Assembly (NCBI GenBank): GCA_043767805.1 | Contig: JAYUGC010000066.1 | Location: 1 to 64,000 of the forward strand | Direction: 5' to 3' | Origin: Pseudomonadota bacterium | GTDB taxonomy: Bacteria; Bdellovibrionota; FAC87; UBA2466 | DNA length: 64,000 nt | Shown: positions 1-64,000 of the stretch, piece by piece | How the letters are laid out: every line of letters starts with the position of its first letter | Position numbering within the stretch: the first letter of the stretch is position 1 | Made by a program: the position numbers and the translations under genes | The notes under the pieces: model-generated | The model's input: only the letters and a program-made list of their open reading frames with translations | What the model was told of the DNA's origin: nothing | The model's database searches: none

Positions 1-1082
1 CCCGGTTCTGCGGGCTCCGACCGATGCCCATCCATCAGCTCACGAATCTTCGCGGGCACCTTGGCCCCCGGCTGCACTCCGAAAAGCCGCAAGACCACGC
101 GACGATTCTTGCGCTGGTCCAGAGGGCCCGTCGTCACGAGCGGCCGGTTGAAGCCGTAACCGTGGGTGTGGACTCGCTCGCGGCGCACGCCCTTCGCGAT
201 GAAAATCGATCCCACCGAGTCCGCCCGCTTCTGCGATAGTTCTTGGTTGTACTCCGCTGAGCCCACCTTATCCGTATGGCCTTCAATTTCGATGCGCTCG
301 TACTCACTACGATAGGCGTAGAGCAAACGCCCCATGTCGTTCAAGATCATCTCCGACCGCTCCGAGAGCTGCCACGAGTCCGTCTTGAAGAAGGCGCGAA
401 TCAAACTGATGTCCACGGACGGGCCGACCACGGCCTCGACCGGCGCGGGGCTTAGCGAGAAGCCGAATTGCACGGAGAACTCCGCGCCGAAAACCTGCCG
501 ATTAGGCACATTGATGTCGGTCACCAAGCGGCCCCCGATACGAAACGGTAAACGAGGGTGCGGCGTTTCGTAAAATAGCTGAAGACCCGTCATCAAGATA
601 AAACCCTTCGACGGCTCGCCCGCTAGTAAAGGAGCAATGGTCGGACGATGGCTCAAGTCACCACCGACGTGACCCGCGAGAAAAGGACCGAGCTGCCAGC
701 TATTGGTGAGACGATACCGCGCGCCCAATTCCAAAAAAGCGGACGTCATGCTGAGCGTCGCTTCGAGACCCGTGCTGCGGGTTCCGGAAATTCTTTTGTA
801 AGCGAGACCCAGACCCACTTCATAGATCCACTCGGGCTGGTAGATGGAGAGCATCCCTTTGACGTCGAGTCCGAGACCCGACTTGTTCTCTTCACCAGCA
901 ACGGAAGAGACCACGGTATTAAAGCCCAAGTCGCCGCCGCCGAAGAACCAGAGCTTATTCAGTCGACGGGGCGCCCTGGTGACCTGCTCTTCTTCCGCCC
1001 GAACCTGTCCGCCGAGTAGACACATGACGGCGAGAGTTAAAAACAAATTGTGAAGGAAACGCGAGTCTTTGTGGTTTGCCAT
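1..1082 (-). CDS. OmpA-family outer membrane protein (N-terminal beta-barrel plus OmpA C-like peptidoglycan-binding domain), 3' end runs off the window
   Basis: Not in the ORF track (no stop in window). Manual translation from ATG 1082: signal peptide MANHKDSRFLHNLFLTLAVMCLLGGQVRA; C-terminal IEIEGHTDKVGSAEYNQELSQKRADSV...GYGFNRP...KNRRV. Confidence 0.9.
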   Translation of the reverse strand, partial: MANHKDSRFLHNLFLTLAVMCLLGGQVRAEEEQVTRAPRRLNKLWFFGGGDLGFNTVVSSVAGEENKSGLGLDVKGMLSIYQPEWIYEVGLGLAYKRISGTRSTGLEATLSMTSAFLELGARYRLTNSWQLGPFLAGHVGGDLSHRPTIAPLLAGEPSKGFILMTGLQLFYETPHPRLPFRIGGRLVTDINVPNRQVFGAEFSVQFGFSLSPAPVEAVVGPSVDISLIRAFFKTDSWQLSERSEMILNDMGRLLYAYRSEYERIEIEGHTDKVGSAEYNQELSQKRADSVGSIFIAKGVRRERVHTHGYGFNRPLVTTGPLDQRKNRRVVLRLFGVQPGAKVPAKIRELMDGHRSEPAEP

Positions 1083-1309
1083 GTTGTCACTTGGTGAATC
1101 GGTGAAGGTGCACTCAGTTTACACACCAAGAATCTCTCTGACTAGTCGATGACTTACACCGAGGGCCGGAATGGCGAGCTGGGCATTGTGAAAATTGATT
1201 CGGTGCATTATACTTTTATTAACTCATCCACATTGGGGCCAAAGACGAACGGGTGCGAAGCGCATGGGGTCGCTTCTCATTTTCCCTCGTAGCCCTCCGG
1301 TCGCAAAAT

Positions 1310-4300
1310 ATGTCCAAAAAAATTATCGCTTTCACCGCGGCTTTGGTTTGCCTTGCCTTGCAGACTTCCTGTCGGCTGGGCTCGGACTACACGGTCACCG
1401 AACCTACGACGCTAAATAGTGGGGGTTCGGGAGTTACCGCGGCAGGTTCCGTGTCTGCCATAGTCTTGGTGGGACCTACCTTCATCAAAGTGGATGGATG
1501 CCGCGGACCCTTCACCGTGGTAGGGCACGACGACCAAGGCCGCTCCGGCGCGGTGTTTTCCGGCGGCTCCAGCGTCCGCATCACCGGCCTACCGCCGGGA
1601 ACGGGAATCTTCTCCGACTCGTCTTGCTCGACGGGCGCGGGAAACAGCGGGTTGCAGGTTCCTTCCGAAGGCAGCCCTCGTCTCGAATTTTATCTGACTC
1701 CGGTCAGCCTCGGAGAAGCCAATCTCGCGGCCTCCAACGGCTCATTGATCGAAGGCCACTTCAAGACCACGATTCTCGCGGGCTCCGCTCGCGAAGCCGT
1801 CATTCTTTCCCCACGCAATATTTCCGCTTTCCGTTGCGTGCAGGCGTCGATCTACTTAAGAGACGCGCGCGGTAACCGCACCAATGCGGAAGAGACCATC
1901 GATTTCGACTTGAGCCTCTCGAACTTTCCGCGCCTAAATTTCTACGCGAACGCGGGCTGCACCATCGCCACGAGCTCGGCGCGCGCGCTTTCCGGCGCCT
2001 CCGAAACGGCGCCCTTCTATCTATTCGCGAGCGGCGCGGGCGACGGCGTCATCAACGCCGCGCCGAACTCGGCCACCATCGATGTCGCTCACAGAGACGT
2101 GAGCGCCATGGTGAACGACGCGCCTCGCCTGACTTTCTCTCATGCGGCCGGCCGGCATGCCGTCCACACGTGTCTTGCCGTCACGCTGCTGAGCCAAGAT
2201 TCGCAGGGCTCGGAACTTAAAATGCGCGTGCCGACGACGGTACAGCTCGAAGACAACTCTTCGAGCTTCCAGTTTTTCGGGCAAGCGGGTTGCACGGGGG
2301 CGATTACTTCCGCGGATTTCGCCGCTCAAGCAAGCAGCGTGACCTTCTGGGCGTCCACTGACGTAGGGCCGCAGACGGTCGGCATCGCCGCGCGCGAGCC
2401 GAACTACGTTTCCGCCGTTTCGAGCTTGCAATGGATCGCGGGCGCGCCGAAAACCGTCGAGTTCTTCGCGCTCCTCCCCACGTCTCACGTGGGCGATTCG
2501 ATGCCGGGCTTCGTGAAACTGAAAGACGCCTATAACAACTACGCCGTGGTCAGCCAAAGAACGCCCATCGTCTTGGCCAAATCGTCTAACTCCGTCGCCA
2601 ACGTGAAATTTCTCGCGGGCTCTTGCCAGGGCCCTCAATCGCCGCAAATTCACGTCGAAGTGAACGAGGCCAGCTCTCCGTTCTGTCTCCTCTTCACCAA
2701 GCCGGGCGCGCTCACCATCGGCGCGAGCTCCGCCGGGCTCATTCCGGCGAGCGCCGACATCATGGTTGGCCCTTATGGCGGCCCCGCGAGCCGGCTCGTA
2801 TTCGATACGGTCGCCACCGTGGAAGCGGGCGTGTGCGTGCCTTTCACTCTCAAGGCGCAGGACGCCTTCCAAAATCCCCTTCCCGTGGGACAGGCCATCA
2901 ATTTCAAGTTGTCTTCCCCGTCTCCAACGGCGCGCTTCTTCTCGAGTGGAGCCCCTTGCAACGGCGCTATTTCCGCCATCGTCATGCCGCAAGGTAGCTC
3001 CAGCGTGACTGGCTATTGGTCCGACACCAAGGCCGGCAGCACCGTTTTGACGACAAAAAACGACCCGGAAGTCCCGCTTCCGCTCGATGCTTCCGCGACG
3101 GTCGAAATCCTCGCGGGCCGCCCGACGCAAATCGTCTGGCAAGGCATCGCGCCGGGGGCGTTCCCGGGCCAAGTGATCGGCCCCGTGGCTTTAATTGCCA
3201 AGGATGCGTTCGACAACCCCGCCCGGCTGGCCCAGGCGTTGGTGGCGACAGTCAGCGTGCCGGGCGCGGCGGACAACAAATTCAGCGTGAACGATCCGTC
3301 GTTCAACACGTCCACCACCCAGGTTACGATTCCGGTGACGGAAAATCGCCTGGACCGTATCTATTTGCGCGTTCGTTCGATCGGTAATTTCGACGTGGTG
3401 GCGCACCCGACGGTGAGCTCCATCGCCGATGCGAGCACTCGTTTGGAAATCCGACCCGCGCCGGCGACGAGCCTTCGTTTGACGGTTGCGACGACGAGCC
3501 CGGCCGCGGGTGACTGCGTTCCCGCGACGGCGACTCTCGTGGACGGCGACAATAATCCGCTCGTTCTCGATCCGGTCTCGCTCAGCCTTTCTTCCGACAG
3601 CCCGGTGGCGGGCGTCTTCAAAACGGCGTCCGATTGCACCCGTGGTCTTTCCCCGGAAAAATTGAATCTGACTCCGGCTCAGCCGGTCGGTCAGTTCATG
3701 GTGCGCACGACCCTTGCCGGCCCGCTCCAGATCAACGCGATTTTGGACGGCACGACCCAGACGCGCTCGGTGACCTTGAACGTCGGTCCCGGCGGACAGC
3801 GCCATCTCGATCTCGAGTCGAGCGGCCCGAATCAATTCTTGATGGGGGGAGTCGGCGGCCCGTACGAAGTCGTCTTGCGCGACGGGTTTGGTAACCTCGT
3901 GAAGCCCGACACCAACCAACCGATTTCCTTGAACAGCAGTCCCGCGGATCTTTCGATCCTCGCGGGCCCGACGGTGGGCTCCGGGACTCCGGTACTCTCA
4001 TCCCTGACTGGCCGAGGCAATTTCTATCTGACCGGATCGGTTCCCGGCGTACATACCATCTCGGCGGTTTCCGGCGGCTTAACCTCGAGTAACCGGTCGG
4101 TCACGGTCCGCAACCTTACGCCTACGATTCTCGCCGTGGTTCCCGGCGAAGGCCCCACCGCGGGTGGCACTCGTATCGTCCTCACCGGAACGGAATTCGT
4201 TTCCGGCATGGGCGTGATGGTCGGCGGCGCGGCTTGTTCGAGCGTCAGCGTGACGAACCCGAGCTCGCTGGCTTGCACCACGCCCGCGGGAACCGCGGGA

Positions 4301-6901
4301 AAAGTGGACGTTGTCGTCTCGCCTCCGAATGGCGCGGCGGCGAACATGCACGAAGGCTTTACCTATCTCGCTCCGGCCCCGACCTGTGTCGGCATTCAGC
4401 CTTCCGAAGGCCCCGAAGCCGGCGGCACGCCGGTTACCGTCATGGGCAGCGGATTTATCGCCGGCGCGTCTGTCACTTTCGATGGCCTGGCTTGCGCGAG
4501 CTTGCAAGTGTTCTCGGCGACCGAGATCCGTTGCCTGACGCCCGCGCATCCGGCGGGTACCGCCGTAGTCGAAGTGCGTAACCGCTACTCTTATCCGTGG
4601 AGCTCTGCGACGGGATTCTATTTCCGCAAAAATCCCCCCGTCGTGGGAACGATCTCGCCGGCCGAGGGTCCTTCCGCGGGCGGAGCTAACGTCAACATCC
4701 AAGGCCGGGGCTTCCTGCGGGGTGTAACGGTTGCCTTTGGAGGATCGACCTGCGCCGTGACGTCCGTAACCAACACGCTGGTGAAATGTACGACCTCGGC
4801 CCATGTTCCAGGGCCAGTACCGGTGTCCGTGAAGAATTCGGACTCGTTCCCGTTCACGCGCGCCAACGCCTACACGTATCTGAGCCCGGCACCGGTCCCG
4901 ACCCTCATTACGCCGGTCATGGGCAGTTATCTCGGCGGCACGGTCGTCACCATCAACGGTAGCGGCTTTTTGCCGGGCGTCCGAGTGAATTTCGCAGACA
5001 GTCCCTGCGCGTCCGTCATCGCTTCACAAAGCACCATAGTCTGCACGACCACGGCGCATGCTCCGGGAGCCGTGGCGGTGAAAGTTTCGAACGTGAACTC
5101 GCTACCGGCTAAGCTGCCGATGGCCTTCACCTATTTGGGTAACGCTCCGACCATCGCGAGCGTCACTCCCGGCTCTGGTCCCGCGACGGGCGGGACGCCG
5201 CTTACCATTCGCGGAAACGGCTTCCTCCCGGGAGCCACGATCTACGTCGGTGCCTCGGTATGTATCAACAGCCAATGCCCGAGCCCGGGGGAACTGCATT
5301 GCACCACGCAAAGCCACGTTCCGGCTTTGGTCGACGTCATCATTTCGAATCCGGGCTCGATCGCGGGCCGCCTGCCCTCGAGCTACCGTTACCTCGCTCC
5401 CGGCCCCGTGGTTCAGTCCGTGGTGCCCGCCTTCGGCTCTTATCAAGGCGGCACTCCGGTTACGGTCACCGGTACGGGCTTCATGGCCAGCGCGCAACTC
5501 TCTTTCGGAGGCTCCGTTTGTAACGGAGTCGCCCTCGACTCCCCGACGCACTTGCGTTGCACGACGTCCGCGCACGCGGCGGGACTCGTGGCGATCTCGA
5601 TTAGCCAGGCGGAAAGCCTCTCGGGATCGGGCGGCAACTTCTATACGTACGTGGGAGCACCGGTCATCAATACCCAGACGAACACGTCTCCGGGTCTCAC
5701 GCCCACCACGGGCTTGAGAGACACCTCGACCCGCGTCACCATCACCGGAACGAATCTTTCGCCTCCGGGGCAAGAGCCGGCGGTGACGATGAGCAACCAG
5801 CCTTGCGCGATCGTGTCCTACGCGAAGGCGCAAATCGTCTGCAATACGTCGATTAACCTGCCGACGGGGCCGCACCCGGTCGTCATCAGCCACGTCGGCG
5901 GATCGACTCCCGCGGCGGGACCGCCGATCTTCACGGTTACCGACATTTCGTTTAGCCCCACCGAGCCCCTCAATCCCAGACGCGGATTAGTGCAAGGCGG
6001 AACGGTCATCACCATCAAAGGCACGGGCCTCACCGACGCTCAAGGGCGCACGGAAGTACGTCTCGATGGGATTCTGTGCCCGCTCGTTTCCGCGGTGGCA
6101 ACTCAAGTGGTTTGCACGACGCCGCCTCACGCACTGGGCCCGGTGAACGTGGTGGTGTCGCAAGGCGGATTGTCCGCGACGGTGCCCGTGCCCTTCACTT
6201 ACGTGGATTGCACCAGCGCCGTGGCCGTCGTCGATGCGGCGGCGAGGGCAAATTTCCTCGGTGCGGACGGCGCTCGCCAGAACGGGCTCTGGTCCCAAGG
6301 AGCCAACGTTCCCAAATTCTGGAACCCGTACTACGGCAATGGCACCGGTATCAACTACTTCAATAACGACGCGAGCCGCTTGAACGCTTGCCGCATGCGC
6401 GGTTACTCGCGCGTGGAAAGCTACACGGTGAACTCTTGGAGCTCGCCGCACAACAACTCCGAGATGATGTGGAACGACGCTTTGACCACGTACGAAATCG
6501 TGCGCGGCTCCTGGCCGGGTATGAATACGTTCACCAACACCTACGTCTGCGCGGGCAAGCTCAATGCCGTTTGCGACAATCCGAAATGGATTTTCCCGCG
6601 GGCGCCGGCAGGCAAATGGCATAACGTGGATCAGCTCCACTGTCCCACCTTCTGCTCGCAGATTGGTTTTACGAACAACCCGAGCCCGGAAGGCATGCGT
6701 TGCGTGGCTGGCGAGCAGCAGGCGGCTTCCGCCTATCCTTATATCAACTATCGCTACGGTTACTGGCGCAGCCGGGAAATCCCGGGGCGCAGCTCGAGTG
6801 ACGCCTCGAGCGGTAACTTCAACGAGGAGTGCTACGCTAGCGGGCAAAAGCATGACCACGACTCGACGGACAAGACGGTCGGTTGCTGGTGCTCGCGGTA
6901 A
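1310..6901 (+). CDS. Giant surface protein (probable lipoprotein) with Ig-like repeats, 8 IPT/TIG repeats and a Cys-rich C-terminal domain
   Basis: Likely start MSKKIIAFTAALVCLALQTSC (lipobox-like); repeated P..GP..GGT.VT..G.GF...C..C.T..H..G.V.V.V units at about 4117-6205; N-terminal repeats with D..GN and FF...C motifs. Confidence 0.85.
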   Translation: MSKKIIAFTAALVCLALQTSCRLGSDYTVTEPTTLNSGGSGVTAAGSVSAIVLVGPTFIKVDGCRGPFTVVGHDDQGRSGAVFSGGSSVRITGLPPGTGIFSDSSCSTGAGNSGLQVPSEGSPRLEFYLTPVSLGEANLAASNGSLIEGHFKTTILAGSAREAVILSPRNISAFRCVQASIYLRDARGNRTNAEETIDFDLSLSNFPRLNFYANAGCTIATSSARALSGASETAPFYLFASGAGDGVINAAPNSATIDVAHRDVSAMVNDAPRLTFSHAAGRHAVHTCLAVTLLSQDSQGSELKMRVPTTVQLEDNSSSFQFFGQAGCTGAITSADFAAQASSVTFWASTDVGPQTVGIAAREPNYVSAVSSLQWIAGAPKTVEFFALLPTSHVGDSMPGFVKLKDAYNNYAVVSQRTPIVLAKSSNSVANVKFLAGSCQGPQSPQIHVEVNEASSPFCLLFTKPGALTIGASSAGLIPASADIMVGPYGGPASRLVFDTVATVEAGVCVPFTLKAQDAFQNPLPVGQAINFKLSSPSPTARFFSSGAPCNGAISAIVMPQGSSSVTGYWSDTKAGSTVLTTKNDPEVPLPLDASATVEILAGRPTQIVWQGIAPGAFPGQVIGPVALIAKDAFDNPARLAQALVATVSVPGAADNKFSVNDPSFNTSTTQVTIPVTENRLDRIYLRVRSIGNFDVVAHPTVSSIADASTRLEIRPAPATSLRLTVATTSPAAGDCVPATATLVDGDNNPLVLDPVSLSLSSDSPVAGVFKTASDCTRGLSPEKLNLTPAQPVGQFMVRTTLAGPLQINAILDGTTQTRSVTLNVGPGGQRHLDLESSGPNQFLMGGVGGPYEVVLRDGFGNLVKPDTNQPISLNSSPADLSILAGPTVGSGTPVLSSLTGRGNFYLTGSVPGVHTISAVSGGLTSSNRSVTVRNLTPTILAVVPGEGPTAGGTRIVLTGTEFVSGMGVMVGGAACSSVSVTNPSSLACTTPAGTAGKVDVVVSPPNGAAANMHEGFTYLAPAPTCVGIQPSEGPEAGGTPVTVMGSGFIAGASVTFDGLACASLQVFSATEIRCLTPAHPAGTAVVEVRNRYSYPWSSATGFYFRKNPPVVGTISPAEGPSAGGANVNIQGRGFLRGVTVAFGGSTCAVTSVTNTLVKCTTSAHVPGPVPVSVKNSDSFPFTRANAYTYLSPAPVPTLITPVMGSYLGGTVVTINGSGFLPGVRVNFADSPCASVIASQSTIVCTTTAHAPGAVAVKVSNVNSLPAKLPMAFTYLGNAPTIASVTPGSGPATGGTPLTIRGNGFLPGATIYVGASVCINSQCPSPGELHCTTQSHVPALVDVIISNPGSIAGRLPSSYRYLAPGPVVQSVVPAFGSYQGGTPVTVTGTGFMASAQLSFGGSVCNGVALDSPTHLRCTTSAHAAGLVAISISQAESLSGSGGNFYTYVGAPVINTQTNTSPGLTPTTGLRDTSTRVTITGTNLSPPGQEPAVTMSNQPCAIVSYAKAQIVCNTSINLPTGPHPVVISHVGGSTPAAGPPIFTVTDISFSPTEPLNPRRGLVQGGTVITIKGTGLTDAQGRTEVRLDGILCPLVSAVATQVVCTTPPHALGPVNVVVSQGGLSATVPVPFTYVDCTSAVAVVDAAARANFLGADGARQNGLWSQGANVPKFWNPYYGNGTGINYFNNDASRLNACRMRGYSRVESYTVNSWSSPHNNSEMMWNDALTTYEIVRGSWPGMNTFTNTYVCAGKLNAVCDNPKWIFPRAPAGKWHNVDQLHCPTFCSQIGFTNNPSPEGMRCVAGEQQAASAYPYINYRYGYWRSREIPGRSSSDASSGNFNEECYASGQKHDHDSTDKTVGCWCSR

Positions 6902-6928
6902 CGGCTGGCTAGTTAGGCCCGACAGGGC

Positions 6929-8020
6929 CTAGTTAACTTTGGGACGCTTCTTACCGGCCCGCGGCTTCTTGACGGGAGCTTTGGCGGGAGCAGCTTTCTC
7001 TTTGGCCTTTACCTTGGCGGCTTCGGTGCCCTCGGATGAGTCTTCGTCCGAGGACGCCTCGTCGCCCTCTTCCTTCTCGTCCTTGGCCTTCTCGTCAGAG
7101 GGCTTTGCCTTCGTTTCAGGCGCCGCCGCGGCCGGAGTCTCCTTCGGAGTCTCATTGGCGGCTTTCTCTTTCGCGGGCACTCTTTCGGTCAGGGGGGGCG
7201 GTGGCTGCGGCGCGCTGACCGCGGTCAAGCCAGGGGACACCCCGGCCAGCGCCGCGAAGGACGGCACGGTCGAGCAGAGACGGGCCCAGTTGGCGAAGTT
7301 GTATCCGAACGATTCTCCGAGCATCCAGGGCGCGCCGTCCTTTCGAGCGAAAGGGGTTCGGTAAATCGTTTGCGAGAGCTGATCCAGCCAGCCTCTCGCT
7401 TCTTGCAGCATCGGATTATCCTGCGATGCCGTAGCCGATTCGGCCATCGGTTGCGTAGGCAGCATCTGGTCGAGCGCATTCTGGCATTGAGTGGCTTTCG
7501 ACACCATCTCGTCGTTACTCTTTGCTCCCAGGGCATGGCGCAGGGCCACGCAGTTCGTGGGGTTGATCAGAATGACGTCGACTTTTCCGATTTTTGGATG
7601 AAGGAAGGCCACGTACTCGATGCTGCCACTCACGGAGAGGCTCGCATAAAATTTGGTTCCGGGCGCGACGGCCGAAACGTAGCCGATGCCGCGCGGGTTT
7701 CTACCTACGTCGCGAAAGTTGATAATGAGACTGTGCTGAGGCGAAACGAGGTTGGGAAGCACTTGGGCGCGCGAGGTGTAGATGACCTGGTGGCCGTCAG
7801 TGCCGGCGTCGCTCACCTTCCATTCGGCCCCCGCCATGATCGGATCGCCGGCTTTGCTGAACGAGAATCCGCCCATGCCCGGGTCGAACAAAGCGTTCAA
7901 GTACGCCGCCTCGTTGTCGGCGCGGGCGACCGAAACGAAAGCAGAAAACAAGACGAAGGCGTGTCCTGCTTTCCGAGCGATCGAAGCTAAATTTTCATTC
8001 CGTTTTCGCACTTTTAGCAT
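6929..8020 (-). CDS. Secreted hypothetical protein with Pro-, acidic- and Lys-rich low-complexity tail
   Basis: Hydrophobic segment ending VARA, then globular part, then PPPP, EEGDEASSDEDSSE and KKPRAGKKRPK tail. Confidence 0.7.
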   Translation of the reverse strand: MLKVRKRNENLASIARKAGHAFVLFSAFVSVARADNEAAYLNALFDPGMGGFSFSKAGDPIMAGAEWKVSDAGTDGHQVIYTSRAQVLPNLVSPQHSLIINFRDVGRNPRGIGYVSAVAPGTKFYASLSVSGSIEYVAFLHPKIGKVDVILINPTNCVALRHALGAKSNDEMVSKATQCQNALDQMLPTQPMAESATASQDNPMLQEARGWLDQLSQTIYRTPFARKDGAPWMLGESFGYNFANWARLCSTVPSFAALAGVSPGLTAVSAPQPPPPLTERVPAKEKAANETPKETPAAAAPETKAKPSDEKAKDEKEEGDEASSDEDSSEGTEAAKVKAKEKAAPAKAPVKKPRAGKKRPKVN

Positions 8021-8043
8021 TCGTAAACGTTACTCTTTCTTTC

Positions 8044-8071
8044 TTTTCGGATCTTCCGGCGATTTTCTGTA
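8044..8071 (-). promoter_or_regulatory. sigma28/FliA-like promoter candidate (TACAG-N15-TCCGAAAA)
   Basis: Same spacing as three other candidates in the window; just upstream of ORF 6929..8020. Confidence 0.4.
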
Positions 8072-8225
8072 CCACCGCGCAGGCAGGGGCCAGACCTTCA
8101 CCGCGCTCAGCTTCAAACAGTGCGTCGTGCGGCCGAGTCTAGACGTTGGGAGCGGCACGAACACCGCGTTATAGCGGCGACACCCTTTCTGAAGCAGTCC
8201 GGCAAAATGCGGAAAATTTCACAAT

Positions 8226-9011
8226 TTGAGACCAGGCGAAAACCGAAACTTGCCACGGGCGCCGTCTCCCTCCACCATCAGGGCGGTGGGCCGAACGCTC
8301 AAATTTTCTTTCGAACGAAAGCACCGCGCCCAACCTTGGGCGCTTGAGTGTGCGCTTGGCGAACAGATTTTCGAAGAAGTGAAAGCGGGGCTGTCTTTGA
8401 ACGATCGCCGCTTCGATCGTCTCTTCTCGCCGCGAGCCCGGGATGCTTCGGCTCAGCATTGGACGCCGCTATCGGTGGCGAAAAGAGCGGCGGAGCTATT
8501 AACCGAGGGACAGGGTCGGTTCATTCTCGACGTCGGCTCGGGAGTCGGAAAATTCTGTTTCATCGGAGCCCTCACCACGCCCGGGCATTTTGTCGGTGTG
8601 GAAACACGTGAGTGGCTGGTGCGCGAGTCCCAGGAGCTCACGCGAAGATTTGGTATAGAGCGTGTCGAGCTCGTTCGAGGAGGCATGCGAGAGGTGGATT
8701 GGGACCTCTTCGACGGACTCTATTTCTACAATCCCTTCTACGAGCATCTCGAGGCTGCCTCCCGTATCGATGAGTCCTTGGAGCTGAACCGGCAGACCTT
8801 CCGCGAGGAGATGGCTTGGGTGATGAAACGGCTCGAGACCTTAAAGCCCGGCGTGAGAGTCGTGACGTTCCACGGCTTGGGCGGAGCTCTTCCCGCCTCG
8901 TTCGAGCTCCAGGGCAAAGAGCCGGCCGGAGAAGATTTTCTGGAGCTCTGGGTGAAGCGCTCCGAAGTCGTGCGCCGCATTGATGACGAAAAGTATCCAG
9001 GGGCGCGCTAG
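8226..9011 (+). CDS. Class I SAM-dependent methyltransferase (start uncertain)
   Basis: ILDVGSGVGKF motif I; HWTP and YFYNPF motifs. Confidence 0.8.
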   Translation: MRPGENRNLPRAPSPSTIRAVGRTLKFSFERKHRAQPWALECALGEQIFEEVKAGLSLNDRRFDRLFSPRARDASAQHWTPLSVAKRAAELLTEGQGRFILDVGSGVGKFCFIGALTTPGHFVGVETREWLVRESQELTRRFGIERVELVRGGMREVDWDLFDGLYFYNPFYEHLEAASRIDESLELNRQTFREEMAWVMKRLETLKPGVRVVTFHGLGGALPASFELQGKEPAGEDFLELWVKRSEVVRRIDDEKYPGAR

Positions 9012-10672
9012 GTCGTGGCTTCGCCTCGCACTAACCGGCGCAACGCGAGAGGATGAGTCGAAATCGGCTTATGCTCGTCCAATCCAACCACCGTTAGGTT
9101 AAGCCCTTGTCGCGCAAACTCCGTCCCCAGATCCTCGAGCTTGGCCATGACGCTATGGTCGACGACGCGCGCATTAGACAAGTCGACTTCGATGTTCTTA
9201 CGGCCGGCGATTCCCAAGGTATGAATCTTTCGGCGCACGACGATCCAGGTACTGAACACCGCCGCTTGCTGAGGCGCGATCTGGAGCGTGTCCCCGGTCT
9301 TCTCTTTGACTTCGAAAGTCGGCGAAAAGAGGGCCTTCAAAGGCGCGCCGTGGAGAAGGTGAAACGCGAGCTCGACCGCGATACCGATGCCAATGCCCAC
9401 CAACAGATCCGTCGAAAGAACGCCGACGATGGTCGAGAGGTAGACCACAAACTGTTCCCAGCCGATCTTGTAGACATGAAAGAACTCTTTCGGAGCCGCG
9501 AGTCTCAGTCCCGTATAGACCAGCATCGCGGCGAGCGCCGCGAGCGGAATGCGGTGAATGAGCACGGGCGCGAGAACCACGAAAGCGAGCAGGAAAACGC
9601 CGTGGAAGAAGTTCGAGTCGCGGGTTCGCGCTCCGTTATCCACGTTGGCGCGGCTCCGCACGATTTCCGAAATCATCGGCAATCCGCCGATGAGCGCGGC
9701 CAGGGTATTTCCCACGCCCACCGCGAGCAGATCCCGATCGAGATTGGTCTTGCGCTTCCAAGGGTCGAGAAGATCGATGGCCTTGGCGCTCAGAATCGAT
9801 TCCATGCTGCCAATGAGCGTGAACATGATTACCCACTTCCACGCCTTGGGAAGTAAGAGCGCGCTGAAATCCGGGAACGTCATGGCGTTGAACAGATTCG
9901 ACGGCACGGCCACCAGCTGCGACTGACCGACGAGATAGGCATGCCCATGCCAGAGATAGCCGTGGTCGTGGGCAAAATCGAAGAGAAAACCGAGCGGAAT
10001 GCTGACGGCGACCACCAGCATCGGGGCCGGAACCATACGGAAATACTTATTCCGCACGAAGGGCGCCAGCACGAGAATCAAGAAACTGATGCCGCCGATG
10101 AGCGCGACTTCCGGATTGAGACGGCTGATCTCTTCGGGGATTTTCATGAGCAAAGTAAACGGGCTTCCGGAAGCGCTAACCCCCAGCAAAATCGGCACCT
10201 GCTTCACGATGATGATGACGCCGATGGCGGCCAGCATGCCGTGGACCGCCGCCGCGGGAAAAAACTCGCCCAAAATGCCGGCGCGAAAGAGCGCGAGCAC
10301 TATTTGCAGCAGGCCCGCCGCCACGCCCACCGCGAGCGCGAGCTTATAAGCGTTCATATCGGCCGGGAGCGATTTGCCGCCCGTGTATCCGAGGTCGGTG
10401 ATGCAACCGATAGCGATGACGATGAGTCCCGCCGCGGGTCCTTTAATGGCCAAAGGAGAATCGCTGATGAACTTACCGACGATGCCGCCGATGACGGCCG
10501 TGAAAATTCCGGCGATGGCCGGGTAACCGCAGGCTAGCGAAATGCCCAGCGACAGGGGCAGCGCAATCAGGAAAACCAAAAAACCCGCGCTGATATCGAA
10601 GCGTAACGATTCACGAAGGGAAGTGGGAACGGGCCCGACCGGCGCGGAAGGGCCAGTTTTTTTCTCAGTCAT
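9008..10672 (-). CDS. sulP: SulP/SLC26-family inorganic anion (sulfate/bicarbonate) transporter with STAS-like C-terminus
   Basis: DISAGFLVFLIALPLSLGISLACG, GPAAGL, GGLPMISEIVRSRAN, IPLAALAAML; many TM segments; VDLSNARVVDHS STAS-like. Confidence 0.92.
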   Translation of the reverse strand: MTEKKTGPSAPVGPVPTSLRESLRFDISAGFLVFLIALPLSLGISLACGYPAIAGIFTAVIGGIVGKFISDSPLAIKGPAAGLIVIAIGCITDLGYTGGKSLPADMNAYKLALAVGVAAGLLQIVLALFRAGILGEFFPAAAVHGMLAAIGVIIIVKQVPILLGVSASGSPFTLLMKIPEEISRLNPEVALIGGISFLILVLAPFVRNKYFRMVPAPMLVVAVSIPLGFLFDFAHDHGYLWHGHAYLVGQSQLVAVPSNLFNAMTFPDFSALLLPKAWKWVIMFTLIGSMESILSAKAIDLLDPWKRKTNLDRDLLAVGVGNTLAALIGGLPMISEIVRSRANVDNGARTRDSNFFHGVFLLAFVVLAPVLIHRIPLAALAAMLVYTGLRLAAPKEFFHVYKIGWEQFVVYLSTIVGVLSTDLLVGIGIGIAVELAFHLLHGAPLKALFSPTFEVKEKTGDTLQIAPQQAAVFSTWIVVRRKIHTLGIAGRKNIEVDLSNARVVDHSVMAKLEDLGTEFARQGLNLTVVGLDEHKPISTHPLALRRLVRGEATT

Positions 10673-10730
10673 ATGAAGATCCTCTGAAACCGAATTGAAT
10701 TAGGCAATTGACTCGAGACGAGGGACGGCA

Positions 10731-11066
10731 TCAGGCAAGGCGTGGGGGAGCGCGCGGAGATCTCAGAGTGAGGCGAAGTCGGCTGAAAGAGAGGAAAGCG
10801 GAAATCGACGGCGCTTTCGTGACGACTTCACAAAAGGGGCCATGCACGAAAGCGGAAGACAGTAGCCCCTTTGCGGACTCTTCGGTGTCTTCCAAATCTT
10901 GCGCCAGCGCCTTGAGGGGGGCCAATTCGGAAGCCCGCTTCTGACGGATCGGCAGGCTCGAGGCGGTTTGAACGCGCTGAGAGAGCCCTTGCCCCTTGAG
11001 CTGAGGCGCCGCCAAGTCGGCACCACCGCCCAGGAGCAGCGTGAAAATTAATACCCAAGACTTCAT
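10731..11066 (-). CDS. Small signal-peptide protein ending in RAPP; candidate ribosome-arrest leader peptide for sulP
   Basis: N-terminal MKSWVLIFTLLLGGG, C-terminal SPRAPPRLA*; same strand, 58 nt upstream of sulP. Confidence 0.65.
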   Translation of the reverse strand: MKSWVLIFTLLLGGGADLAAPQLKGQGLSQRVQTASSLPIRQKRASELAPLKALAQDLEDTEESAKGLLSSAFVHGPFCEVVTKAPSISAFLSFSRLRLTLRSPRAPPRLA

Positions 11067-11184
11067 ACGTTTCTGATTGAGCGCCTAACCTACAACGCGC
11101 GTCGATCCTAAATCAAAGGTTAGTTACGTAAATTCCGGTTCAAAGAGTCTACTATCGAACCTTCAATATCATAGAAAGATTTCA

Positions 11185-12903
11185 CTAAGCCGCAAGCGAC
11201 TCGTAAAGCTCTCGGGCCTCAAATCTTTGCGAAGGCACTATGCGCAGACGATAGGCTCCGCTCAGGGGCTCGAGCTCCTGAACCGATCCTGCCTCAAAAC
11301 CCAGAGGGAGCACTTCAGGCAGGGTTTGCTCGACGGCCGCTTTCAGCTCGGGGCTCACCTTGCCGGTAAGCCAAAGCTTCACGCGCACACTCGTTTCCGA
11401 AGGACGGAGGTCGAGCGCGATGCCCATTTCTTTCAGCTGAAGGTACGAAATCCCTTTCCCCTCGAGACGCCGCCGGAGGGCCTTCTCCGCGCTCTCGGCT
11501 TTCGAGATGAAATCCGCCCGCCGCTCCACGGGAATGCCATGGTTCGTGCCGAGGTAGGACGCGGGCAGGAAGGTCACCCGAAAATCGTTGGACTCCAGGG
11601 CGCTTTGTCTGAGCCCGAGCAAAAAGCGCTCACGTTCCGGCTCGCTCATCGCCTTCGCGGGATAAAACACGCCGTCGTCGCCTGAGAAAATGAGAGCCTT
11701 GCCGACGATGCCCGCCGCTTTCAAAGCCATTTCGAACTTCGCCCGGCGCGCTTCGAAGGCGGCGGAGGCCGCGGTCTGCGCCACGCGCGTTTGTTCGACG
11801 GCACGGACCGCCGCTCCGTCCCTCGGTCCGTCGGCCGCTTTGGCGAGAGCCGCCATGACCGCGTGCAGGTTGCGCACGTTCTGTCCGGCCAAATCGGCGG
11901 CGACCAAGCCCTCGGTCGCCTTCTCCAGGCCCATGCTCAAGGTTTCCTGGGCTTCATAAATACTGGGCGCGAACGTTTCGACGAGATCGAAGTACGTACG
12001 GAGGTCGGAAAGCGTTTCCTCATTTACCCTCAGGCCGAAACGCCGCAAAAACGCCGTTTGCACGAAGTCAGGTTCCTCCCCGGAAGCTTTCTTGAGAATT
12101 TCTATGGCCGCGGGAGAGAGAACGTACTTACCGTCCTCTCCACGCGTGAATGCTCGTGATTCTCCGCCGGTGTAGAGATTTTTGTAGAGCTTCTTTCGAT
12201 ACCGCTCTGCCGCCAGCGCTCTCGTATTCAAGTGCGCCCGGGTCGCCGCGTCTCCAAAATCCTGCCAGCTATTAGAAACGGTGTACCGGGCAAAGCGCGC
12301 GGCCGTTCCCGCCTGATCGGCGGTGGCGCCAAAGCCCGCGAGATGCCAACGGCTGGAATTGCGAATGGTGCTTCCCGGAAAATCATAGAGCGGCTCTAAA
12401 GCGGTATAGCGCTTCAGAGCCAAGTTGAACTCAGCCGACGCGGACTCCAAAGCTTTCGTCAGATGCTCGCGCAAAGCGGGAGAGTCCGTGTGGAAAGCAA
12501 AGCGAAGCGTCTTATAGTCGGAGTAAACCCGGTCCGGGCGGAGCGCGGGATCCGCCATGAGATGCTTTATGAAAATTTGCTCGTAGAGCGCGACGACGGA
12601 GGCCGACACTTCCTTGTCTTTGAAGTATTTGTCGTTCATCGCCTTCAAAACGGCATTCTCCACATGGAAAAAGAGGCCATACTTTTCCGGCGTCAAAGCC
12701 GCGGCGAGGAAGCCTGCATTGTCGGCCTCTTGCACCCGGTAGCTCAGATGCGCCTTGAAGGAGTGAAGCGACGAGCGCGCTACCGCATCGTAAGCCCCTT
12801 CGCAGGCGACGTCCCGCAAGGGATCCAGAACCCGTGGGAGGGCCGCGGCCAACGCCAATGCGAAAAGGAGGCGCCCCACGCGCCGAAAGGAAACCAGACC
12901 CAC
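11185..12903 (-). CDS. Secreted/membrane-anchored hypothetical protein
   Basis: Long ORF (track start 12921; GTG at 12903 fits the sigma54-like site); hydrophobic LLFALALAAAL then DVACEGAYDAV. Confidence 0.7.
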   Translation of the reverse strand: MGLVSFRRVGRLLFALALAAALPRVLDPLRDVACEGAYDAVARSSLHSFKAHLSYRVQEADNAGFLAAALTPEKYGLFFHVENAVLKAMNDKYFKDKEVSASVVALYEQIFIKHLMADPALRPDRVYSDYKTLRFAFHTDSPALREHLTKALESASAEFNLALKRYTALEPLYDFPGSTIRNSSRWHLAGFGATADQAGTAARFARYTVSNSWQDFGDAATRAHLNTRALAAERYRKKLYKNLYTGGESRAFTRGEDGKYVLSPAAIEILKKASGEEPDFVQTAFLRRFGLRVNEETLSDLRTYFDLVETFAPSIYEAQETLSMGLEKATEGLVAADLAGQNVRNLHAVMAALAKAADGPRDGAAVRAVEQTRVAQTAASAAFEARRAKFEMALKAAGIVGKALIFSGDDGVFYPAKAMSEPERERFLLGLRQSALESNDFRVTFLPASYLGTNHGIPVERRADFISKAESAEKALRRRLEGKGISYLQLKEMGIALDLRPSETSVRVKLWLTGKVSPELKAAVEQTLPEVLPLGFEAGSVQELEPLSGAYRLRIVPSQRFEARELYESLAA

Positions 12904-12916
12904 CGGTAGCCGACTG

Positions 12917-12932
12917 TGCACAACCAGTGCCC
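12917..12932 (-). promoter_or_regulatory. sigma54-like promoter candidate (GGGCACT-ggtt-GTGCA)
   Basis: GG-N10-GC spacing; conserved C lies 15 nt before GTG 12903. Confidence 0.4.
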
Positions 12933-13096
12933 GGTTAATCCGTGCCTGTAGGGGTTAGATTTTCCTGACGGGCGGTAGCCACTGGCGACGCGGAACGCTC
13001 CGTAGACTCAAAGAATACGGGCCTTTCCTGGCCGTCTTGACTCGCCTCGGCCGATCATGGTCCTCTGCCGAACGGGTACCGGCCCTCGGAGGTTCC

Positions 13097-14110
13097 ATGA
13101 AAATCCACTCCCTTCTCTTCCTTCTCAGTCTCACCCTGTCCCATGCTCTCTACGGCTGGGGCGAGCGCGGGCACCACGTGCTTTGCGAAGTCGCGACCCG
13201 GCTCGTGGCAAACCCGGAGCTTTCCGAGTTCCTGCAGGGGCGCGGCCATCAAGCGGGCCACGTCTGCAACATCCCGGACATCTTGTGGCGTAACTTGCCC
13301 GCGCAAGACAAAGCGGGAGAGAACAGTCACTTTCTCGATCCTGAGCCGTTCGGTTACACCCTCGATACCCTTCCCCTGGTGTTCGCCGACATCGCGACGG
13401 CGAAAGGCGTAACGAGGGCTAAACTGGCCGTCGATCTCGGTTCGCTCTGGTGGAGAGCGGATCAGTTTTTTCGCCGGGCAAAAGCGAACGCGACTGCCAT
13501 TGGACTTGCGACGCTTCCCACTTCCGCGCAGCTTCAAGACAACTCGCATCCTTACAACCAAGCGGTGTATCAGTTTTTTACCGACCTCTATCTCATGGGG
13601 CACTTCGCGGGAGACGCCTCGATGCCGTATCACAACACGTCTGACTACGACGGCTGGCAGAAAGGCCGCGGCGGCATTCATTCTTACTTCGAAAGCGCCG
13701 CGGTGACGGCGCAACCTCTGCAGCTCGCCGAGTGGGTGTACCAGGCGGCCGTTCTCCTGCGCGCGCAAAGCGGAGTCTGGACGAGCGCTACCCAGAAGAT
13801 CCGCGCGGTAAGCATTCAAGCCATGCGGGAGATGCCGGAGCTCGATGCGCTCGACGTGCTCGTTAAGCCTTCGGTCGCGGCGACGAAAACCGCCGCCAAG
13901 CGGCCGCCCGTCAAAGAAAGCGCGAAACGCTTCAAGTCTCTCCTCGTCAAAGAGCTCGCCCGCTCGGCTGCTTTACTCGCCGAAATGTGGGACGCCGCTT
14001 ACGAGGCCGGAGGAAAACCGAACTTGAAAGTGTACCGCAGCTATCGGTACCCGCTTATGCCCGATTACGTGCCCCTGGATTACACCGCTTCGCGGATGGG
14101 AGAAGAATGA
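13097..14110 (+). CDS. Secreted S1/P1 nuclease (zinc-dependent phospholipase C/P1 fold)
   Basis: Signal peptide then WGERGH; NIPD, SHFLD, GHFAGDASMPYH and IHSYFE zinc-ligand motifs; RBS ggagg. Confidence 0.85.
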   Translation: MKIHSLLFLLSLTLSHALYGWGERGHHVLCEVATRLVANPELSEFLQGRGHQAGHVCNIPDILWRNLPAQDKAGENSHFLDPEPFGYTLDTLPLVFADIATAKGVTRAKLAVDLGSLWWRADQFFRRAKANATAIGLATLPTSAQLQDNSHPYNQAVYQFFTDLYLMGHFAGDASMPYHNTSDYDGWQKGRGGIHSYFESAAVTAQPLQLAEWVYQAAVLLRAQSGVWTSATQKIRAVSIQAMREMPELDALDVLVKPSVAATKTAAKRPPVKESAKRFKSLLVKELARSAALLAEMWDAAYEAGGKPNLKVYRSYRYPLMPDYVPLDYTASRMGEE

Positions 14111-15108
14111 GCGCCCCCACGCTGCAACCGTTTATCTTGGGCAGAGGCAACGCCGGTCAGGCCATGGCAAAGGCTCTCAGTCTCGTGAACTTCCTCGATA
14201 CAGAACTCACGGTACTTCCCCCGGTTTGGGTGGAAAGGGGGCGGCCGCTCGCGGAACTTCCGAAAAGCGGCGCCTCCCGCCTACTCGCCGTCGCCAACCC
14301 ACATGGCTTGCACGCGCGCGCCCTCGTGGAGGCATCCAAAGCCGATTTCGAGGCCGTCGTTTGCGACAAACCCGCGGCGGTGAGCCACGAGGAAGTCGCG
14401 ACGCTCAGAAAGATCGCCGGAGCGGTTTCCGTTTGTCACGGCTACCGGCAGACCTGGGGCCCGCGCTGGCTGAAGACGTGGGTCGACTCGGGAGAGCTTG
14501 GGCAGCTGATTGCCGTCGAAGGAAGGTACTGGCAAGCCTCGGCCGCGGCCAAAGCGCTCGCCGGCACGAAATCGGCGAACGCTTGGAAAAACGATCCGAG
14601 TCTGAGCGGTCAGTTCGATACGTTTCTCGATCTCGGCGCGCATTGGGTCGACCTGGTTCAGCACTTACTCGGCGAAAAGGCCGCGTCGGCGCGCGCTTGG
14701 CTTCATCATGCGAACGGCGAAGCGGCCCATCGGGACACGCACGTGCAACTCGAGATGAGTTTTTCGAACCGGCGCCGAGCGTGGGCGTCCCTTTCCAAGA
14801 CGTTTCACGGCCAAGGCAATAACTTGGAGATCCACGTGCTGGGCGCGAAAAGCGCCGCGAGCTGGAGCTTCGAGCGGCCGGACGAGATCGTGGTGGCAAA
14901 GGGCGCCGAGCGGCACGTCCACGTTCGTAAGGATACGGCGCTCGGCCTCAAGCAGGCGCCTTTCCACGGAGCGGGTTGGCTCGACGGCTATACGGAAATT
15001 TTGCACCAAGCAGCGCGCCGTGCCGTCGGTCTTTCTGCTTTCTCGGTTCCTACCCTGAGCGAGCACCTCGACGCGGTCGACACTTTGCTCACGGCGGAAA
15101 GGGTTTGA
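14107..15108 (+). CDS. Gfo/Idh/MocA-family oxidoreductase
   Basis: LGRGNAG, ANPHGLH, VCDKP, FLDLGAHWVD motifs; ATGA overlap with nuclease stop. Confidence 0.85.
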   Translation: MSAPTLQPFILGRGNAGQAMAKALSLVNFLDTELTVLPPVWVERGRPLAELPKSGASRLLAVANPHGLHARALVEASKADFEAVVCDKPAAVSHEEVATLRKIAGAVSVCHGYRQTWGPRWLKTWVDSGELGQLIAVEGRYWQASAAAKALAGTKSANAWKNDPSLSGQFDTFLDLGAHWVDLVQHLLGEKAASARAWLHHANGEAAHRDTHVQLEMSFSNRRRAWASLSKTFHGQGNNLEIHVLGAKSAASWSFERPDEIVVAKGAERHVHVRKDTALGLKQAPFHGAGWLDGYTEILHQAARRAVGLSAFSVPTLSEHLDAVDTLLTAERV

Positions 15109-15141
15109 TCGCTTCCGTACGGTGGCCTAGACTCATGGGGC

Positions 15142-15774
15142 ATGGCATTGCGCCTTCTCCTCTGGCTCAGTTTGGCTTCGATTACCGCGCGGGGGGCGAC
15201 CCACGTTGAGGCCGCCCTGTTGCGTCTAGACGGCTCTTACCCTTGGCGCCGGGTAGCGGAAGGCGTGCCCACGCTCGCTTATGGCGCGGTCACCGGTCTC
15301 GGCGGACTTTGGATCATGCTGGACTCTCGGCACCACAACGATACCGAGCGCACCGTCGGGGCGGTGGCTGGGGTTACCGGCGCCGTGATGCTGCTCGATA
15401 GTCTCGCGATGAGTTTCGGAAAGAGCTCTGGCGAGCATTTTATCGAGCACTACCGCGAAATGGGTCCGAACGGAGATGGGCTTTTCTCGACGAAAGACGC
15501 TTACGCCGATGCCGCCCTCGCCCGTTTCGCAGAGACGAGCCGCTCCAGCCGGTACGTACGCGGGGCGTTGGCGCTCGTCAATGCGGCTCCTTACTTCTAT
15601 TTTTATTTTTCCAATTCCCTCCGCTACCACAATGCCGTGTTTCTCGGCGGAGGCTTGGTCGCGATCGCGCTCTACCGCTTTCTCGTCCCGAGTCCAGAAG
15701 AAGGCGCGGCCTGTATTTTGATTGGCTCGAGTCCCGCGACGCCCACGAGCCTTGCCCTTCGGTGGAGCTTTTAG
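15142..15774 (+). CDS. Hypothetical membrane protein with signal peptide
   Basis: Signal peptide, paired Gly-rich hydrophobic helices, C-terminal LALRWSF. Confidence 0.6.
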   Translation: MALRLLLWLSLASITARGATHVEAALLRLDGSYPWRRVAEGVPTLAYGAVTGLGGLWIMLDSRHHNDTERTVGAVAGVTGAVMLLDSLAMSFGKSSGEHFIEHYREMGPNGDGLFSTKDAYADAALARFAETSRSSRYVRGALALVNAAPYFYFYFSNSLRYHNAVFLGGGLVAIALYRFLVPSPEEGAACILIGSSPATPTSLALRWSF

Positions 15775-16683
15775 ATGAGACACGGGCACGATCACCATCA
15801 CCACGACAGCGGCCCGTGCGCCCCGAAAAACACGCGCACTCTTTGGCTCGTTTTCTTTTTGTCCGGCGGCTACATGGTAGCCGAAGTGGTGGGCGGCCTT
15901 TGGACCGGCTCACTGGCCTTGCTCGCCGACGCGGCTCACATGGCGATCGACACGGGCGCCATCGCTCTCGGGCTTTTCGCCACTTGGATTGCGCAGCGCC
16001 CACCGACGGACGCAAAAACTTACGGTTACTACCGGGCGGAGATTCTGGCGGCTCTCCTTAACGGCTGCGTTCTCATCGGTGCGGCCGCCTGGATCATCGC
16101 CGAGGCCCTTCCTCGTTTCAGCACTCCTCCGGAGATTAAAGGATCCGCGATGGCGATCATCGCCTCGGGCGGGCTCATCGTGAACGTCGTCTCGCTTTGG
16201 CTGATGCATGGAAGTGACAAGGATCATCTGAACATGCGTGGGGTTTGGCTTCACCTTGTCGGCGATACCTTGGGCTCGGTGGGCGCCATCACCGCGGCGG
16301 TGCTCATTTGGAAGTACGGCTGGAACCTCGCCGATCCGATCCTCTCCGTCGTCCTCACGTTACTCATCGTTTTCGGCGCCGGCCATTTACTCGTCGACTG
16401 CGTGAACGTGCTTTTGGAAGGAGTTCCGAAGCACATCGATTTACCGGCGGTGAAACGCGACTTGGAAGCGGCGGGCGGTGTAAAAAATGTGCACGACCTG
16501 CACGTTTGGCTTGTGACCAGCGGCCTCACCGCGCTCTCCGCGCACGTCACCGTAAACGAAGGCCGCGATCACTCCGAAGTCTTGCGCGTGCTCACCACGC
16601 TCCTCCACGACCGTCACGGCATCGAGCACGTAACTTTACAACTCGAAGCCCCCACCTTCGCCCACCGCGACCTCCACGTCTAA
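15775..16683 (+). CDS. Cation diffusion facilitator (CzcD/ZitB-like Zn/Co/Cd efflux)
   Basis: His-rich N-terminus; SLALLADAAHM, TYGYYRAEIL, HLVGDTLGS, HDLHVW, HVTLQLE. Confidence 0.93.
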   Translation: MRHGHDHHHHDSGPCAPKNTRTLWLVFFLSGGYMVAEVVGGLWTGSLALLADAAHMAIDTGAIALGLFATWIAQRPPTDAKTYGYYRAEILAALLNGCVLIGAAAWIIAEALPRFSTPPEIKGSAMAIIASGGLIVNVVSLWLMHGSDKDHLNMRGVWLHLVGDTLGSVGAITAAVLIWKYGWNLADPILSVVLTLLIVFGAGHLLVDCVNVLLEGVPKHIDLPAVKRDLEAAGGVKNVHDLHVWLVTSGLTALSAHVTVNEGRDHSEVLRVLTTLLHDRHGIEHVTLQLEAPTFAHRDLHV

Positions 16684-16714
16684 AAGGCCCCCCTCGCCGC
16701 GGCTACGCCGGCTC

Positions 16715-16743
16715 GCCAAAAGGTGTGTGGATACTTTTAGCCA
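16715..16743 (+). repeat. Left copy of perfect 29-bp inverted repeat (REP-like) flanking the RAYT
   Basis: gccaaaaggtgtgtggatacttttagcca; exact reverse complement at 17427-17455; imperfectly self-palindromic. Confidence 0.9.
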
Positions 16744-16747
16744 ACGA

Positions 16748-16763
16748 CGGCACGATTCCTGCT
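16748..16763 (+). promoter_or_regulatory. sigma54-like promoter candidate (CGGCACG-attc-CTGCT) for the RAYT
   Basis: GG-N10-GC with GGCACG, 17 nt before ATG 16779. Confidence 0.5.
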
Positions 16764-16778
16764 TTCGAACGCCTCGCT

Positions 16779-17468
16779 ATGCCAAGAATGAAGCTTGTTC
16801 GAACCGCACGCGGCGTTTATCACATCACCAACAGAGTTAATCATAAACATGATTTTCCACTCCCACTCGAAGAGTGCTGGCCGATTTTCATGAATATTTT
16901 AGAGAGGGTAACTGAGAACCTATCGGCGGAAATTCACGCTTTTGTCCTAATGTCTAACCACTATCATCTATTCCTAACGACCCCACTCTTCAACGTTGAC
17001 GTAATAATGAAATATGTGAATCGGGAAGTAACCCGGGCGATCAGTCGGAAAACCGGTCTGATAAATCATATTTTCGGTGCGAGGTATCACCCCAGCCTTG
17101 TCTACAACCCACGAGACTTTGCTCACGTCCTGAAATACATATATAGAAATCCCGTGAAAGCAGGATTGGTAAAGAGCGTCGAACAATATCCTTTCTCCAC
17201 CGTATCTAGCTTAGTTCACGCAAGTCGATTCGAATTTCTGAGAGCGAGCAAATTTTTCCCCGATGCCCTGTCCGGACTTCGCCCTGCGGAGAGATTATTT
17301 TGGCTCAATGAGCCTCTGGCTAAAGAACAGGAAGAGCTGATTCGAAAGGCAAATAGGAGGCGAGAGTTTCAGTTCTCGAATCGCGTCGCCGAGCAGAAAG
17401 TGGCTGCCCAATTATCTCCGGCACCCTGGCTAAAAGTATCCACACACCTTTTGGCTAAGGGCTGCTGA
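16779..17468 (+). mobile_element. REP-associated tyrosine transposase (RAYT, IS200/Y1 HUH family)
   Basis: YHITNR, AFVLMSNHYHL (HUH), YIYRNPVKAGLV, YPFST; visibly lower GC than flanks; bracketed by 29-bp IRs. Confidence 0.9.
17427..17455 (-). repeat. Right copy of 29-bp inverted repeat (REP-like)
   Basis: tggctaaaagtatccacacaccttttggc; overlaps the RAYT 3' end. Confidence 0.9.
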
Positions 17469-20181
17469 GGGTCCGGTCGGGGGTGGCGTTGGTGGTGGCG
17501 CCGATGAGGCGGATGGCGCGGATTTCTTGAGGGTGTAGGTAGGCGAGATAGAGGGTGTCGCCGGTGAATGCCTTCCACTGTAGGCAAGAACTCACTGGTA
17601 CGCGGTAGGCGACCCTGCCCGCAGTCAGCGTTCTGAAATTAATGGCGCCCTTGTCGCTCGAAACGTTCAGGTGCCCGTCGGAGAGCGTGAACGCATCCGG
17701 CACCACGCGCTCGAACTCGATTTCCAAAGCTTCCGCTTTGGAAGCCTTGTCGCGCGGAAGCTGAATCTCGGTCATCTGACCGTTGGCCGAGCTCGATGTG
17801 CTGAATAAGACCGTATCGGCCCGTCCCGTTCGCCAGGCCAAACCATGAGCGAGCGCGAAACCCCAGTCGCAGCCTTCGAAAAAATTCGCCTGCCCGTTGT
17901 CGACTAGCCCGCGGACCGCCACCTTCTCGCGCCGCAGATCATCACGAATGAGAATCACGTGGTGCGAAAAGACCGCGAAAACGCGGTAGCTCTTCAAAAC
18001 TTGCCGAGACAATTCGTAGTACCGCGTCTGCGCGGGCACTCCGTCAAAGCGAGCAAAGGGCGCGCTGCTCAAGTAAACGATCCACTCCGGCTTTTCCCGA
18101 TCGAGCTCCTCGCCAATACGCCGCTGCTCTCTCGCGTTCGCGTACGGGTACTGATGCCGAAGCGGAACGGGCAGTTCCAAAAGATAATGAAATAGCGCGG
18201 GCTCGTTGGTGAAGTCGAAAACCTTCTCGCCCGCGAGCTTATGCGTGACAAAGAAATCCCGAAGCTCTCGTACGATTCTCAGAGAATCCTTACCGAGCTC
18301 TCCGTAACCCCACCTCGACAAGGACGAGCGAACCGCAGCGGGTTTAGCGTACCGCGCGGGCAGCGATTCGAAGTGCCACCACACGGATCGGGAAAGCGGA
18401 ATGAGCAATACCGCCATGAGCGCGAGCCCCATGGGCTGCAAACCCCGGCCGCGGTACTCGGCCGGAAGCCGATGCTCCCACTGCCGATCGACCCAAGCCA
18501 CGCCTTCCGCCATCATCCAGTAAACCAGAGGCAAGGCGAGCGAGACGTGGGCGAGGATGTGCTCGTCCGCGCGCGCTAAGAACTTCCGGTAGTAGAGAAT
18601 AGCGAAAACGTTCCAGCCGAACATCACCGCGTCGAGCGGCAAAAGTTTCCCTGCGCGCACCCGGAAAGCGAGAAACAGCAGAGACGAGAAATACACTATC
18701 CACGGAAAAAGCACCGCGAGGGTGAACCAGTTCGTGATTTTCCAAGGGATCGGAATGCCGACCGCGTAGATGTGTCCCGCCGCCAAATTCACGTAGCAGC
18801 TGATGTAAGCGCCCAGCGCGCCGAACACGGCGAGAAACGCCAGCCAGCCGACGAGAAACAAAGTTCCCCCGGCGAGTCCCGCTTTGGTGATCCGTAACGC
18901 TTTGAACCAACGCTCGGACGGAATGCGATTGAAGGCTTCAAACCCGAAGAATCCACAGAAGAGGCCGAACGGCACGAAGAGGGCTTCGGGTGTCGCCACT
19001 ACGAGCGCGATCGCACCGGCGCCCGTAAACGCCGCGAGCCTCGCCGAGCGGCGAGCTAGAGCAAGCGTCGCCAGGAAAAAAAGCGGGTAGAGAAAGAGGA
19101 ACCGAAAGTTGAACCCGTCAAAAACAATGGGCCAAACCCAAGGCAAGAGCACCGCGGTCAGGGTCAGAAGCCAAGGGCGGCGGCGGAAGAAGAGGCAAAG
19201 CAAAACGTACTGCGAAAGAAAAAAGAGCGGCTTGGCGATGAGCGACACGCCCGCGTCCGCGCCCCAAACCGTATCTTCAAAGAAGCGATGCCCAACCCAG
19301 GCAAAGATCGGATCTTGCAGAAGCCCGTGCTGGAACAGAAAGTCCCGCCAGGGGAACCCGCCCTGACGAAGCAAGAGGCTCGTAACCAGGGACTCGCCGT
19401 CATGATGAAGATGCAGCCAGGTGCGCGCCACCGGAGTTTCCGCCGTCAGCACGAAAATGAAGACCGGAAAAACCAGACCGAAGAAAACTTTGCGCTCGAG
19501 GGCCGCCGCGCTGGCCGCGTCCCTGACGCGGCCCAATCGGCGCGAAATCCATACGGCAAGACCCACGGTAGCCGCCGCCGCGAGCCAGAAGGGAAACCAG
19601 GGATGCCCGTCCGTGCCCACGCGAGTGGCCTGCGAAGCTCCATAGAGCACGAAGGGGATGGCCGCCGAGAAAAGCGCATTCACCCAAGACGCGCCGATTT
19701 CGTTGCCGTCGGGCACTCTCCGACGAATCCAGAGCGCCGCCCCATAGACGAGTCCCCCGTACAGCACGGCGACGAGTAAAGTCTGCGCGAAAAAATTGCC
19801 GTGGCCGTAACAGACGGTGCCCAACCCAAAGACGAAGCCGGTGAACCAAAGCCGCATCATTCTGCCGACGCGAGACGCCCAGGTGGTCGGTGAGACCTTG
19901 GGCTCGGGAACATCCTTCAGCCAGGACTCAAACCAGACCGGCGTGAACTGCTCCCAGGAAAAGCGGTGGCGCCTGAGCCGCAAGAAAATCCAGGCGGCAA
20001 ACAGCGGCATGCCGATCGCTTCCAATAGGTACGCTTTGAAATAGAGATCGATGTTGAAATTGGCAAAAAGCGGATATCCCATCAGGTCCGTGCTGGGATT
20101 AAACCCACGCGGCGTGACGAGCCAGACCAAGGCCATCGTCACTTGGGCCATGACTAAGGAGAGCACCAGGCGAAGCGTCAC
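17455..20181 (-). CDS. Large polytopic membrane protein, possibly GT-C-type glycosyltransferase
   Basis: Many TM segments; HDGE...PWRDFLFQHG loop resembles GT-C-like membrane proteins; last gene of overlapped operon. Confidence 0.6.
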   Translation of the reverse strand: MTLRLVLSLVMAQVTMALVWLVTPRGFNPSTDLMGYPLFANFNIDLYFKAYLLEAIGMPLFAAWIFLRLRRHRFSWEQFTPVWFESWLKDVPEPKVSPTTWASRVGRMMRLWFTGFVFGLGTVCYGHGNFFAQTLLVAVLYGGLVYGAALWIRRRVPDGNEIGASWVNALFSAAIPFVLYGASQATRVGTDGHPWFPFWLAAAATVGLAVWISRRLGRVRDAASAAALERKVFFGLVFPVFIFVLTAETPVARTWLHLHHDGESLVTSLLLRQGGFPWRDFLFQHGLLQDPIFAWVGHRFFEDTVWGADAGVSLIAKPLFFLSQYVLLCLFFRRRPWLLTLTAVLLPWVWPIVFDGFNFRFLFLYPLFFLATLALARRSARLAAFTGAGAIALVVATPEALFVPFGLFCGFFGFEAFNRIPSERWFKALRITKAGLAGGTLFLVGWLAFLAVFGALGAYISCYVNLAAGHIYAVGIPIPWKITNWFTLAVLFPWIVYFSSLLFLAFRVRAGKLLPLDAVMFGWNVFAILYYRKFLARADEHILAHVSLALPLVYWMMAEGVAWVDRQWEHRLPAEYRGRGLQPMGLALMAVLLIPLSRSVWWHFESLPARYAKPAAVRSSLSRWGYGELGKDSLRIVRELRDFFVTHKLAGEKVFDFTNEPALFHYLLELPVPLRHQYPYANAREQRRIGEELDREKPEWIVYLSSAPFARFDGVPAQTRYYELSRQVLKSYRVFAVFSHHVILIRDDLRREKVAVRGLVDNGQANFFEGCDWGFALAHGLAWRTGRADTVLFSTSSSANGQMTEIQLPRDKASKAEALEIEFERVVPDAFTLSDGHLNVSSDKGAINFRTLTAGRVAYRVPVSSCLQWKAFTGDTLYLAYLHPQEIRAIRLIGATTNATPDRTLSSP

Positions 20182-21539
20182 GCGTTACCCTCCGCGGAAT
20201 GTCCGAGGTAAAAGTTGACCCGCGTTTCCAGATCCGCTTCCCGATCGAGAAGCAGCGACTCGGCTTTGAAGACTCCTTGGATCACATCGTCGATATTACT
20301 ATGAGTGAAGAGCCCTTGGCGCCCCAAAGACAAGAGCCGAGGCAGATAAGCCATGCGCCGGGCCGCCTCCCCCCACTGATCCGCGTGCCCTTTGAGGTAA
20401 ACCGGGTAAACCACACTCTGATTGACGTCGAGCCGCTCGTGAATCTTCAAAGGATCGAGCCAGCCCAAAGCCACGAGGGACGCGACGGCCTTATCGCCTT
20501 TAAGAGCAAGCTGCGCCGGATGCGGCACGTTGTACTCGAGACAAAGCACGTTCTTGCCTTCGGCCAGACAATCGCGGCTGCAATACGAAAAATCCGTCAC
20601 GCGATTAAACGCCACTTCCGGGTCGGCGGTAAATGTAAACGGGCCCGAAAGGCGCACGTCCTCCGGCACGCTTAGAAACGTAAAGCCCAGGCCGCGGTAT
20701 TTCAGCCGGCCCGTCTCGAGACCCGCGAGATCGCCGTGTAGGCGAGACAGCGTCGACACCGGGATGGTGCTGGCCAAAGTGTGCGCCCGTAACCGCCGCC
20801 CATCCACGTCAACGACGACCTCTCCCGGCGTCTCGCGGATGGCGGTCACCTGCGCGCTCAAGCGCAAAGTCACGCCCCGTGAGCGCAGCCGCTCCAGAAT
20901 CTTCTCCGCGATCTGATAAACGCCGAGCCGCGGATAGTAGTGGGCGGTAGCCAAAGGATCTTCCGCGTGGCGAGCTTTGCGGCCGAGGCCAAAAAGGCGC
21001 GAAAGCTTGAGAGGAGGCAAGCGATCCTTTGCGAGACGCCCGTCGAGCTCCTTGGACGGAACGGCCCAAATCTTTTCGGTCAGCGGGCCAAAGAAACTCT
21101 CAAAGAGAGGACCGCCGTATTGCGAGCGCGCCCAGTCCTCGAAGGTTTTCACTTCTCCGGCGGGAAGCAGCCGTGCCAGGCCGAAACCGATTCCCGATTT
21201 GAGCACTTCTCCCGGAGGGAGCCGTTTCAAAATCTCCAAGGGGTTGACCGGGTAGGACAGGACCTGCCCGCGAAAGAGCACCTTCATCCGAAACGTGCGA
21301 TCCAAAAGATCGTCGCCCAAGAGATCGCGGTAGTAAGCCAGCACCTCGGGCCACTTTGCCCGTACGTTATGAGGCCCGAGATCGACACGCGAGCCATCCA
21401 GATGCACGCCGCGCGCGAGACCGCCCACTTCGGACTCCTTCTCCAGCACGGTCACTTGCACGCCCCGGGAAGACAGGCGATCGGCCAGAGTCAGTCCCGC
21501 GATGCCGGCGCCCAGCACGATGCAGGAGTCCATCTTCAA
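20178..21539 (-). CDS. FAD-dependent oxidoreductase (protoporphyrinogen oxidase/UDP-galactopyranose mutase-like)
   Basis: VLGAGIAGL, EKESEVGGL, DLGPH, TEKIW, YPVY, GRQGLF. Confidence 0.85.
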   Translation of the reverse strand: MKMDSCIVLGAGIAGLTLADRLSSRGVQVTVLEKESEVGGLARGVHLDGSRVDLGPHNVRAKWPEVLAYYRDLLGDDLLDRTFRMKVLFRGQVLSYPVNPLEILKRLPPGEVLKSGIGFGLARLLPAGEVKTFEDWARSQYGGPLFESFFGPLTEKIWAVPSKELDGRLAKDRLPPLKLSRLFGLGRKARHAEDPLATAHYYPRLGVYQIAEKILERLRSRGVTLRLSAQVTAIRETPGEVVVDVDGRRLRAHTLASTIPVSTLSRLHGDLAGLETGRLKYRGLGFTFLSVPEDVRLSGPFTFTADPEVAFNRVTDFSYCSRDCLAEGKNVLCLEYNVPHPAQLALKGDKAVASLVALGWLDPLKIHERLDVNQSVVYPVYLKGHADQWGEAARRMAYLPRLLSLGRQGLFTHSNIDDVIQGVFKAESLLLDREADLETRVNFYLGHSAEGNA

Positions 21540-22501
21540 GAACGCGTCTCCGGAGCCTGATAGACGGGAAAATAGTTCCGGTCTCGAATCCCGCGCCGGC
21601 TACAAGCGGCGCCGTACGCTTTATCGTCGAAAACTCGCGTCCAGCGGCCAGCGGTTAGCCGCTCACCGCCAAAACGGCTCTTGAATTTCTCGAGGCCGTC
21701 TCCTTCGACGGAGCCGCCGCCCAGATTCACCCAAGGCAAACCGAGCGCCTTTAGGCGGAGCATCCCTTCCCATAAGAGCGCGCCCGTCGCGCGGCGGCCC
21801 TCGGTCGTCGAAGCTTGAAAGAAGTACTCGGCTCCCCAGGCGCTGGCTCCAAATCCGGCGATGGAGACGACGCGACCCGCGGTGTCCCGGGCTCCCAGCC
21901 ACAAAAATCCCTCCATTTTGGAATAAAGGGAAAGCGTCTCGTCGGAAAAGCGATAGACGGGCGCCGCGCCTACGCGCTCGCAGGTGGAGCGGTAGAGCGC
22001 CGGGAAATCCGAGGCGAGTGCGGCGCGATCGTCTTCCAAAGTCCAGCCGGCGGCGAGCGCCGTATCGGAGCGGACGGATTTACCCTCCAGCCGATGCCAT
22101 AGCTCCGATTCGCTCTTGGCCAGATCGACGACAAAAACCGTTCGGGCGGGAGAGGCGAAGGGAAAGCGTTCCCAAGAGCAAAATTGCGGATGCAGAGCTA
22201 GATATCCCGCCACCCATTTCTTCTTGCTCGCGTAGCGAAGGAGCCCTTCGAGAAACTCACCTTCGGCGACGACTCCCGCGGGACCGGCAAATCCATAAGG
22301 AGTGGTGACATCAATCCAAGCCTCGTACCGCCGCTCGAGTAAAACGACGGCGGACGAGCCATCGGTAAGGAGAAAAGGCGCGGCGCCGCTTCGGGCGAGC
22401 GCCTGGGCATGATCCCAGCGGTGACAGAAGCCATGAGGAATCGTGGCGAGCGAGCTCTCCCACAAGTCCCGGCGACTCAAATCGACGCGCTTCAACACCA
22501 C
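21536..22501 (-). CDS. GNAT/FemAB-like N-acyltransferase
   Basis: TPYGFAGP and NLGGG...GLEKFKSRFG motifs typical of polysaccharide-locus GNATs. Confidence 0.75.
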   Translation of the reverse strand: MVLKRVDLSRRDLWESSLATIPHGFCHRWDHAQALARSGAAPFLLTDGSSAVVLLERRYEAWIDVTTPYGFAGPAGVVAEGEFLEGLLRYASKKKWVAGYLALHPQFCSWERFPFASPARTVFVVDLAKSESELWHRLEGKSVRSDTALAAGWTLEDDRAALASDFPALYRSTCERVGAAPVYRFSDETLSLYSKMEGFLWLGARDTAGRVVSIAGFGASAWGAEYFFQASTTEGRRATGALLWEGMLRLKALGLPWVNLGGGSVEGDGLEKFKSRFGGERLTAGRWTRVFDDKAYGAACSRRGIRDRNYFPVYQAPETRS

Positions 22502-23298
22502 TCTCCCTCGAGCCGGACGATCCCATCCGCGGTGGCGAACGCAAAGCCCTGGTCCTGTCCCAAAATCGTGCCGGGCGTCGCCTTGGGGGCCTCGCCTTCG
22601 CGAAGTATCTCACACCGGCTCGCCTTGAAGCGGCCCTTCTCGGTGTCGGCGAAGGCCGAAGGCATCGGAGGAGGCAAAGCCCGGATGAGATCCCGGATTT
22701 TGCGCGCCGGCCACTTAAAGGAAAAGGCGCCGTCTTCGGGAAGCCGGCGAGGCGCGTAAGTGCTCGTCCCCGTTTGCGGCACGCCTTCGGGCAGTCCGCC
22801 GTCCAGACCACGAAAGAAGCTCACCGCCATTTCGGCGGAAAGCGCGTCCAGCCGGCGAGTGAGCGACCAGAGGTCATCGCCCGCCTCGATGCCGATGGCC
22901 TTTTGCGCGAGAATGTTGCCGGTATCCACGCCGCTATCGATCCGGTGGATCGTCACGCCGGTTTCCGTCTCGCCCGCGATGAGCGCCCAGGAGACCGGGT
23001 GCACGCCTCGGTAAGCCGGCAGAAGGCTCGAGTGTAGATTCACGGCCCCCCACCTCGCCTTTTCAAACACGGCGGATTTCAGCAGCTCGTACCGGCAAGT
23101 CAGAATGAGATCCAGATCGTCCCATTGTCCGGAGTCCGCCACCAGAGCCGAAGGACAAAGTGCTTTTAACACCGCCAGCTCGTCGGGAACCGATGCCGAC
23201 ACCACCGACGGCACGAAACCCGCCTCCACTAGTGCTGCGAGCACCGCAATCCCTTGAGGCTTTCCACCGGCAAACGCCCATTTGAAGTCATTCTTCAT
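22492..23298 (-). CDS. Formyltransferase (Fmt/ArnA-like, probably sugar N-formyltransferase)
   Basis: NLHSSLLPAYRG..PVSWA, GVTIHRIDSGVDTG, RRLPEDG. Confidence 0.88.
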   Translation of the reverse strand: MKNDFKWAFAGGKPQGIAVLAALVEAGFVPSVVSASVPDELAVLKALCPSALVADSGQWDDLDLILTCRYELLKSAVFEKARWGAVNLHSSLLPAYRGVHPVSWALIAGETETGVTIHRIDSGVDTGNILAQKAIGIEAGDDLWSLTRRLDALSAEMAVSFFRGLDGGLPEGVPQTGTSTYAPRRLPEDGAFSFKWPARKIRDLIRALPPPMPSAFADTEKGRFKASRCEILREGEAPKATPGTILGQDQGFAFATADGIVRLEGEWC

Positions 23299-24769
23299 TT
23301 TCAAACACTCCGAAGCGAGAGCGCACGAGAGGCGCGTCGACACCGTAAAGCAACGGCTCGAGCATCACTTGAGGCACCTTGTTGTTCAGATCCACGTGGT
23401 ACTCGAGCCAAAACCAGAAGCGCCCCATGTCGAGGCGGTAGGGAACGTGCTGTTCGGCGATGGCCGACCACTGCAGGATGTTCCACATGAGTTTGCCTTC
23501 GAGAACCGCGGCCCAGACGCCCTCTTCCACATGCAGCGTCTGATCGACGGGGCCCTCGTCGTCCCAAAGGATGCGAAAGCCCTGCTCCAGGTCGGCCGCT
23601 AGCACGAAAGCAAAACCGCTGTGGGGCCCTTCGACCGCGATCCGAAAGCGCGCCTCGAAGAACAGGTAATCCCGGGTAATCCACTTTTCGACCAGCGCCG
23701 TACGTTCCCACGTGCGCTCGCGGAGCGCGAGCCGGGAGCTGCCGTCGATCCAGCGGCGCAGACGCTCCACTTTGGGCCGAAAACGGAGCTGGAGACCGGC
23801 TATTTCGTCCAAATAGTTGTCCCAATCCACTTCGGGATGGCGGCGGACATGCCCACGCTCGGCGCTCCAAGTGTCTCCCGGCAAGAACTCGATGATTTCG
23901 GGTTCCCGCCCGTGGTAATCGCGGGCCACCATTTCGGAAAAAATCTTCGGCGTCGCCCGATTCGCCCAGTTGTTGTGGAAGAACTTCGGGTCGAGCCAGC
24001 AAAAATCGCCCGCGATGGGGGCAATGCGTTTCGGGCGAAGACCGTCCAGGACCCGGCGCTGCTCCGCGAACCCGTGCACGCGTTTCCGAGCTTCTCGCGT
24101 CATTTCTTCCGGCGTGAACTTAAAGCAGCCGGGGTACATCGTCACGCCGGCCGTCTGCACCAGCGCCAAATCGATGTGGGGAAACCTGCCCCTTATTTTC
24201 TGACACAGATCGAGGTCAGTGAGGTTGTCGTTCAAGTTGATTAGAGTGCAACCGGGCGCCTCCACCACGAACGCGCAGTTCTCCCAGTCGTGATCGCGGC
24301 TGACCGCGGCCGGAAGGAACGTCAAAGGCGTCTTACCGCCCAAAAAGTAACGCTCCCACGGGCGAAATTTGCGGATTTTCGAAAAGCCCATGAGCCGGAG
24401 CGTCCGCTCGATGGTCTGCGCCCTCAAGGAAGGGTGATCGGAGTACTCGGGCAACAAGACTTGCACGTCCCGGCTGAAACGATCGAGCGATGGGACGTGA
24501 AAATGGTCCTCGTGGGAGTGAGTCAGCAAAAGATAATCGACGTCGCGCGTGACTTCCTCGGCGTCCAAAACCGCCGCCGGGAATTTCCAGGTCGTGAAAT
24601 TATAGACGGGCTCGTTCAAAATCCATGGATCGCAAACCAAGGTTCCAAACTCGCCTTCGAGGCGCAAACAGGCGTGTGAGACGAACGTGACTTCGAGCGA
24701 TCCGATGGCTTTTTTCCCCCTGCCCGAGACTAGCAGAATGTTTTCGGAAGAAATGGAGGGGTGCGGCAT
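23288..24769 (-). CDS. Metallo-beta-lactamase-fold protein (UlaG/CMP-Neu5Ac hydroxylase-like)
   Basis: SHACL, CDPW, THSHEDHFH (HxHxDH), NLNDN; extended C-terminal domain. Confidence 0.8.
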   Translation of the reverse strand: MPHPSISSENILLVSGRGKKAIGSLEVTFVSHACLRLEGEFGTLVCDPWILNEPVYNFTTWKFPAAVLDAEEVTRDVDYLLLTHSHEDHFHVPSLDRFSRDVQVLLPEYSDHPSLRAQTIERTLRLMGFSKIRKFRPWERYFLGGKTPLTFLPAAVSRDHDWENCAFVVEAPGCTLINLNDNLTDLDLCQKIRGRFPHIDLALVQTAGVTMYPGCFKFTPEEMTREARKRVHGFAEQRRVLDGLRPKRIAPIAGDFCWLDPKFFHNNWANRATPKIFSEMVARDYHGREPEIIEFLPGDTWSAERGHVRRHPEVDWDNYLDEIAGLQLRFRPKVERLRRWIDGSSRLALRERTWERTALVEKWITRDYLFFEARFRIAVEGPHSGFAFVLAADLEQGFRILWDDEGPVDQTLHVEEGVWAAVLEGKLMWNILQWSAIAEQHVPYRLDMGRFWFWLEYHVDLNNKVPQVMLEPLLYGVDAPLVRSRFGVFENEE

Positions 24770-24863
24770 CCGACGAGAGAAGAAAATTCGGCGCCGAAAA
24801 CGAAGAAACCCCTTGTAATCGCTAGGTGGATTTAATATTTAACGCGAGAAAAGGAAAACCTAA

Positions 24864-25322
24864 ATGGCTCATGTAGACGATTACCGCGGTTGGCCCCATT
24901 TGATGGCTTCTGGTTTTGATTGCGACCGGCATGCTCTCATGTCGTACGACAAAATCTATACCTTCTTGAAGGAATTGCCGGACGCCATCGGCATGCAGAG
25001 GATGGGCCTTCCCATCGTCTACAAGGTGAACGCCACCGATCATCCCGACATCGGGATCACCGGCACGACGATCATCGCGACGAGCCACATCAGCATCCAC
25101 ACCTTCCCTAAGGGACAGAAGGATGGACGCCGTAAGCCCCGTGGCATCGAGCGCCGGGTCTTCAAGCCCTTCTTCACCTTCGACTGTTATAGCTGCCGCG
25201 ATTTCGATCCGGACAAAGTCTATGACATGTTGAAGAAGGCCTTCCGTCCTCGGACCCTCGAGACGGCGCTCGTCTACCGCTTGCGCGAAGACGAACAGCT
25301 CATCGAAGTCGAAGATTACTGA
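24864..25322 (+). CDS. Pyruvoyl-dependent S-adenosylmethionine decarboxylase-family proenzyme (atypical TSH site)
   Basis: GITGTTIIATSHISIHTFP and FDCYSCRDFD; good RBS. Confidence 0.8.
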   Translation: MAHVDDYRGWPHLMASGFDCDRHALMSYDKIYTFLKELPDAIGMQRMGLPIVYKVNATDHPDIGITGTTIIATSHISIHTFPKGQKDGRRKPRGIERRVFKPFFTFDCYSCRDFDPDKVYDMLKKAFRPRTLETALVYRLREDEQLIEVEDY

Positions 25323-25397
25323 TTCTAGAGTGGGCCTGGGGCCCACTCCCCGGAACCGGGGCATCTCCGGATTCCGAGGAGCGGGGGATAAAGACGC

Positions 25398-25868
25398 TTA
25401 GTACTCTTTCTTCAGCCAGGCTTTCATTTCGTCGGCGAGGCTCGCCGTTTCCCAGCCGTAGTACACCAAAACCGTTTTCGCCCTCTTTTCAGCCTGAAAC
25501 CTGAGGGCGTCCTTGCGGTACACGCACCGCACGCTATCGATCTGCCGGGTCAGGGGAGCCTTGGGCTCCCTTTCCTCGCACCACTCTTTTAAGCCGTCCA
25601 TGACGGTCTCACAAAGGCCGGCCGCCGCCCCGAAAGGCGACCCTTCCTTCTTCTGGCCCCGAAACGAGGCCCAATCGACTTCCACTTTCAGCTTGGGAGA
25701 CGCGCAGACTCGGCGCACAACGGAAGCTGGCTCCCTCAGACCAAGCTCGGCCTGCCGGAACTCCGGAGCTTCCTTACGAACGTGCCGGATTTTTCCCTTT
25801 CGGGATGGGCCCGCCGTCGCCCCTGCCGCCGCCACGAGAAGTAGCGTCAGTATGGCCACTGACTTCAT
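25398..25868 (-). CDS. Secreted hypothetical protein
   Basis: Signal peptide MKSVAILTLLLVAAAGATA; four Cys. Confidence 0.65.
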   Translation of the reverse strand: MKSVAILTLLLVAAAGATAGPSRKGKIRHVRKEAPEFRQAELGLREPASVVRRVCASPKLKVEVDWASFRGQKKEGSPFGAAAGLCETVMDGLKEWCEEREPKAPLTRQIDSVRCVYRKDALRFQAEKRAKTVLVYYGWETASLADEMKAWLKKEY

Positions 25869-26036
25869 TGAGACTCCCAAGTTGTCGTTGAAGACCCGGG
25901 AATTATTGTGCCCCGAAAAAAGGGGTCGGGTCACGCAACGGAGCGAAATTCAAAAAAAGAGAGTCTTGCAAGCCTAACTTGGCGCGTCAGCCGAGTCATG
26001 TTAGGTAAGAAACCTCAACTCTCTGGAGGTTTCGGT

Positions 26037-27080
26037 ATGAAGACGGCTTTGGCGCTCCTCGCTTTACTCTGTTTCGCGGTTCCTTCTTGGGCTCAACACG
26101 GCGGAGTCGCCGCTCAGGCCTTGGATCTCACGGCAGTCGATCAAGAGTTGCAGACGAACGGCCTCCGCGGCTGGGTCCACGGCGCGGCCCCTGAGTTCAA
26201 CCAGTACGTTTTCACCTGGCGCGACCCGAACGATTTCTTTCTCCACTTCGAGTTCCCGATGATTACGTCGAACCCCGCGATAAAGGCGGAGCTCGCGAAG
26301 CTCGCCCGGCATGACGAAATCCTCATCAAGGGAAAGTTCGCGGGTCTCCAAGCGCCTGTCCGCCACATCCGGCTTTCTTCCGTCCAAGTGGTGACAAAGT
26401 TTAAGTCCGGCGTGACGGCCCCTCACTTCGTGCGCGAAGCGAAAATGCCGGCCGATCTCGAAGGCAAGACGGAGCTCATCGGCAAAGTCCACGCGGTGGT
26501 GGACGACGGCAAGATTCTCGTCATCGAGTACAAGGACGCGGTCATCCCGGTCTTCGTCTCGAACAACACTTACTCCAAAGATTTGTACCGTAATGACAAG
26601 ATCAAGCTCCACTACGTGATCCGCAAGCACCCAAACTCTCCCTCTCACGTGGAGCTCGACCCGGCGGCGGCTAATCCCATCGAAGTCATGGCCCACATGA
26701 CTGACCTTCACGGCAAACAGGCCGGCGGTATCGACAAAGCCACCGGCAAGCCCATCGGCACCGAAGGCGTGCTGGTGATGTTCCCGAAAAGCCCGCAGAT
26801 CATTTTCAACGTGTTTGCCATCCAGGAAGTGGATGCCGACGGCGTGAAAGTCGAGCACACCCTCATCAACTTCGATGACCCGGCCGTGTTCAAAGCGCTT
26901 CGCGAGAAGCTGCAGAAGATGTGGGACGCGGAAGCTTCCACCGTCGTCAATGCCCGTAATAAGTTCATCAACCCGAAAATCCGACTCCGCGTCTTCGGAG
27001 AAGGCAATATGATCGACCCCGGTCAGGCCAATCCGCAGATTTTGATTAAGAGCGAAGCGGACGTCGTTCGGCTTCCCTAG
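26037..27080 (+). CDS. Secreted hypothetical protein
   Basis: RBS ggagg; signal peptide MKTALALLALLCFAVPSWA; strongly biased codon usage. Confidence 0.75.
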   Translation: MKTALALLALLCFAVPSWAQHGGVAAQALDLTAVDQELQTNGLRGWVHGAAPEFNQYVFTWRDPNDFFLHFEFPMITSNPAIKAELAKLARHDEILIKGKFAGLQAPVRHIRLSSVQVVTKFKSGVTAPHFVREAKMPADLEGKTELIGKVHAVVDDGKILVIEYKDAVIPVFVSNNTYSKDLYRNDKIKLHYVIRKHPNSPSHVELDPAAANPIEVMAHMTDLHGKQAGGIDKATGKPIGTEGVLVMFPKSPQIIFNVFAIQEVDADGVKVEHTLINFDDPAVFKALREKLQKMWDAEASTVVNARNKFINPKIRLRVFGEGNMIDPGQANPQILIKSEADVVRLP

Positions 27081-29092
27081 TTCGCGGCGACTTCATCGTA
27101 CGGGCAAGGCATCGCCCCGCGGAAAGGCTTGGTGAGAGGCCGTCCCGCTCTGAGTAGGATGCCTCCGTCAGGCCTCCGGAGCGCTATGAACTGCGCCGGA
27201 TGGGCACCCTCGCGGGCGGGGACCTCAAACTCGACGTGTCCCTCTTTCACCACGGCCTTAGTCTGGCGAATCTTTTCTCCCGGGGCCATCCGGTAGGAGA
27301 GCGATGTCTCTTTCAGCTGCTCTAGGGAAATCCGAGTGCCAAAAACTGAAGCATGCCCGTCCTGAATGGGCACGCGTAATATTTCCGACTCGGTGTTTTG
27401 CCGTGCATCGAAAACCCGGCGGCGGCTCACTCCCGTCACGGGATCCTGTTGATGCTCGAGCACAACCCGGAAAGGCACATCGTCTTTGATGTCTCTCAAG
27501 GTGTGGGCAATAACGCCGTCGATATAGTTTTGAATGATATGCGGTTTCTCTTTTTTAACCGACTTGTCGATAATGGCGTTGATGTGCTCCCAGCGCTTAT
27601 TGCCGATATAGAGATCCGGCTGATTGCGGTTCCGGTTCACCGCGGCGGCCTTCATGAAAACTTGCAACCCATCTAGACTGACTCCGGCGGGTAGCGCCTC
27701 GGCGCGCAAGACTTTAAGGAACGCCTCGTAATGGACCAAAGGAATTTCGGAAGGCTTACCCGCGGCAAGCGTGGTCAGAATAGCGCCGAGATCGTACTTT
27801 CCGCGACGAACCAGCGTTTCCCCCTTGGGCTCGATGACCTCGGGCTGTCCTTCGCTGGCCACTTTGAGCATTTCGGCGATGAGCGCTTTTCCGGCTAGCG
27901 TCTTTTGCACCACCTTCAACAGCTCCTCCGGAGCGCCCGTCAAGCGGAGCATTTCGAAGCCCAAATGATTACCGTAAGCCTCGTCGAAAAGTTCAGAGAC
28001 CCGTTCCCGCGACGGAACGGCGCCGCGCAAGCTAACTGGAAGCTTCTGCGCGAAATCATCCACGATCTCGTTCAAGAGATCTCGTTTGGGGATGCTGCTG
28101 TCTCCGTTCGGCCCGTCATCCTTCAAGAGGAGAAGCCGCTGAAAATCCGGCAAGGCGGTTTGCGTGCCGTAGTCGATGAAGCCACCGTTCATCATGAAGT
28201 TCGAAGGACTCGTCGCCCCGTGATAAAAACGGCGCGCGTAGGCGGTGGCGTACGACTCGGCAGTGCGGCGAGTGAGCGTCTCCAAGCCATGCTTAATCCG
28301 TTCTTTCTCCGAAGCCTGCTTCCCGGGCAATCCCGGCAAGGCTTTGGTGAGATTTGCGAGCGCCCCTTCGACCCGAGCTTGATCTAGAGCCAGGGCTTGC
28401 TCACCCTCCATCGAGTGATTCGATAAGAAATGAGCGGGGCGCAAAGGATCCACCCGGACGATGAGCGAGCGCTTCTCGTCCCAGCCTTCGTGCTCGGTCA
28501 CGGTGCCGGTCGATAAAATCGCGACCACGCGGTTCGCTCCATGAGGCATTTCACGATGAAGCACCTCGCCCCATATTGCCTCTTGAACGCCTTCGGTGGT
28601 GCTCGCCCCTCCGTGAGCGTGCCCGCGATCTTCGACTTTGGGACCGACGTTCGGCGTAACGCCGTAACCTTTGTGCTGCACGCCTCCGCGCGAAGCCGCG
28701 CGGCCGCTGCCGAGGTTTCCGTTCAAGGCATTGCCACCGTAGCGATCGGAGAAAAATTCCATGAACTTCGCTTCGAACGTGCCCGGCGGGTCGCTCTCCC
28801 GGGGAACGGCATAAGCGAGGGCATCTAAGATTTCTTGTTCGAACTCCGGAGTCATACCGCCCGGAGGCACGTCGATGCCCATTTCTCTAAGCAGAGCATA
28901 GTTAATCCAAAGCACCCGGGCTTTGGCGAGCTTCTGGCCAGTCACTTTCACGTAGCTCTCTTCCGGCAAAATGGAGCCGAGGAGCTCGGGTGGACCTTCA
29001 GTGAGCTTGCTGATGGAATTTTCGCCAAACGCCGGCGTGTAGCCGACGGACAAAAGGCAAGCGACCAGAAAAAGGCGAATCGAACGGCCCAT
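27077..29092 (-). CDS. SelO/YdiU (MchC-like) pseudokinase-fold protein with N-terminal signal peptide
   Basis: DRYGG...GSGRA...QHKGYGVTP, HGGA...EAIWGEVL, LRPAHF, HGATSPSN...IDYGT; RBS gaggag. Confidence 0.8.
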   Translation of the reverse strand: MGRSIRLFLVACLLSVGYTPAFGENSISKLTEGPPELLGSILPEESYVKVTGQKLAKARVLWINYALLREMGIDVPPGGMTPEFEQEILDALAYAVPRESDPPGTFEAKFMEFFSDRYGGNALNGNLGSGRAASRGGVQHKGYGVTPNVGPKVEDRGHAHGGASTTEGVQEAIWGEVLHREMPHGANRVVAILSTGTVTEHEGWDEKRSLIVRVDPLRPAHFLSNHSMEGEQALALDQARVEGALANLTKALPGLPGKQASEKERIKHGLETLTRRTAESYATAYARRFYHGATSPSNFMMNGGFIDYGTQTALPDFQRLLLLKDDGPNGDSSIPKRDLLNEIVDDFAQKLPVSLRGAVPSRERVSELFDEAYGNHLGFEMLRLTGAPEELLKVVQKTLAGKALIAEMLKVASEGQPEVIEPKGETLVRRGKYDLGAILTTLAAGKPSEIPLVHYEAFLKVLRAEALPAGVSLDGLQVFMKAAAVNRNRNQPDLYIGNKRWEHINAIIDKSVKKEKPHIIQNYIDGVIAHTLRDIKDDVPFRVVLEHQQDPVTGVSRRRVFDARQNTESEILRVPIQDGHASVFGTRISLEQLKETSLSYRMAPGEKIRQTKAVVKEGHVEFEVPAREGAHPAQFIALRRPDGGILLRAGRPLTKPFRGAMPCPYDEVAAN

Positions 29093-29136
29093 CAAACGCT
29101 CCTCGAGCAAATACGTACAGAAGTGACAAATTAGGC

Positions 29137-29152
29137 TGCAACTAAGCTGCCA
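29137..29152 (-). promoter_or_regulatory. sigma54 promoter candidate (TGGCAGC-ttag-TTGCA)
   Basis: Near-consensus -24/-12 upstream of the SelO-like gene. Confidence 0.65.
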
Positions 29153-29264
29153 ACGCGAGTAGGGGCGAATCCCATCCGAGTACGGACCAACTCGTGCGTG
29201 AGAATGCCGGGCGAGGAAATTCCGTCTGAAGGAAAAATTAAACGCCGATCAAAAACTCGACACT

Positions 29265-30341
29265 CTATTCGGCCGATCGGGCGTACTGGTCGGGAAACTT
29301 CACGGCGTCCCTTTGCCCGAGAGCGCGGGCCGCATGGACGGGCCAATAGGCATCGCGCAGTTGCTGCCGGCCAAGGAGCACGAGATCGGCCTTGCCACTC
29401 GCAATGATTTCCTCGGCTTGGGCGGGCTCGGTGATGACTCCGACCGCCGCCGTCGCGATGCCGGCGCCTTGGCGTATTCCCTCGGAGAGCGGCACTTGAA
29501 AACCAGGGCCGAACGGAATTTTGGTGATGTCGTTGCTATTGAATCCCGAGCTGCAGTCAATGAGATCGACGCCTTCCGCTTTGAGGCGCTTCGCTAGCTC
29601 GATGGAATCTTCGAGGGCCCAACCGCCAGGCGTCCAATCCGTGCAGGAAAGCCGCACGGTAAAAGGAAACTTGTCGGGCCAAACCGCCCGCATCTCGCGC
29701 GCGGTTTCCAAAACGAAACGAACGCGGTGGTCGAAACTGCCGCCGTAATTATCCGTGCGCTTATTGGAAAGAGGAGAATAGAAACTGTGCGCGAGATAAC
29801 CATGGGCGGCGTGGAGCTCTAGCCACTCATAGCCGGCTTCGAGGGAACGGACGGTCGCCTCGCGAAAGGCTTTTTTCACGTTCGCGATGTCGGCCAAAGT
29901 CATCGCGACGGGTGCGCGATCGATTCTCCCGCCGAAAACCTCCCCGGAAGGAGCGAGGGTCGACCAGCCACCTTCGGCATCTTTGAGCGATCGGCCGCCT
30001 TCCCAAGGCCGCGCCGTACTCGCTTTGCGCCCGGCATGAGCGAGCTGAATGCCGGGGACTGAGCCGTGGGCTTTGAGAAATCGTGTGATGCGAGCGAGCG
30101 GCTCGATTTGAGAGTCTTGCCAAAGGCCCGCGTCTTCGGGAGAGATCCGCCCTTCGGGCGTCACGCCCGTCGCTTCGGCGATGATAAGCGCCGCGCCGCC
30201 CACCGCGCGCGAGCCGAGGTGCACCAAGTGCCAATCGGTCGCGTGTCCGTTTTCGGAACTGTACTGACACATGGGCGAAACGCCTATGCGGTTCTTTAAG
30301 GTGACGGACTTCAATTTGAACGGATCGAATAGATGCGGCAT
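29265..30341 (-). CDS. NADH:flavin oxidoreductase, old yellow enzyme family (YqjM/NamA-like)
   Basis: SPMCQYS, QLAHAGRKAS, HAAHGYL, NKRTDNYGGS. Confidence 0.93.
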   Translation of the reverse strand: MPHLFDPFKLKSVTLKNRIGVSPMCQYSSENGHATDWHLVHLGSRAVGGAALIIAEATGVTPEGRISPEDAGLWQDSQIEPLARITRFLKAHGSVPGIQLAHAGRKASTARPWEGGRSLKDAEGGWSTLAPSGEVFGGRIDRAPVAMTLADIANVKKAFREATVRSLEAGYEWLELHAAHGYLAHSFYSPLSNKRTDNYGGSFDHRVRFVLETAREMRAVWPDKFPFTVRLSCTDWTPGGWALEDSIELAKRLKAEGVDLIDCSSGFNSNDITKIPFGPGFQVPLSEGIRQGAGIATAAVGVITEPAQAEEIIASGKADLVLLGRQQLRDAYWPVHAARALGQRDAVKFPDQYARSAE

Positions 30342-30359
30342 GGGGAAAACCTACTCCAT

Positions 30360-31646
30360 TTACTTCGGTCCGGCGAGAGACGGGCGGTGCAATTTTCCGG
30401 AGCCGGTGCGCGGAATGGATTCCTCTTTCGAGAACCCATGGGGGATGTGGTCGGGCGGTAACTCTCCCCTGAGCTTGCCGAGAGTTTCCCCCACGCTCCA
30501 ATTCGCCTGGATGGGAACGACATACGCGTGAGGCACATGTCCGAGAGTGGGATGCTCTTTCGCAACGACCGCGAGGTCGGAGAAATCCCCCGTGCGCCAA
30601 AGCGCATCGGCAATGACCAGAAGGCTCACCTTGTTTCCCGCGCATTTGAAAATATCATCGAGGCGCCCACTGAGCCGCAGCCGGCCGAGCTCGTCCATGA
30701 CGCCCGTGTCGCCGCTTCGCAACCAGCCGTCCGCCGTGAAGCCTTCCCGCCCTCTTCCGTCGTAGCCCAGCATCACGGTCTTTCCCGAGAACTGGACTTC
30801 GCTGGTCTCGGGATCGAGGCGCGCGTCGAGTCCTTCGATGGGCAGGCCGACAGAGTCCTCTATGCCACTCACCCTATCCCCGCCATTGATGAAGCCGCGG
30901 CCCGAGAGCTCGGTCATGCCGTACACGATATTGATTCTGGCTGCGGGGTGGCGGTAGCGGATCGCGCGGGCCGTCTCGGGATTCAAACGATCGCCCGAGG
31001 ACAAGAGCCACCGCCACGGCCGGCTGGACTCGAGCGCCCAACGTAAGGGAAGCGGCGAAGCGCCTAGCGCGTCCACGCCGAGCCGTTCCACTTCGCGCAG
31101 GAAGGCGCCCGGAAAATAACTCCGCTCGTGCCCCAGGTAAGACGCCCCGGATTTCAGCGCGACGAGAAAATGAGAAAAGCTGCTTACGAAAGTGTACGGA
31201 ATCGGAACGAAGAGGCGGCTTCCCTCTTCCAGACCGAGGCGCGCCGCGGACGCGGTGGCATTCGAGAGAATGCCTTCGGCGGAAAGCAGCGCCCCTTTTG
31301 GCGTTCCCGTGGAGCCGGAGGTAAACCAAACGGCCGCTTCTCCTTCACTTGGGCGGCGAATGACTTTATCCACCGCCGCGCGCAAAGCGTCCGAGGGCGT
31401 AGGCGGGCAGGGGACCGGGATGGAGCCGTTCAGCCAAAGAGCTACGGTATCGATCCAGTAAGCGAGACCACGACCCGAAGAGTTCAGAACGCGCTCGCCA
31501 GGCCGGTGCTCGCGCAGCTCTCCCTTGCGCTTCAACACGGCGGACTTGAAGGCGTCTGCCGTCAGCGTTTCGTTCTCGCTCTCTAATGTGAGTTGCGGGG
31601 CCCGGTCGAGCCAGTGAAGCACGGCCTCCCCGAGAGATTTGGCCAT
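30360..31646 (-). CDS. Class I adenylate-forming enzyme (acyl-CoA/acyl-ACP ligase-like)
   Basis: FTSGSTGTPKG, YGMTE, SGDTG, GRLDD, PRTGSGK. Confidence 0.9.
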   Translation of the reverse strand: MAKSLGEAVLHWLDRAPQLTLESENETLTADAFKSAVLKRKGELREHRPGERVLNSSGRGLAYWIDTVALWLNGSIPVPCPPTPSDALRAAVDKVIRRPSEGEAAVWFTSGSTGTPKGALLSAEGILSNATASAARLGLEEGSRLFVPIPYTFVSSFSHFLVALKSGASYLGHERSYFPGAFLREVERLGVDALGASPLPLRWALESSRPWRWLLSSGDRLNPETARAIRYRHPAARINIVYGMTELSGRGFINGGDRVSGIEDSVGLPIEGLDARLDPETSEVQFSGKTVMLGYDGRGREGFTADGWLRSGDTGVMDELGRLRLSGRLDDIFKCAGNKVSLLVIADALWRTGDFSDLAVVAKEHPTLGHVPHAYVVPIQANWSVGETLGKLRGELPPDHIPHGFSKEESIPRTGSGKLHRPSLAGPK

Positions 31647-31713
31647 GGCAAAGATTATACACGGACTTAAGTCAGAGACACGTCCGAGCGATCCAAGTGT
31701 TAACTTGGAAAGT

Positions 31714-34700
31714 TCAGCCCGTGGACGGGAGTTTGCCGGAACGCGCGCCCGCGCCGCGCGCCACCTTCATCTCGATGCCCCGGAGCCAGAGAAAACAGCG
31801 CCCGTTCTCGTCAAAGAGCGCAACCTCGCTCTTGACCGACGTGCCATCGGACTCGAACTGCTCGAGCCGCAGGCTCACCTTCTCGCTGGGCCGATGGGTG
31901 AAGTAGGTCAGCACGTGGGCGACCCGCACGGGCAGGCAATAATTCCCATTCCGCTCGATCTCGATGACGGCCGTCATCTGGAAGGCGGTATCGATCCACT
32001 GGATGAGCCGGCCCCAGAACGAAGCCGAGTAATCATTGGGAAAGAGATCGGCCAGGCCAAAGGTATTCAGCCGTGCGACCGCATCGCCCCGGCCATCGAT
32101 GAGAACATTCGACAAGGTTTGAAACGCGGGCCCGTGAAAGAGGCCTTGCGGCGCATAGATTTGCCGCTCTCCCACGGTCTGAGCGTTAGCAGCCTCGCGC
32201 CAAAGGGGCGGCAAGGCGGCCGTGCCTTCGGCTTCGCACGCGCGAAAGGACCCGTGATCGGAGGAAATCGTGATTTCGAGGACGCCCTGCCCTGCGCGCG
32301 CCTCCATCGAAAGATCGGCGCCCTTGTCGCCCACCACGATGGGACTTTGCGCGACGAAGTCCGCAAGCCCCACCCAGCGTTTGTGATGCAGGTAAAGCCC
32401 AGCCAAGGACATCGCAACCCCCGCCGCCGCCGGAAGGTAGGCGAGCCCTTCGATCCGGTGATCGGAGAGCATGGTATCGAACGCTGGATCAAGCCGCCGT
32501 ACGTAGCGATAAACGCCACGCCCGGCGACCGAGGTCCCCAACAACTCCGGGAAGCCCGTCGCGAGCGATTGGCCATAGGCGAGCCAATCGGTGTCATCGA
32601 AATAGAGCACCGGCCCTTCGCTTTGAAAAAGATCCTGGCGGAAAAGCTCCGCGGCTTTTTCCGGAGTGAGAAGCGAAAGCCCCTTCTGCACGAGCCCTTG
32701 GCGGATGGCGCGGTTCGCGGTCATACCCACGCCGTCCCAAGGCGGCCAGAGGAGAGAGGCCGCCGAGCCCGCGCCCCAAGCGGAGTTGAGCTCTCGGCAG
32801 AATCGATCGAGCACGGCGTTGGCCGCCGCATAGATGGTCTGACCCGGATTGCCGAACCAGGACACCACGGAAGAGAAAAAGAGAATCCGCTTTGGCGGAT
32901 TGGCGGCCACCGCGCGCACCACGTGCGCCGCCGACAAAGCCTTCGCCCAAAGCTCCGAGCGGATTTCCTCGGCGGTCTTGGCTCCCAGCGCCCGGCTGAC
33001 CTCGACGCCTGAAGCGTGGATCAGCAAGTCGATGCGCCCGTGTTTGTCCAAGATACGCTCGAGATAGGGCGCGACCTCTTCTTGCCTGGTCGCGTCCACG
33101 GTCTCGTAGCTCAACTCCGGATGTTTGGCCCGAAGGGTATCCAGGTGCGGCGTGATCTCGGTTTCCGACGATCGGCCGCAGAGATGCAGATGACCCACGT
33201 GATCAAGACCGAGGAGCAAGCTTTGGGTGATGCCCTTCGCGCCGCCGATGGCCACTACCACGGCATTTGGAGGAAGACTCTGCAAGGCATCCGGATCGGG
33301 CATGGCCTCGAGGCGAGCCACATAGCGAACGCCCTCGCGGTAGCGTACTTCCCATTCGAGGGGATCTCTCATCTCTTCGCGAATCCAACGTAACGCCTCG
33401 ATCTTCGGATCGGCGTCGTCCAGACGGATGTGTTTGAAACGAATCTCGGGCGATTCCTTGCGTAAGGCTTTGAAGAAAGCGGCGATCGCTTCCGTAATGA
33501 CGCTGCCTTGGCCCATGGTCACGAACCCGATGGTCAGCTCGGCCAGCTTGGGCTCGATCCGCACAACTTCCTGCACGGCCTCGGCCGCTCTGGGAAGCCC
33601 GGTCTCAAGCCATTGATTGAGGGACCCATCCGCGGTGAGCGACAAATCGCTCACGAAGCCGGTCGCGACAAAGATCACTTGCCGCGTGCGGCAGGAAGCG
33701 AGCTGCTGACGAAACTCAGCCGCGAGCGCTTTTGGATCGAAATCGGTCAGGAAATCCGCTGGGGTCAGCGGGATCATGAGCGGGGTCGCTTCGACGGAAA
33801 CTTCCCAGATGGGATCAAGCGCCTGAGGGAACCAAGCCACCCGTTTACGCTCGAAATGACCGACCTTTTCGGGCATCGCCTCGGCGCCCTTCGCGGCCGG
33901 CGCTTCGGTCTCCATGTAACCCACGAGATCTTCGACCTTCGTGAAGCGAGCGTAGTTGACCTCGCCCTCGGGCTTGAAGTTCAGGCGATCCATGACCGAG
34001 AATAGGATTTCGGTCTTCTTGATGGAATCGATCCCCAAGTCTTCCTGGAAACGATCTTCGAGAGAGATTTCCTCGATCTGGTAGCCGGTAATCTTTCCGA
34101 TGACGTCGTTGACGATGGAAAGTACGCGGCCCGCGGGCTTCTTTGCTTTGGCGGCGGCCGCTTTCTTGCGGGGGGTCTTACGGAGCAAGTCGCCCACCCA
34201 AAGCGTTTCCTTCGCTCCGCATTCGCGCGCCAAAGCCGAGAGCAGCGAGGTGGGGCCAATCTCCATGAACTTGGTGGTGCCGCCCTCGGACATCACGCCC
34301 ATCTGCCGGATGAAATCGACGGGCTCGACCAGCTGATTTTCGAGAATGAAGAAGATGTCATCGGCTTTGAAGTTCGTGGCGTCGACTTGGCGGTGGAGCA
34401 CGGAGGAAACGAAAGGAATCGCGGGAGGCGAGAAATTCCAGCTGCGGGACCGCAGGAACTTACGCATCACCGGCTTCAAGGAAAGCAGAAACGGGGAGTG
34501 ATACGGCTGCGGCGTGAGAAGGCGCTTCGCCTTGACCCCTTTGTCCTTGATGAGCCGCTCGATCTCGTCCACTTCGCCCGGCGCCACGGCGATGACCGTC
34601 TGGGTGGGGCTGTTGAAATTGGAAAGATGCACGTTGCGGCCGCGAAGGAGGACCGCCGTGCGCTCGCGGTCCGCGCCCACCGCCACTAGATAACCGCGCT

Positions 34701-35196
34701 CGTTGGCGGGCGGCGAAATCTGTTCTCGGTAGGTCACGAGAGCGAGCATTTCTTCGAATGGCACGACGCCCGCGGCGACCAGCATCGCGTACTCGCCGAA
34801 AGAATGGCTGGTCAGCACCTTCGGAAAGATCCCGCGGCACAAGAGCGAGTCGAAGAGCGCCACTTCGAGTACGAAGAGACTCAAATTCTGGATCGGTAAG
34901 AGGGAAGCCGGGTCCGCGCCTTCTTCGGCCAAAATATGAGAGGAGATCTTGGGAAGGCCGGCACTTACCACGAGCTTATCGGCCTTCTCGAAGACGCCGC
35001 GAATCTCGGGACGGTGGTACTGATCGCGGAGCATGCCCGGGTGCGCGGCGCCTTGGCCGGCAAAGAGAAATCCCCAGCTCGCCTGAGCCGTGGCGGGCTT
35101 CACTTGCAGCTGGTAGCCGCCGCCAAAGATAGACTCCGAGCGCACTTCGGCTTTCTGGTACCAGTTGAGGCCATGCAGGAAGGAAGTGCGGTTCAT
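31714..35196 (-). CDS. Pfa-type synthase subunit: AT-ACP-KR-DH
   Basis: FAGQGA, SHSFGEY, PYHS (AT); DLGIDSIKK (single ACP); GGAKGIT and GNPGQTIYAAAN (KR); DHRIEGLAYLP and LFHGPAFQ (DH); ATGA overlap with upstream KS gene. Confidence 0.88.
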   Translation of the reverse strand: MNRTSFLHGLNWYQKAEVRSESIFGGGYQLQVKPATAQASWGFLFAGQGAAHPGMLRDQYHRPEIRGVFEKADKLVVSAGLPKISSHILAEEGADPASLLPIQNLSLFVLEVALFDSLLCRGIFPKVLTSHSFGEYAMLVAAGVVPFEEMLALVTYREQISPPANERGYLVAVGADRERTAVLLRGRNVHLSNFNSPTQTVIAVAPGEVDEIERLIKDKGVKAKRLLTPQPYHSPFLLSLKPVMRKFLRSRSWNFSPPAIPFVSSVLHRQVDATNFKADDIFFILENQLVEPVDFIRQMGVMSEGGTTKFMEIGPTSLLSALARECGAKETLWVGDLLRKTPRKKAAAAKAKKPAGRVLSIVNDVIGKITGYQIEEISLEDRFQEDLGIDSIKKTEILFSVMDRLNFKPEGEVNYARFTKVEDLVGYMETEAPAAKGAEAMPEKVGHFERKRVAWFPQALDPIWEVSVEATPLMIPLTPADFLTDFDPKALAAEFRQQLASCRTRQVIFVATGFVSDLSLTADGSLNQWLETGLPRAAEAVQEVVRIEPKLAELTIGFVTMGQGSVITEAIAAFFKALRKESPEIRFKHIRLDDADPKIEALRWIREEMRDPLEWEVRYREGVRYVARLEAMPDPDALQSLPPNAVVVAIGGAKGITQSLLLGLDHVGHLHLCGRSSETEITPHLDTLRAKHPELSYETVDATRQEEVAPYLERILDKHGRIDLLIHASGVEVSRALGAKTAEEIRSELWAKALSAAHVVRAVAANPPKRILFFSSVVSWFGNPGQTIYAAANAVLDRFCRELNSAWGAGSAASLLWPPWDGVGMTANRAIRQGLVQKGLSLLTPEKAAELFRQDLFQSEGPVLYFDDTDWLAYGQSLATGFPELLGTSVAGRGVYRYVRRLDPAFDTMLSDHRIEGLAYLPAAAGVAMSLAGLYLHHKRWVGLADFVAQSPIVVGDKGADLSMEARAGQGVLEITISSDHGSFRACEAEGTAALPPLWREAANAQTVGERQIYAPQGLFHGPAFQTLSNVLIDGRGDAVARLNTFGLADLFPNDYSASFWGRLIQWIDTAFQMTAVIEIERNGNYCLPVRVAHVLTYFTHRPSEKVSLRLEQFESDGTSVKSEVALFDENGRCFLWLRGIEMKVARGAGARSGKLPSTG

Positions 35197-37244
35197 GGCT
35201 GAAAGTCGATTCCTTCCAGAGTGAACAGCGGTCCCTTGCCCACGTCCGGCACTTCTCCGGGCCGAGCGAGGAGCAGGCAATGGACTCCCGCCTTACGAAC
35301 GTCCGGCAAAGCTTCGTCGATGATGTCCTCGACTCCGATCGCCACTACGTAATCGCTCGTCTTCTGCCAGAGCTCGAGACGCGCGGCGCTCAGCGCGCAG
35401 GCAAACGAGTTCAAGTCGGCATCGACGTGGTAATTGGGGCCGTGAAAATCAAATTGATTGGCGACTCTACCGGCGATGACGTTGTCGAGCGTGCCCGGCC
35501 CGGCGTCCTCGCCGATTTTGGGATACCGTTCCCGGTGCGAGATGAGTCCTTTGAGGCCCGGCTCATCGCCTTTTCTGCCGCGCGCGAACTCCCAATGACG
35601 AACCCGGCAATTGAGCCAGGCGTCCAGACCGAGCGAACAGGAGGAGATGACCGCCACGCGGTCGCGGGGAATCTGATCCCAATCGAGCCCCGAGCGATCG
35701 AGCGCTTCGGACACCGCCATGAGGGTTAGTAGCTGGCTCACGTCGATCTGATTCAAGTTATTGGGCGGGATCTTAAAACCGTAGCTCGGAAAAAAATCGA
35801 GGAAGTTCTCTCTCGGCACAAAGCTCTGCGCGAGCACCGAGACGGGCCCGACCTCGAGCTTCGGCCGCTCGGCAAGCGCGGTCGTCTGAGAAAACGTTTC
35901 CAAAAAGAGATGGTAGTTCGTCCCGCCAAAACCCGCGGAGCTTACGCCCGCTCTCAACGTACCTTCCTTCGCCATGAGAACCGGCTTCGGATTCACGAAG
36001 ACCGCGGTGGGGGCTCGTTCCTCGATGTAACTTTCGAAGTACGGGGATGGGGGTGCCGTGCGATGGGTAAGCGCAAGAATGCATTTGAGCATTCCCGCGG
36101 CGCCGGCCGCTCCCTTGGTGTGCCCGATTAAGGACTTCACGGAACCGATGGGAATCGGCGTGGGCGCGCCCTTGAAAAAAGCATCGAGGGTGTCGATCTC
36201 GGTTGCGTCGCCGAGACGCGTGCCGGTCGCGTGGCATTCCAGAAAGTCGAGACGCGCGGGCTTGTTGTCGCCGTACGCTCGCTCCAAAGCGAGGCGCTGT
36301 CCATCGGAAGTTGGGGAAAAGAGACTGGCGCCGCGTCCATTCGAGGAACCGCCACAGCCCCGCAGGATCGCCTTTACCGGAAGCCCCGCCTTCATAGCGT
36401 CGTCTAAACGCACGAGAGCGAAGACCGCGGCGCCTTCTCCTTGATTCACGCCGTCCGTTTTATCGTCGAGCGGAAGGCAGCGGCCGTGGGACATGAGCCC
36501 CAGGCGGCTGAACAAAACGAAGTACTCGGGCGCAAGCTGTGTCTCGACACCGCCCGTGAGAGCGATGTCGCATTCCCGCGCGCGCAGTTTCTTCATGGCG
36601 ACGTCTGCCGCGGCAAGAGACGAGGCGCAAGCGGCCCCCACCAGACACCGTTCGCCGGGCATTTTGAAATGCCTTTGCAGGCGGTCGACCGCCGCCGTGT
36701 TGACGACGAGAGGAAGCGGCGTGGAGCGCTCCGCTTCTAGACGCCTAAGGGTGCTATCCAGGATGGCTCTCGCGGGAGCGCGCTCGGCGGCGGGTAATGT
36801 CTCGATGTGCTCGAGAAGGCGCGGTCGTTCTAGGATGAGCTTGTGCTCGGAGACCTGATCGTCGGGGCCAAGGGCCCCTAGAAACCAGCCGGCTTTCCAT
36901 CCCGCGCGCTTTGCCTCGGGGACCGTGGCTAGCGCCTGATGAGTCGCTTCGAGCAAAAAGACCTGAAAGCGATTCGTGTCTTTGAAATCCAGCCCATGCG
37001 CTAAAGCGAGCCGCCGCACTTCGGTTTCGGCGACATAGGCGCCGAAAGTGGAATAAGTTTTGTCGGGATCTTCGCCGGTCTCGTCCAAATAAAGATCTTC
37101 GGGCCAGCGATCGGCCGGAGCGCGGCGGATGGAGGGCTCGCCCGCGAGCACTCGCTTCCAAAAAGTGTCGGGGTTCGGTGAGTCCGGAAAGACGCACCCA
37201 ATTCCCACGACAGCAATATCGTCCTTATAAAGTGTATCGGGCAT
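35193..37244 (-). CDS. Pfa-type ketosynthase with truncated chain-length-factor-like C-terminus
   Basis: GAACASS, ECHATGT, GHTKGAAG catalytic triad; second degenerate KS (IPPNNLNQID, NVIAGRVANQFDFHGPN, no catalytic Cys). Confidence 0.88.
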   Translation of the reverse strand: MPDTLYKDDIAVVGIGCVFPDSPNPDTFWKRVLAGEPSIRRAPADRWPEDLYLDETGEDPDKTYSTFGAYVAETEVRRLALAHGLDFKDTNRFQVFLLEATHQALATVPEAKRAGWKAGWFLGALGPDDQVSEHKLILERPRLLEHIETLPAAERAPARAILDSTLRRLEAERSTPLPLVVNTAAVDRLQRHFKMPGERCLVGAACASSLAAADVAMKKLRARECDIALTGGVETQLAPEYFVLFSRLGLMSHGRCLPLDDKTDGVNQGEGAAVFALVRLDDAMKAGLPVKAILRGCGGSSNGRGASLFSPTSDGQRLALERAYGDNKPARLDFLECHATGTRLGDATEIDTLDAFFKGAPTPIPIGSVKSLIGHTKGAAGAAGMLKCILALTHRTAPPSPYFESYIEERAPTAVFVNPKPVLMAKEGTLRAGVSSAGFGGTNYHLFLETFSQTTALAERPKLEVGPVSVLAQSFVPRENFLDFFPSYGFKIPPNNLNQIDVSQLLTLMAVSEALDRSGLDWDQIPRDRVAVISSCSLGLDAWLNCRVRHWEFARGRKGDEPGLKGLISHRERYPKIGEDAGPGTLDNVIAGRVANQFDFHGPNYHVDADLNSFACALSAARLELWQKTSDYVVAIGVEDIIDEALPDVRKAGVHCLLLARPGEVPDVGKGPLFTLEGIDFQP

Positions 37245-37296
37245 TTACGAGCTGGGAGAGCGTAGAGGAAGGCTCTTAAAAGGTACGGCGTACCTA

Positions 37297-38118
37297 TTAA
37301 GATGATTTCTCTATTTTAACGCCTAGCCGCTCGAAGGCATAGCCCGGCGATCCCATGAAGTGATAGCCGCCATCGACGTGGAGCACTTCGCCTGTGGTAG
37401 ACGCGGAAAGGTCGGAGAGGAGAAAACCCATGGCGCGCGCCACGTCATCGCCGGTGATATTACGGCCTTGCGGGGACATGGCCTTGAATTTCTCGAGCAC
37501 GTCGCCGAAGACACCGAAGCTTTGGGTTTTAACCGGGCCCGCGCTCACCGCGTTGACCCGAATGCGCTTGGGCGCCAAATCGTAAGCGAGATAGCGGAGC
37601 GCCATGTCGAGAGCCGCCTTACACACCCCCATGAGGTTGTAGCCACTCACTACGCGCTCCCCGCCGAAGTAGGTGAGCGTGCCGATGGCGCCACCCGAGG
37701 GCATGAGAGCCGCCGCCTCCCGCGCACAGGCGATGAGGCTATAGCAGCTGACGTCCATGGCGACGCGAAAGCCTTCCCGGCTCGCCTCCAAAGTCGTGTG
37801 CTTCAAATCTTCGACGGGCGCGAAGGCGATGGAGTGCACCAGAAAATCGATGGCCCCCATTTCCCCGCCCGCCTCATTGAAGAAATGTTTGAGCGATGCG
37901 TCGTCAGCGACGTCGCAAGGGAGAACGAACAGCGGACTCAAAGCGTCCGTCGCCGTTTTTACTTTCTGCAGGTTCCAATCGCGGCCGGGCTTATCCGTCT
38001 GGTACGAGAGCCCTATCTCCGCTCCTTCCTTTTTCAGGAAAGTTGCGATGGCCGTCGCAAGAGACGCCTCATTCGCAATGCCCATGACGATGCCGCGTTT
38101 ACCGGTGAAAAGTCCCAT
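37297..38118 (-). CDS. fabI: Enoyl-ACP reductase FabI
   Basis: GIANEASLA, HSIAFA, YNLMGVCKAAL, NAVSAGPVKT, TTGEVLHVDGG. Confidence 0.92.
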   Translation of the reverse strand: MGLFTGKRGIVMGIANEASLATAIATFLKKEGAEIGLSYQTDKPGRDWNLQKVKTATDALSPLFVLPCDVADDASLKHFFNEAGGEMGAIDFLVHSIAFAPVEDLKHTTLEASREGFRVAMDVSCYSLIACAREAAALMPSGGAIGTLTYFGGERVVSGYNLMGVCKAALDMALRYLAYDLAPKRIRVNAVSAGPVKTQSFGVFGDVLEKFKAMSPQGRNITGDDVARAMGFLLSDLSASTTGEVLHVDGGYHFMGSPGYAFERLGVKIEKSS

Positions 38119-38213
38119 GGGGAAATTGTACCAGTCGGCCCCTTTTGGGGTGCAAAGTGCCCAAACGCGGCACCCCTCCGAGGGGAGAAGCACCTCCCCT
38201 CGAAGGAGGAAAC

Positions 38214-38229
38214 CGGAACACCTCTTGCA
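38214..38229 (+). promoter_or_regulatory. sigma54 promoter candidate (CGGAACA-cctc-TTGCA)
   Basis: GG-N10-GC with TTGC, upstream of ORF 38272. Confidence 0.5.
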
Positions 38230-38271
38230 CAAGAGAACCTCAGGGCTGCATTGGCCCTGGAGGCGGTAGGC

Positions 38272-38574
38272 ATGGACCCACACTGGCTTAAATACAAGAA
38301 CGACGACGAGATCGGACCCTTGCTCGCCAGCTACTCGCACACCGACGAGCAGCTCGACTTTCTCAAAAACGATCTCCGCGACAACGGCAATATCGAGGGC
38401 ATCCTCGCCGTCTCTCGCCGCCAAGTGGCCATAAAGTACAAAATCTCGAAGCTGGTGGGGGCCGAGGAAGACCGCCACTTCCAAAGGCGCATGAGCCTTT
38501 TGTGGATGCTCGGGGTTTTCGCGCTCGTTCTGGTCGGCGCGGCGAATCTTGCGCTGCGTCTCGGAATCTTTTAA
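38272..38574 (+). CDS. Small hypothetical protein with C-terminal TM helix
   Basis: RBS ggagg, MDPHWLKYKND...; hydrophobic LLWMLGVFALVLVGAANLAL. Confidence 0.65.
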   Translation: MDPHWLKYKNDDEIGPLLASYSHTDEQLDFLKNDLRDNGNIEGILAVSRRQVAIKYKISKLVGAEEDRHFQRRMSLLWMLGVFALVLVGAANLALRLGIF

Positions 38575-38586
38575 CCAGTTTTCCCT

Positions 38587-38614
38587 TAAACAATAGGCAG
38601 GTAGCGACCGATAG
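38587..38614 (+). promoter_or_regulatory. sigma28/FliA-like promoter candidate (TAAAC-N15-ACCGATAG)
   Basis: Close to TAAA...GCCGATAA consensus, 17 nt before the SPFH start. Confidence 0.55.
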
Positions 38615-38630
38615 AGCATTCGGTAGCAAA

Positions 38631-39596
38631 ATGCCCGCACCCAAACAACAAAACGGACTTTTCCAAGGCATCTACGAGTTCCAAGATCCGTCGGGCACTT
38701 TGCTCGCGGCTCGTATCCCGGCCTCCGGCTCCGTGGATCTCTACGACGGCACGACTCTCGTAGTGCGGCCCAATCAGTGCGCGATGTTCGTGCACAAAGG
38801 CCAAGTCGCCGACATTCTCACCCAAGGCACGCATACGCTTCGCACCGAGAACGTTCCGGTGCTCACCCGACTCGCGAACTGGCGCAAAGGGTTTCAGAGC
38901 CCGGTGCGCGCGGAAATCTGGTTCTTCTCTGGAATGGTTTTCACGGCTCGCCGCTGGGGAACCGCTCAACCGGTACTCACCAATCTCGACGCCGCCCCGA
39001 TGCCTCTGCGCGGGTACGGCAACTACAATATTTTCATCCGCGATCCCCGCAAGCTTTTCAAAAAGCTCGTCGGCACGCGCAGCTTTCTGGACATCACCGA
39101 GATCGAGGAGTTCGTCCAGAGCGAGATCCTCGCGGCTCTTCCCACTGCTCTCGAAGTCTTGAAATCGGTTTCCGATCTGGGCGCCTCGCACCGTCAGGTG
39201 GCAGCCAGGTTAGAAAACGATCTCGTGGCCCGGCTCGCCGAGTACGGCTTGTCGGTGACCAATCTCCAAGTGCTTGCTCTCATCCCGCCTCAGGAAGTGC
39301 TCGAGGCGCTGGACGCGAAGCTCGCCATGAAAGTGATCGGCAATCCGAAAGAGTACCTGCTTTACAAGGCGGCCAACTCCCTCGATGCCCTGCACGAGTC
39401 CGGCGGCAATGACTCGCTCCAGATGATGCTCGGGATGATGCTCGGCAAAGGACTCATCGGCGCCGATTATCACGAGAAAGAAAAATCTCTCGCGTCGGAC
39501 AAGAGCGCGTCCCAGCAGCGCTGCGCTTCGTGCAACAACATCACCGATGCCGTGAACCGTTTTTGCCCTCATTGTGGCCGGGAGCTTGCTAAATGA
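38631..39596 (+). CDS. SPFH/band-7 domain protein (YdjI-like) with C-terminal zinc ribbon
   Basis: LVVRPNQCAMFV..G, HTLRTENVPVL, RWGT, PLRGYG; CASC...FCPHCG. Confidence 0.85.
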   Translation: MPAPKQQNGLFQGIYEFQDPSGTLLAARIPASGSVDLYDGTTLVVRPNQCAMFVHKGQVADILTQGTHTLRTENVPVLTRLANWRKGFQSPVRAEIWFFSGMVFTARRWGTAQPVLTNLDAAPMPLRGYGNYNIFIRDPRKLFKKLVGTRSFLDITEIEEFVQSEILAALPTALEVLKSVSDLGASHRQVAARLENDLVARLAEYGLSVTNLQVLALIPPQEVLEALDAKLAMKVIGNPKEYLLYKAANSLDALHESGGNDSLQMMLGMMLGKGLIGADYHEKEKSLASDKSASQQRCASCNNITDAVNRFCPHCGRELAK

Positions 39597-40288
39597 GTTT
39601 TTCGCTTCTGTGCACGGCGTGCGGAGCGCCGAGCGGTCCGGCCGTCGGAGTTTGTCCCTTCTGTAAAGCGGTTCAGTCTTCTCAAAAAGGGGAAGAGAAT
39701 CCGACTCTCAAGCGCATCCGCCAGCTCTTCGAAGACGGTTATCTCGAGGACGCGCTCATCAACGCGGCCTCCGCGGAAAAAGAAAACGCGAAGCTCGCCT
39801 CCGATCTCGGTTTTCTTCTGACCTACGCGAAAATTCTCCTCGAGGCCGAAGGGCCGTCGAGCAAGATCCGATCGCTATTGACCAAAGCGAGTTTGCTGAA
39901 GCCCGACATGCCGGAAATCAGCGAGTATCTGGAGCTCATCGAGGCCAAAAGCCGGCTGAACCGCGAGCCAAATGATTTTGGCGAGCAGAATTTACGCCGC
40001 ATCCTCGGGCACGCCCCGAAGAATGCTCATGTACTCTTTACTCTGGCGAGTCACCTCTTTTGGGTCGAGAGCAAGCCGGACGAAGCCGTGCCGCTCCTCC
40101 AAAAATGCGTCGACTATCGCCCCACTTTCTTACGCGCCTGGGCCTGTCTCGCCGCGATTCACGCGAAGCGCGGCGATGTGGCTCCTGCTCAGCAAGCGCT
40201 CCATAAGTGTCTCGCGCTGGAGAAAAATCCGGCGATGTATGCCTACTTCGAAAAGCTTCTAACCCAGACCATCGCCCGCGCCGCCTAA
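39593..40288 (+). CDS. Zinc-ribbon plus TPR protein
   Basis: CTACGAP...CPFC then TPR-like helices; ATGA overlap with SPFH gene. Confidence 0.8.
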   Translation: MSFSLLCTACGAPSGPAVGVCPFCKAVQSSQKGEENPTLKRIRQLFEDGYLEDALINAASAEKENAKLASDLGFLLTYAKILLEAEGPSSKIRSLLTKASLLKPDMPEISEYLELIEAKSRLNREPNDFGEQNLRRILGHAPKNAHVLFTLASHLFWVESKPDEAVPLLQKCVDYRPTFLRAWACLAAIHAKRGDVAPAQQALHKCLALEKNPAMYAYFEKLLTQTIARAA

Positions 40289-40293
40289 AGCCA

Positions 40294-40462
40294 TTCGATC
40301 CGGGGCGGTTGCTGGTTGCTGGACCGAGGTAATCCATTAGTTCTCTCCCTTGCGGACTGCTCGTTAGCGGCAGTCCAATCTCAATAAGGAGTCCGTGAGG
40401 CTAAGATCAAAATAGTCTACCTCGGTCCAGCTTCCAGCAACCAGTGACCGGGCCGGATCGGA
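40294..40462. ncRNA. Unidentified ~170-nt rod-like structured RNA candidate (6S-like architecture)
   Basis: 40294-40303 pairs 40453-40462; 40306-40317 pairs 40439-40450; 40318-40331 pairs 40418-40431 perfectly; inner stem 40348-40358/40390-40400; fills the gap between convergent genes. Confidence 0.5.
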
Positions 40463-40486
40463 CGCGCGAAGCGCGGGTTCCCTGCC

Positions 40487-41341
40487 TTATCCCTTCCGAA
40501 GGCCTTTGTCGGCGTATTGATACTCGAGGAAGCGGCGCAAGATTCCTTGTTCCACTTTTCCTTTTTGGCGGGCGGGGACGCAGACGCGGGCGATGAGCTC
40601 GATTTGTCCCGGCTTCGGAATCGTGATCGTCACGCGGGCTTCGGTCGACGGCGTATCGAGCCCTCTTTTGCGGCCTAGCAGCTCGAAGTGCTCGCGCGCC
40701 TTTTGGGCGAACGGCTGGCAAATTTCCACGCAAGAGCTCATCAGCCAGGTCTCGGCCGTCCGCCAGTCGTAACTCGTCTCGAGTGGAACGGTGAAGACAT
40801 GGAGCACATAATGGTCCGTGTAGCTTTCATTTACTAGCGGCTTGAGCAGGAAGAGCGAGTTAGGAACCGAGATGGCTCGTCCCGTATATCCATGGGTCAT
40901 ATGCCCCGGCCCGATCTCCAAAACGGTGGTGGTAAAGGCGTTCTGATCGATGACGTCCCCCCGAATGCCTTCGATTTCGATCCGGTCTCCGATGGAGAAG
41001 GACTGCGACAAAGTCTTTACGAACGTTCCGCCGAGACAGGCCAGCGGATCGCGCACCGCCAAGACCACGGCGGCGGCGATGGCGACGATGGAGAGCGCCA
41101 TCGATCTCAGCTGGGTCGCCCAGATAATGGTCACCCCGAAGAGAAAGAGCACGGCCCAGACGTTCCTCAAGGTGACCATGAGCCAGCGCTGGGTGTCGCG
41201 GTTGGCAAACTTCAAATTGCGCACCAGGCGATTGCCGATAAATCTCAAGGCGAAGACCAAAATGACGAAGGCGATGGAGGCGAACAGCTTTTGAAACACG
41301 TCCGCCCGGTGGATAAGCGCAATGAGAGTTTGCGAGGTCAT
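40487..41341 (-). CDS. MscS-family mechanosensitive channel
   Basis: Three TM segments, FSIGDRIEIEGIRGDVID, VPNSLFL. Confidence 0.9.
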   Translation of the reverse strand: MTSQTLIALIHRADVFQKLFASIAFVILVFALRFIGNRLVRNLKFANRDTQRWLMVTLRNVWAVLFLFGVTIIWATQLRSMALSIVAIAAAVVLAVRDPLACLGGTFVKTLSQSFSIGDRIEIEGIRGDVIDQNAFTTTVLEIGPGHMTHGYTGRAISVPNSLFLLKPLVNESYTDHYVLHVFTVPLETSYDWRTAETWLMSSCVEICQPFAQKAREHFELLGRKRGLDTPSTEARVTITIPKPGQIELIARVCVPARQKGKVEQGILRRFLEYQYADKGLRKG

Positions 41342-41479
41342 GGCTCATTCTACCTAAAAAAAAGGGCCCTCGCCTGCCGCGGATATTGCCAAGCCGTCCC
41401 CCGCCCCTTATTCAGACATAGTACGTGAGCTTCGAGCGTCCCATTATTCCCCCAAATTTCCGCCACCAAAGGTCGAGAT

Positions 41480-43537
41480 ATGCGCATAGCTTTCGTCTTT
41501 AACAAGCAAAGGACCAAGTCCGTCGCCGAAGCCGAGTTCGACACGGCGGAGACCATCGAGGCGATTCATAACGCCTTGGGCTCCACCGGGCACGAAGTGG
41601 TCGACGTGGAAATGACCACGGACGCCACCTGGGTGGAACGGCTGCTCCGAGTCAAACCGGATCTCATCTTCAATACCGCGGAAGGCTATCGCGGCGTCGG
41701 CCGAGAGAGTTTGGGGCCGGTCCTCTTCGAGCAATCCGGCCTGACGTACGTCGGATCGGGCCCCTACGCCTGTTTTCTGACCCTGGATAAATTTTTGACT
41801 AAGCAAATGGTCTCCCAGCGCGGGGTTCCCGTCTCCGAAGGCCACTTCGTCACGAGCGAGGACGAGCTCAAGACGGTAGCCATGGAAATGGTCTATCCCG
41901 CGTTCGTTAAGCCCAACTACGAAGGTTCCTCGAAGGGCATCACCAAGCAGAGCATCTGCCGCACGCCCAAGGATCTTCTCGCCTACGGCAAGAAATGCCT
42001 TTCCGAGTTCCCCGAAGGCCTCCTCATCGAGCGCTTCATTCCGGGTAAGGACGTCACCGTGTCCTATATCGCGGGCCTGGGCGATGAAGGCGTGCTGGAG
42101 CCCGTCGAGTACACCCAGATGGAAAAGCAGGACGGCGACTGGGTTTACGACTACGAGCTAAAAAACATCTCGGACGAGAAAGTCGGCATCCGCTGCCCGG
42201 CGCAGCTTCACCCCTTCACCCGCATTCAGATTATCGAAAAGATGAAACGTTGCGTTAGCGCGCTCGGCGTCGTCGACATGGGCCGCGCCGATTTCCGGGT
42301 CACGCCGGAAGGCGACGTCTACTTCATCGAGTTCAACGCCCTGCCCTCGCTCCAACCCGGCGCCGGAGTGTTCGAAGCGACGAAACTCTTGGGACTCAGC
42401 TACAACCAAACGTTATCGCGCATCCTGGAAACCTCTCTCTCCCGGCAAAAGTTGCAGGGCCCGGTGAACCGGCCTTCCCGCAAAATGACGGTGAAGTCGC
42501 CGCTGGTCGCGGTGGTCTACAACTTGCGCCGCAAGAACAAGGAAGAGGACGGCTACGAAGACGAGGCGGAGTTTGATTCCCAAACGACGGTGGACGCCAT
42601 CTGCACGAGCATCCGCACGCTCAACTATAAAGCCATTCCCATCGAAGCGACACGCCAGCTCGCCGAACAGCTCAAAGAAGCCCACGTCGACATCGTTTTC
42701 AACATCGCGGAAGGCCGCGCGAAGAAAGCGCGCGAAGCGCAAGTACCAGCCATCTGCGATCTCTTGGGAATCGAGCACACCGGAAGCGACGTGCCTTGTC
42801 TCGCGCTGACTCTCGACAAAGCGATGACGAAAAAGATCGTCATGTCGGAAGGCATCCTCACCCCCCGGTACGCCATCTTGAACCGGCCTCCCAAACGCAT
42901 CGAGCTGGGTCTCAAATTTCCGATCATCGTGAAGCCGAACCAGGAAGGCACGTCGAAGGGCATTTACGAAAAGTCGGTCGTCTCCACCTCCGAAGAGCTC
43001 CTCGCTTCCATTCAGGCGCTCTGGACCAAGTTCCAAACACCGGTGCTCTGTGAGGAGTACATCGAAGGCCGCGAGTTCACCATCGGGGTTCTGGGGAGAA
43101 ATGCGCTAAAGACCGTTGGCCCCATGGAAATCGCCTTCAAGCCCCGTCCGACGACCGCCTATCCGGTGTACTCCTTCGAAGCGAAGATGAGCGAGAATCC
43201 CATCGACAATGAGTTCTGCCAGCTGATTTGCCCTCCGGAGCTCGATCCGACGCTCCTTCGCCGTATCAACGCCTTCGCGAGAAAGACGTTCAAGATTCTC
43301 GGCTGCCGGGACATCGCACGCATCGATTTCCGCGTCGATAAAACGGGACAAATCTACTTCATCGAGGTCAACCCGCTACCGGGTCTTTCGCCCGGTTTCA
43401 GCGACCTGGTCATCATGGCTGACAAATCCGGATGGAAGTACGATGATCTCATCAAAGGAATTTTGAATCCGGCGGTACTCAGGTGGCGCAGCACCTACAC
43501 GCACAGGAATCCCGATAGGGAGAACACGGGTGGCTAG
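41480..43537 (+). CDS. Tandem two-domain D-Ala-D-Ala ligase-like ATP-grasp protein
   Basis: Two complete copies: FVKPNYEGSSKGI...RADFR...IEFNALPSL and IVKPNQEGTSKGI...RIDFR...IEVNPLPGL. Confidence 0.9.
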   Translation: MRIAFVFNKQRTKSVAEAEFDTAETIEAIHNALGSTGHEVVDVEMTTDATWVERLLRVKPDLIFNTAEGYRGVGRESLGPVLFEQSGLTYVGSGPYACFLTLDKFLTKQMVSQRGVPVSEGHFVTSEDELKTVAMEMVYPAFVKPNYEGSSKGITKQSICRTPKDLLAYGKKCLSEFPEGLLIERFIPGKDVTVSYIAGLGDEGVLEPVEYTQMEKQDGDWVYDYELKNISDEKVGIRCPAQLHPFTRIQIIEKMKRCVSALGVVDMGRADFRVTPEGDVYFIEFNALPSLQPGAGVFEATKLLGLSYNQTLSRILETSLSRQKLQGPVNRPSRKMTVKSPLVAVVYNLRRKNKEEDGYEDEAEFDSQTTVDAICTSIRTLNYKAIPIEATRQLAEQLKEAHVDIVFNIAEGRAKKAREAQVPAICDLLGIEHTGSDVPCLALTLDKAMTKKIVMSEGILTPRYAILNRPPKRIELGLKFPIIVKPNQEGTSKGIYEKSVVSTSEELLASIQALWTKFQTPVLCEEYIEGREFTIGVLGRNALKTVGPMEIAFKPRPTTAYPVYSFEAKMSENPIDNEFCQLICPPELDPTLLRRINAFARKTFKILGCRDIARIDFRVDKTGQIYFIEVNPLPGLSPGFSDLVIMADKSGWKYDDLIKGILNPAVLRWRSTYTHRNPDRENTGG

Positions 43538-44744
43538 TCTTTTCCAAAAATACTCGGAAGCCGCTCAGCAGAGAAAGCGACTGAGACAGCTGGGCATTAC
43601 GCTCGGCCACTACGAGACCGGGCCGTTCAACGCCATCACGGACGTCGCCGGAGTCAAAGTGGGCCACGCCACCCTCATCGAAGGATCCGGCCGCCGCAAG
43701 CCCGGCAAAGGCCCCATCCGCACCGGCGTCACCATGATCATGCCGAGCGACGATATTTTTGAAAGAAAGCTCGTGGCGAGCGGTTTCATTTTAAATGGCG
43801 CGGGAGAAGTCGCTGGCCTCACCCAGCTGATGGAATGGGGGCTCATCGAAACCCCCATCGCGCTCACCAACACGCTTTCGGTCGGCCGTGTCGGCGACAG
43901 CATCGTAAAATGGATGGCCCAGCGCTACGGCCAGAGCCGCATTCAGGCGGAAGTGGTTATCCCCGTGGTCGGCGAGTGCGACGATAGTTTCTTGAACGAT
44001 GCCGTCGGACTCCACATCCGTCCGCAGGACGTGTTCGCGGCCATCGAGAGCGCGACGAGCGGTCCGGTGAGCGAGGGCTGCGTCGGTGCGGGCACCGGCA
44101 TGATTTGCTGCGATTTCAAAGGGGGGATCGGAACCGCGAGCCGGGTCATCCCCATGGGGCTTCAGAAAGAGAAGCACACCATCGGCGTGCTGGTCCTCTC
44201 CAACTTCGGTCGCATGGAAGATTTGCGAGTGGACGGCTATCCGGTGGGCCGCGTGCTCTCTCGCGTGCAAGGCGAATACTCCCGCCGGCGGTTCAATTAC
44301 GGGTCCATCATCGTGGTCATCGCGACTGACCTGCCCGTAACGCCGCTGCAACTGGGACGTATTTGCAAGCGCTCGGCCTTAGGGATCGGCCGCGTGGGAA
44401 CCTATGCCGCTCACGGGAGCGGAGAGATCATTCTGGGCTTCTCGACGGCGAACACCATTCCGAGCATTTCGACGCCGAAATTCTCCATGACGGTCATCAA
44501 CGATCCGTTTCTCGATCCCGCGTACGAGGCGGTCATCGAAGCGACGGAAGAAGCGATTCTCAATTCGCTTTGCGCCGCGGTCGATACCGACGGCGTCGGT
44601 GGCCACCGTGTGCCGGCCATCGACATCGAGATGCTGAAAAATCTTTTCTCCCATTACAACGCGACGAACGATTACTCGACGCTTCCCGGTAACTTCGCGC
44701 CTCGCTCGCCCGCGCCTCCCGAGCCCGATCCCATCGACAACTAA
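43530..44744 (+). CDS. DmpA/P1-family aminopeptidase (peptidase S58)
   Basis: NAITDVAGVKVGH, RTGVT, PVVGECDD, GAGTGM, KGGIGTASR, GSIIVVIATD autocleavage site, EATEEAI. Confidence 0.92.
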   Translation: MASLFQKYSEAAQQRKRLRQLGITLGHYETGPFNAITDVAGVKVGHATLIEGSGRRKPGKGPIRTGVTMIMPSDDIFERKLVASGFILNGAGEVAGLTQLMEWGLIETPIALTNTLSVGRVGDSIVKWMAQRYGQSRIQAEVVIPVVGECDDSFLNDAVGLHIRPQDVFAAIESATSGPVSEGCVGAGTGMICCDFKGGIGTASRVIPMGLQKEKHTIGVLVLSNFGRMEDLRVDGYPVGRVLSRVQGEYSRRRFNYGSIIVVIATDLPVTPLQLGRICKRSALGIGRVGTYAAHGSGEIILGFSTANTIPSISTPKFSMTVINDPFLDPAYEAVIEATEEAILNSLCAAVDTDGVGGHRVPAIDIEMLKNLFSHYNATNDYSTLPGNFAPRSPAPPEPDPIDN

Positions 44745-44858
44745 TATTGCGGGGCGTTACGGTAAACTACCGAAATTCTTGATAGACCGCCCCATTGCCT
44801 CCCCCTATAATCGGAAACTAATTCAGTACAGCCTGTACTAGCTTAGAAAGGACCCGAC

Positions 44859-45155
44859 ATGAAATTCTGGATGCTCATGCTCTGTGCGATCACCCTCTTC
44901 ACGGCGAGCCTCGCGAAAGCGGAAGACGAAGCCGCGGGAACCGACACGGTCACTACGACCGATACGACGACGACCGATTCCTCCACGACGGAATCGAAGG
45001 GCGGCCACAAGAAGCACGCTCGTAAGCACAAGTCCAAGATGACGAAGAAATCCAAGAAGGCGAAGAGAGCCCACAAAGCGGCGGAGCCCGTTGCGGCCCC
45101 CGAAGCGGCGACTCCCCCGGCTGAAGGCGAAATGCCGGCCGAAGGCGCGAACTAA
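44859..45155 (+). CDS. Small secreted low-complexity protein (Thr/acidic plus Lys/His-rich)
   Basis: RBS, signal peptide ending AKA, HKKHARKHKSKMTKKSKK. Confidence 0.75.
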   Translation: MKFWMLMLCAITLFTASLAKAEDEAAGTDTVTTTDTTTTDSSTTESKGGHKKHARKHKSKMTKKSKKAKRAHKAAEPVAAPEAATPPAEGEMPAEGAN

Positions 45156-45165
45156 AAGTTCGGTG

Positions 45166-45202
45166 AGGGTACCCGGCTCCGCGCCGGGTACCCTACCTCT
45201 TT
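45166..45202 (+). terminator. Intrinsic terminator hairpin between convergent genes
   Basis: 12-bp stem agggtacccggc/gccgggtaccct with 5-nt loop, followed by ctctttt. Confidence 0.75.
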
Positions 45203-45732
45203 TACCGAATCAGAAACGTTTCCTCGTAGCGCACGCGCGACTCGCGCACGAGCTGCATCGCCTCTTCCTTGCCGCCGGTTCCCGTCACTTCCCCTTCCCA
45301 GCCCGATTGCTTCATTTCCTCTTCGAGAAACGAGCGAACCTGAGCCAGGCGGTACTGCGGGTATTGCGCGAGAGTTTCGTACTCGGCGACATCTCTATCG
45401 TCGCAATGAACGCACACGAGTCTCGTGTCGACCACGCCGCGCCACAGACATTTGAACAGGCCGATGGGACGCACCCGCGCGAGCGTGAGGCTCGGCAACG
45501 AGCGCTCGCCCAAGATGAGCGCTTCGAGCGGAGTTTTCTCGGGCGTCGCGGTTTTCGGCAGAATGCCGCAGTTGCCGGGATACGTCGTATCCTCGGAGAG
45601 CAGCGCCGCGACTTTCAACAAGCCCGACTCTTTGTCGAGCACGTACCGGATCGACGAGTCCTTCGGCATCGTGATGACGGCCGGAAAGAAGGACGCATCA
45701 GCGGGCCAATCGACTGAGTGCCACGGATTCAT
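45202..45732 (-). CDS. Family I inorganic pyrophosphatase homologue with degenerate active site
   Basis: MNPWH, LDKESGLL, YPGNCG, RPIG fold markers, but the DGDPxD motif reads EKTPLE; RBS aggagg. Confidence 0.75.
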   Translation of the reverse strand: MNPWHSVDWPADASFFPAVITMPKDSSIRYVLDKESGLLKVAALLSEDTTYPGNCGILPKTATPEKTPLEALILGERSLPSLTLARVRPIGLFKCLWRGVVDTRLVCVHCDDRDVAEYETLAQYPQYRLAQVRSFLEEEMKQSGWEGEVTGTGGKEEAMQLVRESRVRYEETFLIR

Positions 45733-45766
45733 AACGCCTCCTTTTAGGTTGAGGAACGTAACTAAA

Positions 45767-45994
45767 TCAATCTTCCACCGGCGGGGGCTGGTCCACCTGC
45801 TGCTGCTGAGTTTCGTCATCGCGAATATCGCCGTCCATGGCCGGCGGCGGGGGAAACTCGCCACCCGTGTCGGCTTCGTACTCCTCGTCTTCGGCGACAC
45901 GCATCGGAGGCTCACTCAAAATGTCGGCGCGCGCGGAACGAACCACCGCGAAGAAGGCGAGCCAGATCGCCAGGCCTAAAGACAACTTTTTCAT
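45767..45994 (-). CDS. Small secreted acidic/Pro-rich protein
   Basis: Signal peptide MKKLSLGLAIWLAFFAVVRSARA; directly upstream of the PPase homologue. Confidence 0.65.
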   Translation of the reverse strand: MKKLSLGLAIWLAFFAVVRSARADILSEPPMRVAEDEEYEADTGGEFPPPPAMDGDIRDDETQQQQVDQPPPVED

Positions 45995-46230
45995 AAGTGA
46001 CCTCGAATTGGACGGAGACTTCAGTAGCTGGGAAGACAGCTTCATTATGCCACTAACCGGCGAGACGGGGAAGTCACCCTGGCCGCGTAGTGGTGCCTTC
46101 TCGGCCCCAAAAAAGCCGTTTAAGCCGGCCCTTTTCCTCAATGCCTACACAATTGCGGCACGCCGATCGGGTCAAATAGTGAGACTGAGGATCCAAGACG
46201 GGATCCTCTCGAAGTCTCACGGAGGGGAAC

Positions 46231-46875
46231 GTGCCGCTACTTAGCTGCCTCGCTTTGCTTTTTATTTCCACGCTGGCTTTTGCCGAAGCGCCCCAACGCC
46301 TCGCGAAAATCCGTCCACCGCTCTGGGACGTGTCGCCCCGTTTGATGCTCGGCTTCAATTTTTCCTACGGCGCCGCCGATCCCGGCTCTCCGGGCTCGAC
46401 TCGCAATGCGCCGTCGTTTCTGGCGTCGGTCGATCTTCCACTCGGAAACGGCTGGTACTTTTCTCCGGGCATGGGCCTACTCGCTCGCGGGGTGCAGACC
46501 ACGGTGTACACCTTGGGCACCTTGGATTTAAAGGGTAGCGTGCAGCTCGATTACGTCGAGCTTCCGCTTCTGCTGAAAAAATCCTTCGCAAGTCACGTGC
46601 GCGGCATGCGCTATACGTTTTTCGGCGGCCCCGCCATGGCGCTCGCCATCCAGCGTGAGGTCGAGCTGCTAGGCGCCGTGAACCTCGACATCTCCGATCG
46701 CTTTTTCGCGAGCGATACGCTTTTCTACATGGGCGCGGGGATTGAGTATAAAGGACCGAAGGGACCTGGGATCGTGGCGGAGCTCAGGTACGCGCTGGGG
46801 CTCGGCGACATCGATCGGACGGCGAATCAGTACCGCACGCGCGGGATTTTGTTTTTGCTGGGACTCAGCTTTTAG
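46231..46875 (+). CDS. Outer-membrane beta-barrel protein (PorT-like 8-stranded)
   Basis: Signal peptide; LDYVELPLLLK, ELRYALGL; C-terminal GLSF. Confidence 0.8.
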   Translation: MPLLSCLALLFISTLAFAEAPQRLAKIRPPLWDVSPRLMLGFNFSYGAADPGSPGSTRNAPSFLASVDLPLGNGWYFSPGMGLLARGVQTTVYTLGTLDLKGSVQLDYVELPLLLKKSFASHVRGMRYTFFGGPAMALAIQREVELLGAVNLDISDRFFASDTLFYMGAGIEYKGPKGPGIVAELRYALGLGDIDRTANQYRTRGILFLLGLSF

Positions 46876-47690
46876 TCAGCGAGGGAGAGATCGCAAAAGA
46901 GACCTTCGGCAACCCAAGCCTGAAACCAAAGGCTTAGTTTCCCGGGATCGTCCACGAGTCCTTCAATGGCAGCGCAAGCCGACCCGAGAGTCTCGCCGCG
47001 GGAAAGATTTTCCAAGAGACGGAACGCGCCGAGCTCCAGACTCTCGACTCGCATGCCGCCGGAGAGCAGCCGGCGAGCGCAAAGCCACTGCTTGCGCGGC
47101 TTTTTCGGAAACGTAAGGCGTTGCGATCCTAAACGATGGCGCCACAGCCCCAAGATGGGCCAGGCCGATTCCACGAGCCGCACTGAAGGCGCGAGCTCCA
47201 AGCGAACTTGAGTGCCCTCTTCTCCCGCGAGTAACTGCAACCGCTCCGGCGCGAGAGCGCGGGACTGCCCCGCGAAAAAAGCCTCGAGATACCAGCGCTC
47301 GAAACGGGCGAGCTCTCCGAGCCAAGGGTTATCCCGGCAAAGCTCCAGGGATTGCACGAACTCGGGGAACGCCCTACCCGCGACCATAATGTCGGGAGAC
47401 TGCGAAGGATGCCTTTCGAAATACAGGCGCACTAGATCGGAAAACGTCTCGTAGTCCTCAAGCCAAGTGACGGACTTCCCCGTGGCCTCATAGTCATCGG
47501 AGACGCTTTCCAAAAGACGCCAGAAGTAGCCGTTCGCGTAGATCGCCACTCGATCCGCGCGCGCGATGGGCGGCTGATCCACGATGTGCGGATGCGCGGC
47601 CCAAACCGCCGGATCCGTACCGGTGAAAGCTTCACGGAGCGATTGCTGAAGCTCGGCTAGACTGGGCACCCGCCCTCGGGTCGCATCCAA
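46872..47690 (-). CDS. DUF2063-family MNIO partner protein (BufC/HvfC-like)
   Basis: RVAIYANGYFWRLLE, YFERHPS, ELARFER, LAPSVRL; follows the DUF692 gene. Confidence 0.85.
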   Translation of the reverse strand: MDATRGRVPSLAELQQSLREAFTGTDPAVWAAHPHIVDQPPIARADRVAIYANGYFWRLLESVSDDYEATGKSVTWLEDYETFSDLVRLYFERHPSQSPDIMVAGRAFPEFVQSLELCRDNPWLGELARFERWYLEAFFAGQSRALAPERLQLLAGEEGTQVRLELAPSVRLVESAWPILGLWRHRLGSQRLTFPKKPRKQWLCARRLLSGGMRVESLELGAFRLLENLSRGETLGSACAAIEGLVDDPGKLSLWFQAWVAEGLFCDLSLAD

Positions 47691-48543
47691 GAAATTCCTC
47701 CCGGAAAAACTCTGCCCGGGCCGCCTCTTCGGCTAGCCGGGGAAATTCAGGTAACTGATCGTCCCACTCGATCAGGGTCGGCACGTCCCCAAAAAGCCTG
47801 AGCGCCTGGCGGTACAGCTCCCAAACGGGATCCGATACCGGATGGTCGTGGGTATCAATGAGATGGGTACCCTTGTCCGAGTACCCCGCCAGATGAAACT
47901 GCCCCACGCGATCGGCCGGCACCGCGTTCAAGTAGGTCATCGGATCGAAACCATGGTTGCGGCTACTGACGTAAATATTATTCACGTCGAGCAGCAACCC
48001 GCAATCGGCCTCCTCGGCGACACGAGAGAGGAACTCCCACTCCTCCATTTCGGAATGAGTGAAGGTGAGATAGCTCGAGACATTTTCAACCAGGATGCGG
48101 CGGCCGAGAAAATCCTGGACCTGGCCGATGCGGCTCACCACGTGCTTAAGCGCTTCTTCCGTATAAGGAAGCGGAAGTAAATCGTGCAGGTTCTGCCCTC
48201 CGACCCCCGTCCAGCAAAGGTGATCGGAAACCCACGCCGGCTCTACGCGGGCGATGAGCTCTTTCCAGCGCTTTAGATAATCGTCTCGAAACGGATCGAC
48301 CGATCCCAAGGAAAGCGAAACGCCATGAAGAACGATGGGGTAATGCTCGCGCACGGACTCCAGAATTTCGACGGGTCTTCCGAACTCCCGCGCGCCCAGC
48401 CCTAGAAAATTTTCGGTGATGACTTCGAACCAGCCCAGGTTGGGCCGGTTCTCGAGGACGAAGGGATAGTGAGGCGGACGGAGCCCCACGCCCACTCCGA
48501 AGGAGCGTGCCTGGTACCCGTCCGCCTCACCAAATCGATACAT
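47632..48543 (-). CDS. DUF692 multinuclear non-heme iron oxidase (MNIO, BufB/HvfB-like)
   Basis: GVGLRPPHY, HGVSLSLG, SDHLCW, ENVSSY, LLDVNNIYV, HLAG, IDTH, IEWD. Confidence 0.95.
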   Translation of the reverse strand: MYRFGEADGYQARSFGVGVGLRPPHYPFVLENRPNLGWFEVITENFLGLGAREFGRPVEILESVREHYPIVLHGVSLSLGSVDPFRDDYLKRWKELIARVEPAWVSDHLCWTGVGGQNLHDLLPLPYTEEALKHVVSRIGQVQDFLGRRILVENVSSYLTFTHSEMEEWEFLSRVAEEADCGLLLDVNNIYVSSRNHGFDPMTYLNAVPADRVGQFHLAGYSDKGTHLIDTHDHPVSDPVWELYRQALRLFGDVPTLIEWDDQLPEFPRLAEEAARAEFFREEFLGCDPRAGAQSSRASAIAP

Positions 48544-48564
48544 CAGAATCCTAGGGAGCGAGGC

Positions 48565-48852
48565 TTAGGCCTTTTCCCACTGGATCTTCACATTTTTGTC
48601 CTTGTTGTCGGCTTTGGCCTTCGTGCACTCGGCTTCCGTCATCTTCTTCCAGCCTTTGCCCTTGCAGCCGTTCTTGCCCGCGCAGTCGTGCGACTTGTCT
48701 TTCGCGCCACAGTCGCCCGTGGTTTTGCAGGAGTTCGCGCCCAAGCATTTGCCCTTGGCCGCGTCGTCCGCTTTCGCCGTGGAGGGGACGAGGATCGCCG
48801 CTCCGAGAATGCCCGTCATTGCTGCCGCCACGATGAGATTATTTTTCTTCAT
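48565..48852 (-). CDS. Secreted six-Cys MNIO precursor peptide (bufferin BufA2-like)
   Basis: Signal peptide; KCLGANSCKTTGDC...CAGKNGCKGKGW...EC; directly upstream of DUF692. Confidence 0.88.
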   Translation of the reverse strand: MKKNNLIVAAAMTGILGAAILVPSTAKADDAAKGKCLGANSCKTTGDCGAKDKSHDCAGKNGCKGKGWKKMTEAECTKAKADNKDKNVKIQWEKA

Positions 48853-49015
48853 TTGATTGCTGTCTCCGTTGGTTAAGGGTTCGAAAGAACCCAAAGATAC
48901 TAACAAACCGGATCCCGTTCGTAACGAAGCATTCGACGACGCATCGCTCCCGCGATCACCGCAACACCGATACAAATTGCCACACCGGATCGGCCCGCTT
49001 CCTCACGCCCGAGAT

Positions 49016-49031
49016 TGGTATCGCCATTGCA
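49016..49031 (+). promoter_or_regulatory. sigma54 promoter candidate (TGGTATC-gcca-TTGCA)
   Basis: GG-N10-GC with TTGC, upstream of ORF 49070. Confidence 0.55.
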
Positions 49032-49069
49032 TTGAGATCTCCCCAAGCACCCCAAAAGGAGACTTCCCC

Positions 49070-49786
49070 ATGCAACGCTTGATGGCATTAGCTCTTTCGT
49101 TTTTGACGACGGCTGCCGTCGCCTCCTCTACCGCGGCGGTCCAAGTCCGCTTCGAGAAAGCTTTCATACCTCTGACTTTCGACACCAACGACCGCAGCCA
49201 AGTGGTACTCACAGGGGTTTATCCCGATACCTGCTACCAAGGTGGTGGTGTGCAGTACCAAGTCGACAAAGCCGCCCGTGTCATTCGCGCGACTCAGTGG
49301 GCGTTCTATCAACCCGGAAACTGCCTGCCGGCCACCGTGCCTTTTTCCTCGGTGCTCACTTTCGATCGCTTGGAGGCCGGGATTTACGAAATCGAAGATG
49401 CGGCTAGCGGAACAAAGCTCGGCGAGCTCGCCATCACTTTAGCCAAGGGTCCTCTCGTTCCGGGCGCGAGCTACGCCAACTTCGCTCCGGTCTCCGACGC
49501 CTACATCGAGCAGAACGCGACTACCCGGCAAACGGAGCTCGTCCTGACCGGTACCTGGACCGATCGCTGCACGCACTTCAAAGAAGTGAAGCTGTTCTAT
49601 CAAAGCGACGTGCTCGTGGTTCAGCCGATCGTAGAGCCCTTGAACGAAGAGGACAGCCGCGACTGCGCCTTGCAGATCGATCGCTTCCAAAAACGCGTCC
49701 CCATTCAAACCATGGGGGAGAGAACTTTCTTGTTGCACGTCCAAACCCCTGGCGGCTTTGCTATCAACAAGATCTACAACGACTAA
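49070..49786 (+). CDS. Secreted hypothetical protein with two similar halves
   Basis: RBS aggag; signal peptide; repeated VLTG.(Y/W).D.C motif. Confidence 0.75.
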   Translation: MQRLMALALSFLTTAAVASSTAAVQVRFEKAFIPLTFDTNDRSQVVLTGVYPDTCYQGGGVQYQVDKAARVIRATQWAFYQPGNCLPATVPFSSVLTFDRLEAGIYEIEDAASGTKLGELAITLAKGPLVPGASYANFAPVSDAYIEQNATTRQTELVLTGTWTDRCTHFKEVKLFYQSDVLVVQPIVEPLNEEDSRDCALQIDRFQKRVPIQTMGERTFLLHVQTPGGFAINKIYND

Positions 49787-49795
49787 CCTTCAAGG

Positions 49796-49822
49796 GGGGC
49801 GGGAGACGACTCCCGCCCCTTT
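49796..49822 (+). terminator. Intrinsic terminator hairpin
   Basis: 10-bp stem ggggcgggag/ctcccgcccc with 4-nt loop and ttt, between convergent genes. Confidence 0.7.
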
Positions 49823-49823
49823 C

Positions 49824-50471
49824 TCACCTCTCCCACAGCGCCCACACCTGGGCGGCGAGCTCCGCGTAACACCTCACTCTCTCATTTTCCGGAGCCACCC
49901 CCGCGGCATGGCTCCAATAGCCAAGATCCCAATCGCGATCGCCCATACCCGCGAACTCCCAATCGATCAAATAGAGCCCATCTGGACTCATCAGAAAATT
50001 TTCGGGATGAGGATCGCCGTGCATCGGAGATAACGGCGTCCCCTTCGCGAGAGCTCGGGCCAAATCGATCCACCGATCCAGATCGGCGGGAATGACTTCC
50101 TGACGAGCGGCCGAGATCCGCAAGGCGTTTTCCGCCCCGCAAGTTTCCGGAAACACCACACCACTCGCGTGCACGCGATCCAGTAGCGAGCGCGCGGCAC
50201 TTTTTTCTTTCGCGGCGAGAGGTGCCCGGGCTTGCGAAATCCACCCCACCACATAACCTTCCTCGTTTCCGGTTATGAAAGGAGGCGCCCAACCCGCGGC
50301 GGAGGCAAGTCGCGCGTTTTTTGGGGCGGCGGAACCTTTGTCGCAAAGCCGGAGGAAGTAATCGCTCCCCTCCGAGTGAAAACGAAGGCCGTTGCCGTGA
50401 CGCGCGATCGTGGAAATCGTTTTTCCCTCGGGGAACTCGGGGGTCGCTCGCAACCAGCGCATGGCGTCCAT
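49824..50471 (-). CDS. APH/choline-kinase-family phosphotransferase
   Basis: HGDPHPENFL, LIDWEFAGMGD..WDL. Confidence 0.8.
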   Translation of the reverse strand: MDAMRWLRATPEFPEGKTISTIARHGNGLRFHSEGSDYFLRLCDKGSAAPKNARLASAAGWAPPFITGNEEGYVVGWISQARAPLAAKEKSAARSLLDRVHASGVVFPETCGAENALRISAARQEVIPADLDRWIDLARALAKGTPLSPMHGDPHPENFLMSPDGLYLIDWEFAGMGDRDWDLGYWSHAAGVAPENERVRCYAELAAQVWALWER

Positions 50472-50558
50472 AATTGCAGGGTGGCACGCATCTCAATGTG
50501 AAGCAAAAGCCACAATCAAGCCCATAACGCTGGGCATGATATCCTGATAACGAGAGGC

Positions 50559-50586
50559 TAATCACCGGCGCCGGGAAAACCGATAA
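50559..50586 (+). promoter_or_regulatory. sigma28/FliA-like promoter candidate (TAATC-N15-ACCGATAA)
   Basis: Upstream of the HD-GYP gene; near-consensus -10 element. Confidence 0.5.
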
Positions 50587-50673
50587 GTCGGGTGAGGGTC
50601 TCTCGGGGACCTGGAGCCTGTGGCTGGTCTGCAGCGCCCTTAGTTTTGCCCTGCCTATATTTGCGTAAAACCC

Positions 50674-51675
50674 ATGAAGCCATCGAACGCACAATTAAAA
50701 GAGGAAGCGGGAATCGCGCCCGGCGCTGAGCCGAAGGTGGTTCACGCGTCTTCCTCCATGCTTTCGATTCCGCTCGATTGCCTGCCCGTGGATTTTCCGC
50801 TTCCCTGTCCCATCTACGTCATGGTGGGAGACCGCTACGTCATGCTCCGTTCGCGCAAAGACACACTTACCGCCACCCGGGTTCAGTCCCTGAGCCAGGC
50901 CGGCGCGGACACGGTCCACGTTTTACGCCAGCATTGGCCCGACTTCATCGACGGGGTCGAGGATTACCACATGCCGGGCGAGATGGACGCCGACGAGCGC
51001 ATGCGCCACATGCGAGCGCTCCTCATGGCTTACGAAGAGGACCTCCTCGAGCGCAAACAGCCACCGCGCCGCCAAGTTTTCCTGAAGATCGAAGCTTTGG
51101 TCGGTCATCTCGTCGAAGAGATCTACCGCGATCCCGCGCGCGGCGTGCGCCATTTGCGGCGTAATCACGATCCGCGTCTCTACTCGGCGAACCACATGGT
51201 CAATAGCGCCATCTATGCGACTTTAATCGGCATGTCCTTGAAGTACCCGCTGAACGAAGGCAAGCGGCTGGGTTATGCCTGCCTCGTGCACGATATCGGC
51301 AACCTTTTCATTCCAAAGACCGTCCTTCAGAAGAAGGGTCCCCTCACGCCCGAAGAGTTCGATCTTATGCGCACGCATACGATGCAAGGAGCCGAGCTGC
51401 TCCAGCAGGTCGCCGCGCCCACCGAAGTCATTCAGACGGCCTACCAGCACCACGAGCGCGTGGACGGTAAAGGCTATCCTCAAGGTCTCTCGGGAAAGAA
51501 CATTCATCCCTTCGCGAAAATCTGCGCCATCGCCGATGTGTACGACGCCATCACCAGCACCCGCGCTCACCAAAAGGGCTTGAGCGCCGCCGAGGCCATG
51601 CACCGCATGCGCAGCCAAGAAGGACTCTTCGACATGGAGTTCCTCGCGAAGCTCTCTTTCGACAAGATCCGCTAA
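50674..51675 (+). CDS. HD-GYP cyclic dinucleotide phosphodiesterase
   Basis: HDIG, HHERVDGKGYPQGL, IADVYDA. Confidence 0.92.
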   Translation: MKPSNAQLKEEAGIAPGAEPKVVHASSSMLSIPLDCLPVDFPLPCPIYVMVGDRYVMLRSRKDTLTATRVQSLSQAGADTVHVLRQHWPDFIDGVEDYHMPGEMDADERMRHMRALLMAYEEDLLERKQPPRRQVFLKIEALVGHLVEEIYRDPARGVRHLRRNHDPRLYSANHMVNSAIYATLIGMSLKYPLNEGKRLGYACLVHDIGNLFIPKTVLQKKGPLTPEEFDLMRTHTMQGAELLQQVAAPTEVIQTAYQHHERVDGKGYPQGLSGKNIHPFAKICAIADVYDAITSTRAHQKGLSAAEAMHRMRSQEGLFDMEFLAKLSFDKIR

Positions 51676-51746
51676 AACGGCCCCACCCCGTCGATCTTTT
51701 TTTCCCGTTCCAAGATTTCGGAACACGGTGTTCGCACGCCCGCGCC

Positions 51747-51762
51747 TGGCACGAGACTCGCA
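51747..51762 (+). promoter_or_regulatory. sigma54 promoter candidate (TGGCACG-agac-TCGCA) with no credible downstream CDS
   Basis: Perfect -24 box; predicted +1 near 51773 coincides with the start of a long hairpin. Confidence 0.6.
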
Positions 51763-51772
51763 TTAGGGAATG

Positions 51773-51848
51773 CTTGGCCACCGCCGGCAGCTCGTCGGTC
51801 CGATGCCTCCCAGCCAAGGATCGATGAGCGCCGTCGCGGCCGGCCGGG
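51773..51848 (+). ncRNA. Candidate small RNA hairpin with CCUCCC loop
   Basis: Stem 51790-51801/51818-51829 (12 bp, 2 G-U) extended by 51785-88/51830-33, 51781-84/51836-39 and 51773-79/51842-48; loop gatgcctcccagccaa. Confidence 0.5.
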
Positions 51849-51860
51849 AATACTCAAGAA

Positions 51861-52790
51861 TCAGGTGGAGCAGGAATCGCCGCGGATTTGATCCGCGATG
51901 GCCTGGACTTCGAAGTTATTGCCCAAGCCGCGGCGAGCGCGCTCGAGAGCTTCCTTCGCTTCTTCGCAACGGCCTTCCTTGATGAGAAGGTGAGCAATGT
52001 CGAGCTGCGAGCGAGCGAGATCGGCGGAAAGAAGTTCCGTCGATTGGCCGTCGTTTTTTTTCTTTTCGAGCTCGGCCGCCTGGTGCGTGATGGCCTTGCG
52101 ATAATAGTCGATGGCCTTATCGCTCTCGCCCATTTGCTCGTAAACGGAGCCAAGACGAGTGTAGGCGAACTCGGCGTACTTCGTGTCCTGCGCGGACTTC
52201 TCCAGAAATTGTACGGCGTCGCCGAAACGGCCTTGGCTCAGGTACAGCTCGCCCAAGCCATCGGCGAGAACCGGAGAGCTCGGGTTCGTCTCGTACAGTC
52301 CCCGCAAGTAGTCCGCCATGGACGCGGCTTTTTCGGGAGAAAGCGAAATACCCACGAGCTCCATGACGGCGAACTCGTTATTGGGGTTCGTGGTGAGCGC
52401 TTTCTTGAAGTAGCCAGCCGCTTTATCGGGATCTTGAAACTCCGTGAGATGCAGCATGCCCATCTCTTCCAAAGCCCGCTCGTGCTTCGGATCCTTTTGC
52501 AAAATGCTCTCCAGCAAGTGAAGGGCTTCTTGCGCTTGGCCGGCACGGACCAAGGCATCGACCTGCGCGAGTTCCGCTTTGAACGAACCTTCGTAGGTGC
52601 GGTCATTGCGACCGGGACGGCGGGCCTGAGGCAAGCTGACCGTGCCGCTTTCGGGCTCGGCTTCTTTGGTGGCCTCCCCCTTCAGAGCGGTTTGCGCGAC
52701 GAGGCCTGGCGAGGTAGCGCGCGTGAGGTAAAAGAGCCCTCCCACGAAGACCGAGAGAAAGACCAAAATTCCGATAGCCTTAAGGCTCAA
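51861..52790 (-). CDS. Membrane-anchored TPR protein
   Basis: N-terminal TM helix; several TPR units (AAGYFKKAL, AVQFLEKS, AIDYYRKAI). Confidence 0.85.
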   Translation of the reverse strand: MSLKAIGILVFLSVFVGGLFYLTRATSPGLVAQTALKGEATKEAEPESGTVSLPQARRPGRNDRTYEGSFKAELAQVDALVRAGQAQEALHLLESILQKDPKHERALEEMGMLHLTEFQDPDKAAGYFKKALTTNPNNEFAVMELVGISLSPEKAASMADYLRGLYETNPSSPVLADGLGELYLSQGRFGDAVQFLEKSAQDTKYAEFAYTRLGSVYEQMGESDKAIDYYRKAITHQAAELEKKKNDGQSTELLSADLARSQLDIAHLLIKEGRCEEAKEALERARRGLGNNFEVQAIADQIRGDSCST

Positions 52791-52873
52791 GCGCTGACCT
52801 CCAGAGGTGCCCCAAAATACAAGAGCCCGAGGAGTGGGGCCAGAGGAAAGTCGACGTGGTAAGCTAAATAGCG

Positions 52874-54487
52874 ATGTTAAAAAGGTTTTCTCCTTGGGCC
52901 TGGGCCCTGCCAGGCCTGCTCGGAGCGCTACTTCTCGCGGTGGGATGGCCGCTAGCCTCCGATCACGATCTCTACCTCCATCTAAAGACGGGTGAGCTGA
53001 CCATTGAGCGAGGCCTTCCAGGCCTAAACGACCGCTTCAGTTACACGGACCCGAGCGCCCCCGAAGAGACTCATTCCTGGCTATCCCAGGTCGTTCTCTA
53101 TGAGACCTATCACTGGGGCGGAGAAACAGGCCTCCGCGCTTTGAACACGCTCTTACTCTTTTTCTTAGTGGGACTTTGCTTTCGCTTCGTTTGGCGGAGA
53201 GGAAACTCCGCGGCGGCCGCGGGCCTGACGGCGGCGTTCGTCGTGCTGGCCCAAGCGCAGGTGCAAACGTTTCGCCCCGTGGTCATCAGCCAGGCCCTTG
53301 GCGCGGTACTACTGTTCGCGATTCTCGCGCCAGAGACTCCATGGACGAAAAAAAGAGGCCTGGCCGCCGTCCTGCTCACCGCGCTTTGGGCGAATTTGCA
53401 CGGCAGTAGCCTACTCGCACCGCTCTTCGTTTTTTTGAGAACGCGCCGATTCGGATGGACCATGGCCTGCGCGGCGGCTCTCCTCGTGAACCCTCGCGGC
53501 CCTGAGCTCTGGATAGATTCACTCGCCATCGTGGATCTGGGCCGCTCGCTCGCCATTGGGGAATGGGTGAGTAACGTCTATCCGCCGATTTTGTGGATTG
53601 CTGCCGCGGGCGCTCTCTGGACTCTGCTCAAGCGAGGCAGAAACGATTGGACGGCGGTGACCGGCGCGATCCTGGTCTGCCTCGCCTTCAGCGCGCACCG
53701 CCATTTGGCGTGGCTTTTCTTTCCGCTCTGCGCGGCCGGTGCCGCCCTCGCTTCCGGCGTCACCTTGAGAGCGAGCCCCGCGCTGCTCGGCATCGCCATC
53801 GCGCTTTGGGGAGGCCGCTTTTGGGTGAGCGGTTTGACGACGATGCCCGTCGAGCGCGCGGTAAACTTCCTTCAAGCCGCGGGACTGGAGGGCAACGTTT
53901 TCAATCACCCGAGCTGGGGCGCCTACCTCGCCTTCCGCCTCTATCCCAAAATTAAGGTCGCTCACACCATGCGCCTACTCACTCACAAAAACATTTTTCT
54001 CTGGGAGAAAGAGCGGTGGTTCTCCCAAGGCGGCATGACGCTCGATGAGGTGACCCAGCAGTGGCCCGAGACCCAAATCGCCTTCTTACCGTCGAGCTGG
54101 CCCATTCCCCATCTGGCGGATCCCACCCAATGGGCGCCGATTTACGTGAACAACCAGGCGGTGATTCTGCTGAGGCGGACCCCCGCCAACACGGAGAACT
54201 GGAAGAAAGCCCAAAGTTACTACGCGAACCGCAAGCTTCCCTTCGAGGAAGGGCCCGGGCTGTTACCGAGACTTGTCGACGAGATCGACCCGGCCTGGAT
54301 GAGAGCCCAGGAAGAAAAAGGCGGTTGGGGCAGGTGGCCCGACCCGGAGAAGCTCTCGCGCGCCTACAATGACAGCATCAACACCTGGAAGCGCTGGCTC
54401 TCGTGGAAAGGAGAGTCTTCTCCTGGAGCTCCCGAGCGCTTCTATTGGAAGCCCTCGCCTCCGCCTCAAGGAACCGCGCAGCCGTAG
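52874..54487 (+). CDS. Polytopic membrane protein, possibly GT-C-like glycosyltransferase
   Basis: DLYLHLKTGE, DRFSYT, HSWLSQV, LWANLHGS, FNHPSWGAYL; many TM segments. Confidence 0.65.
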   Translation: MLKRFSPWAWALPGLLGALLLAVGWPLASDHDLYLHLKTGELTIERGLPGLNDRFSYTDPSAPEETHSWLSQVVLYETYHWGGETGLRALNTLLLFFLVGLCFRFVWRRGNSAAAAGLTAAFVVLAQAQVQTFRPVVISQALGAVLLFAILAPETPWTKKRGLAAVLLTALWANLHGSSLLAPLFVFLRTRRFGWTMACAAALLVNPRGPELWIDSLAIVDLGRSLAIGEWVSNVYPPILWIAAAGALWTLLKRGRNDWTAVTGAILVCLAFSAHRHLAWLFFPLCAAGAALASGVTLRASPALLGIAIALWGGRFWVSGLTTMPVERAVNFLQAAGLEGNVFNHPSWGAYLAFRLYPKIKVAHTMRLLTHKNIFLWEKERWFSQGGMTLDEVTQQWPETQIAFLPSSWPIPHLADPTQWAPIYVNNQAVILLRRTPANTENWKKAQSYYANRKLPFEEGPGLLPRLVDEIDPAWMRAQEEKGGWGRWPDPEKLSRAYNDSINTWKRWLSWKGESSPGAPERFYWKPSPPPQGTAQP

Positions 54488-55797
54488 TTGTACATTTTCT
54501 GCGTGGCTTTATAGAGGTTGAGGCGGCCTCCGCTCACTGTGGCCGCCGCCAGATCCGAAAGCGGATCGACGGTGGAGAGAATCATCTGCTTAACGAGAAG
54601 CGCCGCTTGCGCTGGTGAGTTGACGTAGAGATCGTAGAAGCGCTCACACGCCGCCGCATGCATGAGGGCAACCGCCCCCGCGACATGAGGGGACGCCATC
54701 GACGTTCCGGTGAGTACGCCCGTGCCGCGAGAGAGCGTGGATAAAATATTGGTGCCCGGCGCCCCCAGCTGAATGTGCCTCTTTCCGAAAGCAGCGTCGG
54801 CGTAGCGGTGATCGGTCTCGTCGGTATTGGTGACACCGATCAAGAAATCGCTCTTGCAACCAGTCGGCACGTCTCCCAAGGCATCGACGTCGATGTTCAA
54901 GTTGGCGGTGGCCGCCACCGAGAGGATGCCGTACTTGCCCATCTCGTCGTAAAGATCGTTCCAGATCTGGTACTCGGCCGAGTTGCAGTCGCCCATGTCG
55001 ACACCGAAGCTAGAGTTGGTGACGACGACGTTGGCTCCTTTGGCCCCTTTGCTCGAAAGATAGAGTTTCTTCTGCGCGATGACGTATCCATAAGCTTTCG
55101 CGACTTCCGCCGTGGACTCCGAAGCGCCCGCCACGATCATCAGATGGCTATTCCAATTGATGCCGGTGACTCCGGCATTATCGTTGCCCCTCGCCCCGAC
55201 GATGCCCGCGACATGGCTGCCGTGATCGTCCGCGGGAATGACCCCGGAGTTGTCGTAGACATTCCACCCGTGGATATCGTCGATATAGCCATTGCCGTCA
55301 TCATCAATGCCGTTACCCGGGATCTCGCCTGCATTCGTCCAAAGGTTCGGCTCGAGGTCCGGATGCGTGAGCTCCGCGCCTCCGTCAATGACGGCGACCA
55401 CGATCTTCGTTCCTTTGAGATCGGCGCCGCCCGTCGTCACGTCCCACGCGGACTCCGCCTGGATGTCTTTGCCCGTCGCGCTCTTTAAGCTCCACTGCTG
55501 TGAGAGAAGCGCGTCGTTCGGCAAATTGCGACGAGTCACGCGGTGATTCGGAGCGACCGAAAGCACGCCCGCGTCGCCGCGAAGCGCGTGGTACGTCTTC
55601 TTAAGGGAAGAGAAGCGGTACAGATTGAGATCGGGCACCAAGAGCTCGGCCGTTCCGAAGAGGGCGAGCGAGCTTGGGGTCACGCCGGGCTTCAAACGCA
55701 CGAGATACTCGCCGGGAATGGGTTCCGCCGCCGCGGATAGGGAAAAGAGTCCCATTGCCACCGTGAACCAAGCCCGAAGCAAACTTCGAAACGTCAT
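54466..55797 (-). CDS. Secreted subtilisin-like S8 serine protease
   Basis: VAVIDGG, HGSHVAG, GTSMASPHVAG; DDDGNGYIDD loop; signal peptide. Confidence 0.95.
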   Translation of the reverse strand: MTFRSLLRAWFTVAMGLFSLSAAAEPIPGEYLVRLKPGVTPSSLALFGTAELLVPDLNLYRFSSLKKTYHALRGDAGVLSVAPNHRVTRRNLPNDALLSQQWSLKSATGKDIQAESAWDVTTGGADLKGTKIVVAVIDGGAELTHPDLEPNLWTNAGEIPGNGIDDDGNGYIDDIHGWNVYDNSGVIPADDHGSHVAGIVGARGNDNAGVTGINWNSHLMIVAGASESTAEVAKAYGYVIAQKKLYLSSKGAKGANVVVTNSSFGVDMGDCNSAEYQIWNDLYDEMGKYGILSVAATANLNIDVDALGDVPTGCKSDFLIGVTNTDETDHRYADAAFGKRHIQLGAPGTNILSTLSRGTGVLTGTSMASPHVAGAVALMHAAACERFYDLYVNSPAQAALLVKQMILSTVDPLSDLAAATVSGGRLNLYKATQKMYNYGCAVP

Positions 55798-55873
55798 GGT
55801 GAATCCCCCAGCTCTAACCATAGCACGAGGGAAAAGTTTGCCCCGAGGGCGCTCGTTTTGCCGTTAATGGCGG

Positions 55874-57055
55874 TTAACGGCCGGGCTCGGCTTCGGGGGA
55901 ATCCGCCGGGGGAAACGTCTGCGTGGGAGGGCTCTCGATAAACTCGAAGAGCTGAGTCATGAGGGGATCGCGAATCTCGTCGCGCTCGCTCAAGATGTCG
56001 TGCTTAGCGTCGTCAAAGCGCTTGATAATGCAGTTTTTAAGACCGCCGCAAAATTTATCCATGGCGGAGTTGAGCACGACTTTATCGTTACCCGCTTTGA
56101 ACACCAGCACGGGCACGTCAATCTCGGGCCCCGCGCAGCGGCCGCGCGAGCATGCGCCGATGGTTTCCGCCAGCCAGCCGTAGGTCGCGCCGTTGTTTCT
56201 GTGGTCTTCGGGCTCGTGATTGAAAATTTTCCACTTGCTGGAGAAACGGTTCCGGCTGCTCGTCAGGAGATTGCCCTCGAAGCCTAAAGCCATGGTCGGC
56301 TTCGGTCCCTGGCCCGGCGCATACCAGCTACCCATGCCGAGAGTGCGCATGACCTGCGCGACGCCGGAAGCAAGGATATGAGGCAAGCCGTGAAGATTCG
56401 GCTTAAAGAGCGGCGCCGAGAGAATGAGCTTGTCGACGGCGCCTTTATTGTCTTTCAGATAGAGCGTCGAAACGAGCCCGCCCATGGAATGGCCCAGTAA
56501 AACAGTTTTTTCGTGAGGCTTCGCCTTCACGCGATCGTCCATGAAAGTCTTCAGATCCAGCGCGTAGTTCTGAAATTTGTCGACATAGACCGGCATCGTC
56601 CGACCCGTCATGCGGCCGGAGCTCCCGTGTCCGCGGTGGTCCAGGAAATAGACGGAGTAGCCCCGCTCATAGAGATTGAAAATGAGCTCGGGATAATAAG
56701 AAATGTTCTCGGAAAACCCGTGGGAGATGACAATGGCGCCCTTTTCGTGCGGATGCTCGAACTTCCAAAAGTTGATGTCGACTCCGCCCTGCCCTTTGAA
56801 CGTTCCACCGACGCCGACTCTTTCGATGAAGGGAAGAATGCGCTGGAACATGTCCGTTCCGATGTTTTTCTCGCTCGTCGAAACTGGGCGCGCGCCCGGA
56901 CCGTATTGCGCCTTCCGGAACTCGTCGCGTTTTGCCTTTTTCCACGCGCGGCTAGGAAGCTCAGCGAACTCGTTGCAACGGCGAGCCGCTCGGCTGCCCG
57001 AAGGCATGAGCAGTATAAGAGAACACACGAACAACCATTTGCTGAAACGAACCAC
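55874..57055 (-). CDS. Lysophospholipase L2 (PldB)-like alpha/beta hydrolase with signal peptide
   Basis: HGFSE, DHRGHGSS, GHSMGG, AKHDILSERD. Confidence 0.88.
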   Translation of the reverse strand: MVRFSKWLFVCSLILLMPSGSRAARRCNEFAELPSRAWKKAKRDEFRKAQYGPGARPVSTSEKNIGTDMFQRILPFIERVGVGGTFKGQGGVDINFWKFEHPHEKGAIVISHGFSENISYYPELIFNLYERGYSVYFLDHRGHGSSGRMTGRTMPVYVDKFQNYALDLKTFMDDRVKAKPHEKTVLLGHSMGGLVSTLYLKDNKGAVDKLILSAPLFKPNLHGLPHILASGVAQVMRTLGMGSWYAPGQGPKPTMALGFEGNLLTSSRNRFSSKWKIFNHEPEDHRNNGATYGWLAETIGACSRGRCAGPEIDVPVLVFKAGNDKVVLNSAMDKFCGGLKNCIIKRFDDAKHDILSERDEIRDPLMTQLFEFIESPPTQTFPPADSPEAEPGR

Positions 57056-57068
57056 GGGGCCGTATTAG

Positions 57069-57084
57069 TGCAAGCTTTCTGCCA
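57069..57084 (-). promoter_or_regulatory. sigma54 promoter candidate (TGGCAGA-aagc-TTGCA)
   Basis: Near-consensus; conserved C lies 15 nt before GTG 57055. Confidence 0.65.
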
Positions 57085-57240
57085 CGACTGCTTTGGGCAC
57101 GAGACGAATACGCGAGGGCAAGCGCCGCGAAATCCAGGCCTTACCCTTCCCTTGGTTCTTCGGTTTATTAAACTAAGTGTGGGGTGTTCAAAGGTCAGCC
57201 AGCTGCTTGGCGCGAAACGGGCGTGTGGTAAGTTGTTTCG

Positions 57241-57846
57241 ATGCGAGACACCGAGTTCTGGTCCGGATATTGGAAGGCGCAGAATACACCTTGGGACATG
57301 GGCGGTCCTCATCCGTCGTTGGAAAAACTTTGGGAACTGGCGGAGCCGTGGCTCCCTAAAACGGGCCGCGTTTACATTCCCGCCTGTGGGCGTGCTCACG
57401 AAGGGGCTTGGTTTGCCGCTCGCGGTTATGACGTGTTGGGGGAAGACATCGTGCCCGAGGCGATTGAAGCCGCCCGCGTTGCATACGGCCATCTCCCTAA
57501 CTTAACTTTCCGAGTGGGCGATCTCTATCGGGTGAGCGAGGAAGATCGAGGCGCTTTCGATCTCGTCTTCGACCGCGCGGCCTGTTGCGCGTTCGCACCG
57601 ACTCGCTGGGAAGAGTACTTGGCCGCGTGCTCCGAACGGCTTCGATCGGGCGGCCTACTGCTTTCGCTACCTTTCAAAGAGAGCCTTCAAGAAGCGCCAA
57701 AGGGCCCGCCGTTTTTCATTCCCAAAGCAGACTGGCAAAAGCTCGCCGGGAAAGACTTCGACGTTAGAGTGCTCGTGGACAACCCCGTCGATCGCCCGGC
57801 TATTTCGCTCAAAACGGAATTACTCGCGGTTGCGCAAAAAAGGTAA
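57241..57846 (+). CDS. Thiopurine S-methyltransferase-like SAM-dependent methyltransferase
   Basis: TPWDMG, PACGRAHE, FDRAACCA, GPPF. Confidence 0.88.
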   Translation: MRDTEFWSGYWKAQNTPWDMGGPHPSLEKLWELAEPWLPKTGRVYIPACGRAHEGAWFAARGYDVLGEDIVPEAIEAARVAYGHLPNLTFRVGDLYRVSEEDRGAFDLVFDRAACCAFAPTRWEEYLAACSERLRSGGLLLSLPFKESLQEAPKGPPFFIPKADWQKLAGKDFDVRVLVDNPVDRPAISLKTELLAVAQKR

Positions 57847-57929
57847 CGTGCTTTAGCCTAGAAAAAGCCCTCTGGACGCCCCGTCCCAAACTCAAACAAC
57901 TCCGTGTTAATATGAGCCCCGCTTCGTCC

Positions 57930-57957
57930 TTTAGCTCGACGCACTAAAGTCCGAAAA
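57930..57957 (+). promoter_or_regulatory. sigma28/FliA-like promoter candidate (TTTAG-N15-TCCGAAAA)
   Basis: Same spacing as other candidates; immediately upstream of GTG 57965. Confidence 0.4.
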
Positions 57958-57964
57958 AGAGAGG

Positions 57965-59776
57965 GTGAGACACTGGAAAACTCTGGCTGCCCTTCTGCTG
58001 CTTTTGGGAACTCACGCCCTCCCCGTTTACGTCCTAGCTGAGCCAGCCGTCCCCGCTACCCTAGCCTTTTATCAACCCACGGCCGAGTGGGTTGTGAAAC
58101 TCGTCCTTCCCTCGCCCACCGAACGTAGGCCAGACGGCGGAGTCTTCGCGGAAGTCGTCCACGCGCCGGCCTCGGAGGCCGCCCTTCAAGGTCAGCGAAT
58201 GTGGCTTCAGTACGGGATCGATAAAAAATCTAGGGATTGGTTTAAACGCCAAAACCAAGACGTTCGCTTTGGAGAGGAAGCTGCCAAGAGCCGAAAAGAA
58301 GGAGCCGTACTGCCCGACGCGCTTGATGGCTGGAAAAAAGTCAGCCCGCTCGAAAGTTTAGCCGCGGCTCGCCCTGGGGGCGAGCTTTTGGTGCGCCTCG
58401 ACGACCCCGCGCTGACGGGTACTACTTTGAAAGTCGCCAGCGAGCCCATACAGATCTCCGCTCCCGAGATGGCCCTCGTTCAATTTCAGAAAAAAACGGA
58501 CACTAATCTCTACGAAGTTCGCCATTACAATCCGGCGGCAAAAGATTTCAGCGGGCCGCTCGAAACCATCCACATTGACCAAGCGACGGGCGTCCCCGAT
58601 CCCTATCTGCAGCCCGGTAACGTCGAAGGCATCGAGAAACAAGCGCTCAATGCGAAAGGCTGGATGATCTACGGCGCCCGAAATGGCGAGGGAGTCTTTT
58701 CCACCAAATCCCTGGAGCCGCGGGCATTGAGTCTGGTTGATAGCAACCCAACGCATATTGAAAACGGGCTATCCAATTGCCTCAAATGGCGTAACGAACT
58801 GGAGTGGGCGGATCTCGACGCCCGCAAAGGAACCGTCGAGCAAAGTTACCTCAACCCCGGCCCTCCGGAAAATTCCAATCTCGCCGCCGCCGCGAAACCG
58901 GGAAAGAAATACCTCCTTCTCCACGTCTTCGGCGCCAATGAGCAAACTCCAAAGACCATGGGTCTGGTTACAGGGCACTTCAGCTACGGCGTGGCGACGG
59001 TTAAGCCAAATCCGTTCACCGGAGAGGCGATGTATGAAGTGATTTACAATCAGATCTACGTTCAAACCAGCAAAGGAATCGTCTCGGGCAAACTCGCCTG
59101 GCACGAGTACATGGGGCATTTCAATCGAGGATGGATGTATGGCCGCCCGGTATCCGATGTCTTAGTCGACGTGCCGGAGCTCTTCGAGCCATTCACCTTG
59201 GCCGGCAAAAAATACGATGCTTCCGTGTATCTAAGCCGCGCCCTCGAAGCGACGGCGGCCAAATACCGTCACGGCAAAGGCGGCGGGGCCTCGCTCGTGA
59301 CACTCACGGAATCCTGCATGCAGGATTCCAATCAAAGCGTGCTTAACGCGATCGAGGCCTTTCGGGCCGATCTTTGGGCGGACAAGAAGGCACAGACGTT
59401 CATCAAGAACCATCCCAATGACCCTGAGGTGATCCGCCTGACTGAGCTCAACAAGATCGCCTCGGATTATAAAGGCCGCCTGGGTAAAGAAGGACTGCTT
59501 TCGCAGCTAGGCCCTTTCAAGATTCCCCGTTTCTTCAACAAGCTCACCGGACGATGGCGCACGGCCGTCCCGCGAAGAGGGCACGACGAAGTGACGGGAA
59601 TTTTCCTGAAAAATGGAAAGCCCGCCGTCGTTCTGGAATCCTTTCAAATCGGCGGTGACATGGCTCACATCCGCCCGCTCGAGCCCACGAGTTTTCTGCG
59701 CAACCAGGGCATGCTCGGCGCGGACGGGCCTGTCTGTGGCTGGTTCTGGCGCTTGCTGGGCCGAATCGGATTGTGA
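57965..59776 (+). CDS. Secreted protein resembling the soluble domain of cyanobacterial Abi/CAAX-associated proteins
   Basis: Signal peptide; YQPTAEW..LVLP, PLESLAAARP, GHFSYG, SCMQDSNQ motifs (family resemblance from recall, unverified). Confidence 0.55.
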   Translation: MRHWKTLAALLLLLGTHALPVYVLAEPAVPATLAFYQPTAEWVVKLVLPSPTERRPDGGVFAEVVHAPASEAALQGQRMWLQYGIDKKSRDWFKRQNQDVRFGEEAAKSRKEGAVLPDALDGWKKVSPLESLAAARPGGELLVRLDDPALTGTTLKVASEPIQISAPEMALVQFQKKTDTNLYEVRHYNPAAKDFSGPLETIHIDQATGVPDPYLQPGNVEGIEKQALNAKGWMIYGARNGEGVFSTKSLEPRALSLVDSNPTHIENGLSNCLKWRNELEWADLDARKGTVEQSYLNPGPPENSNLAAAAKPGKKYLLLHVFGANEQTPKTMGLVTGHFSYGVATVKPNPFTGEAMYEVIYNQIYVQTSKGIVSGKLAWHEYMGHFNRGWMYGRPVSDVLVDVPELFEPFTLAGKKYDASVYLSRALEATAAKYRHGKGGGASLVTLTESCMQDSNQSVLNAIEAFRADLWADKKAQTFIKNHPNDPEVIRLTELNKIASDYKGRLGKEGLLSQLGPFKIPRFFNKLTGRWRTAVPRRGHDEVTGIFLKNGKPAVVLESFQIGGDMAHIRPLEPTSFLRNQGMLGADGPVCGWFWRLLGRIGL

Positions 59777-59783
59777 AACGGGC

Positions 59784-60335
59784 TTACATCAACCCGAGCT
59801 GAAGCTTCGCCGCTTCCGACATCATCTCGCGGTCCCAGGCCGGATCGAAGACCACTTCGACGTTGGCTTTGTTCACGCCGGGAAGACTCTTCACCTTCGT
59901 CTCGACATCATTTTGCAAGACGGGACCCATGCCGCAGCCGGGAGCGGTGAGCGTCATGGTGATCTGAATGTCGTTCACGCCTTCGCTGACCGAAGTGACC
60001 TGGCACTTATAGACGAGCCCGAGCTCCACGATATTGATCGGAATCTCGGGATCGTAACAGGTCTTCAAAACTTCCCAGATGGCCTTCTCCAAAGACTCCG
60101 GATCGGTACCCTTATTCTCCAGAACGAGGGTCTGCACTTCCTTGCCGAGCGCATCGGCGTCGCTCCCTGAAATACGGACGAGATAACCAAGCTCGGTGCC
60201 GACCGTATAAGAGCCGCCCAGTTCTTGATGCAAGGTCACGGGCGTGCCTTCGGGCAAATTCACTTTGTTGCCGTCCGGGATTTGCACTCCCACTACGTCC
60301 CGGGAGAGCTTCACGAGGGAATTATCGAACTTCAT
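59784..60335 (-). CDS. sufT: Fe-S cluster assembly protein SufT
   Basis: QELGGSYTV, CYDPEIPINIVELGLVY, MTLTAPGCGMG. Confidence 0.9.
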   Translation of the reverse strand: MKFDNSLVKLSRDVVGVQIPDGNKVNLPEGTPVTLHQELGGSYTVGTELGYLVRISGSDADALGKEVQTLVLENKGTDPESLEKAIWEVLKTCYDPEIPINIVELGLVYKCQVTSVSEGVNDIQITMTLTAPGCGMGPVLQNDVETKVKSLPGVNKANVEVVFDPAWDREMMSEAAKLQLGLM

Positions 60336-60339
60336 CGCA

Positions 60340-60792
60340 TCACTCCAAGGTCACCAGTTCATGATTGCCGGTCAAAGCATTCTTGAGCGTGTGCCAGCAA
60401 AGGCTCGCGCACTTCACCCGCGCCGGGAACTCGCAAACGCCCGAAAAGACGGCGAGCTTGCCGAGCCCTTCGGAATCAGCGTCCTCATCCGGCGGGCTCG
60501 TCACCATTTCATGGAACTTGGTGAAAATCTTTTCGGCTTCCGCCGTGGTCTTGCCCTTTAAAAACTCGGTCATCATCGACGCGGAGGCCGTCGAAATGGC
60601 GCAACCCGCTCCCTGAAAAGCGACGTCCAAAACTACGCCCTTATCGAGCGTCAGATAGACGACGACTTTATCGCCGCACAGCGGATTGAAGCCTTCCGCC
60701 CGGTGCGTCGCGCCTTCCAGCTTCTTGAAGTTACGGGGACGCCGGGAATGGTCCACGATCACTTCCTGATAGAGCTCTCTCAAGTCCGACAT
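60340..60792 (-). CDS. sufU: SUF system NifU-family protein SufU
   Basis: LYQEVIVDH, NPLCGD, GCAISTAS, RVKCA. Confidence 0.92.
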   Translation of the reverse strand: MSDLRELYQEVIVDHSRRPRNFKKLEGATHRAEGFNPLCGDKVVVYLTLDKGVVLDVAFQGAGCAISTASASMMTEFLKGKTTAEAEKIFTKFHEMVTSPPDEDADSEGLGKLAVFSGVCEFPARVKCASLCWHTLKNALTGNHELVTLE

Positions 60793-62066
60793 TACGCAAA
60801 CACCTTGATGACCTTGTGAAGGCCCTCGACCAAAGCGTCGATTTCCTTCGTCGTGTTGTAGAGCGCGAAAGACGCCCGCGCCGTGGCCGGCACGCCGAAA
60901 CGATCCATGACGGGTTGCGCGCAATGGTGGCCCGTGCGGATGGCGATGCCCGAATGATCCAAAATGGTCCCGATGTCATGCGGGTGGATGTTCTCCAGCA
61001 CGAAGGAAAGCACGCCGGCTTTCGCCTTCGCCGTGCCGATGAGCCGCACGCCCGGCACTTCCTGCAAAGCCTTGGTGCCGTAAGCGAGGAGCGAGGCTTC
61101 GTGCGCCGCGATATTGTCGACGCCGACCTTTTCCATGTAATCGATGGCCGCGCCGAGCGCGATGCCGCCGCTGATGTTCGGCGTACCCGCTTCGAATTTA
61201 TAAGGAAGCGCGTTGTAGATGGTGCGCCCAAAGGTCACGTGACGAATCATGTCGCCGCCGCCCTGATAAGGCGGCATATGCTCGAGCAGCTCCTTCTTGC
61301 CCCAAAGCACGCCAACTCCCGTTGGGCCGTACATCTTGTGGCTGGAGAAAACGTAAAAATCGCAACCCAACTCCTGAACGTCGACCGTCATGTGGGGCAC
61401 GGCCTGAGCGCCGTCCAAAAGCACCACGGCGCCCAATTCGTGTGCCATGCGGGTCATCTCTTTCGCCGGGTTGATGGTTCCCAGCGCGTTCGAGACGTGC
61501 ACGAGTGCCAAAATTTTCGTACGCGGCGTGAGGAGTTTTTTGAACTCTTCCATCATCAGCTCGCCGTGGTCGTCCATGGGAACGACCCGGATCTTCGCGC
61601 CAGTGTGCTCGGCAATCATTTGCCAGGGCACGATGTTGGAATGATGCTCCATCGCCGAAAGCAGAATCTCATCGCCCGCTTTCAGGTTTTTCATCCCGTA
61701 GCTGTACGCAACGAGATTGATACCCTCGGTGGTTCCCCGGGTGAAAATGACTTCTTCGAGGGACCGGGCGTTGATGAACTCCTTCACCTTGGTTCGGACG
61801 GCTTCGTACTCTTTTGTCGCGCGCTCGGAAAGCGTGTGCACGCCCCGGTGAATATTCGAATTGTCGTGCCGGTAATAATGCTCGATGGCTTCAATTACGG
61901 CTTCCGGCTTTTGCGACGTGGCTGCGTTATCCAAGTAGACGATCGTGTTGCCGTTCACCTGCTCGTTCAAGATCGGAAAATCCCGGCGGTAGCGGTTCAC
62001 GTCGAAAGCCGCCTCGGGCGTGAACGAGCGAGAAGGCGTTTTGGTGGTGTCGGTACCCATGATCAT
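60792..62066 (-). CDS. sufS: Cysteine desulfurase SufS
   Basis: YLDNAATSQKP, SSHKMYGP, RTGHHCAQP. Confidence 0.95.
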   Translation of the reverse strand: MIMGTDTTKTPSRSFTPEAAFDVNRYRRDFPILNEQVNGNTIVYLDNAATSQKPEAVIEAIEHYYRHDNSNIHRGVHTLSERATKEYEAVRTKVKEFINARSLEEVIFTRGTTEGINLVAYSYGMKNLKAGDEILLSAMEHHSNIVPWQMIAEHTGAKIRVVPMDDHGELMMEEFKKLLTPRTKILALVHVSNALGTINPAKEMTRMAHELGAVVLLDGAQAVPHMTVDVQELGCDFYVFSSHKMYGPTGVGVLWGKKELLEHMPPYQGGGDMIRHVTFGRTIYNALPYKFEAGTPNISGGIALGAAIDYMEKVGVDNIAAHEASLLAYGTKALQEVPGVRLIGTAKAKAGVLSFVLENIHPHDIGTILDHSGIAIRTGHHCAQPVMDRFGVPATARASFALYNTTKEIDALVEGLHKVIKVFA

Positions 62067-63355
62067 TTGTTCCCCGCCAGCCGGTTCTGTAGCCAATGCT
62101 TGTCCAAATGTGCCGCGAGTCCCTCGACTGGAACGGCATCGAGCACTTCATGCGCGAATGCGGCGGTGAGAAGCTCCTCGGCGCGCTGCTTGTCGACCCC
62201 GCGCGCCCGCAAGTAAAAGAGCGCGTTGGCATCGAGCTGACCGGTCGTCGCGCCGTGGGCGCATTTGACGTCGTCGGCGTAAATTTCCAGAGACGGTTTC
62301 GTATTGATCTCGGCCTCGCGGCTGAGCAGTAAGTTCTTGTTGGTTTGAGACGAGTCCGTTTTTTGAGCTTCGCGGCGCACGAGCACTTTGCCGTCGAACA
62401 CGCCGGTGGCCGCGCCGCCCAAAATACCCTTATAGAGCTCGACGCTGCGGCAATGCGGGACCGCGTGATCGAAAAGCGTGCGGTTATCGAGATGCTGCTT
62501 GCCGTGCCCGACGAAAAGTCCGTTCAAAATGCTTTCTCCGCCCTCACCCTGGAAACGCACTTCGATCTCGTCCCGGCCGACCGCGCCGCCAAAGGCAAGC
62601 ACGTGCGACTCGTAACGAGCCGAGCGCCCAAGATCCGCGCGAAGCTGACGGAAATGCTGAGCCTCCGGCCCTTCCGTCTGACAGGTGACGTGACGGACTT
62701 TGGCGTTCTCGCCAATGCGGATTTCTGCAAGCGCATTACGCCAGTAGCTTCCGCCATTCTCGCCCTCGAAACGCTCGACGAGAGTCAGCTCGCTATTACG
62801 GCCCAAGTCGACCCAGAGCCGCTCGCTAATCAGCGTATTGTCCGCTTTGTCGCCGAGCCAAACCACTTCGATGGGCTCTTTGAGCTGGCAGTCGTCATCG
62901 ACTTGCACCATGAGGCCGTCTTGAAGAAAGGCGCCGTTCAACGCGGAAAAAGCCCTTGTCTCATCGGTCTGCCGCAACCAGGCCCGCGCGCTTTCGGGGT
63001 CTTTCTGAATCACTTCCGCGAGCGAGCGGATGGATACGCCCTCGGGAAGAGAGCCGAGTTTCGAAAGCGAGGGCTGATGGCGGCCATTTACGAAAACGAT
63101 GAGGTGGGCGTCGGGAACTCTCGCTTCGACCTTAGCGGGTTTCGAGTCCCGATAAGCCGCCGTCATCGGCTGAGCCGCCAGCGCTCTCACGTTCGTGTAT
63201 TTCCACGCCTCGTCCTTCACGGAGGGAAAGCCCAGCGAAACGAAACGCTGCAACGCGACCGCGCGCCAATCGGCAATCCACGCAACCTCGTGGCCAGGAA
63301 GGCTCGCTGCCGTCTTTTGAAACTCGGCGGAATAATGTTTTGCGTCGCCGATCAC
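62063..63355 (-). CDS. sufD: Fe-S cluster assembly protein SufD
   Basis: [32 protein letters not shown]. Confidence 0.93.
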
Positions 63356-64000
63356 GTCTGCGCTCCCGCAAAAGCCGCGTAACCCGTTTTTTCGAGCTCG
63401 AGTGCGAGCTCTTTCGTGCCGGATTTCACGATCCGGCCGCCGAGGAGCACGTGCACGAAATCGGGAACGATGTAATCGAGCAAACGCTGATAGTGGGTGA
63501 TGACCAAGAAGGACCGGTCGGACCGGCGAAGCGCGTTCACGCCGCCCGAGACGACTTTAAGCGCGTCGATGTCCAAGCCCGAGTCGGTCTCGTCGAGTAC
63601 CGCAAACGTGGGCTCCAGCATCGCCATCTGGAAAATCTCGTTGCGCTTCTTTTCGCCGCCCGAGAAACCCTCGTTCACCGCGCGGTCCAAGAGCTTCTTG
63701 TCGATTTCGACAAGCTTCGCTTTGGACTTCGCCATGGCGAGGAAATCCATGGCGTCGAGCTCGGGCTCGCCGCGCTCCTTGCGAGCGGCGTTCAAGGCCG
63801 CTTTCAGGAAGTACATATTGTTCACGCCGGGAATTTCCACCGGGTACTGAAAGGCGAGAAAGACGCCGGCCCAGGCGCGCGCTTCGGGCTCGAGCTCGAG
63901 CAGGTCCTTGCCCTTATAGAGCACGCGGCCGCTAGTCACTTCGTAGCCTTCGCGGCCGGCCAGCACATTCGCCAAAGTGCTCTTTCCCGTGCCGTTGGGT
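63352..64000 (-). CDS. sufC: Fe-S cluster assembly ATPase SufC, 5' end outside window
   Basis: PNGTGKST Walker A at the window edge, [32 protein letters not shown]. Confidence 0.95.

Follow-up and report, generated by a model that had tools for sequence, protein, structure and literature searches.

A leader open reading frame (uORF) that encodes a signal-peptide-like N-terminus and the C-terminal sequence LRSPRAPPRLA, followed by the stop codon, lies directly upstream of sulP, a gene for an anion transporter, in the 64,000-nucleotide stretch of DNA analyzed here (the window; contig JAYUGC010000066.1 of assembly GCA_043767805.1). Judging from its sequence and that of its homologue, the uORF is very likely a real gene, and it is probably a further member of a published kind, the RAPP/RGPP arrest-peptide leaders encoded before diverse genes. 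We consider it rather probable that the uORF is translated into a Sec-targeted and largely unstructured leader, that its RAPP motif stalls the ribosome, and that sulP is thereby controlled in cis; coupling of the type described for CruR is slightly favored over coupling of the SecM type.

Fujiwara, Tsuji, Sakiyama, Niki and Chiba (EMBO J 2025, PMC12992588) report that proteomes are depleted of RAPP and RGPP motifs, and that the motifs are enriched close to the C-terminus in small secretory proteins encoded ahead of genes of diverse kinds. Arginine-dependent arrest has been reported for CruR and for all seven Streptomyces lividans proteins assayed (PMC12992588). The original prediction on this DNA invoked stalling by RAPP or RAGP in ApdA, ApdP and SecM and the RAPP end of CruR, and the literature agrees on both (PMC12992588; PMC9426467). 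CruR (Bp2923, DUF2946) of Bordetella pertussis carries the motif at its C-terminus (Roy et al., mBio 2022, PMC9426467). Its transcript contains a C>G bubble that extends from the unstructured region into the spacer, and stalling prevents Rho-dependent termination (PMC9426467).

Features of the uORF-sulP region; positions are those of the window
Feature	Position	Strand	Remarks
Methyltransferase-like ORF	8226..9011	plus	convergent, 4-nt overlap with the end of sulP
sulP	9008..10672	minus	554 aa, SulP/SLC26-family anion transporter, last gene of the unit
Spacer	10673..10730	minus	58 nt, from uORF stop to sulP ATG
C-rich, G-poor peak	10720..10797	minus	C 36, G 13 in 78 nt; candidate Rho-loading (rut-like) region centered on the arrest site
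Leader ORF (uORF)	10731..11066	minus	111 aa, ATG start, no annotation in the protein collections searched
uORF stop TGA	10731..10733	minus	three codons (R-L-A) beyond RAPP; the tail of the homologue P0121 is also three residues, R-V-A
RAPP codons	10743..10754	minus	R105 CGC, A106 GCT, P107 CCC, P108 CCA
Candidate anti-Shine-Dalgarno tract	10759..10771	minus	within uORF codons 99-103; 11-23 nt 5′ of the P-site codon
Conserved central segment	10830..10904	minus	residues 55-79, AQDLEDTEESAKGLLSSAFVHGPFC
Signal-peptide-like N-terminus	11019..11066	minus	residues 1-16, MKSWVLIFTLLLGGGA
Gap between upstream 578-aa ORF and uORF start	11067..11184	minus	118 nt, presumed promoter region

The probable leader ORF and its downstream gene

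Coordinates and translation agree with the arrangement first proposed, namely a 111-aa ORF with a hydrophobic N-terminus that ends in SPRAPPRLA, 58 nt before sulP. The ATG of sulP is at 10672, on the same strand as the uORF, and is preceded at 7 nt by the ribosome-binding site AGAGGA (10685-10680). The product matches the Pfam family Sulfate_transp (E 8.4e-58), the STAS domain scores only E 0.067 (13.4 bits, where the cut-off is 22.6), and the scores with the NCBIfam models sulP, BicA and DauA are under all three cut-offs. Its nearest relatives, among them proteins of Planctomycetota and Bdellovibrionota MAGs, are 58-64% identical to it. Between 8800 and 11400, the promoter scan found no sigma-70 consensus and the terminator scan found none in the spacer, the one terminator-like site being inside sulP (9436-9423). 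No Rfam family is matched in 10500-11300 at E <= 1, nor across the whole window at gathering scores.

The two ends of the uORF are uncommon in this DNA. The best 10-residue Kyte-Doolittle mean of MKSWVLIFTLLLGGGA is 2.52, with K2 ahead of the hydrophobic segment; of the 298 ORFs of 60-300 aa in the window, four, the uORF among them, have an equally hydrophobic N-terminus preceded by K or R. Signal cleavage after GGA is possible, since small residues occupy positions -3 and -1, as inferred by rule. R[AG]PP is found eight times in the 471 ORFs of at least 40 aa (59,454 aa) read in the six frames of the window, and the uORF alone among the 298 carries it 12 or fewer residues from the end. When both proportions are combined (1/298 and 4/298), roughly 0.01 or fewer ORFs of this kind are expected in a window. 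From the analogous cases of ApdA, ApdP and CruR (PMC12992588), the arrest is predicted to occur when the P107 codon (10748-10746) occupies the P-site and that of P108 the A-site.

The reading that the uORF is an untranslated chance frame within a long GC-rich 5′ region has to be weighed against these figures, and we regard it as very improbable. In its favor, the exact uORF protein is not in a collection of 5.8 billion proteins that does contain the neighboring SulP, and codon usage is ambiguous: of the six frames, that of the uORF scores highest, but its 0.134 compares with 0.274 +/- 0.104 for genes, and 34% of the off-frame ORFs score as high. Likewise, no Shine-Dalgarno-like tetramer precedes the uORF, which also holds for 16 of 28 long ORFs examined in the same way. 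ORFs in other frames overlap the uORF, as is usual at 60% GC. Against a chance frame stand the joint rarity of the two ends and a full-length homologue with the same start and stop.

This homologue, P0121, is a protein of 115 aa with 47% identity to the uORF product over its full length (E 2.7e-18). The two align from residue 1 to the stop, with every indel in-frame and before residue 45. Both begin at the same start and carry the signal peptide, an acidic/Cys segment in the middle, and the ending S-RAPPR-A, which is equally far from the stop. P0121 could be compared as a protein alone (the longest contig that carries it has 1,126 nt) and is the sole homologue found: a word-based search with the uORF alone gave zero matches, a two-sequence profile search gave nothing beyond P0121, and there is no match to the uORF in Pfam (E <= 1) or NCBIfam. 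A second candidate, P0122 (1,018 aa, E 1.6e-10), was rejected as unrelated, being highly repetitive and matching residues 71-90 only. As leads only, the ESM Atlas offers unnamed clusters of 110-122 aa as best matches (0.95-0.96, without sequences) and CzcI as the nearest named cluster (0.92).

Conservation between the two proteins is unevenly distributed. Identity amounts to 19/25 in residues 1-25, 15/25 in residues 55-79 and 12/18 in residues 94-111, the stretches that flank the central segment retaining 8/29 and 1/14. RAPP is invariant, and from segment 55-79 to RAPP the alignment has no gaps, with a C79-to-R105 spacing of 26 in both proteins. Segment 55-79 is therefore a candidate sensor or interaction element, as far as two sequences can suggest. 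AF2, run on the two-sequence alignment, returned no fold and no usable model for the uORF (mean pLDDT 47.9), residues 3-13 being predicted as a helix; such predicted disorder would resemble that of other arrest peptides.

Inspection of the translation confirms that the uORF has one Cys, C79, and no CxxC, as originally noted. The HGPFC in which this Cys stands does not hold as a motif, because P0121 retains only G76 and C79 of it. This bears on the idea that the uORF senses copper or another metal in the manner of the DUF2946 leaders CruR and CutF, an idea favored by what it shares with CruR, namely the C-terminal RAPP, the signal peptide, the long unstructured region and the C>G tract (PMC9426467). 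The uORF has neither a DUF2946 match nor the CxxC, His75 is not retained in P0121, and the downstream gene is a SulP and not copper-related; we give this idea hardly any credence.

Recurrence upstream of SulP genes

In the original prediction, an anion transporter was offered as a target class not known to be described. The source list of Figure 4B in Fujiwara et al. (2025), however, already contains 15 RAPP ORFs with a SulP gene downstream. In 13 of these 15, RAPP stands 1-7 residues from the C-terminus and the N-terminus is hydrophobic; residues were counted on the printed sequences, and hydrophobicity and comparison were judged by eye. SulP is not named in the main text of that survey or in its 30-row enrichment table (PMC12992588), and neither this main text nor the literature searched yielded a SulP case that had been tested or discussed. 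The list contains zero rows for LysR, ABC-transporter, response-regulator, TetR or MFS-transporter genes, so it appears to be restricted to enriched classes (cf. its Methods). Cation:proton antiporters are present in the same source table.

Eighty related SulP loci were collected (678,664 nt; 3,743 ORFs of 50-300 aa), and a C-terminal R[AG]PP is present in eight of these ORFs. Two of the eight have a hydrophobic N-terminus as well, one at locus L011 (RAPP) and one at locus L037 (RGPP), and both are located directly upstream of SulP and co-directional with it; L011 is one of the 13 published loci mentioned above. A search of the 400 nt upstream had found a leader at 1 of the 80 loci. When it was extended to 700 nt and to further motif variants, L037 appeared too, along with a pair of short RSPP segments (35 and 40 codons), both regarded as chance. 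The same build is found at two of the 77 related SulP loci surveyed, and the leader is missing at the other 75. On the SulP tree, the three transporters that have a leader are dispersed (3 changes, equal to shuffles), and the leader is not a conserved feature of the SulP transporter. No sequence similarity of the uORF peptide to that of L011 or L037 is detectable, so the uORF peptide constitutes a separate family with one known homologue. The same peptide build recurs, then, upstream of SulP genes in unrelated peptides.

These data also bear on another view, in which the uORF encodes an ordinary small secreted protein with its own function, RAPP is tolerated or causes mild slowing, and sulP is expressed independently. 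Conservation of segment 55-79 beyond what an arrest module needs would suit such a protein, as would the AGAGGA that sulP carries for itself, the absence of the leader from nearly all related SulP genes, and the dependence of RAPP arrest on a suitable upstream context (PMC12992588). On the other hand, the parts of the protein that are best kept are the signal peptide and RAPP with the three residues after it, and AF2 finds no fold. Moreover, proteomes strongly avoid RAPP-type motifs, the C-terminal cases assayed were arrested in seven of seven proteins plus CruR (PMC12992588), and SulP genes are repeatedly preceded by unrelated peptides that are built alike. We find an ordinary secreted protein quite unlikely.

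Coupling of the putative arrest to sulP

Two types of coupling between a stalled leader and sulP can be envisaged. The first, of the CruR type, draws on base composition. The C/G ratio at the peak centered on the arrest site reaches 2.77, which is in the top 0.07% of 9,836 windows, and the wider tract with C/G >= 1.5 covers about 10668-10862. The same ratio is attained by 3 of 73 other (leaderless) SulP upstream regions and by none of 27 other genes of the window. At L011 the C/G peak is 2.13-2.54 at RAPP, and at L037 only 1.58 at the arrest site. The RAPP codons themselves account for part of the C>G excess. By analogy with CruR, the composition lends modest support to protection from Rho by a stalled ribosome.

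The second type, which would be SecM-like, relies on RNA folding: the leader stalls, uORF codons 99-103 pair with the sulP ribosome-binding site, and a stalled ribosome, with or without a queued one, frees the start for sulP translation. A helix of 10-12 bp between 10771-10759 and 10685-10674 is present in the MFE and centroid folds, and in a 221-nt context 10775-10755 is linked to 10690-10670 by about 8 bp' worth of probability. In the free RNA, most of the ribosome-binding site is paired (mean unpaired probability 0.18), and the anti-Shine-Dalgarno tract is close enough to the P-site that, given the usual size of a ribosome footprint, a stalled ribosome would presumably cover part of it and a queued one all of it. 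Against this, the modeled cost of opening the sulP start region falls by just 1.0-1.9 kcal/mol, from 8.2 when free to 7.0-7.2 once a single ribosome is stalled and 6.3 once another queues behind it, and the ribosome-binding site re-pairs locally once the footprint is blocked. The duplex energy of the helix, -15.4 kcal/mol, is equalled by 20.5% of 100-nt shuffles (last 100 nt) and by 3.9% of 46-nt shuffles, and the fold of the whole region does not exceed shuffles in stability (z +0.9). At L011, the ribosome-binding site lies in a within-spacer hairpin, at a distance of about 90 nt from where arrest would occur, and stalling is without effect in the model (start-region opening cost 12.8 to 12.1 kcal/mol). 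SecM-like unmasking is, for these reasons, a tentative alternative that we hold to be unlikely. The original prediction proposed a different pairing, of a CCCUC tract after the uORF stop with the GAGG of the ribosome-binding site; the tract is indeed present (10724-10720, 7-11 nt past the stop), but the pairing was discarded, its summed pair probability being 0.006.

Proposed mechanism and significance

The favored mechanism, with coupling of the CruR type, can be outlined as follows. The uORF would be translated into a Sec-targeted, largely unstructured peptide, and its C-terminal RAPP would stall the ribosome while Pro107 occupies the P-site and Pro108 the A-site, three codons short of the stop and 76 nt ahead of the sulP start, from where sulP would be controlled in cis. 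RAPP alone is insufficient for arrest, since the preceding residues matter (Fujiwara et al., PMC12992588). During the stall, the ribosome would cover the C-rich, G-poor tract against Rho, and transcription would reach sulP only as long as this lasts. A pulling force on the nascent chain could release the stall, the source of the force being either Sec export or the folding or binding of segment 55-79, which would be just outside the exit tunnel during arrest; the acidic/Cys segment is 26 residues from RAPP, hence its expected position at the tunnel exit. After release, the ribosome would terminate, and the mRNA would no longer be covered.

Should the leader indeed stall and control sulP, an anion transporter would be governed by a nascent-peptide sensor, in a compact and tractable system of 111 codons and a 58-nt spacer. 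Such a system would address two questions of the 2025 survey, namely which force releases the arrest when the target lies outside the export machinery, and whether coupling proceeds via Rho or via the ribosome-binding site. Unrelated leaders scattered before one transporter subfamily would indicate that such control is easily gained. Because the uORF is absent from the protein collections searched, annotation-based surveys undercount such leaders.

A broader proposal, which we offer as speculation at low probability, is that one SulP subfamily has repeatedly and independently been placed under unrelated secreted arrest peptides (the family of the uORF and P0121, and those at L011 and L037), and that these leaders might sense, through the nascent chain, some state of the membrane or periplasm that matters for ion transport. 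Candidate cues would be membrane energization, via the export rate, and pH or an anion, via the acidic/Cys segment. If true, ion-transport homeostasis would join protein export and copper among the processes under arrest-peptide control. The cation:proton antiporter rows of the published list point in this direction as well.

Comparison with known systems

The closest likeness is to the class defined by Fujiwara et al. (2025), whose members have fewer than 300 aa, an N-terminal localization signal, RAPP within a few residues of the C-terminal end, and a co-directional downstream gene past a non-coupling, untranslated spacer. All of this applies to the uORF. It differs in that the spacer has 58 nt here against 80-465 nt in the 13 listed SulP cases, and in that the uORF is unannotated and would therefore escape an annotation-based survey.

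With CruR, the uORF shares a signal peptide, an unstructured C-terminal half, a C-terminal RAPP, a conserved motif at a fixed spacing from RAPP, and a C>G tract, a candidate rut-like region here, that runs from the 3′ part of the uORF into the spacer. The blocking of Rho by a stalled ribosome is proposed for both, here on the basis of sequence. Unlike CruR, the uORF has no DUF2946 match or CxxC, its target is an anion transporter instead of a TonB-dependent copper transporter, and its spacer is 58 nt instead of 162 bp.

The resemblance to SecM, ApdA and ApdP (Sakiyama 2021; Fujiwara 2024; Morici 2024; Gersteuer 2024; cited in PMC12992588) consists of a signal peptide, a C-terminal RAPP or RAGP arrest core with a short tail after the arrest point, a length of about 110-170 aa, and an arrest that an export force could in principle relieve. 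Unmasking of the ribosome-binding site is, in contrast, weak here in the folding models. The downstream gene also differs from those of the monitoring substrates of Sec and YidC (SecM, VemP, MifM, ApdA, ApdP, and ApcA), as it encodes a SulP and not a Sec or YidC component. Since it does not belong to the localization machinery, there is no obvious feedback loop. It is among the leaders placed before diverse genes that the uORF probably belongs.

A Probable RAPP Leader Upstream of sulP

The 111-aa ORF preceding sulP is a real gene, probably a functional one, and belongs to the RAPP/RGPP leaders, which were published as a kind in December 2025. All the sequence features of that class are found in it: the core motif, its C-terminal position, small size, a localization signal, and, beyond a spacer, a downstream gene on the same strand. 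The peptide begins with MKSWVLIFTLLLGGGADLAAP and ends in ...RLTLRSPRAPPRLA. The ORF, its C-terminal RAPP and the 58-nt gap to the start of sulP, the next same-strand gene, are present as originally described, and C79 is indeed its only cysteine, so that a CxxC is absent. sulP codes for a SulP-family transporter of 554 aa that matches Pfam Sulfate_transp at E 8.4e-58 and STAS at only E 0.067; with the NCBIfam models of sulP, BicA, and DauA its scores stay under the cut-offs. The sulP stop overlaps by 4 nt that of a convergent methyltransferase-like ORF, and the transcription unit therefore ends with sulP. Two assignments were rejected: that of a Sec/YidC monitoring substrate, since what follows the leader is SulP, and that of a DUF2946/CruR member, because domain match and CxxC are both lacking.

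Coordinates of the leader, sulP, and other features (L-coordinates are local to each fetched SulP locus)
Feature	Location	Strand	Description
Leader ORF	11066..10731	-	ATG start, 111 aa; stop TGA 10733-10731
C>G tract	10797-10720		78 nt
Leader codons 99-103	10771-10759		partner in predicted helix
Pro107 codon	10748-10746		CCC; predicted P-site codon at arrest
sulP ribosome-binding site	10685-10680	-	AGAGGA, precedes sulP start
sulP	9008..10672	-	start at 10672
Methyltransferase-like ORF	8226..9011	+	stop overlap at 9008-9011
IPT/TIG protein	1253-6901	+	1,882 aa
Atypical ORF	16245-17468	+	407 aa
Enzyme cluster	29265-35280 and 37297-38640	-	PKS/PUFA-synthase-like and other enzymes
ATP-grasp and Peptidase S58 genes	41480-44744	+	ATP-grasp protein of 685 aa
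Signal-like ORF	44859-45155	+	98 aa
L037 ORF	L037:3126-3404	+	92 aa, Rubripirellula MAG
L037 SulP	L037:3938-5980		680 aa
Proton_antipo_M genes	L025:2395-3873, L040:2355-3842, L015:2470-4008, L071:2061-3932		directly upstream of SulP

Elsewhere in the window, the 1,882-aa protein contains eight IPT/TIG domain stretches (E 3.3e-105) and is probably a large surface protein. The enzyme cluster encodes a PKS/PUFA-synthase-like acyltransferase-KR-dehydratase multidomain protein (1,188 aa), an AMP-binding enzyme, an Old-Yellow-Enzyme-type oxidoreductase, and an enoyl-ACP-reductase-like protein. The 685-aa protein is composed of two D-Ala-D-Ala-ligase/ATP-grasp halves, and its gene overlaps a Peptidase S58 (DmpA-like) gene at the start of the latter. 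The 407-aa ORF lacks a Pfam match and has a GC3 of 0.45, where the 27 remaining long ORFs have 0.61-0.77; it may reflect atypical composition, a wrong frame, or foreign DNA.

Coding Status and Conservation

Searches of Pfam and NCBIfam gave no family for the leader peptide, and a word-based search of 5.8 billion proteins returned no match. The adjacent SulP is present in this collection while the leader is missing, which means that the latter is unannotated. Among 1.84 billion cluster representatives, searched exhaustively with phmmer, two matched at E ≤ 0.001. One of them, P0122, was discarded as a homologue, being a 1,018-aa repeat protein that matches leader residues 71-90 only; it consists of some 18 near-identical units, each roughly 55 residues long and containing GPFCRW, is matched solely at the GPFC region of the leader, and looks like a translated tandem DNA repeat.

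The sole homologue, P0121 (115 aa, E 2.7e-18), was found on two short contigs only, the longest of 1,126 nt, and aligns from Met1 to the last residue with 47% identity. Indels are confined to the part before residue 45 and none breaks the frame. Identical positions cluster in residues 1-25 (19/25), 55-79 (15/25), and 94-111 (12/18), and are fewer in the segments between them (8/29 and 1/14). RAPP, the next Arg, the final Ala, and the stop position are kept, as is the 26-residue spacing from C79 to R105; the HGPFC singled out in the original prediction does not hold as a motif, since His75, Pro77, and Phe78 differ in P0121. The pattern shown by these two sequences is that of a protein under selection on its signal peptide, a central element, and the arrest module. 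Two further lines of evidence are weaker. The codon score of the uORF frame (0.134) is the best of the six frames; the mean for genes is higher (0.274 ± 0.104), and 34% of off-frame ORFs reach the uORF value. AF2, run on the two-sequence alignment, predicted helices at residues 3-13 and 88-101 only (mean pLDDT 47.9), and a similar absence of predicted structure has been described for the Streptomyces lividans ApdA homologue SLIV_07330 (Fujiwara et al., 2025; PMC12992588). The leader is very probably a real coding gene, and the peptide family it forms with P0121 is new and unannotated.

A chance origin of this combination of features is unlikely. R[AG]PP occurs eight times in the 471 window ORFs of at least 40 aa (59,454 aa, six frames), and the leader is the only one of 298 ORFs of 60-300 aa with the motif within 12 residues of the end. 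An equally hydrophobic N-terminal 10-residue stretch after K/R is present in four of these 298, leader counted, which bears out the hydrophobic N-terminus initially noticed. The 98-aa ORF, also among the four, has a strong signal-peptide-like start (MKFWMLMLCAITLFTASLAKAEDE...) and lacks RAPP.

Recurrence Upstream of SulP Genes

The 80 best SulP relatives (50-60% identity, one genome per species) were surveyed. Scanning for ORFs ending within 400 nt upstream of SulP retrieved one locus of the 80, L011, an Acidobacteria MAG locus identical to one row of the Fujiwara supplement. A relaxed scan, which covered 700 nt and more motif variants in the 77 loci whose upstream sequence was 400 nt or longer, returned L011, L037, and two RSPP segments of 35 and 40 codons, which were rejected as short and chance-like. 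The L037 ORF, 533 nt upstream of its SulP, has a signal-like N-terminus, an acidic tract, one Cys, and the end ...ERGPPAV; it is built like the window leader but lacks sequence similarity to it, and no mutual similarity was detectable among the window, L011, and L037 peptides. As a control, both strands of all 80 loci were scanned, a total of 678,664 nt with 3,743 ORFs between 50 and 300 aa. R[AG]PP lay within 15 residues of the end in eight ORFs, and the N-terminus was hydrophobic in two, L011 and L037 (hydropathy ≥1.99, versus ≤0.97 in the other six). Both are directly upstream of SulP and on its strand, a search space of about 4% of the sequence scanned.

Signal-type ORFs with a C-terminal RAPP or RGPP recur upstream of SulP relatives in 2/77 loci, in addition to the window. 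In a FastTree phylogeny of 81 sequences the three leader-bearing SulPs are scattered (three changes, equal to shuffled labels) and their sister loci are without leaders. The leader is therefore rare and not ancestral to the SulP subfamily, in which it has been gained or replaced repeatedly.

Many of the closest SulP relatives, of about 640-680 aa (P0004, P0010, P0016, and others), carry a precomputed P-II domain (PF00543) beside Sulfate_transp, which hints at a regulated role of the subfamily, possibly linked to inorganic carbon or nitrogen. The window SulP is without P-II; that of L037 falls in the P-II-bearing length class. In four of four scanned loci, planctomycete and other, a Proton_antipo_M (NuoL/M/N-like) membrane protein directly precedes SulP, and the MxELHFPWLE N-terminus of these neighbors is seen in many more loci. 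Other upstream genes encode an ArsR-type regulator (scanned in L009; by similar N-terminus in L007 and L010) and a CitMHS transporter (L016 and L039, scanned).

Relation to Published Leaders

The closest literature is the survey by Fujiwara et al. (EMBO J, 2025; PMC12992588), in which RAPP/RGPP was depleted in bacterial proteomes, enriched toward the C-terminal ends of small proteins of the secretory or membrane type, and found in ORFs preceding genes well beyond sec/yidC; arrest was Arg-dependent in 7/7 S. lividans candidates and in Bordetella pertussis CruR. SulP is absent from its main text and from its 30-row enrichment table. Among 8,420 rows of the source data for its Fig. 4B, at least 15 have a downstream "SulP family inorganic anion transporter." Counts on the printed sequences place RAPP 1-7 residues from the C-terminus in 13 of these 15, whose N-termini are hydrophobic as judged by eye; in the other two the motif is mid-protein. 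LysR, ABC-transporter, response-regulator, TetR, and MFS-transporter classes have no rows among these, so the list appears confined to classes passing the enrichment test (adjusted p < 0.01), and we infer that SulP passed it. The top-30 table also contains "Cation:proton antiporter" (75 RAPP versus 81 AAPP, 3.6-fold), and ion transporters were thus already recorded as targets. The SulP target class, of which the original prediction knew no description, is already in these source data, although undiscussed there. Full-text searches combining SulP with "arrest peptide," and RAPP with anion transporter or sulfate permease, found no paper on the link ("sulp" also matches "sulphate"). Unrelated leaders recruited repeatedly to one transporter subfamily, together with the compact 58-nt spacer, offer a convenient test case for the unanswered questions of that survey.

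Arrest, Coupling, and Release

The leader likely arrests translation. By analogy with ApdA, ApdP, and CruR (PMC12992588), the ribosome would halt with its P-site at Pro107 and its A-site at Pro108, three codons short of the leader stop and 76 nt upstream of the sulP ATG. That it controls sulP is favored by a narrow margin only, and a stalling leader acting on sulP in cis is, as a whole, a reasonably probable explanation.

The stalled ribosome might unmask the sulP ribosome-binding site, as in SecM. The MFE and centroid folds do contain a 10-12 bp helix between uORF codons 99-103 and this site, which is mostly paired when free (mean unpaired probability 0.18). However, once the ribosome footprint is blocked in the fold model the site pairs again locally, and the energy needed to open the start region, 8.2 kcal/mol at the outset, drops only to 7.0-7.2 when one ribosome is stalled and to 6.3 when another queues behind it; the corresponding drop in L011 is from 12.8 to 12.1 kcal/mol. 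The duplex energy of -15.4 kcal/mol is reached by 20.5% of 100-nt-tail shuffles and 3.9% of 46-nt shuffles, and the folds are not more stable than shuffles (z +0.9). The CCCUC-GAGG pairing initially proposed has a summed pair probability of 0.006.

In CruR, a C>G tract begins in the unstructured portion of the uORF and continues into the spacer, where access of Rho is blocked by the stalled ribosome (PMC9426467). A ribosome stalled on the window leader would similarly protect a tract centered on the predicted arrest site (C 36, G 13, ratio 2.77; top 0.07% of 9,836 windows). As a maximum within 250 nt upstream, this ratio is reached by 3/73 other SulP loci and by none of 27 other window genes; the RAPP codons themselves account for part of the C-richness. 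L011 has a comparable peak around its RAPP (2.13-2.54), and L037 only 1.58 at its arrest site. Given the weak unmasking models and this tract, Rho-type coupling is slightly preferred over SecM-like unmasking.

Release could come from export force on the signal-bearing nascent chain or, equally, from the conserved segment 55-79 as it folds or binds. The ribosome exit tunnel holds about 30-35 residues, and for this reason the segment would sit just outside it at arrest. The fixed placement of the C79 segment parallels the fixed CxxC-RAPP spacing of CruR (PMC9426467).
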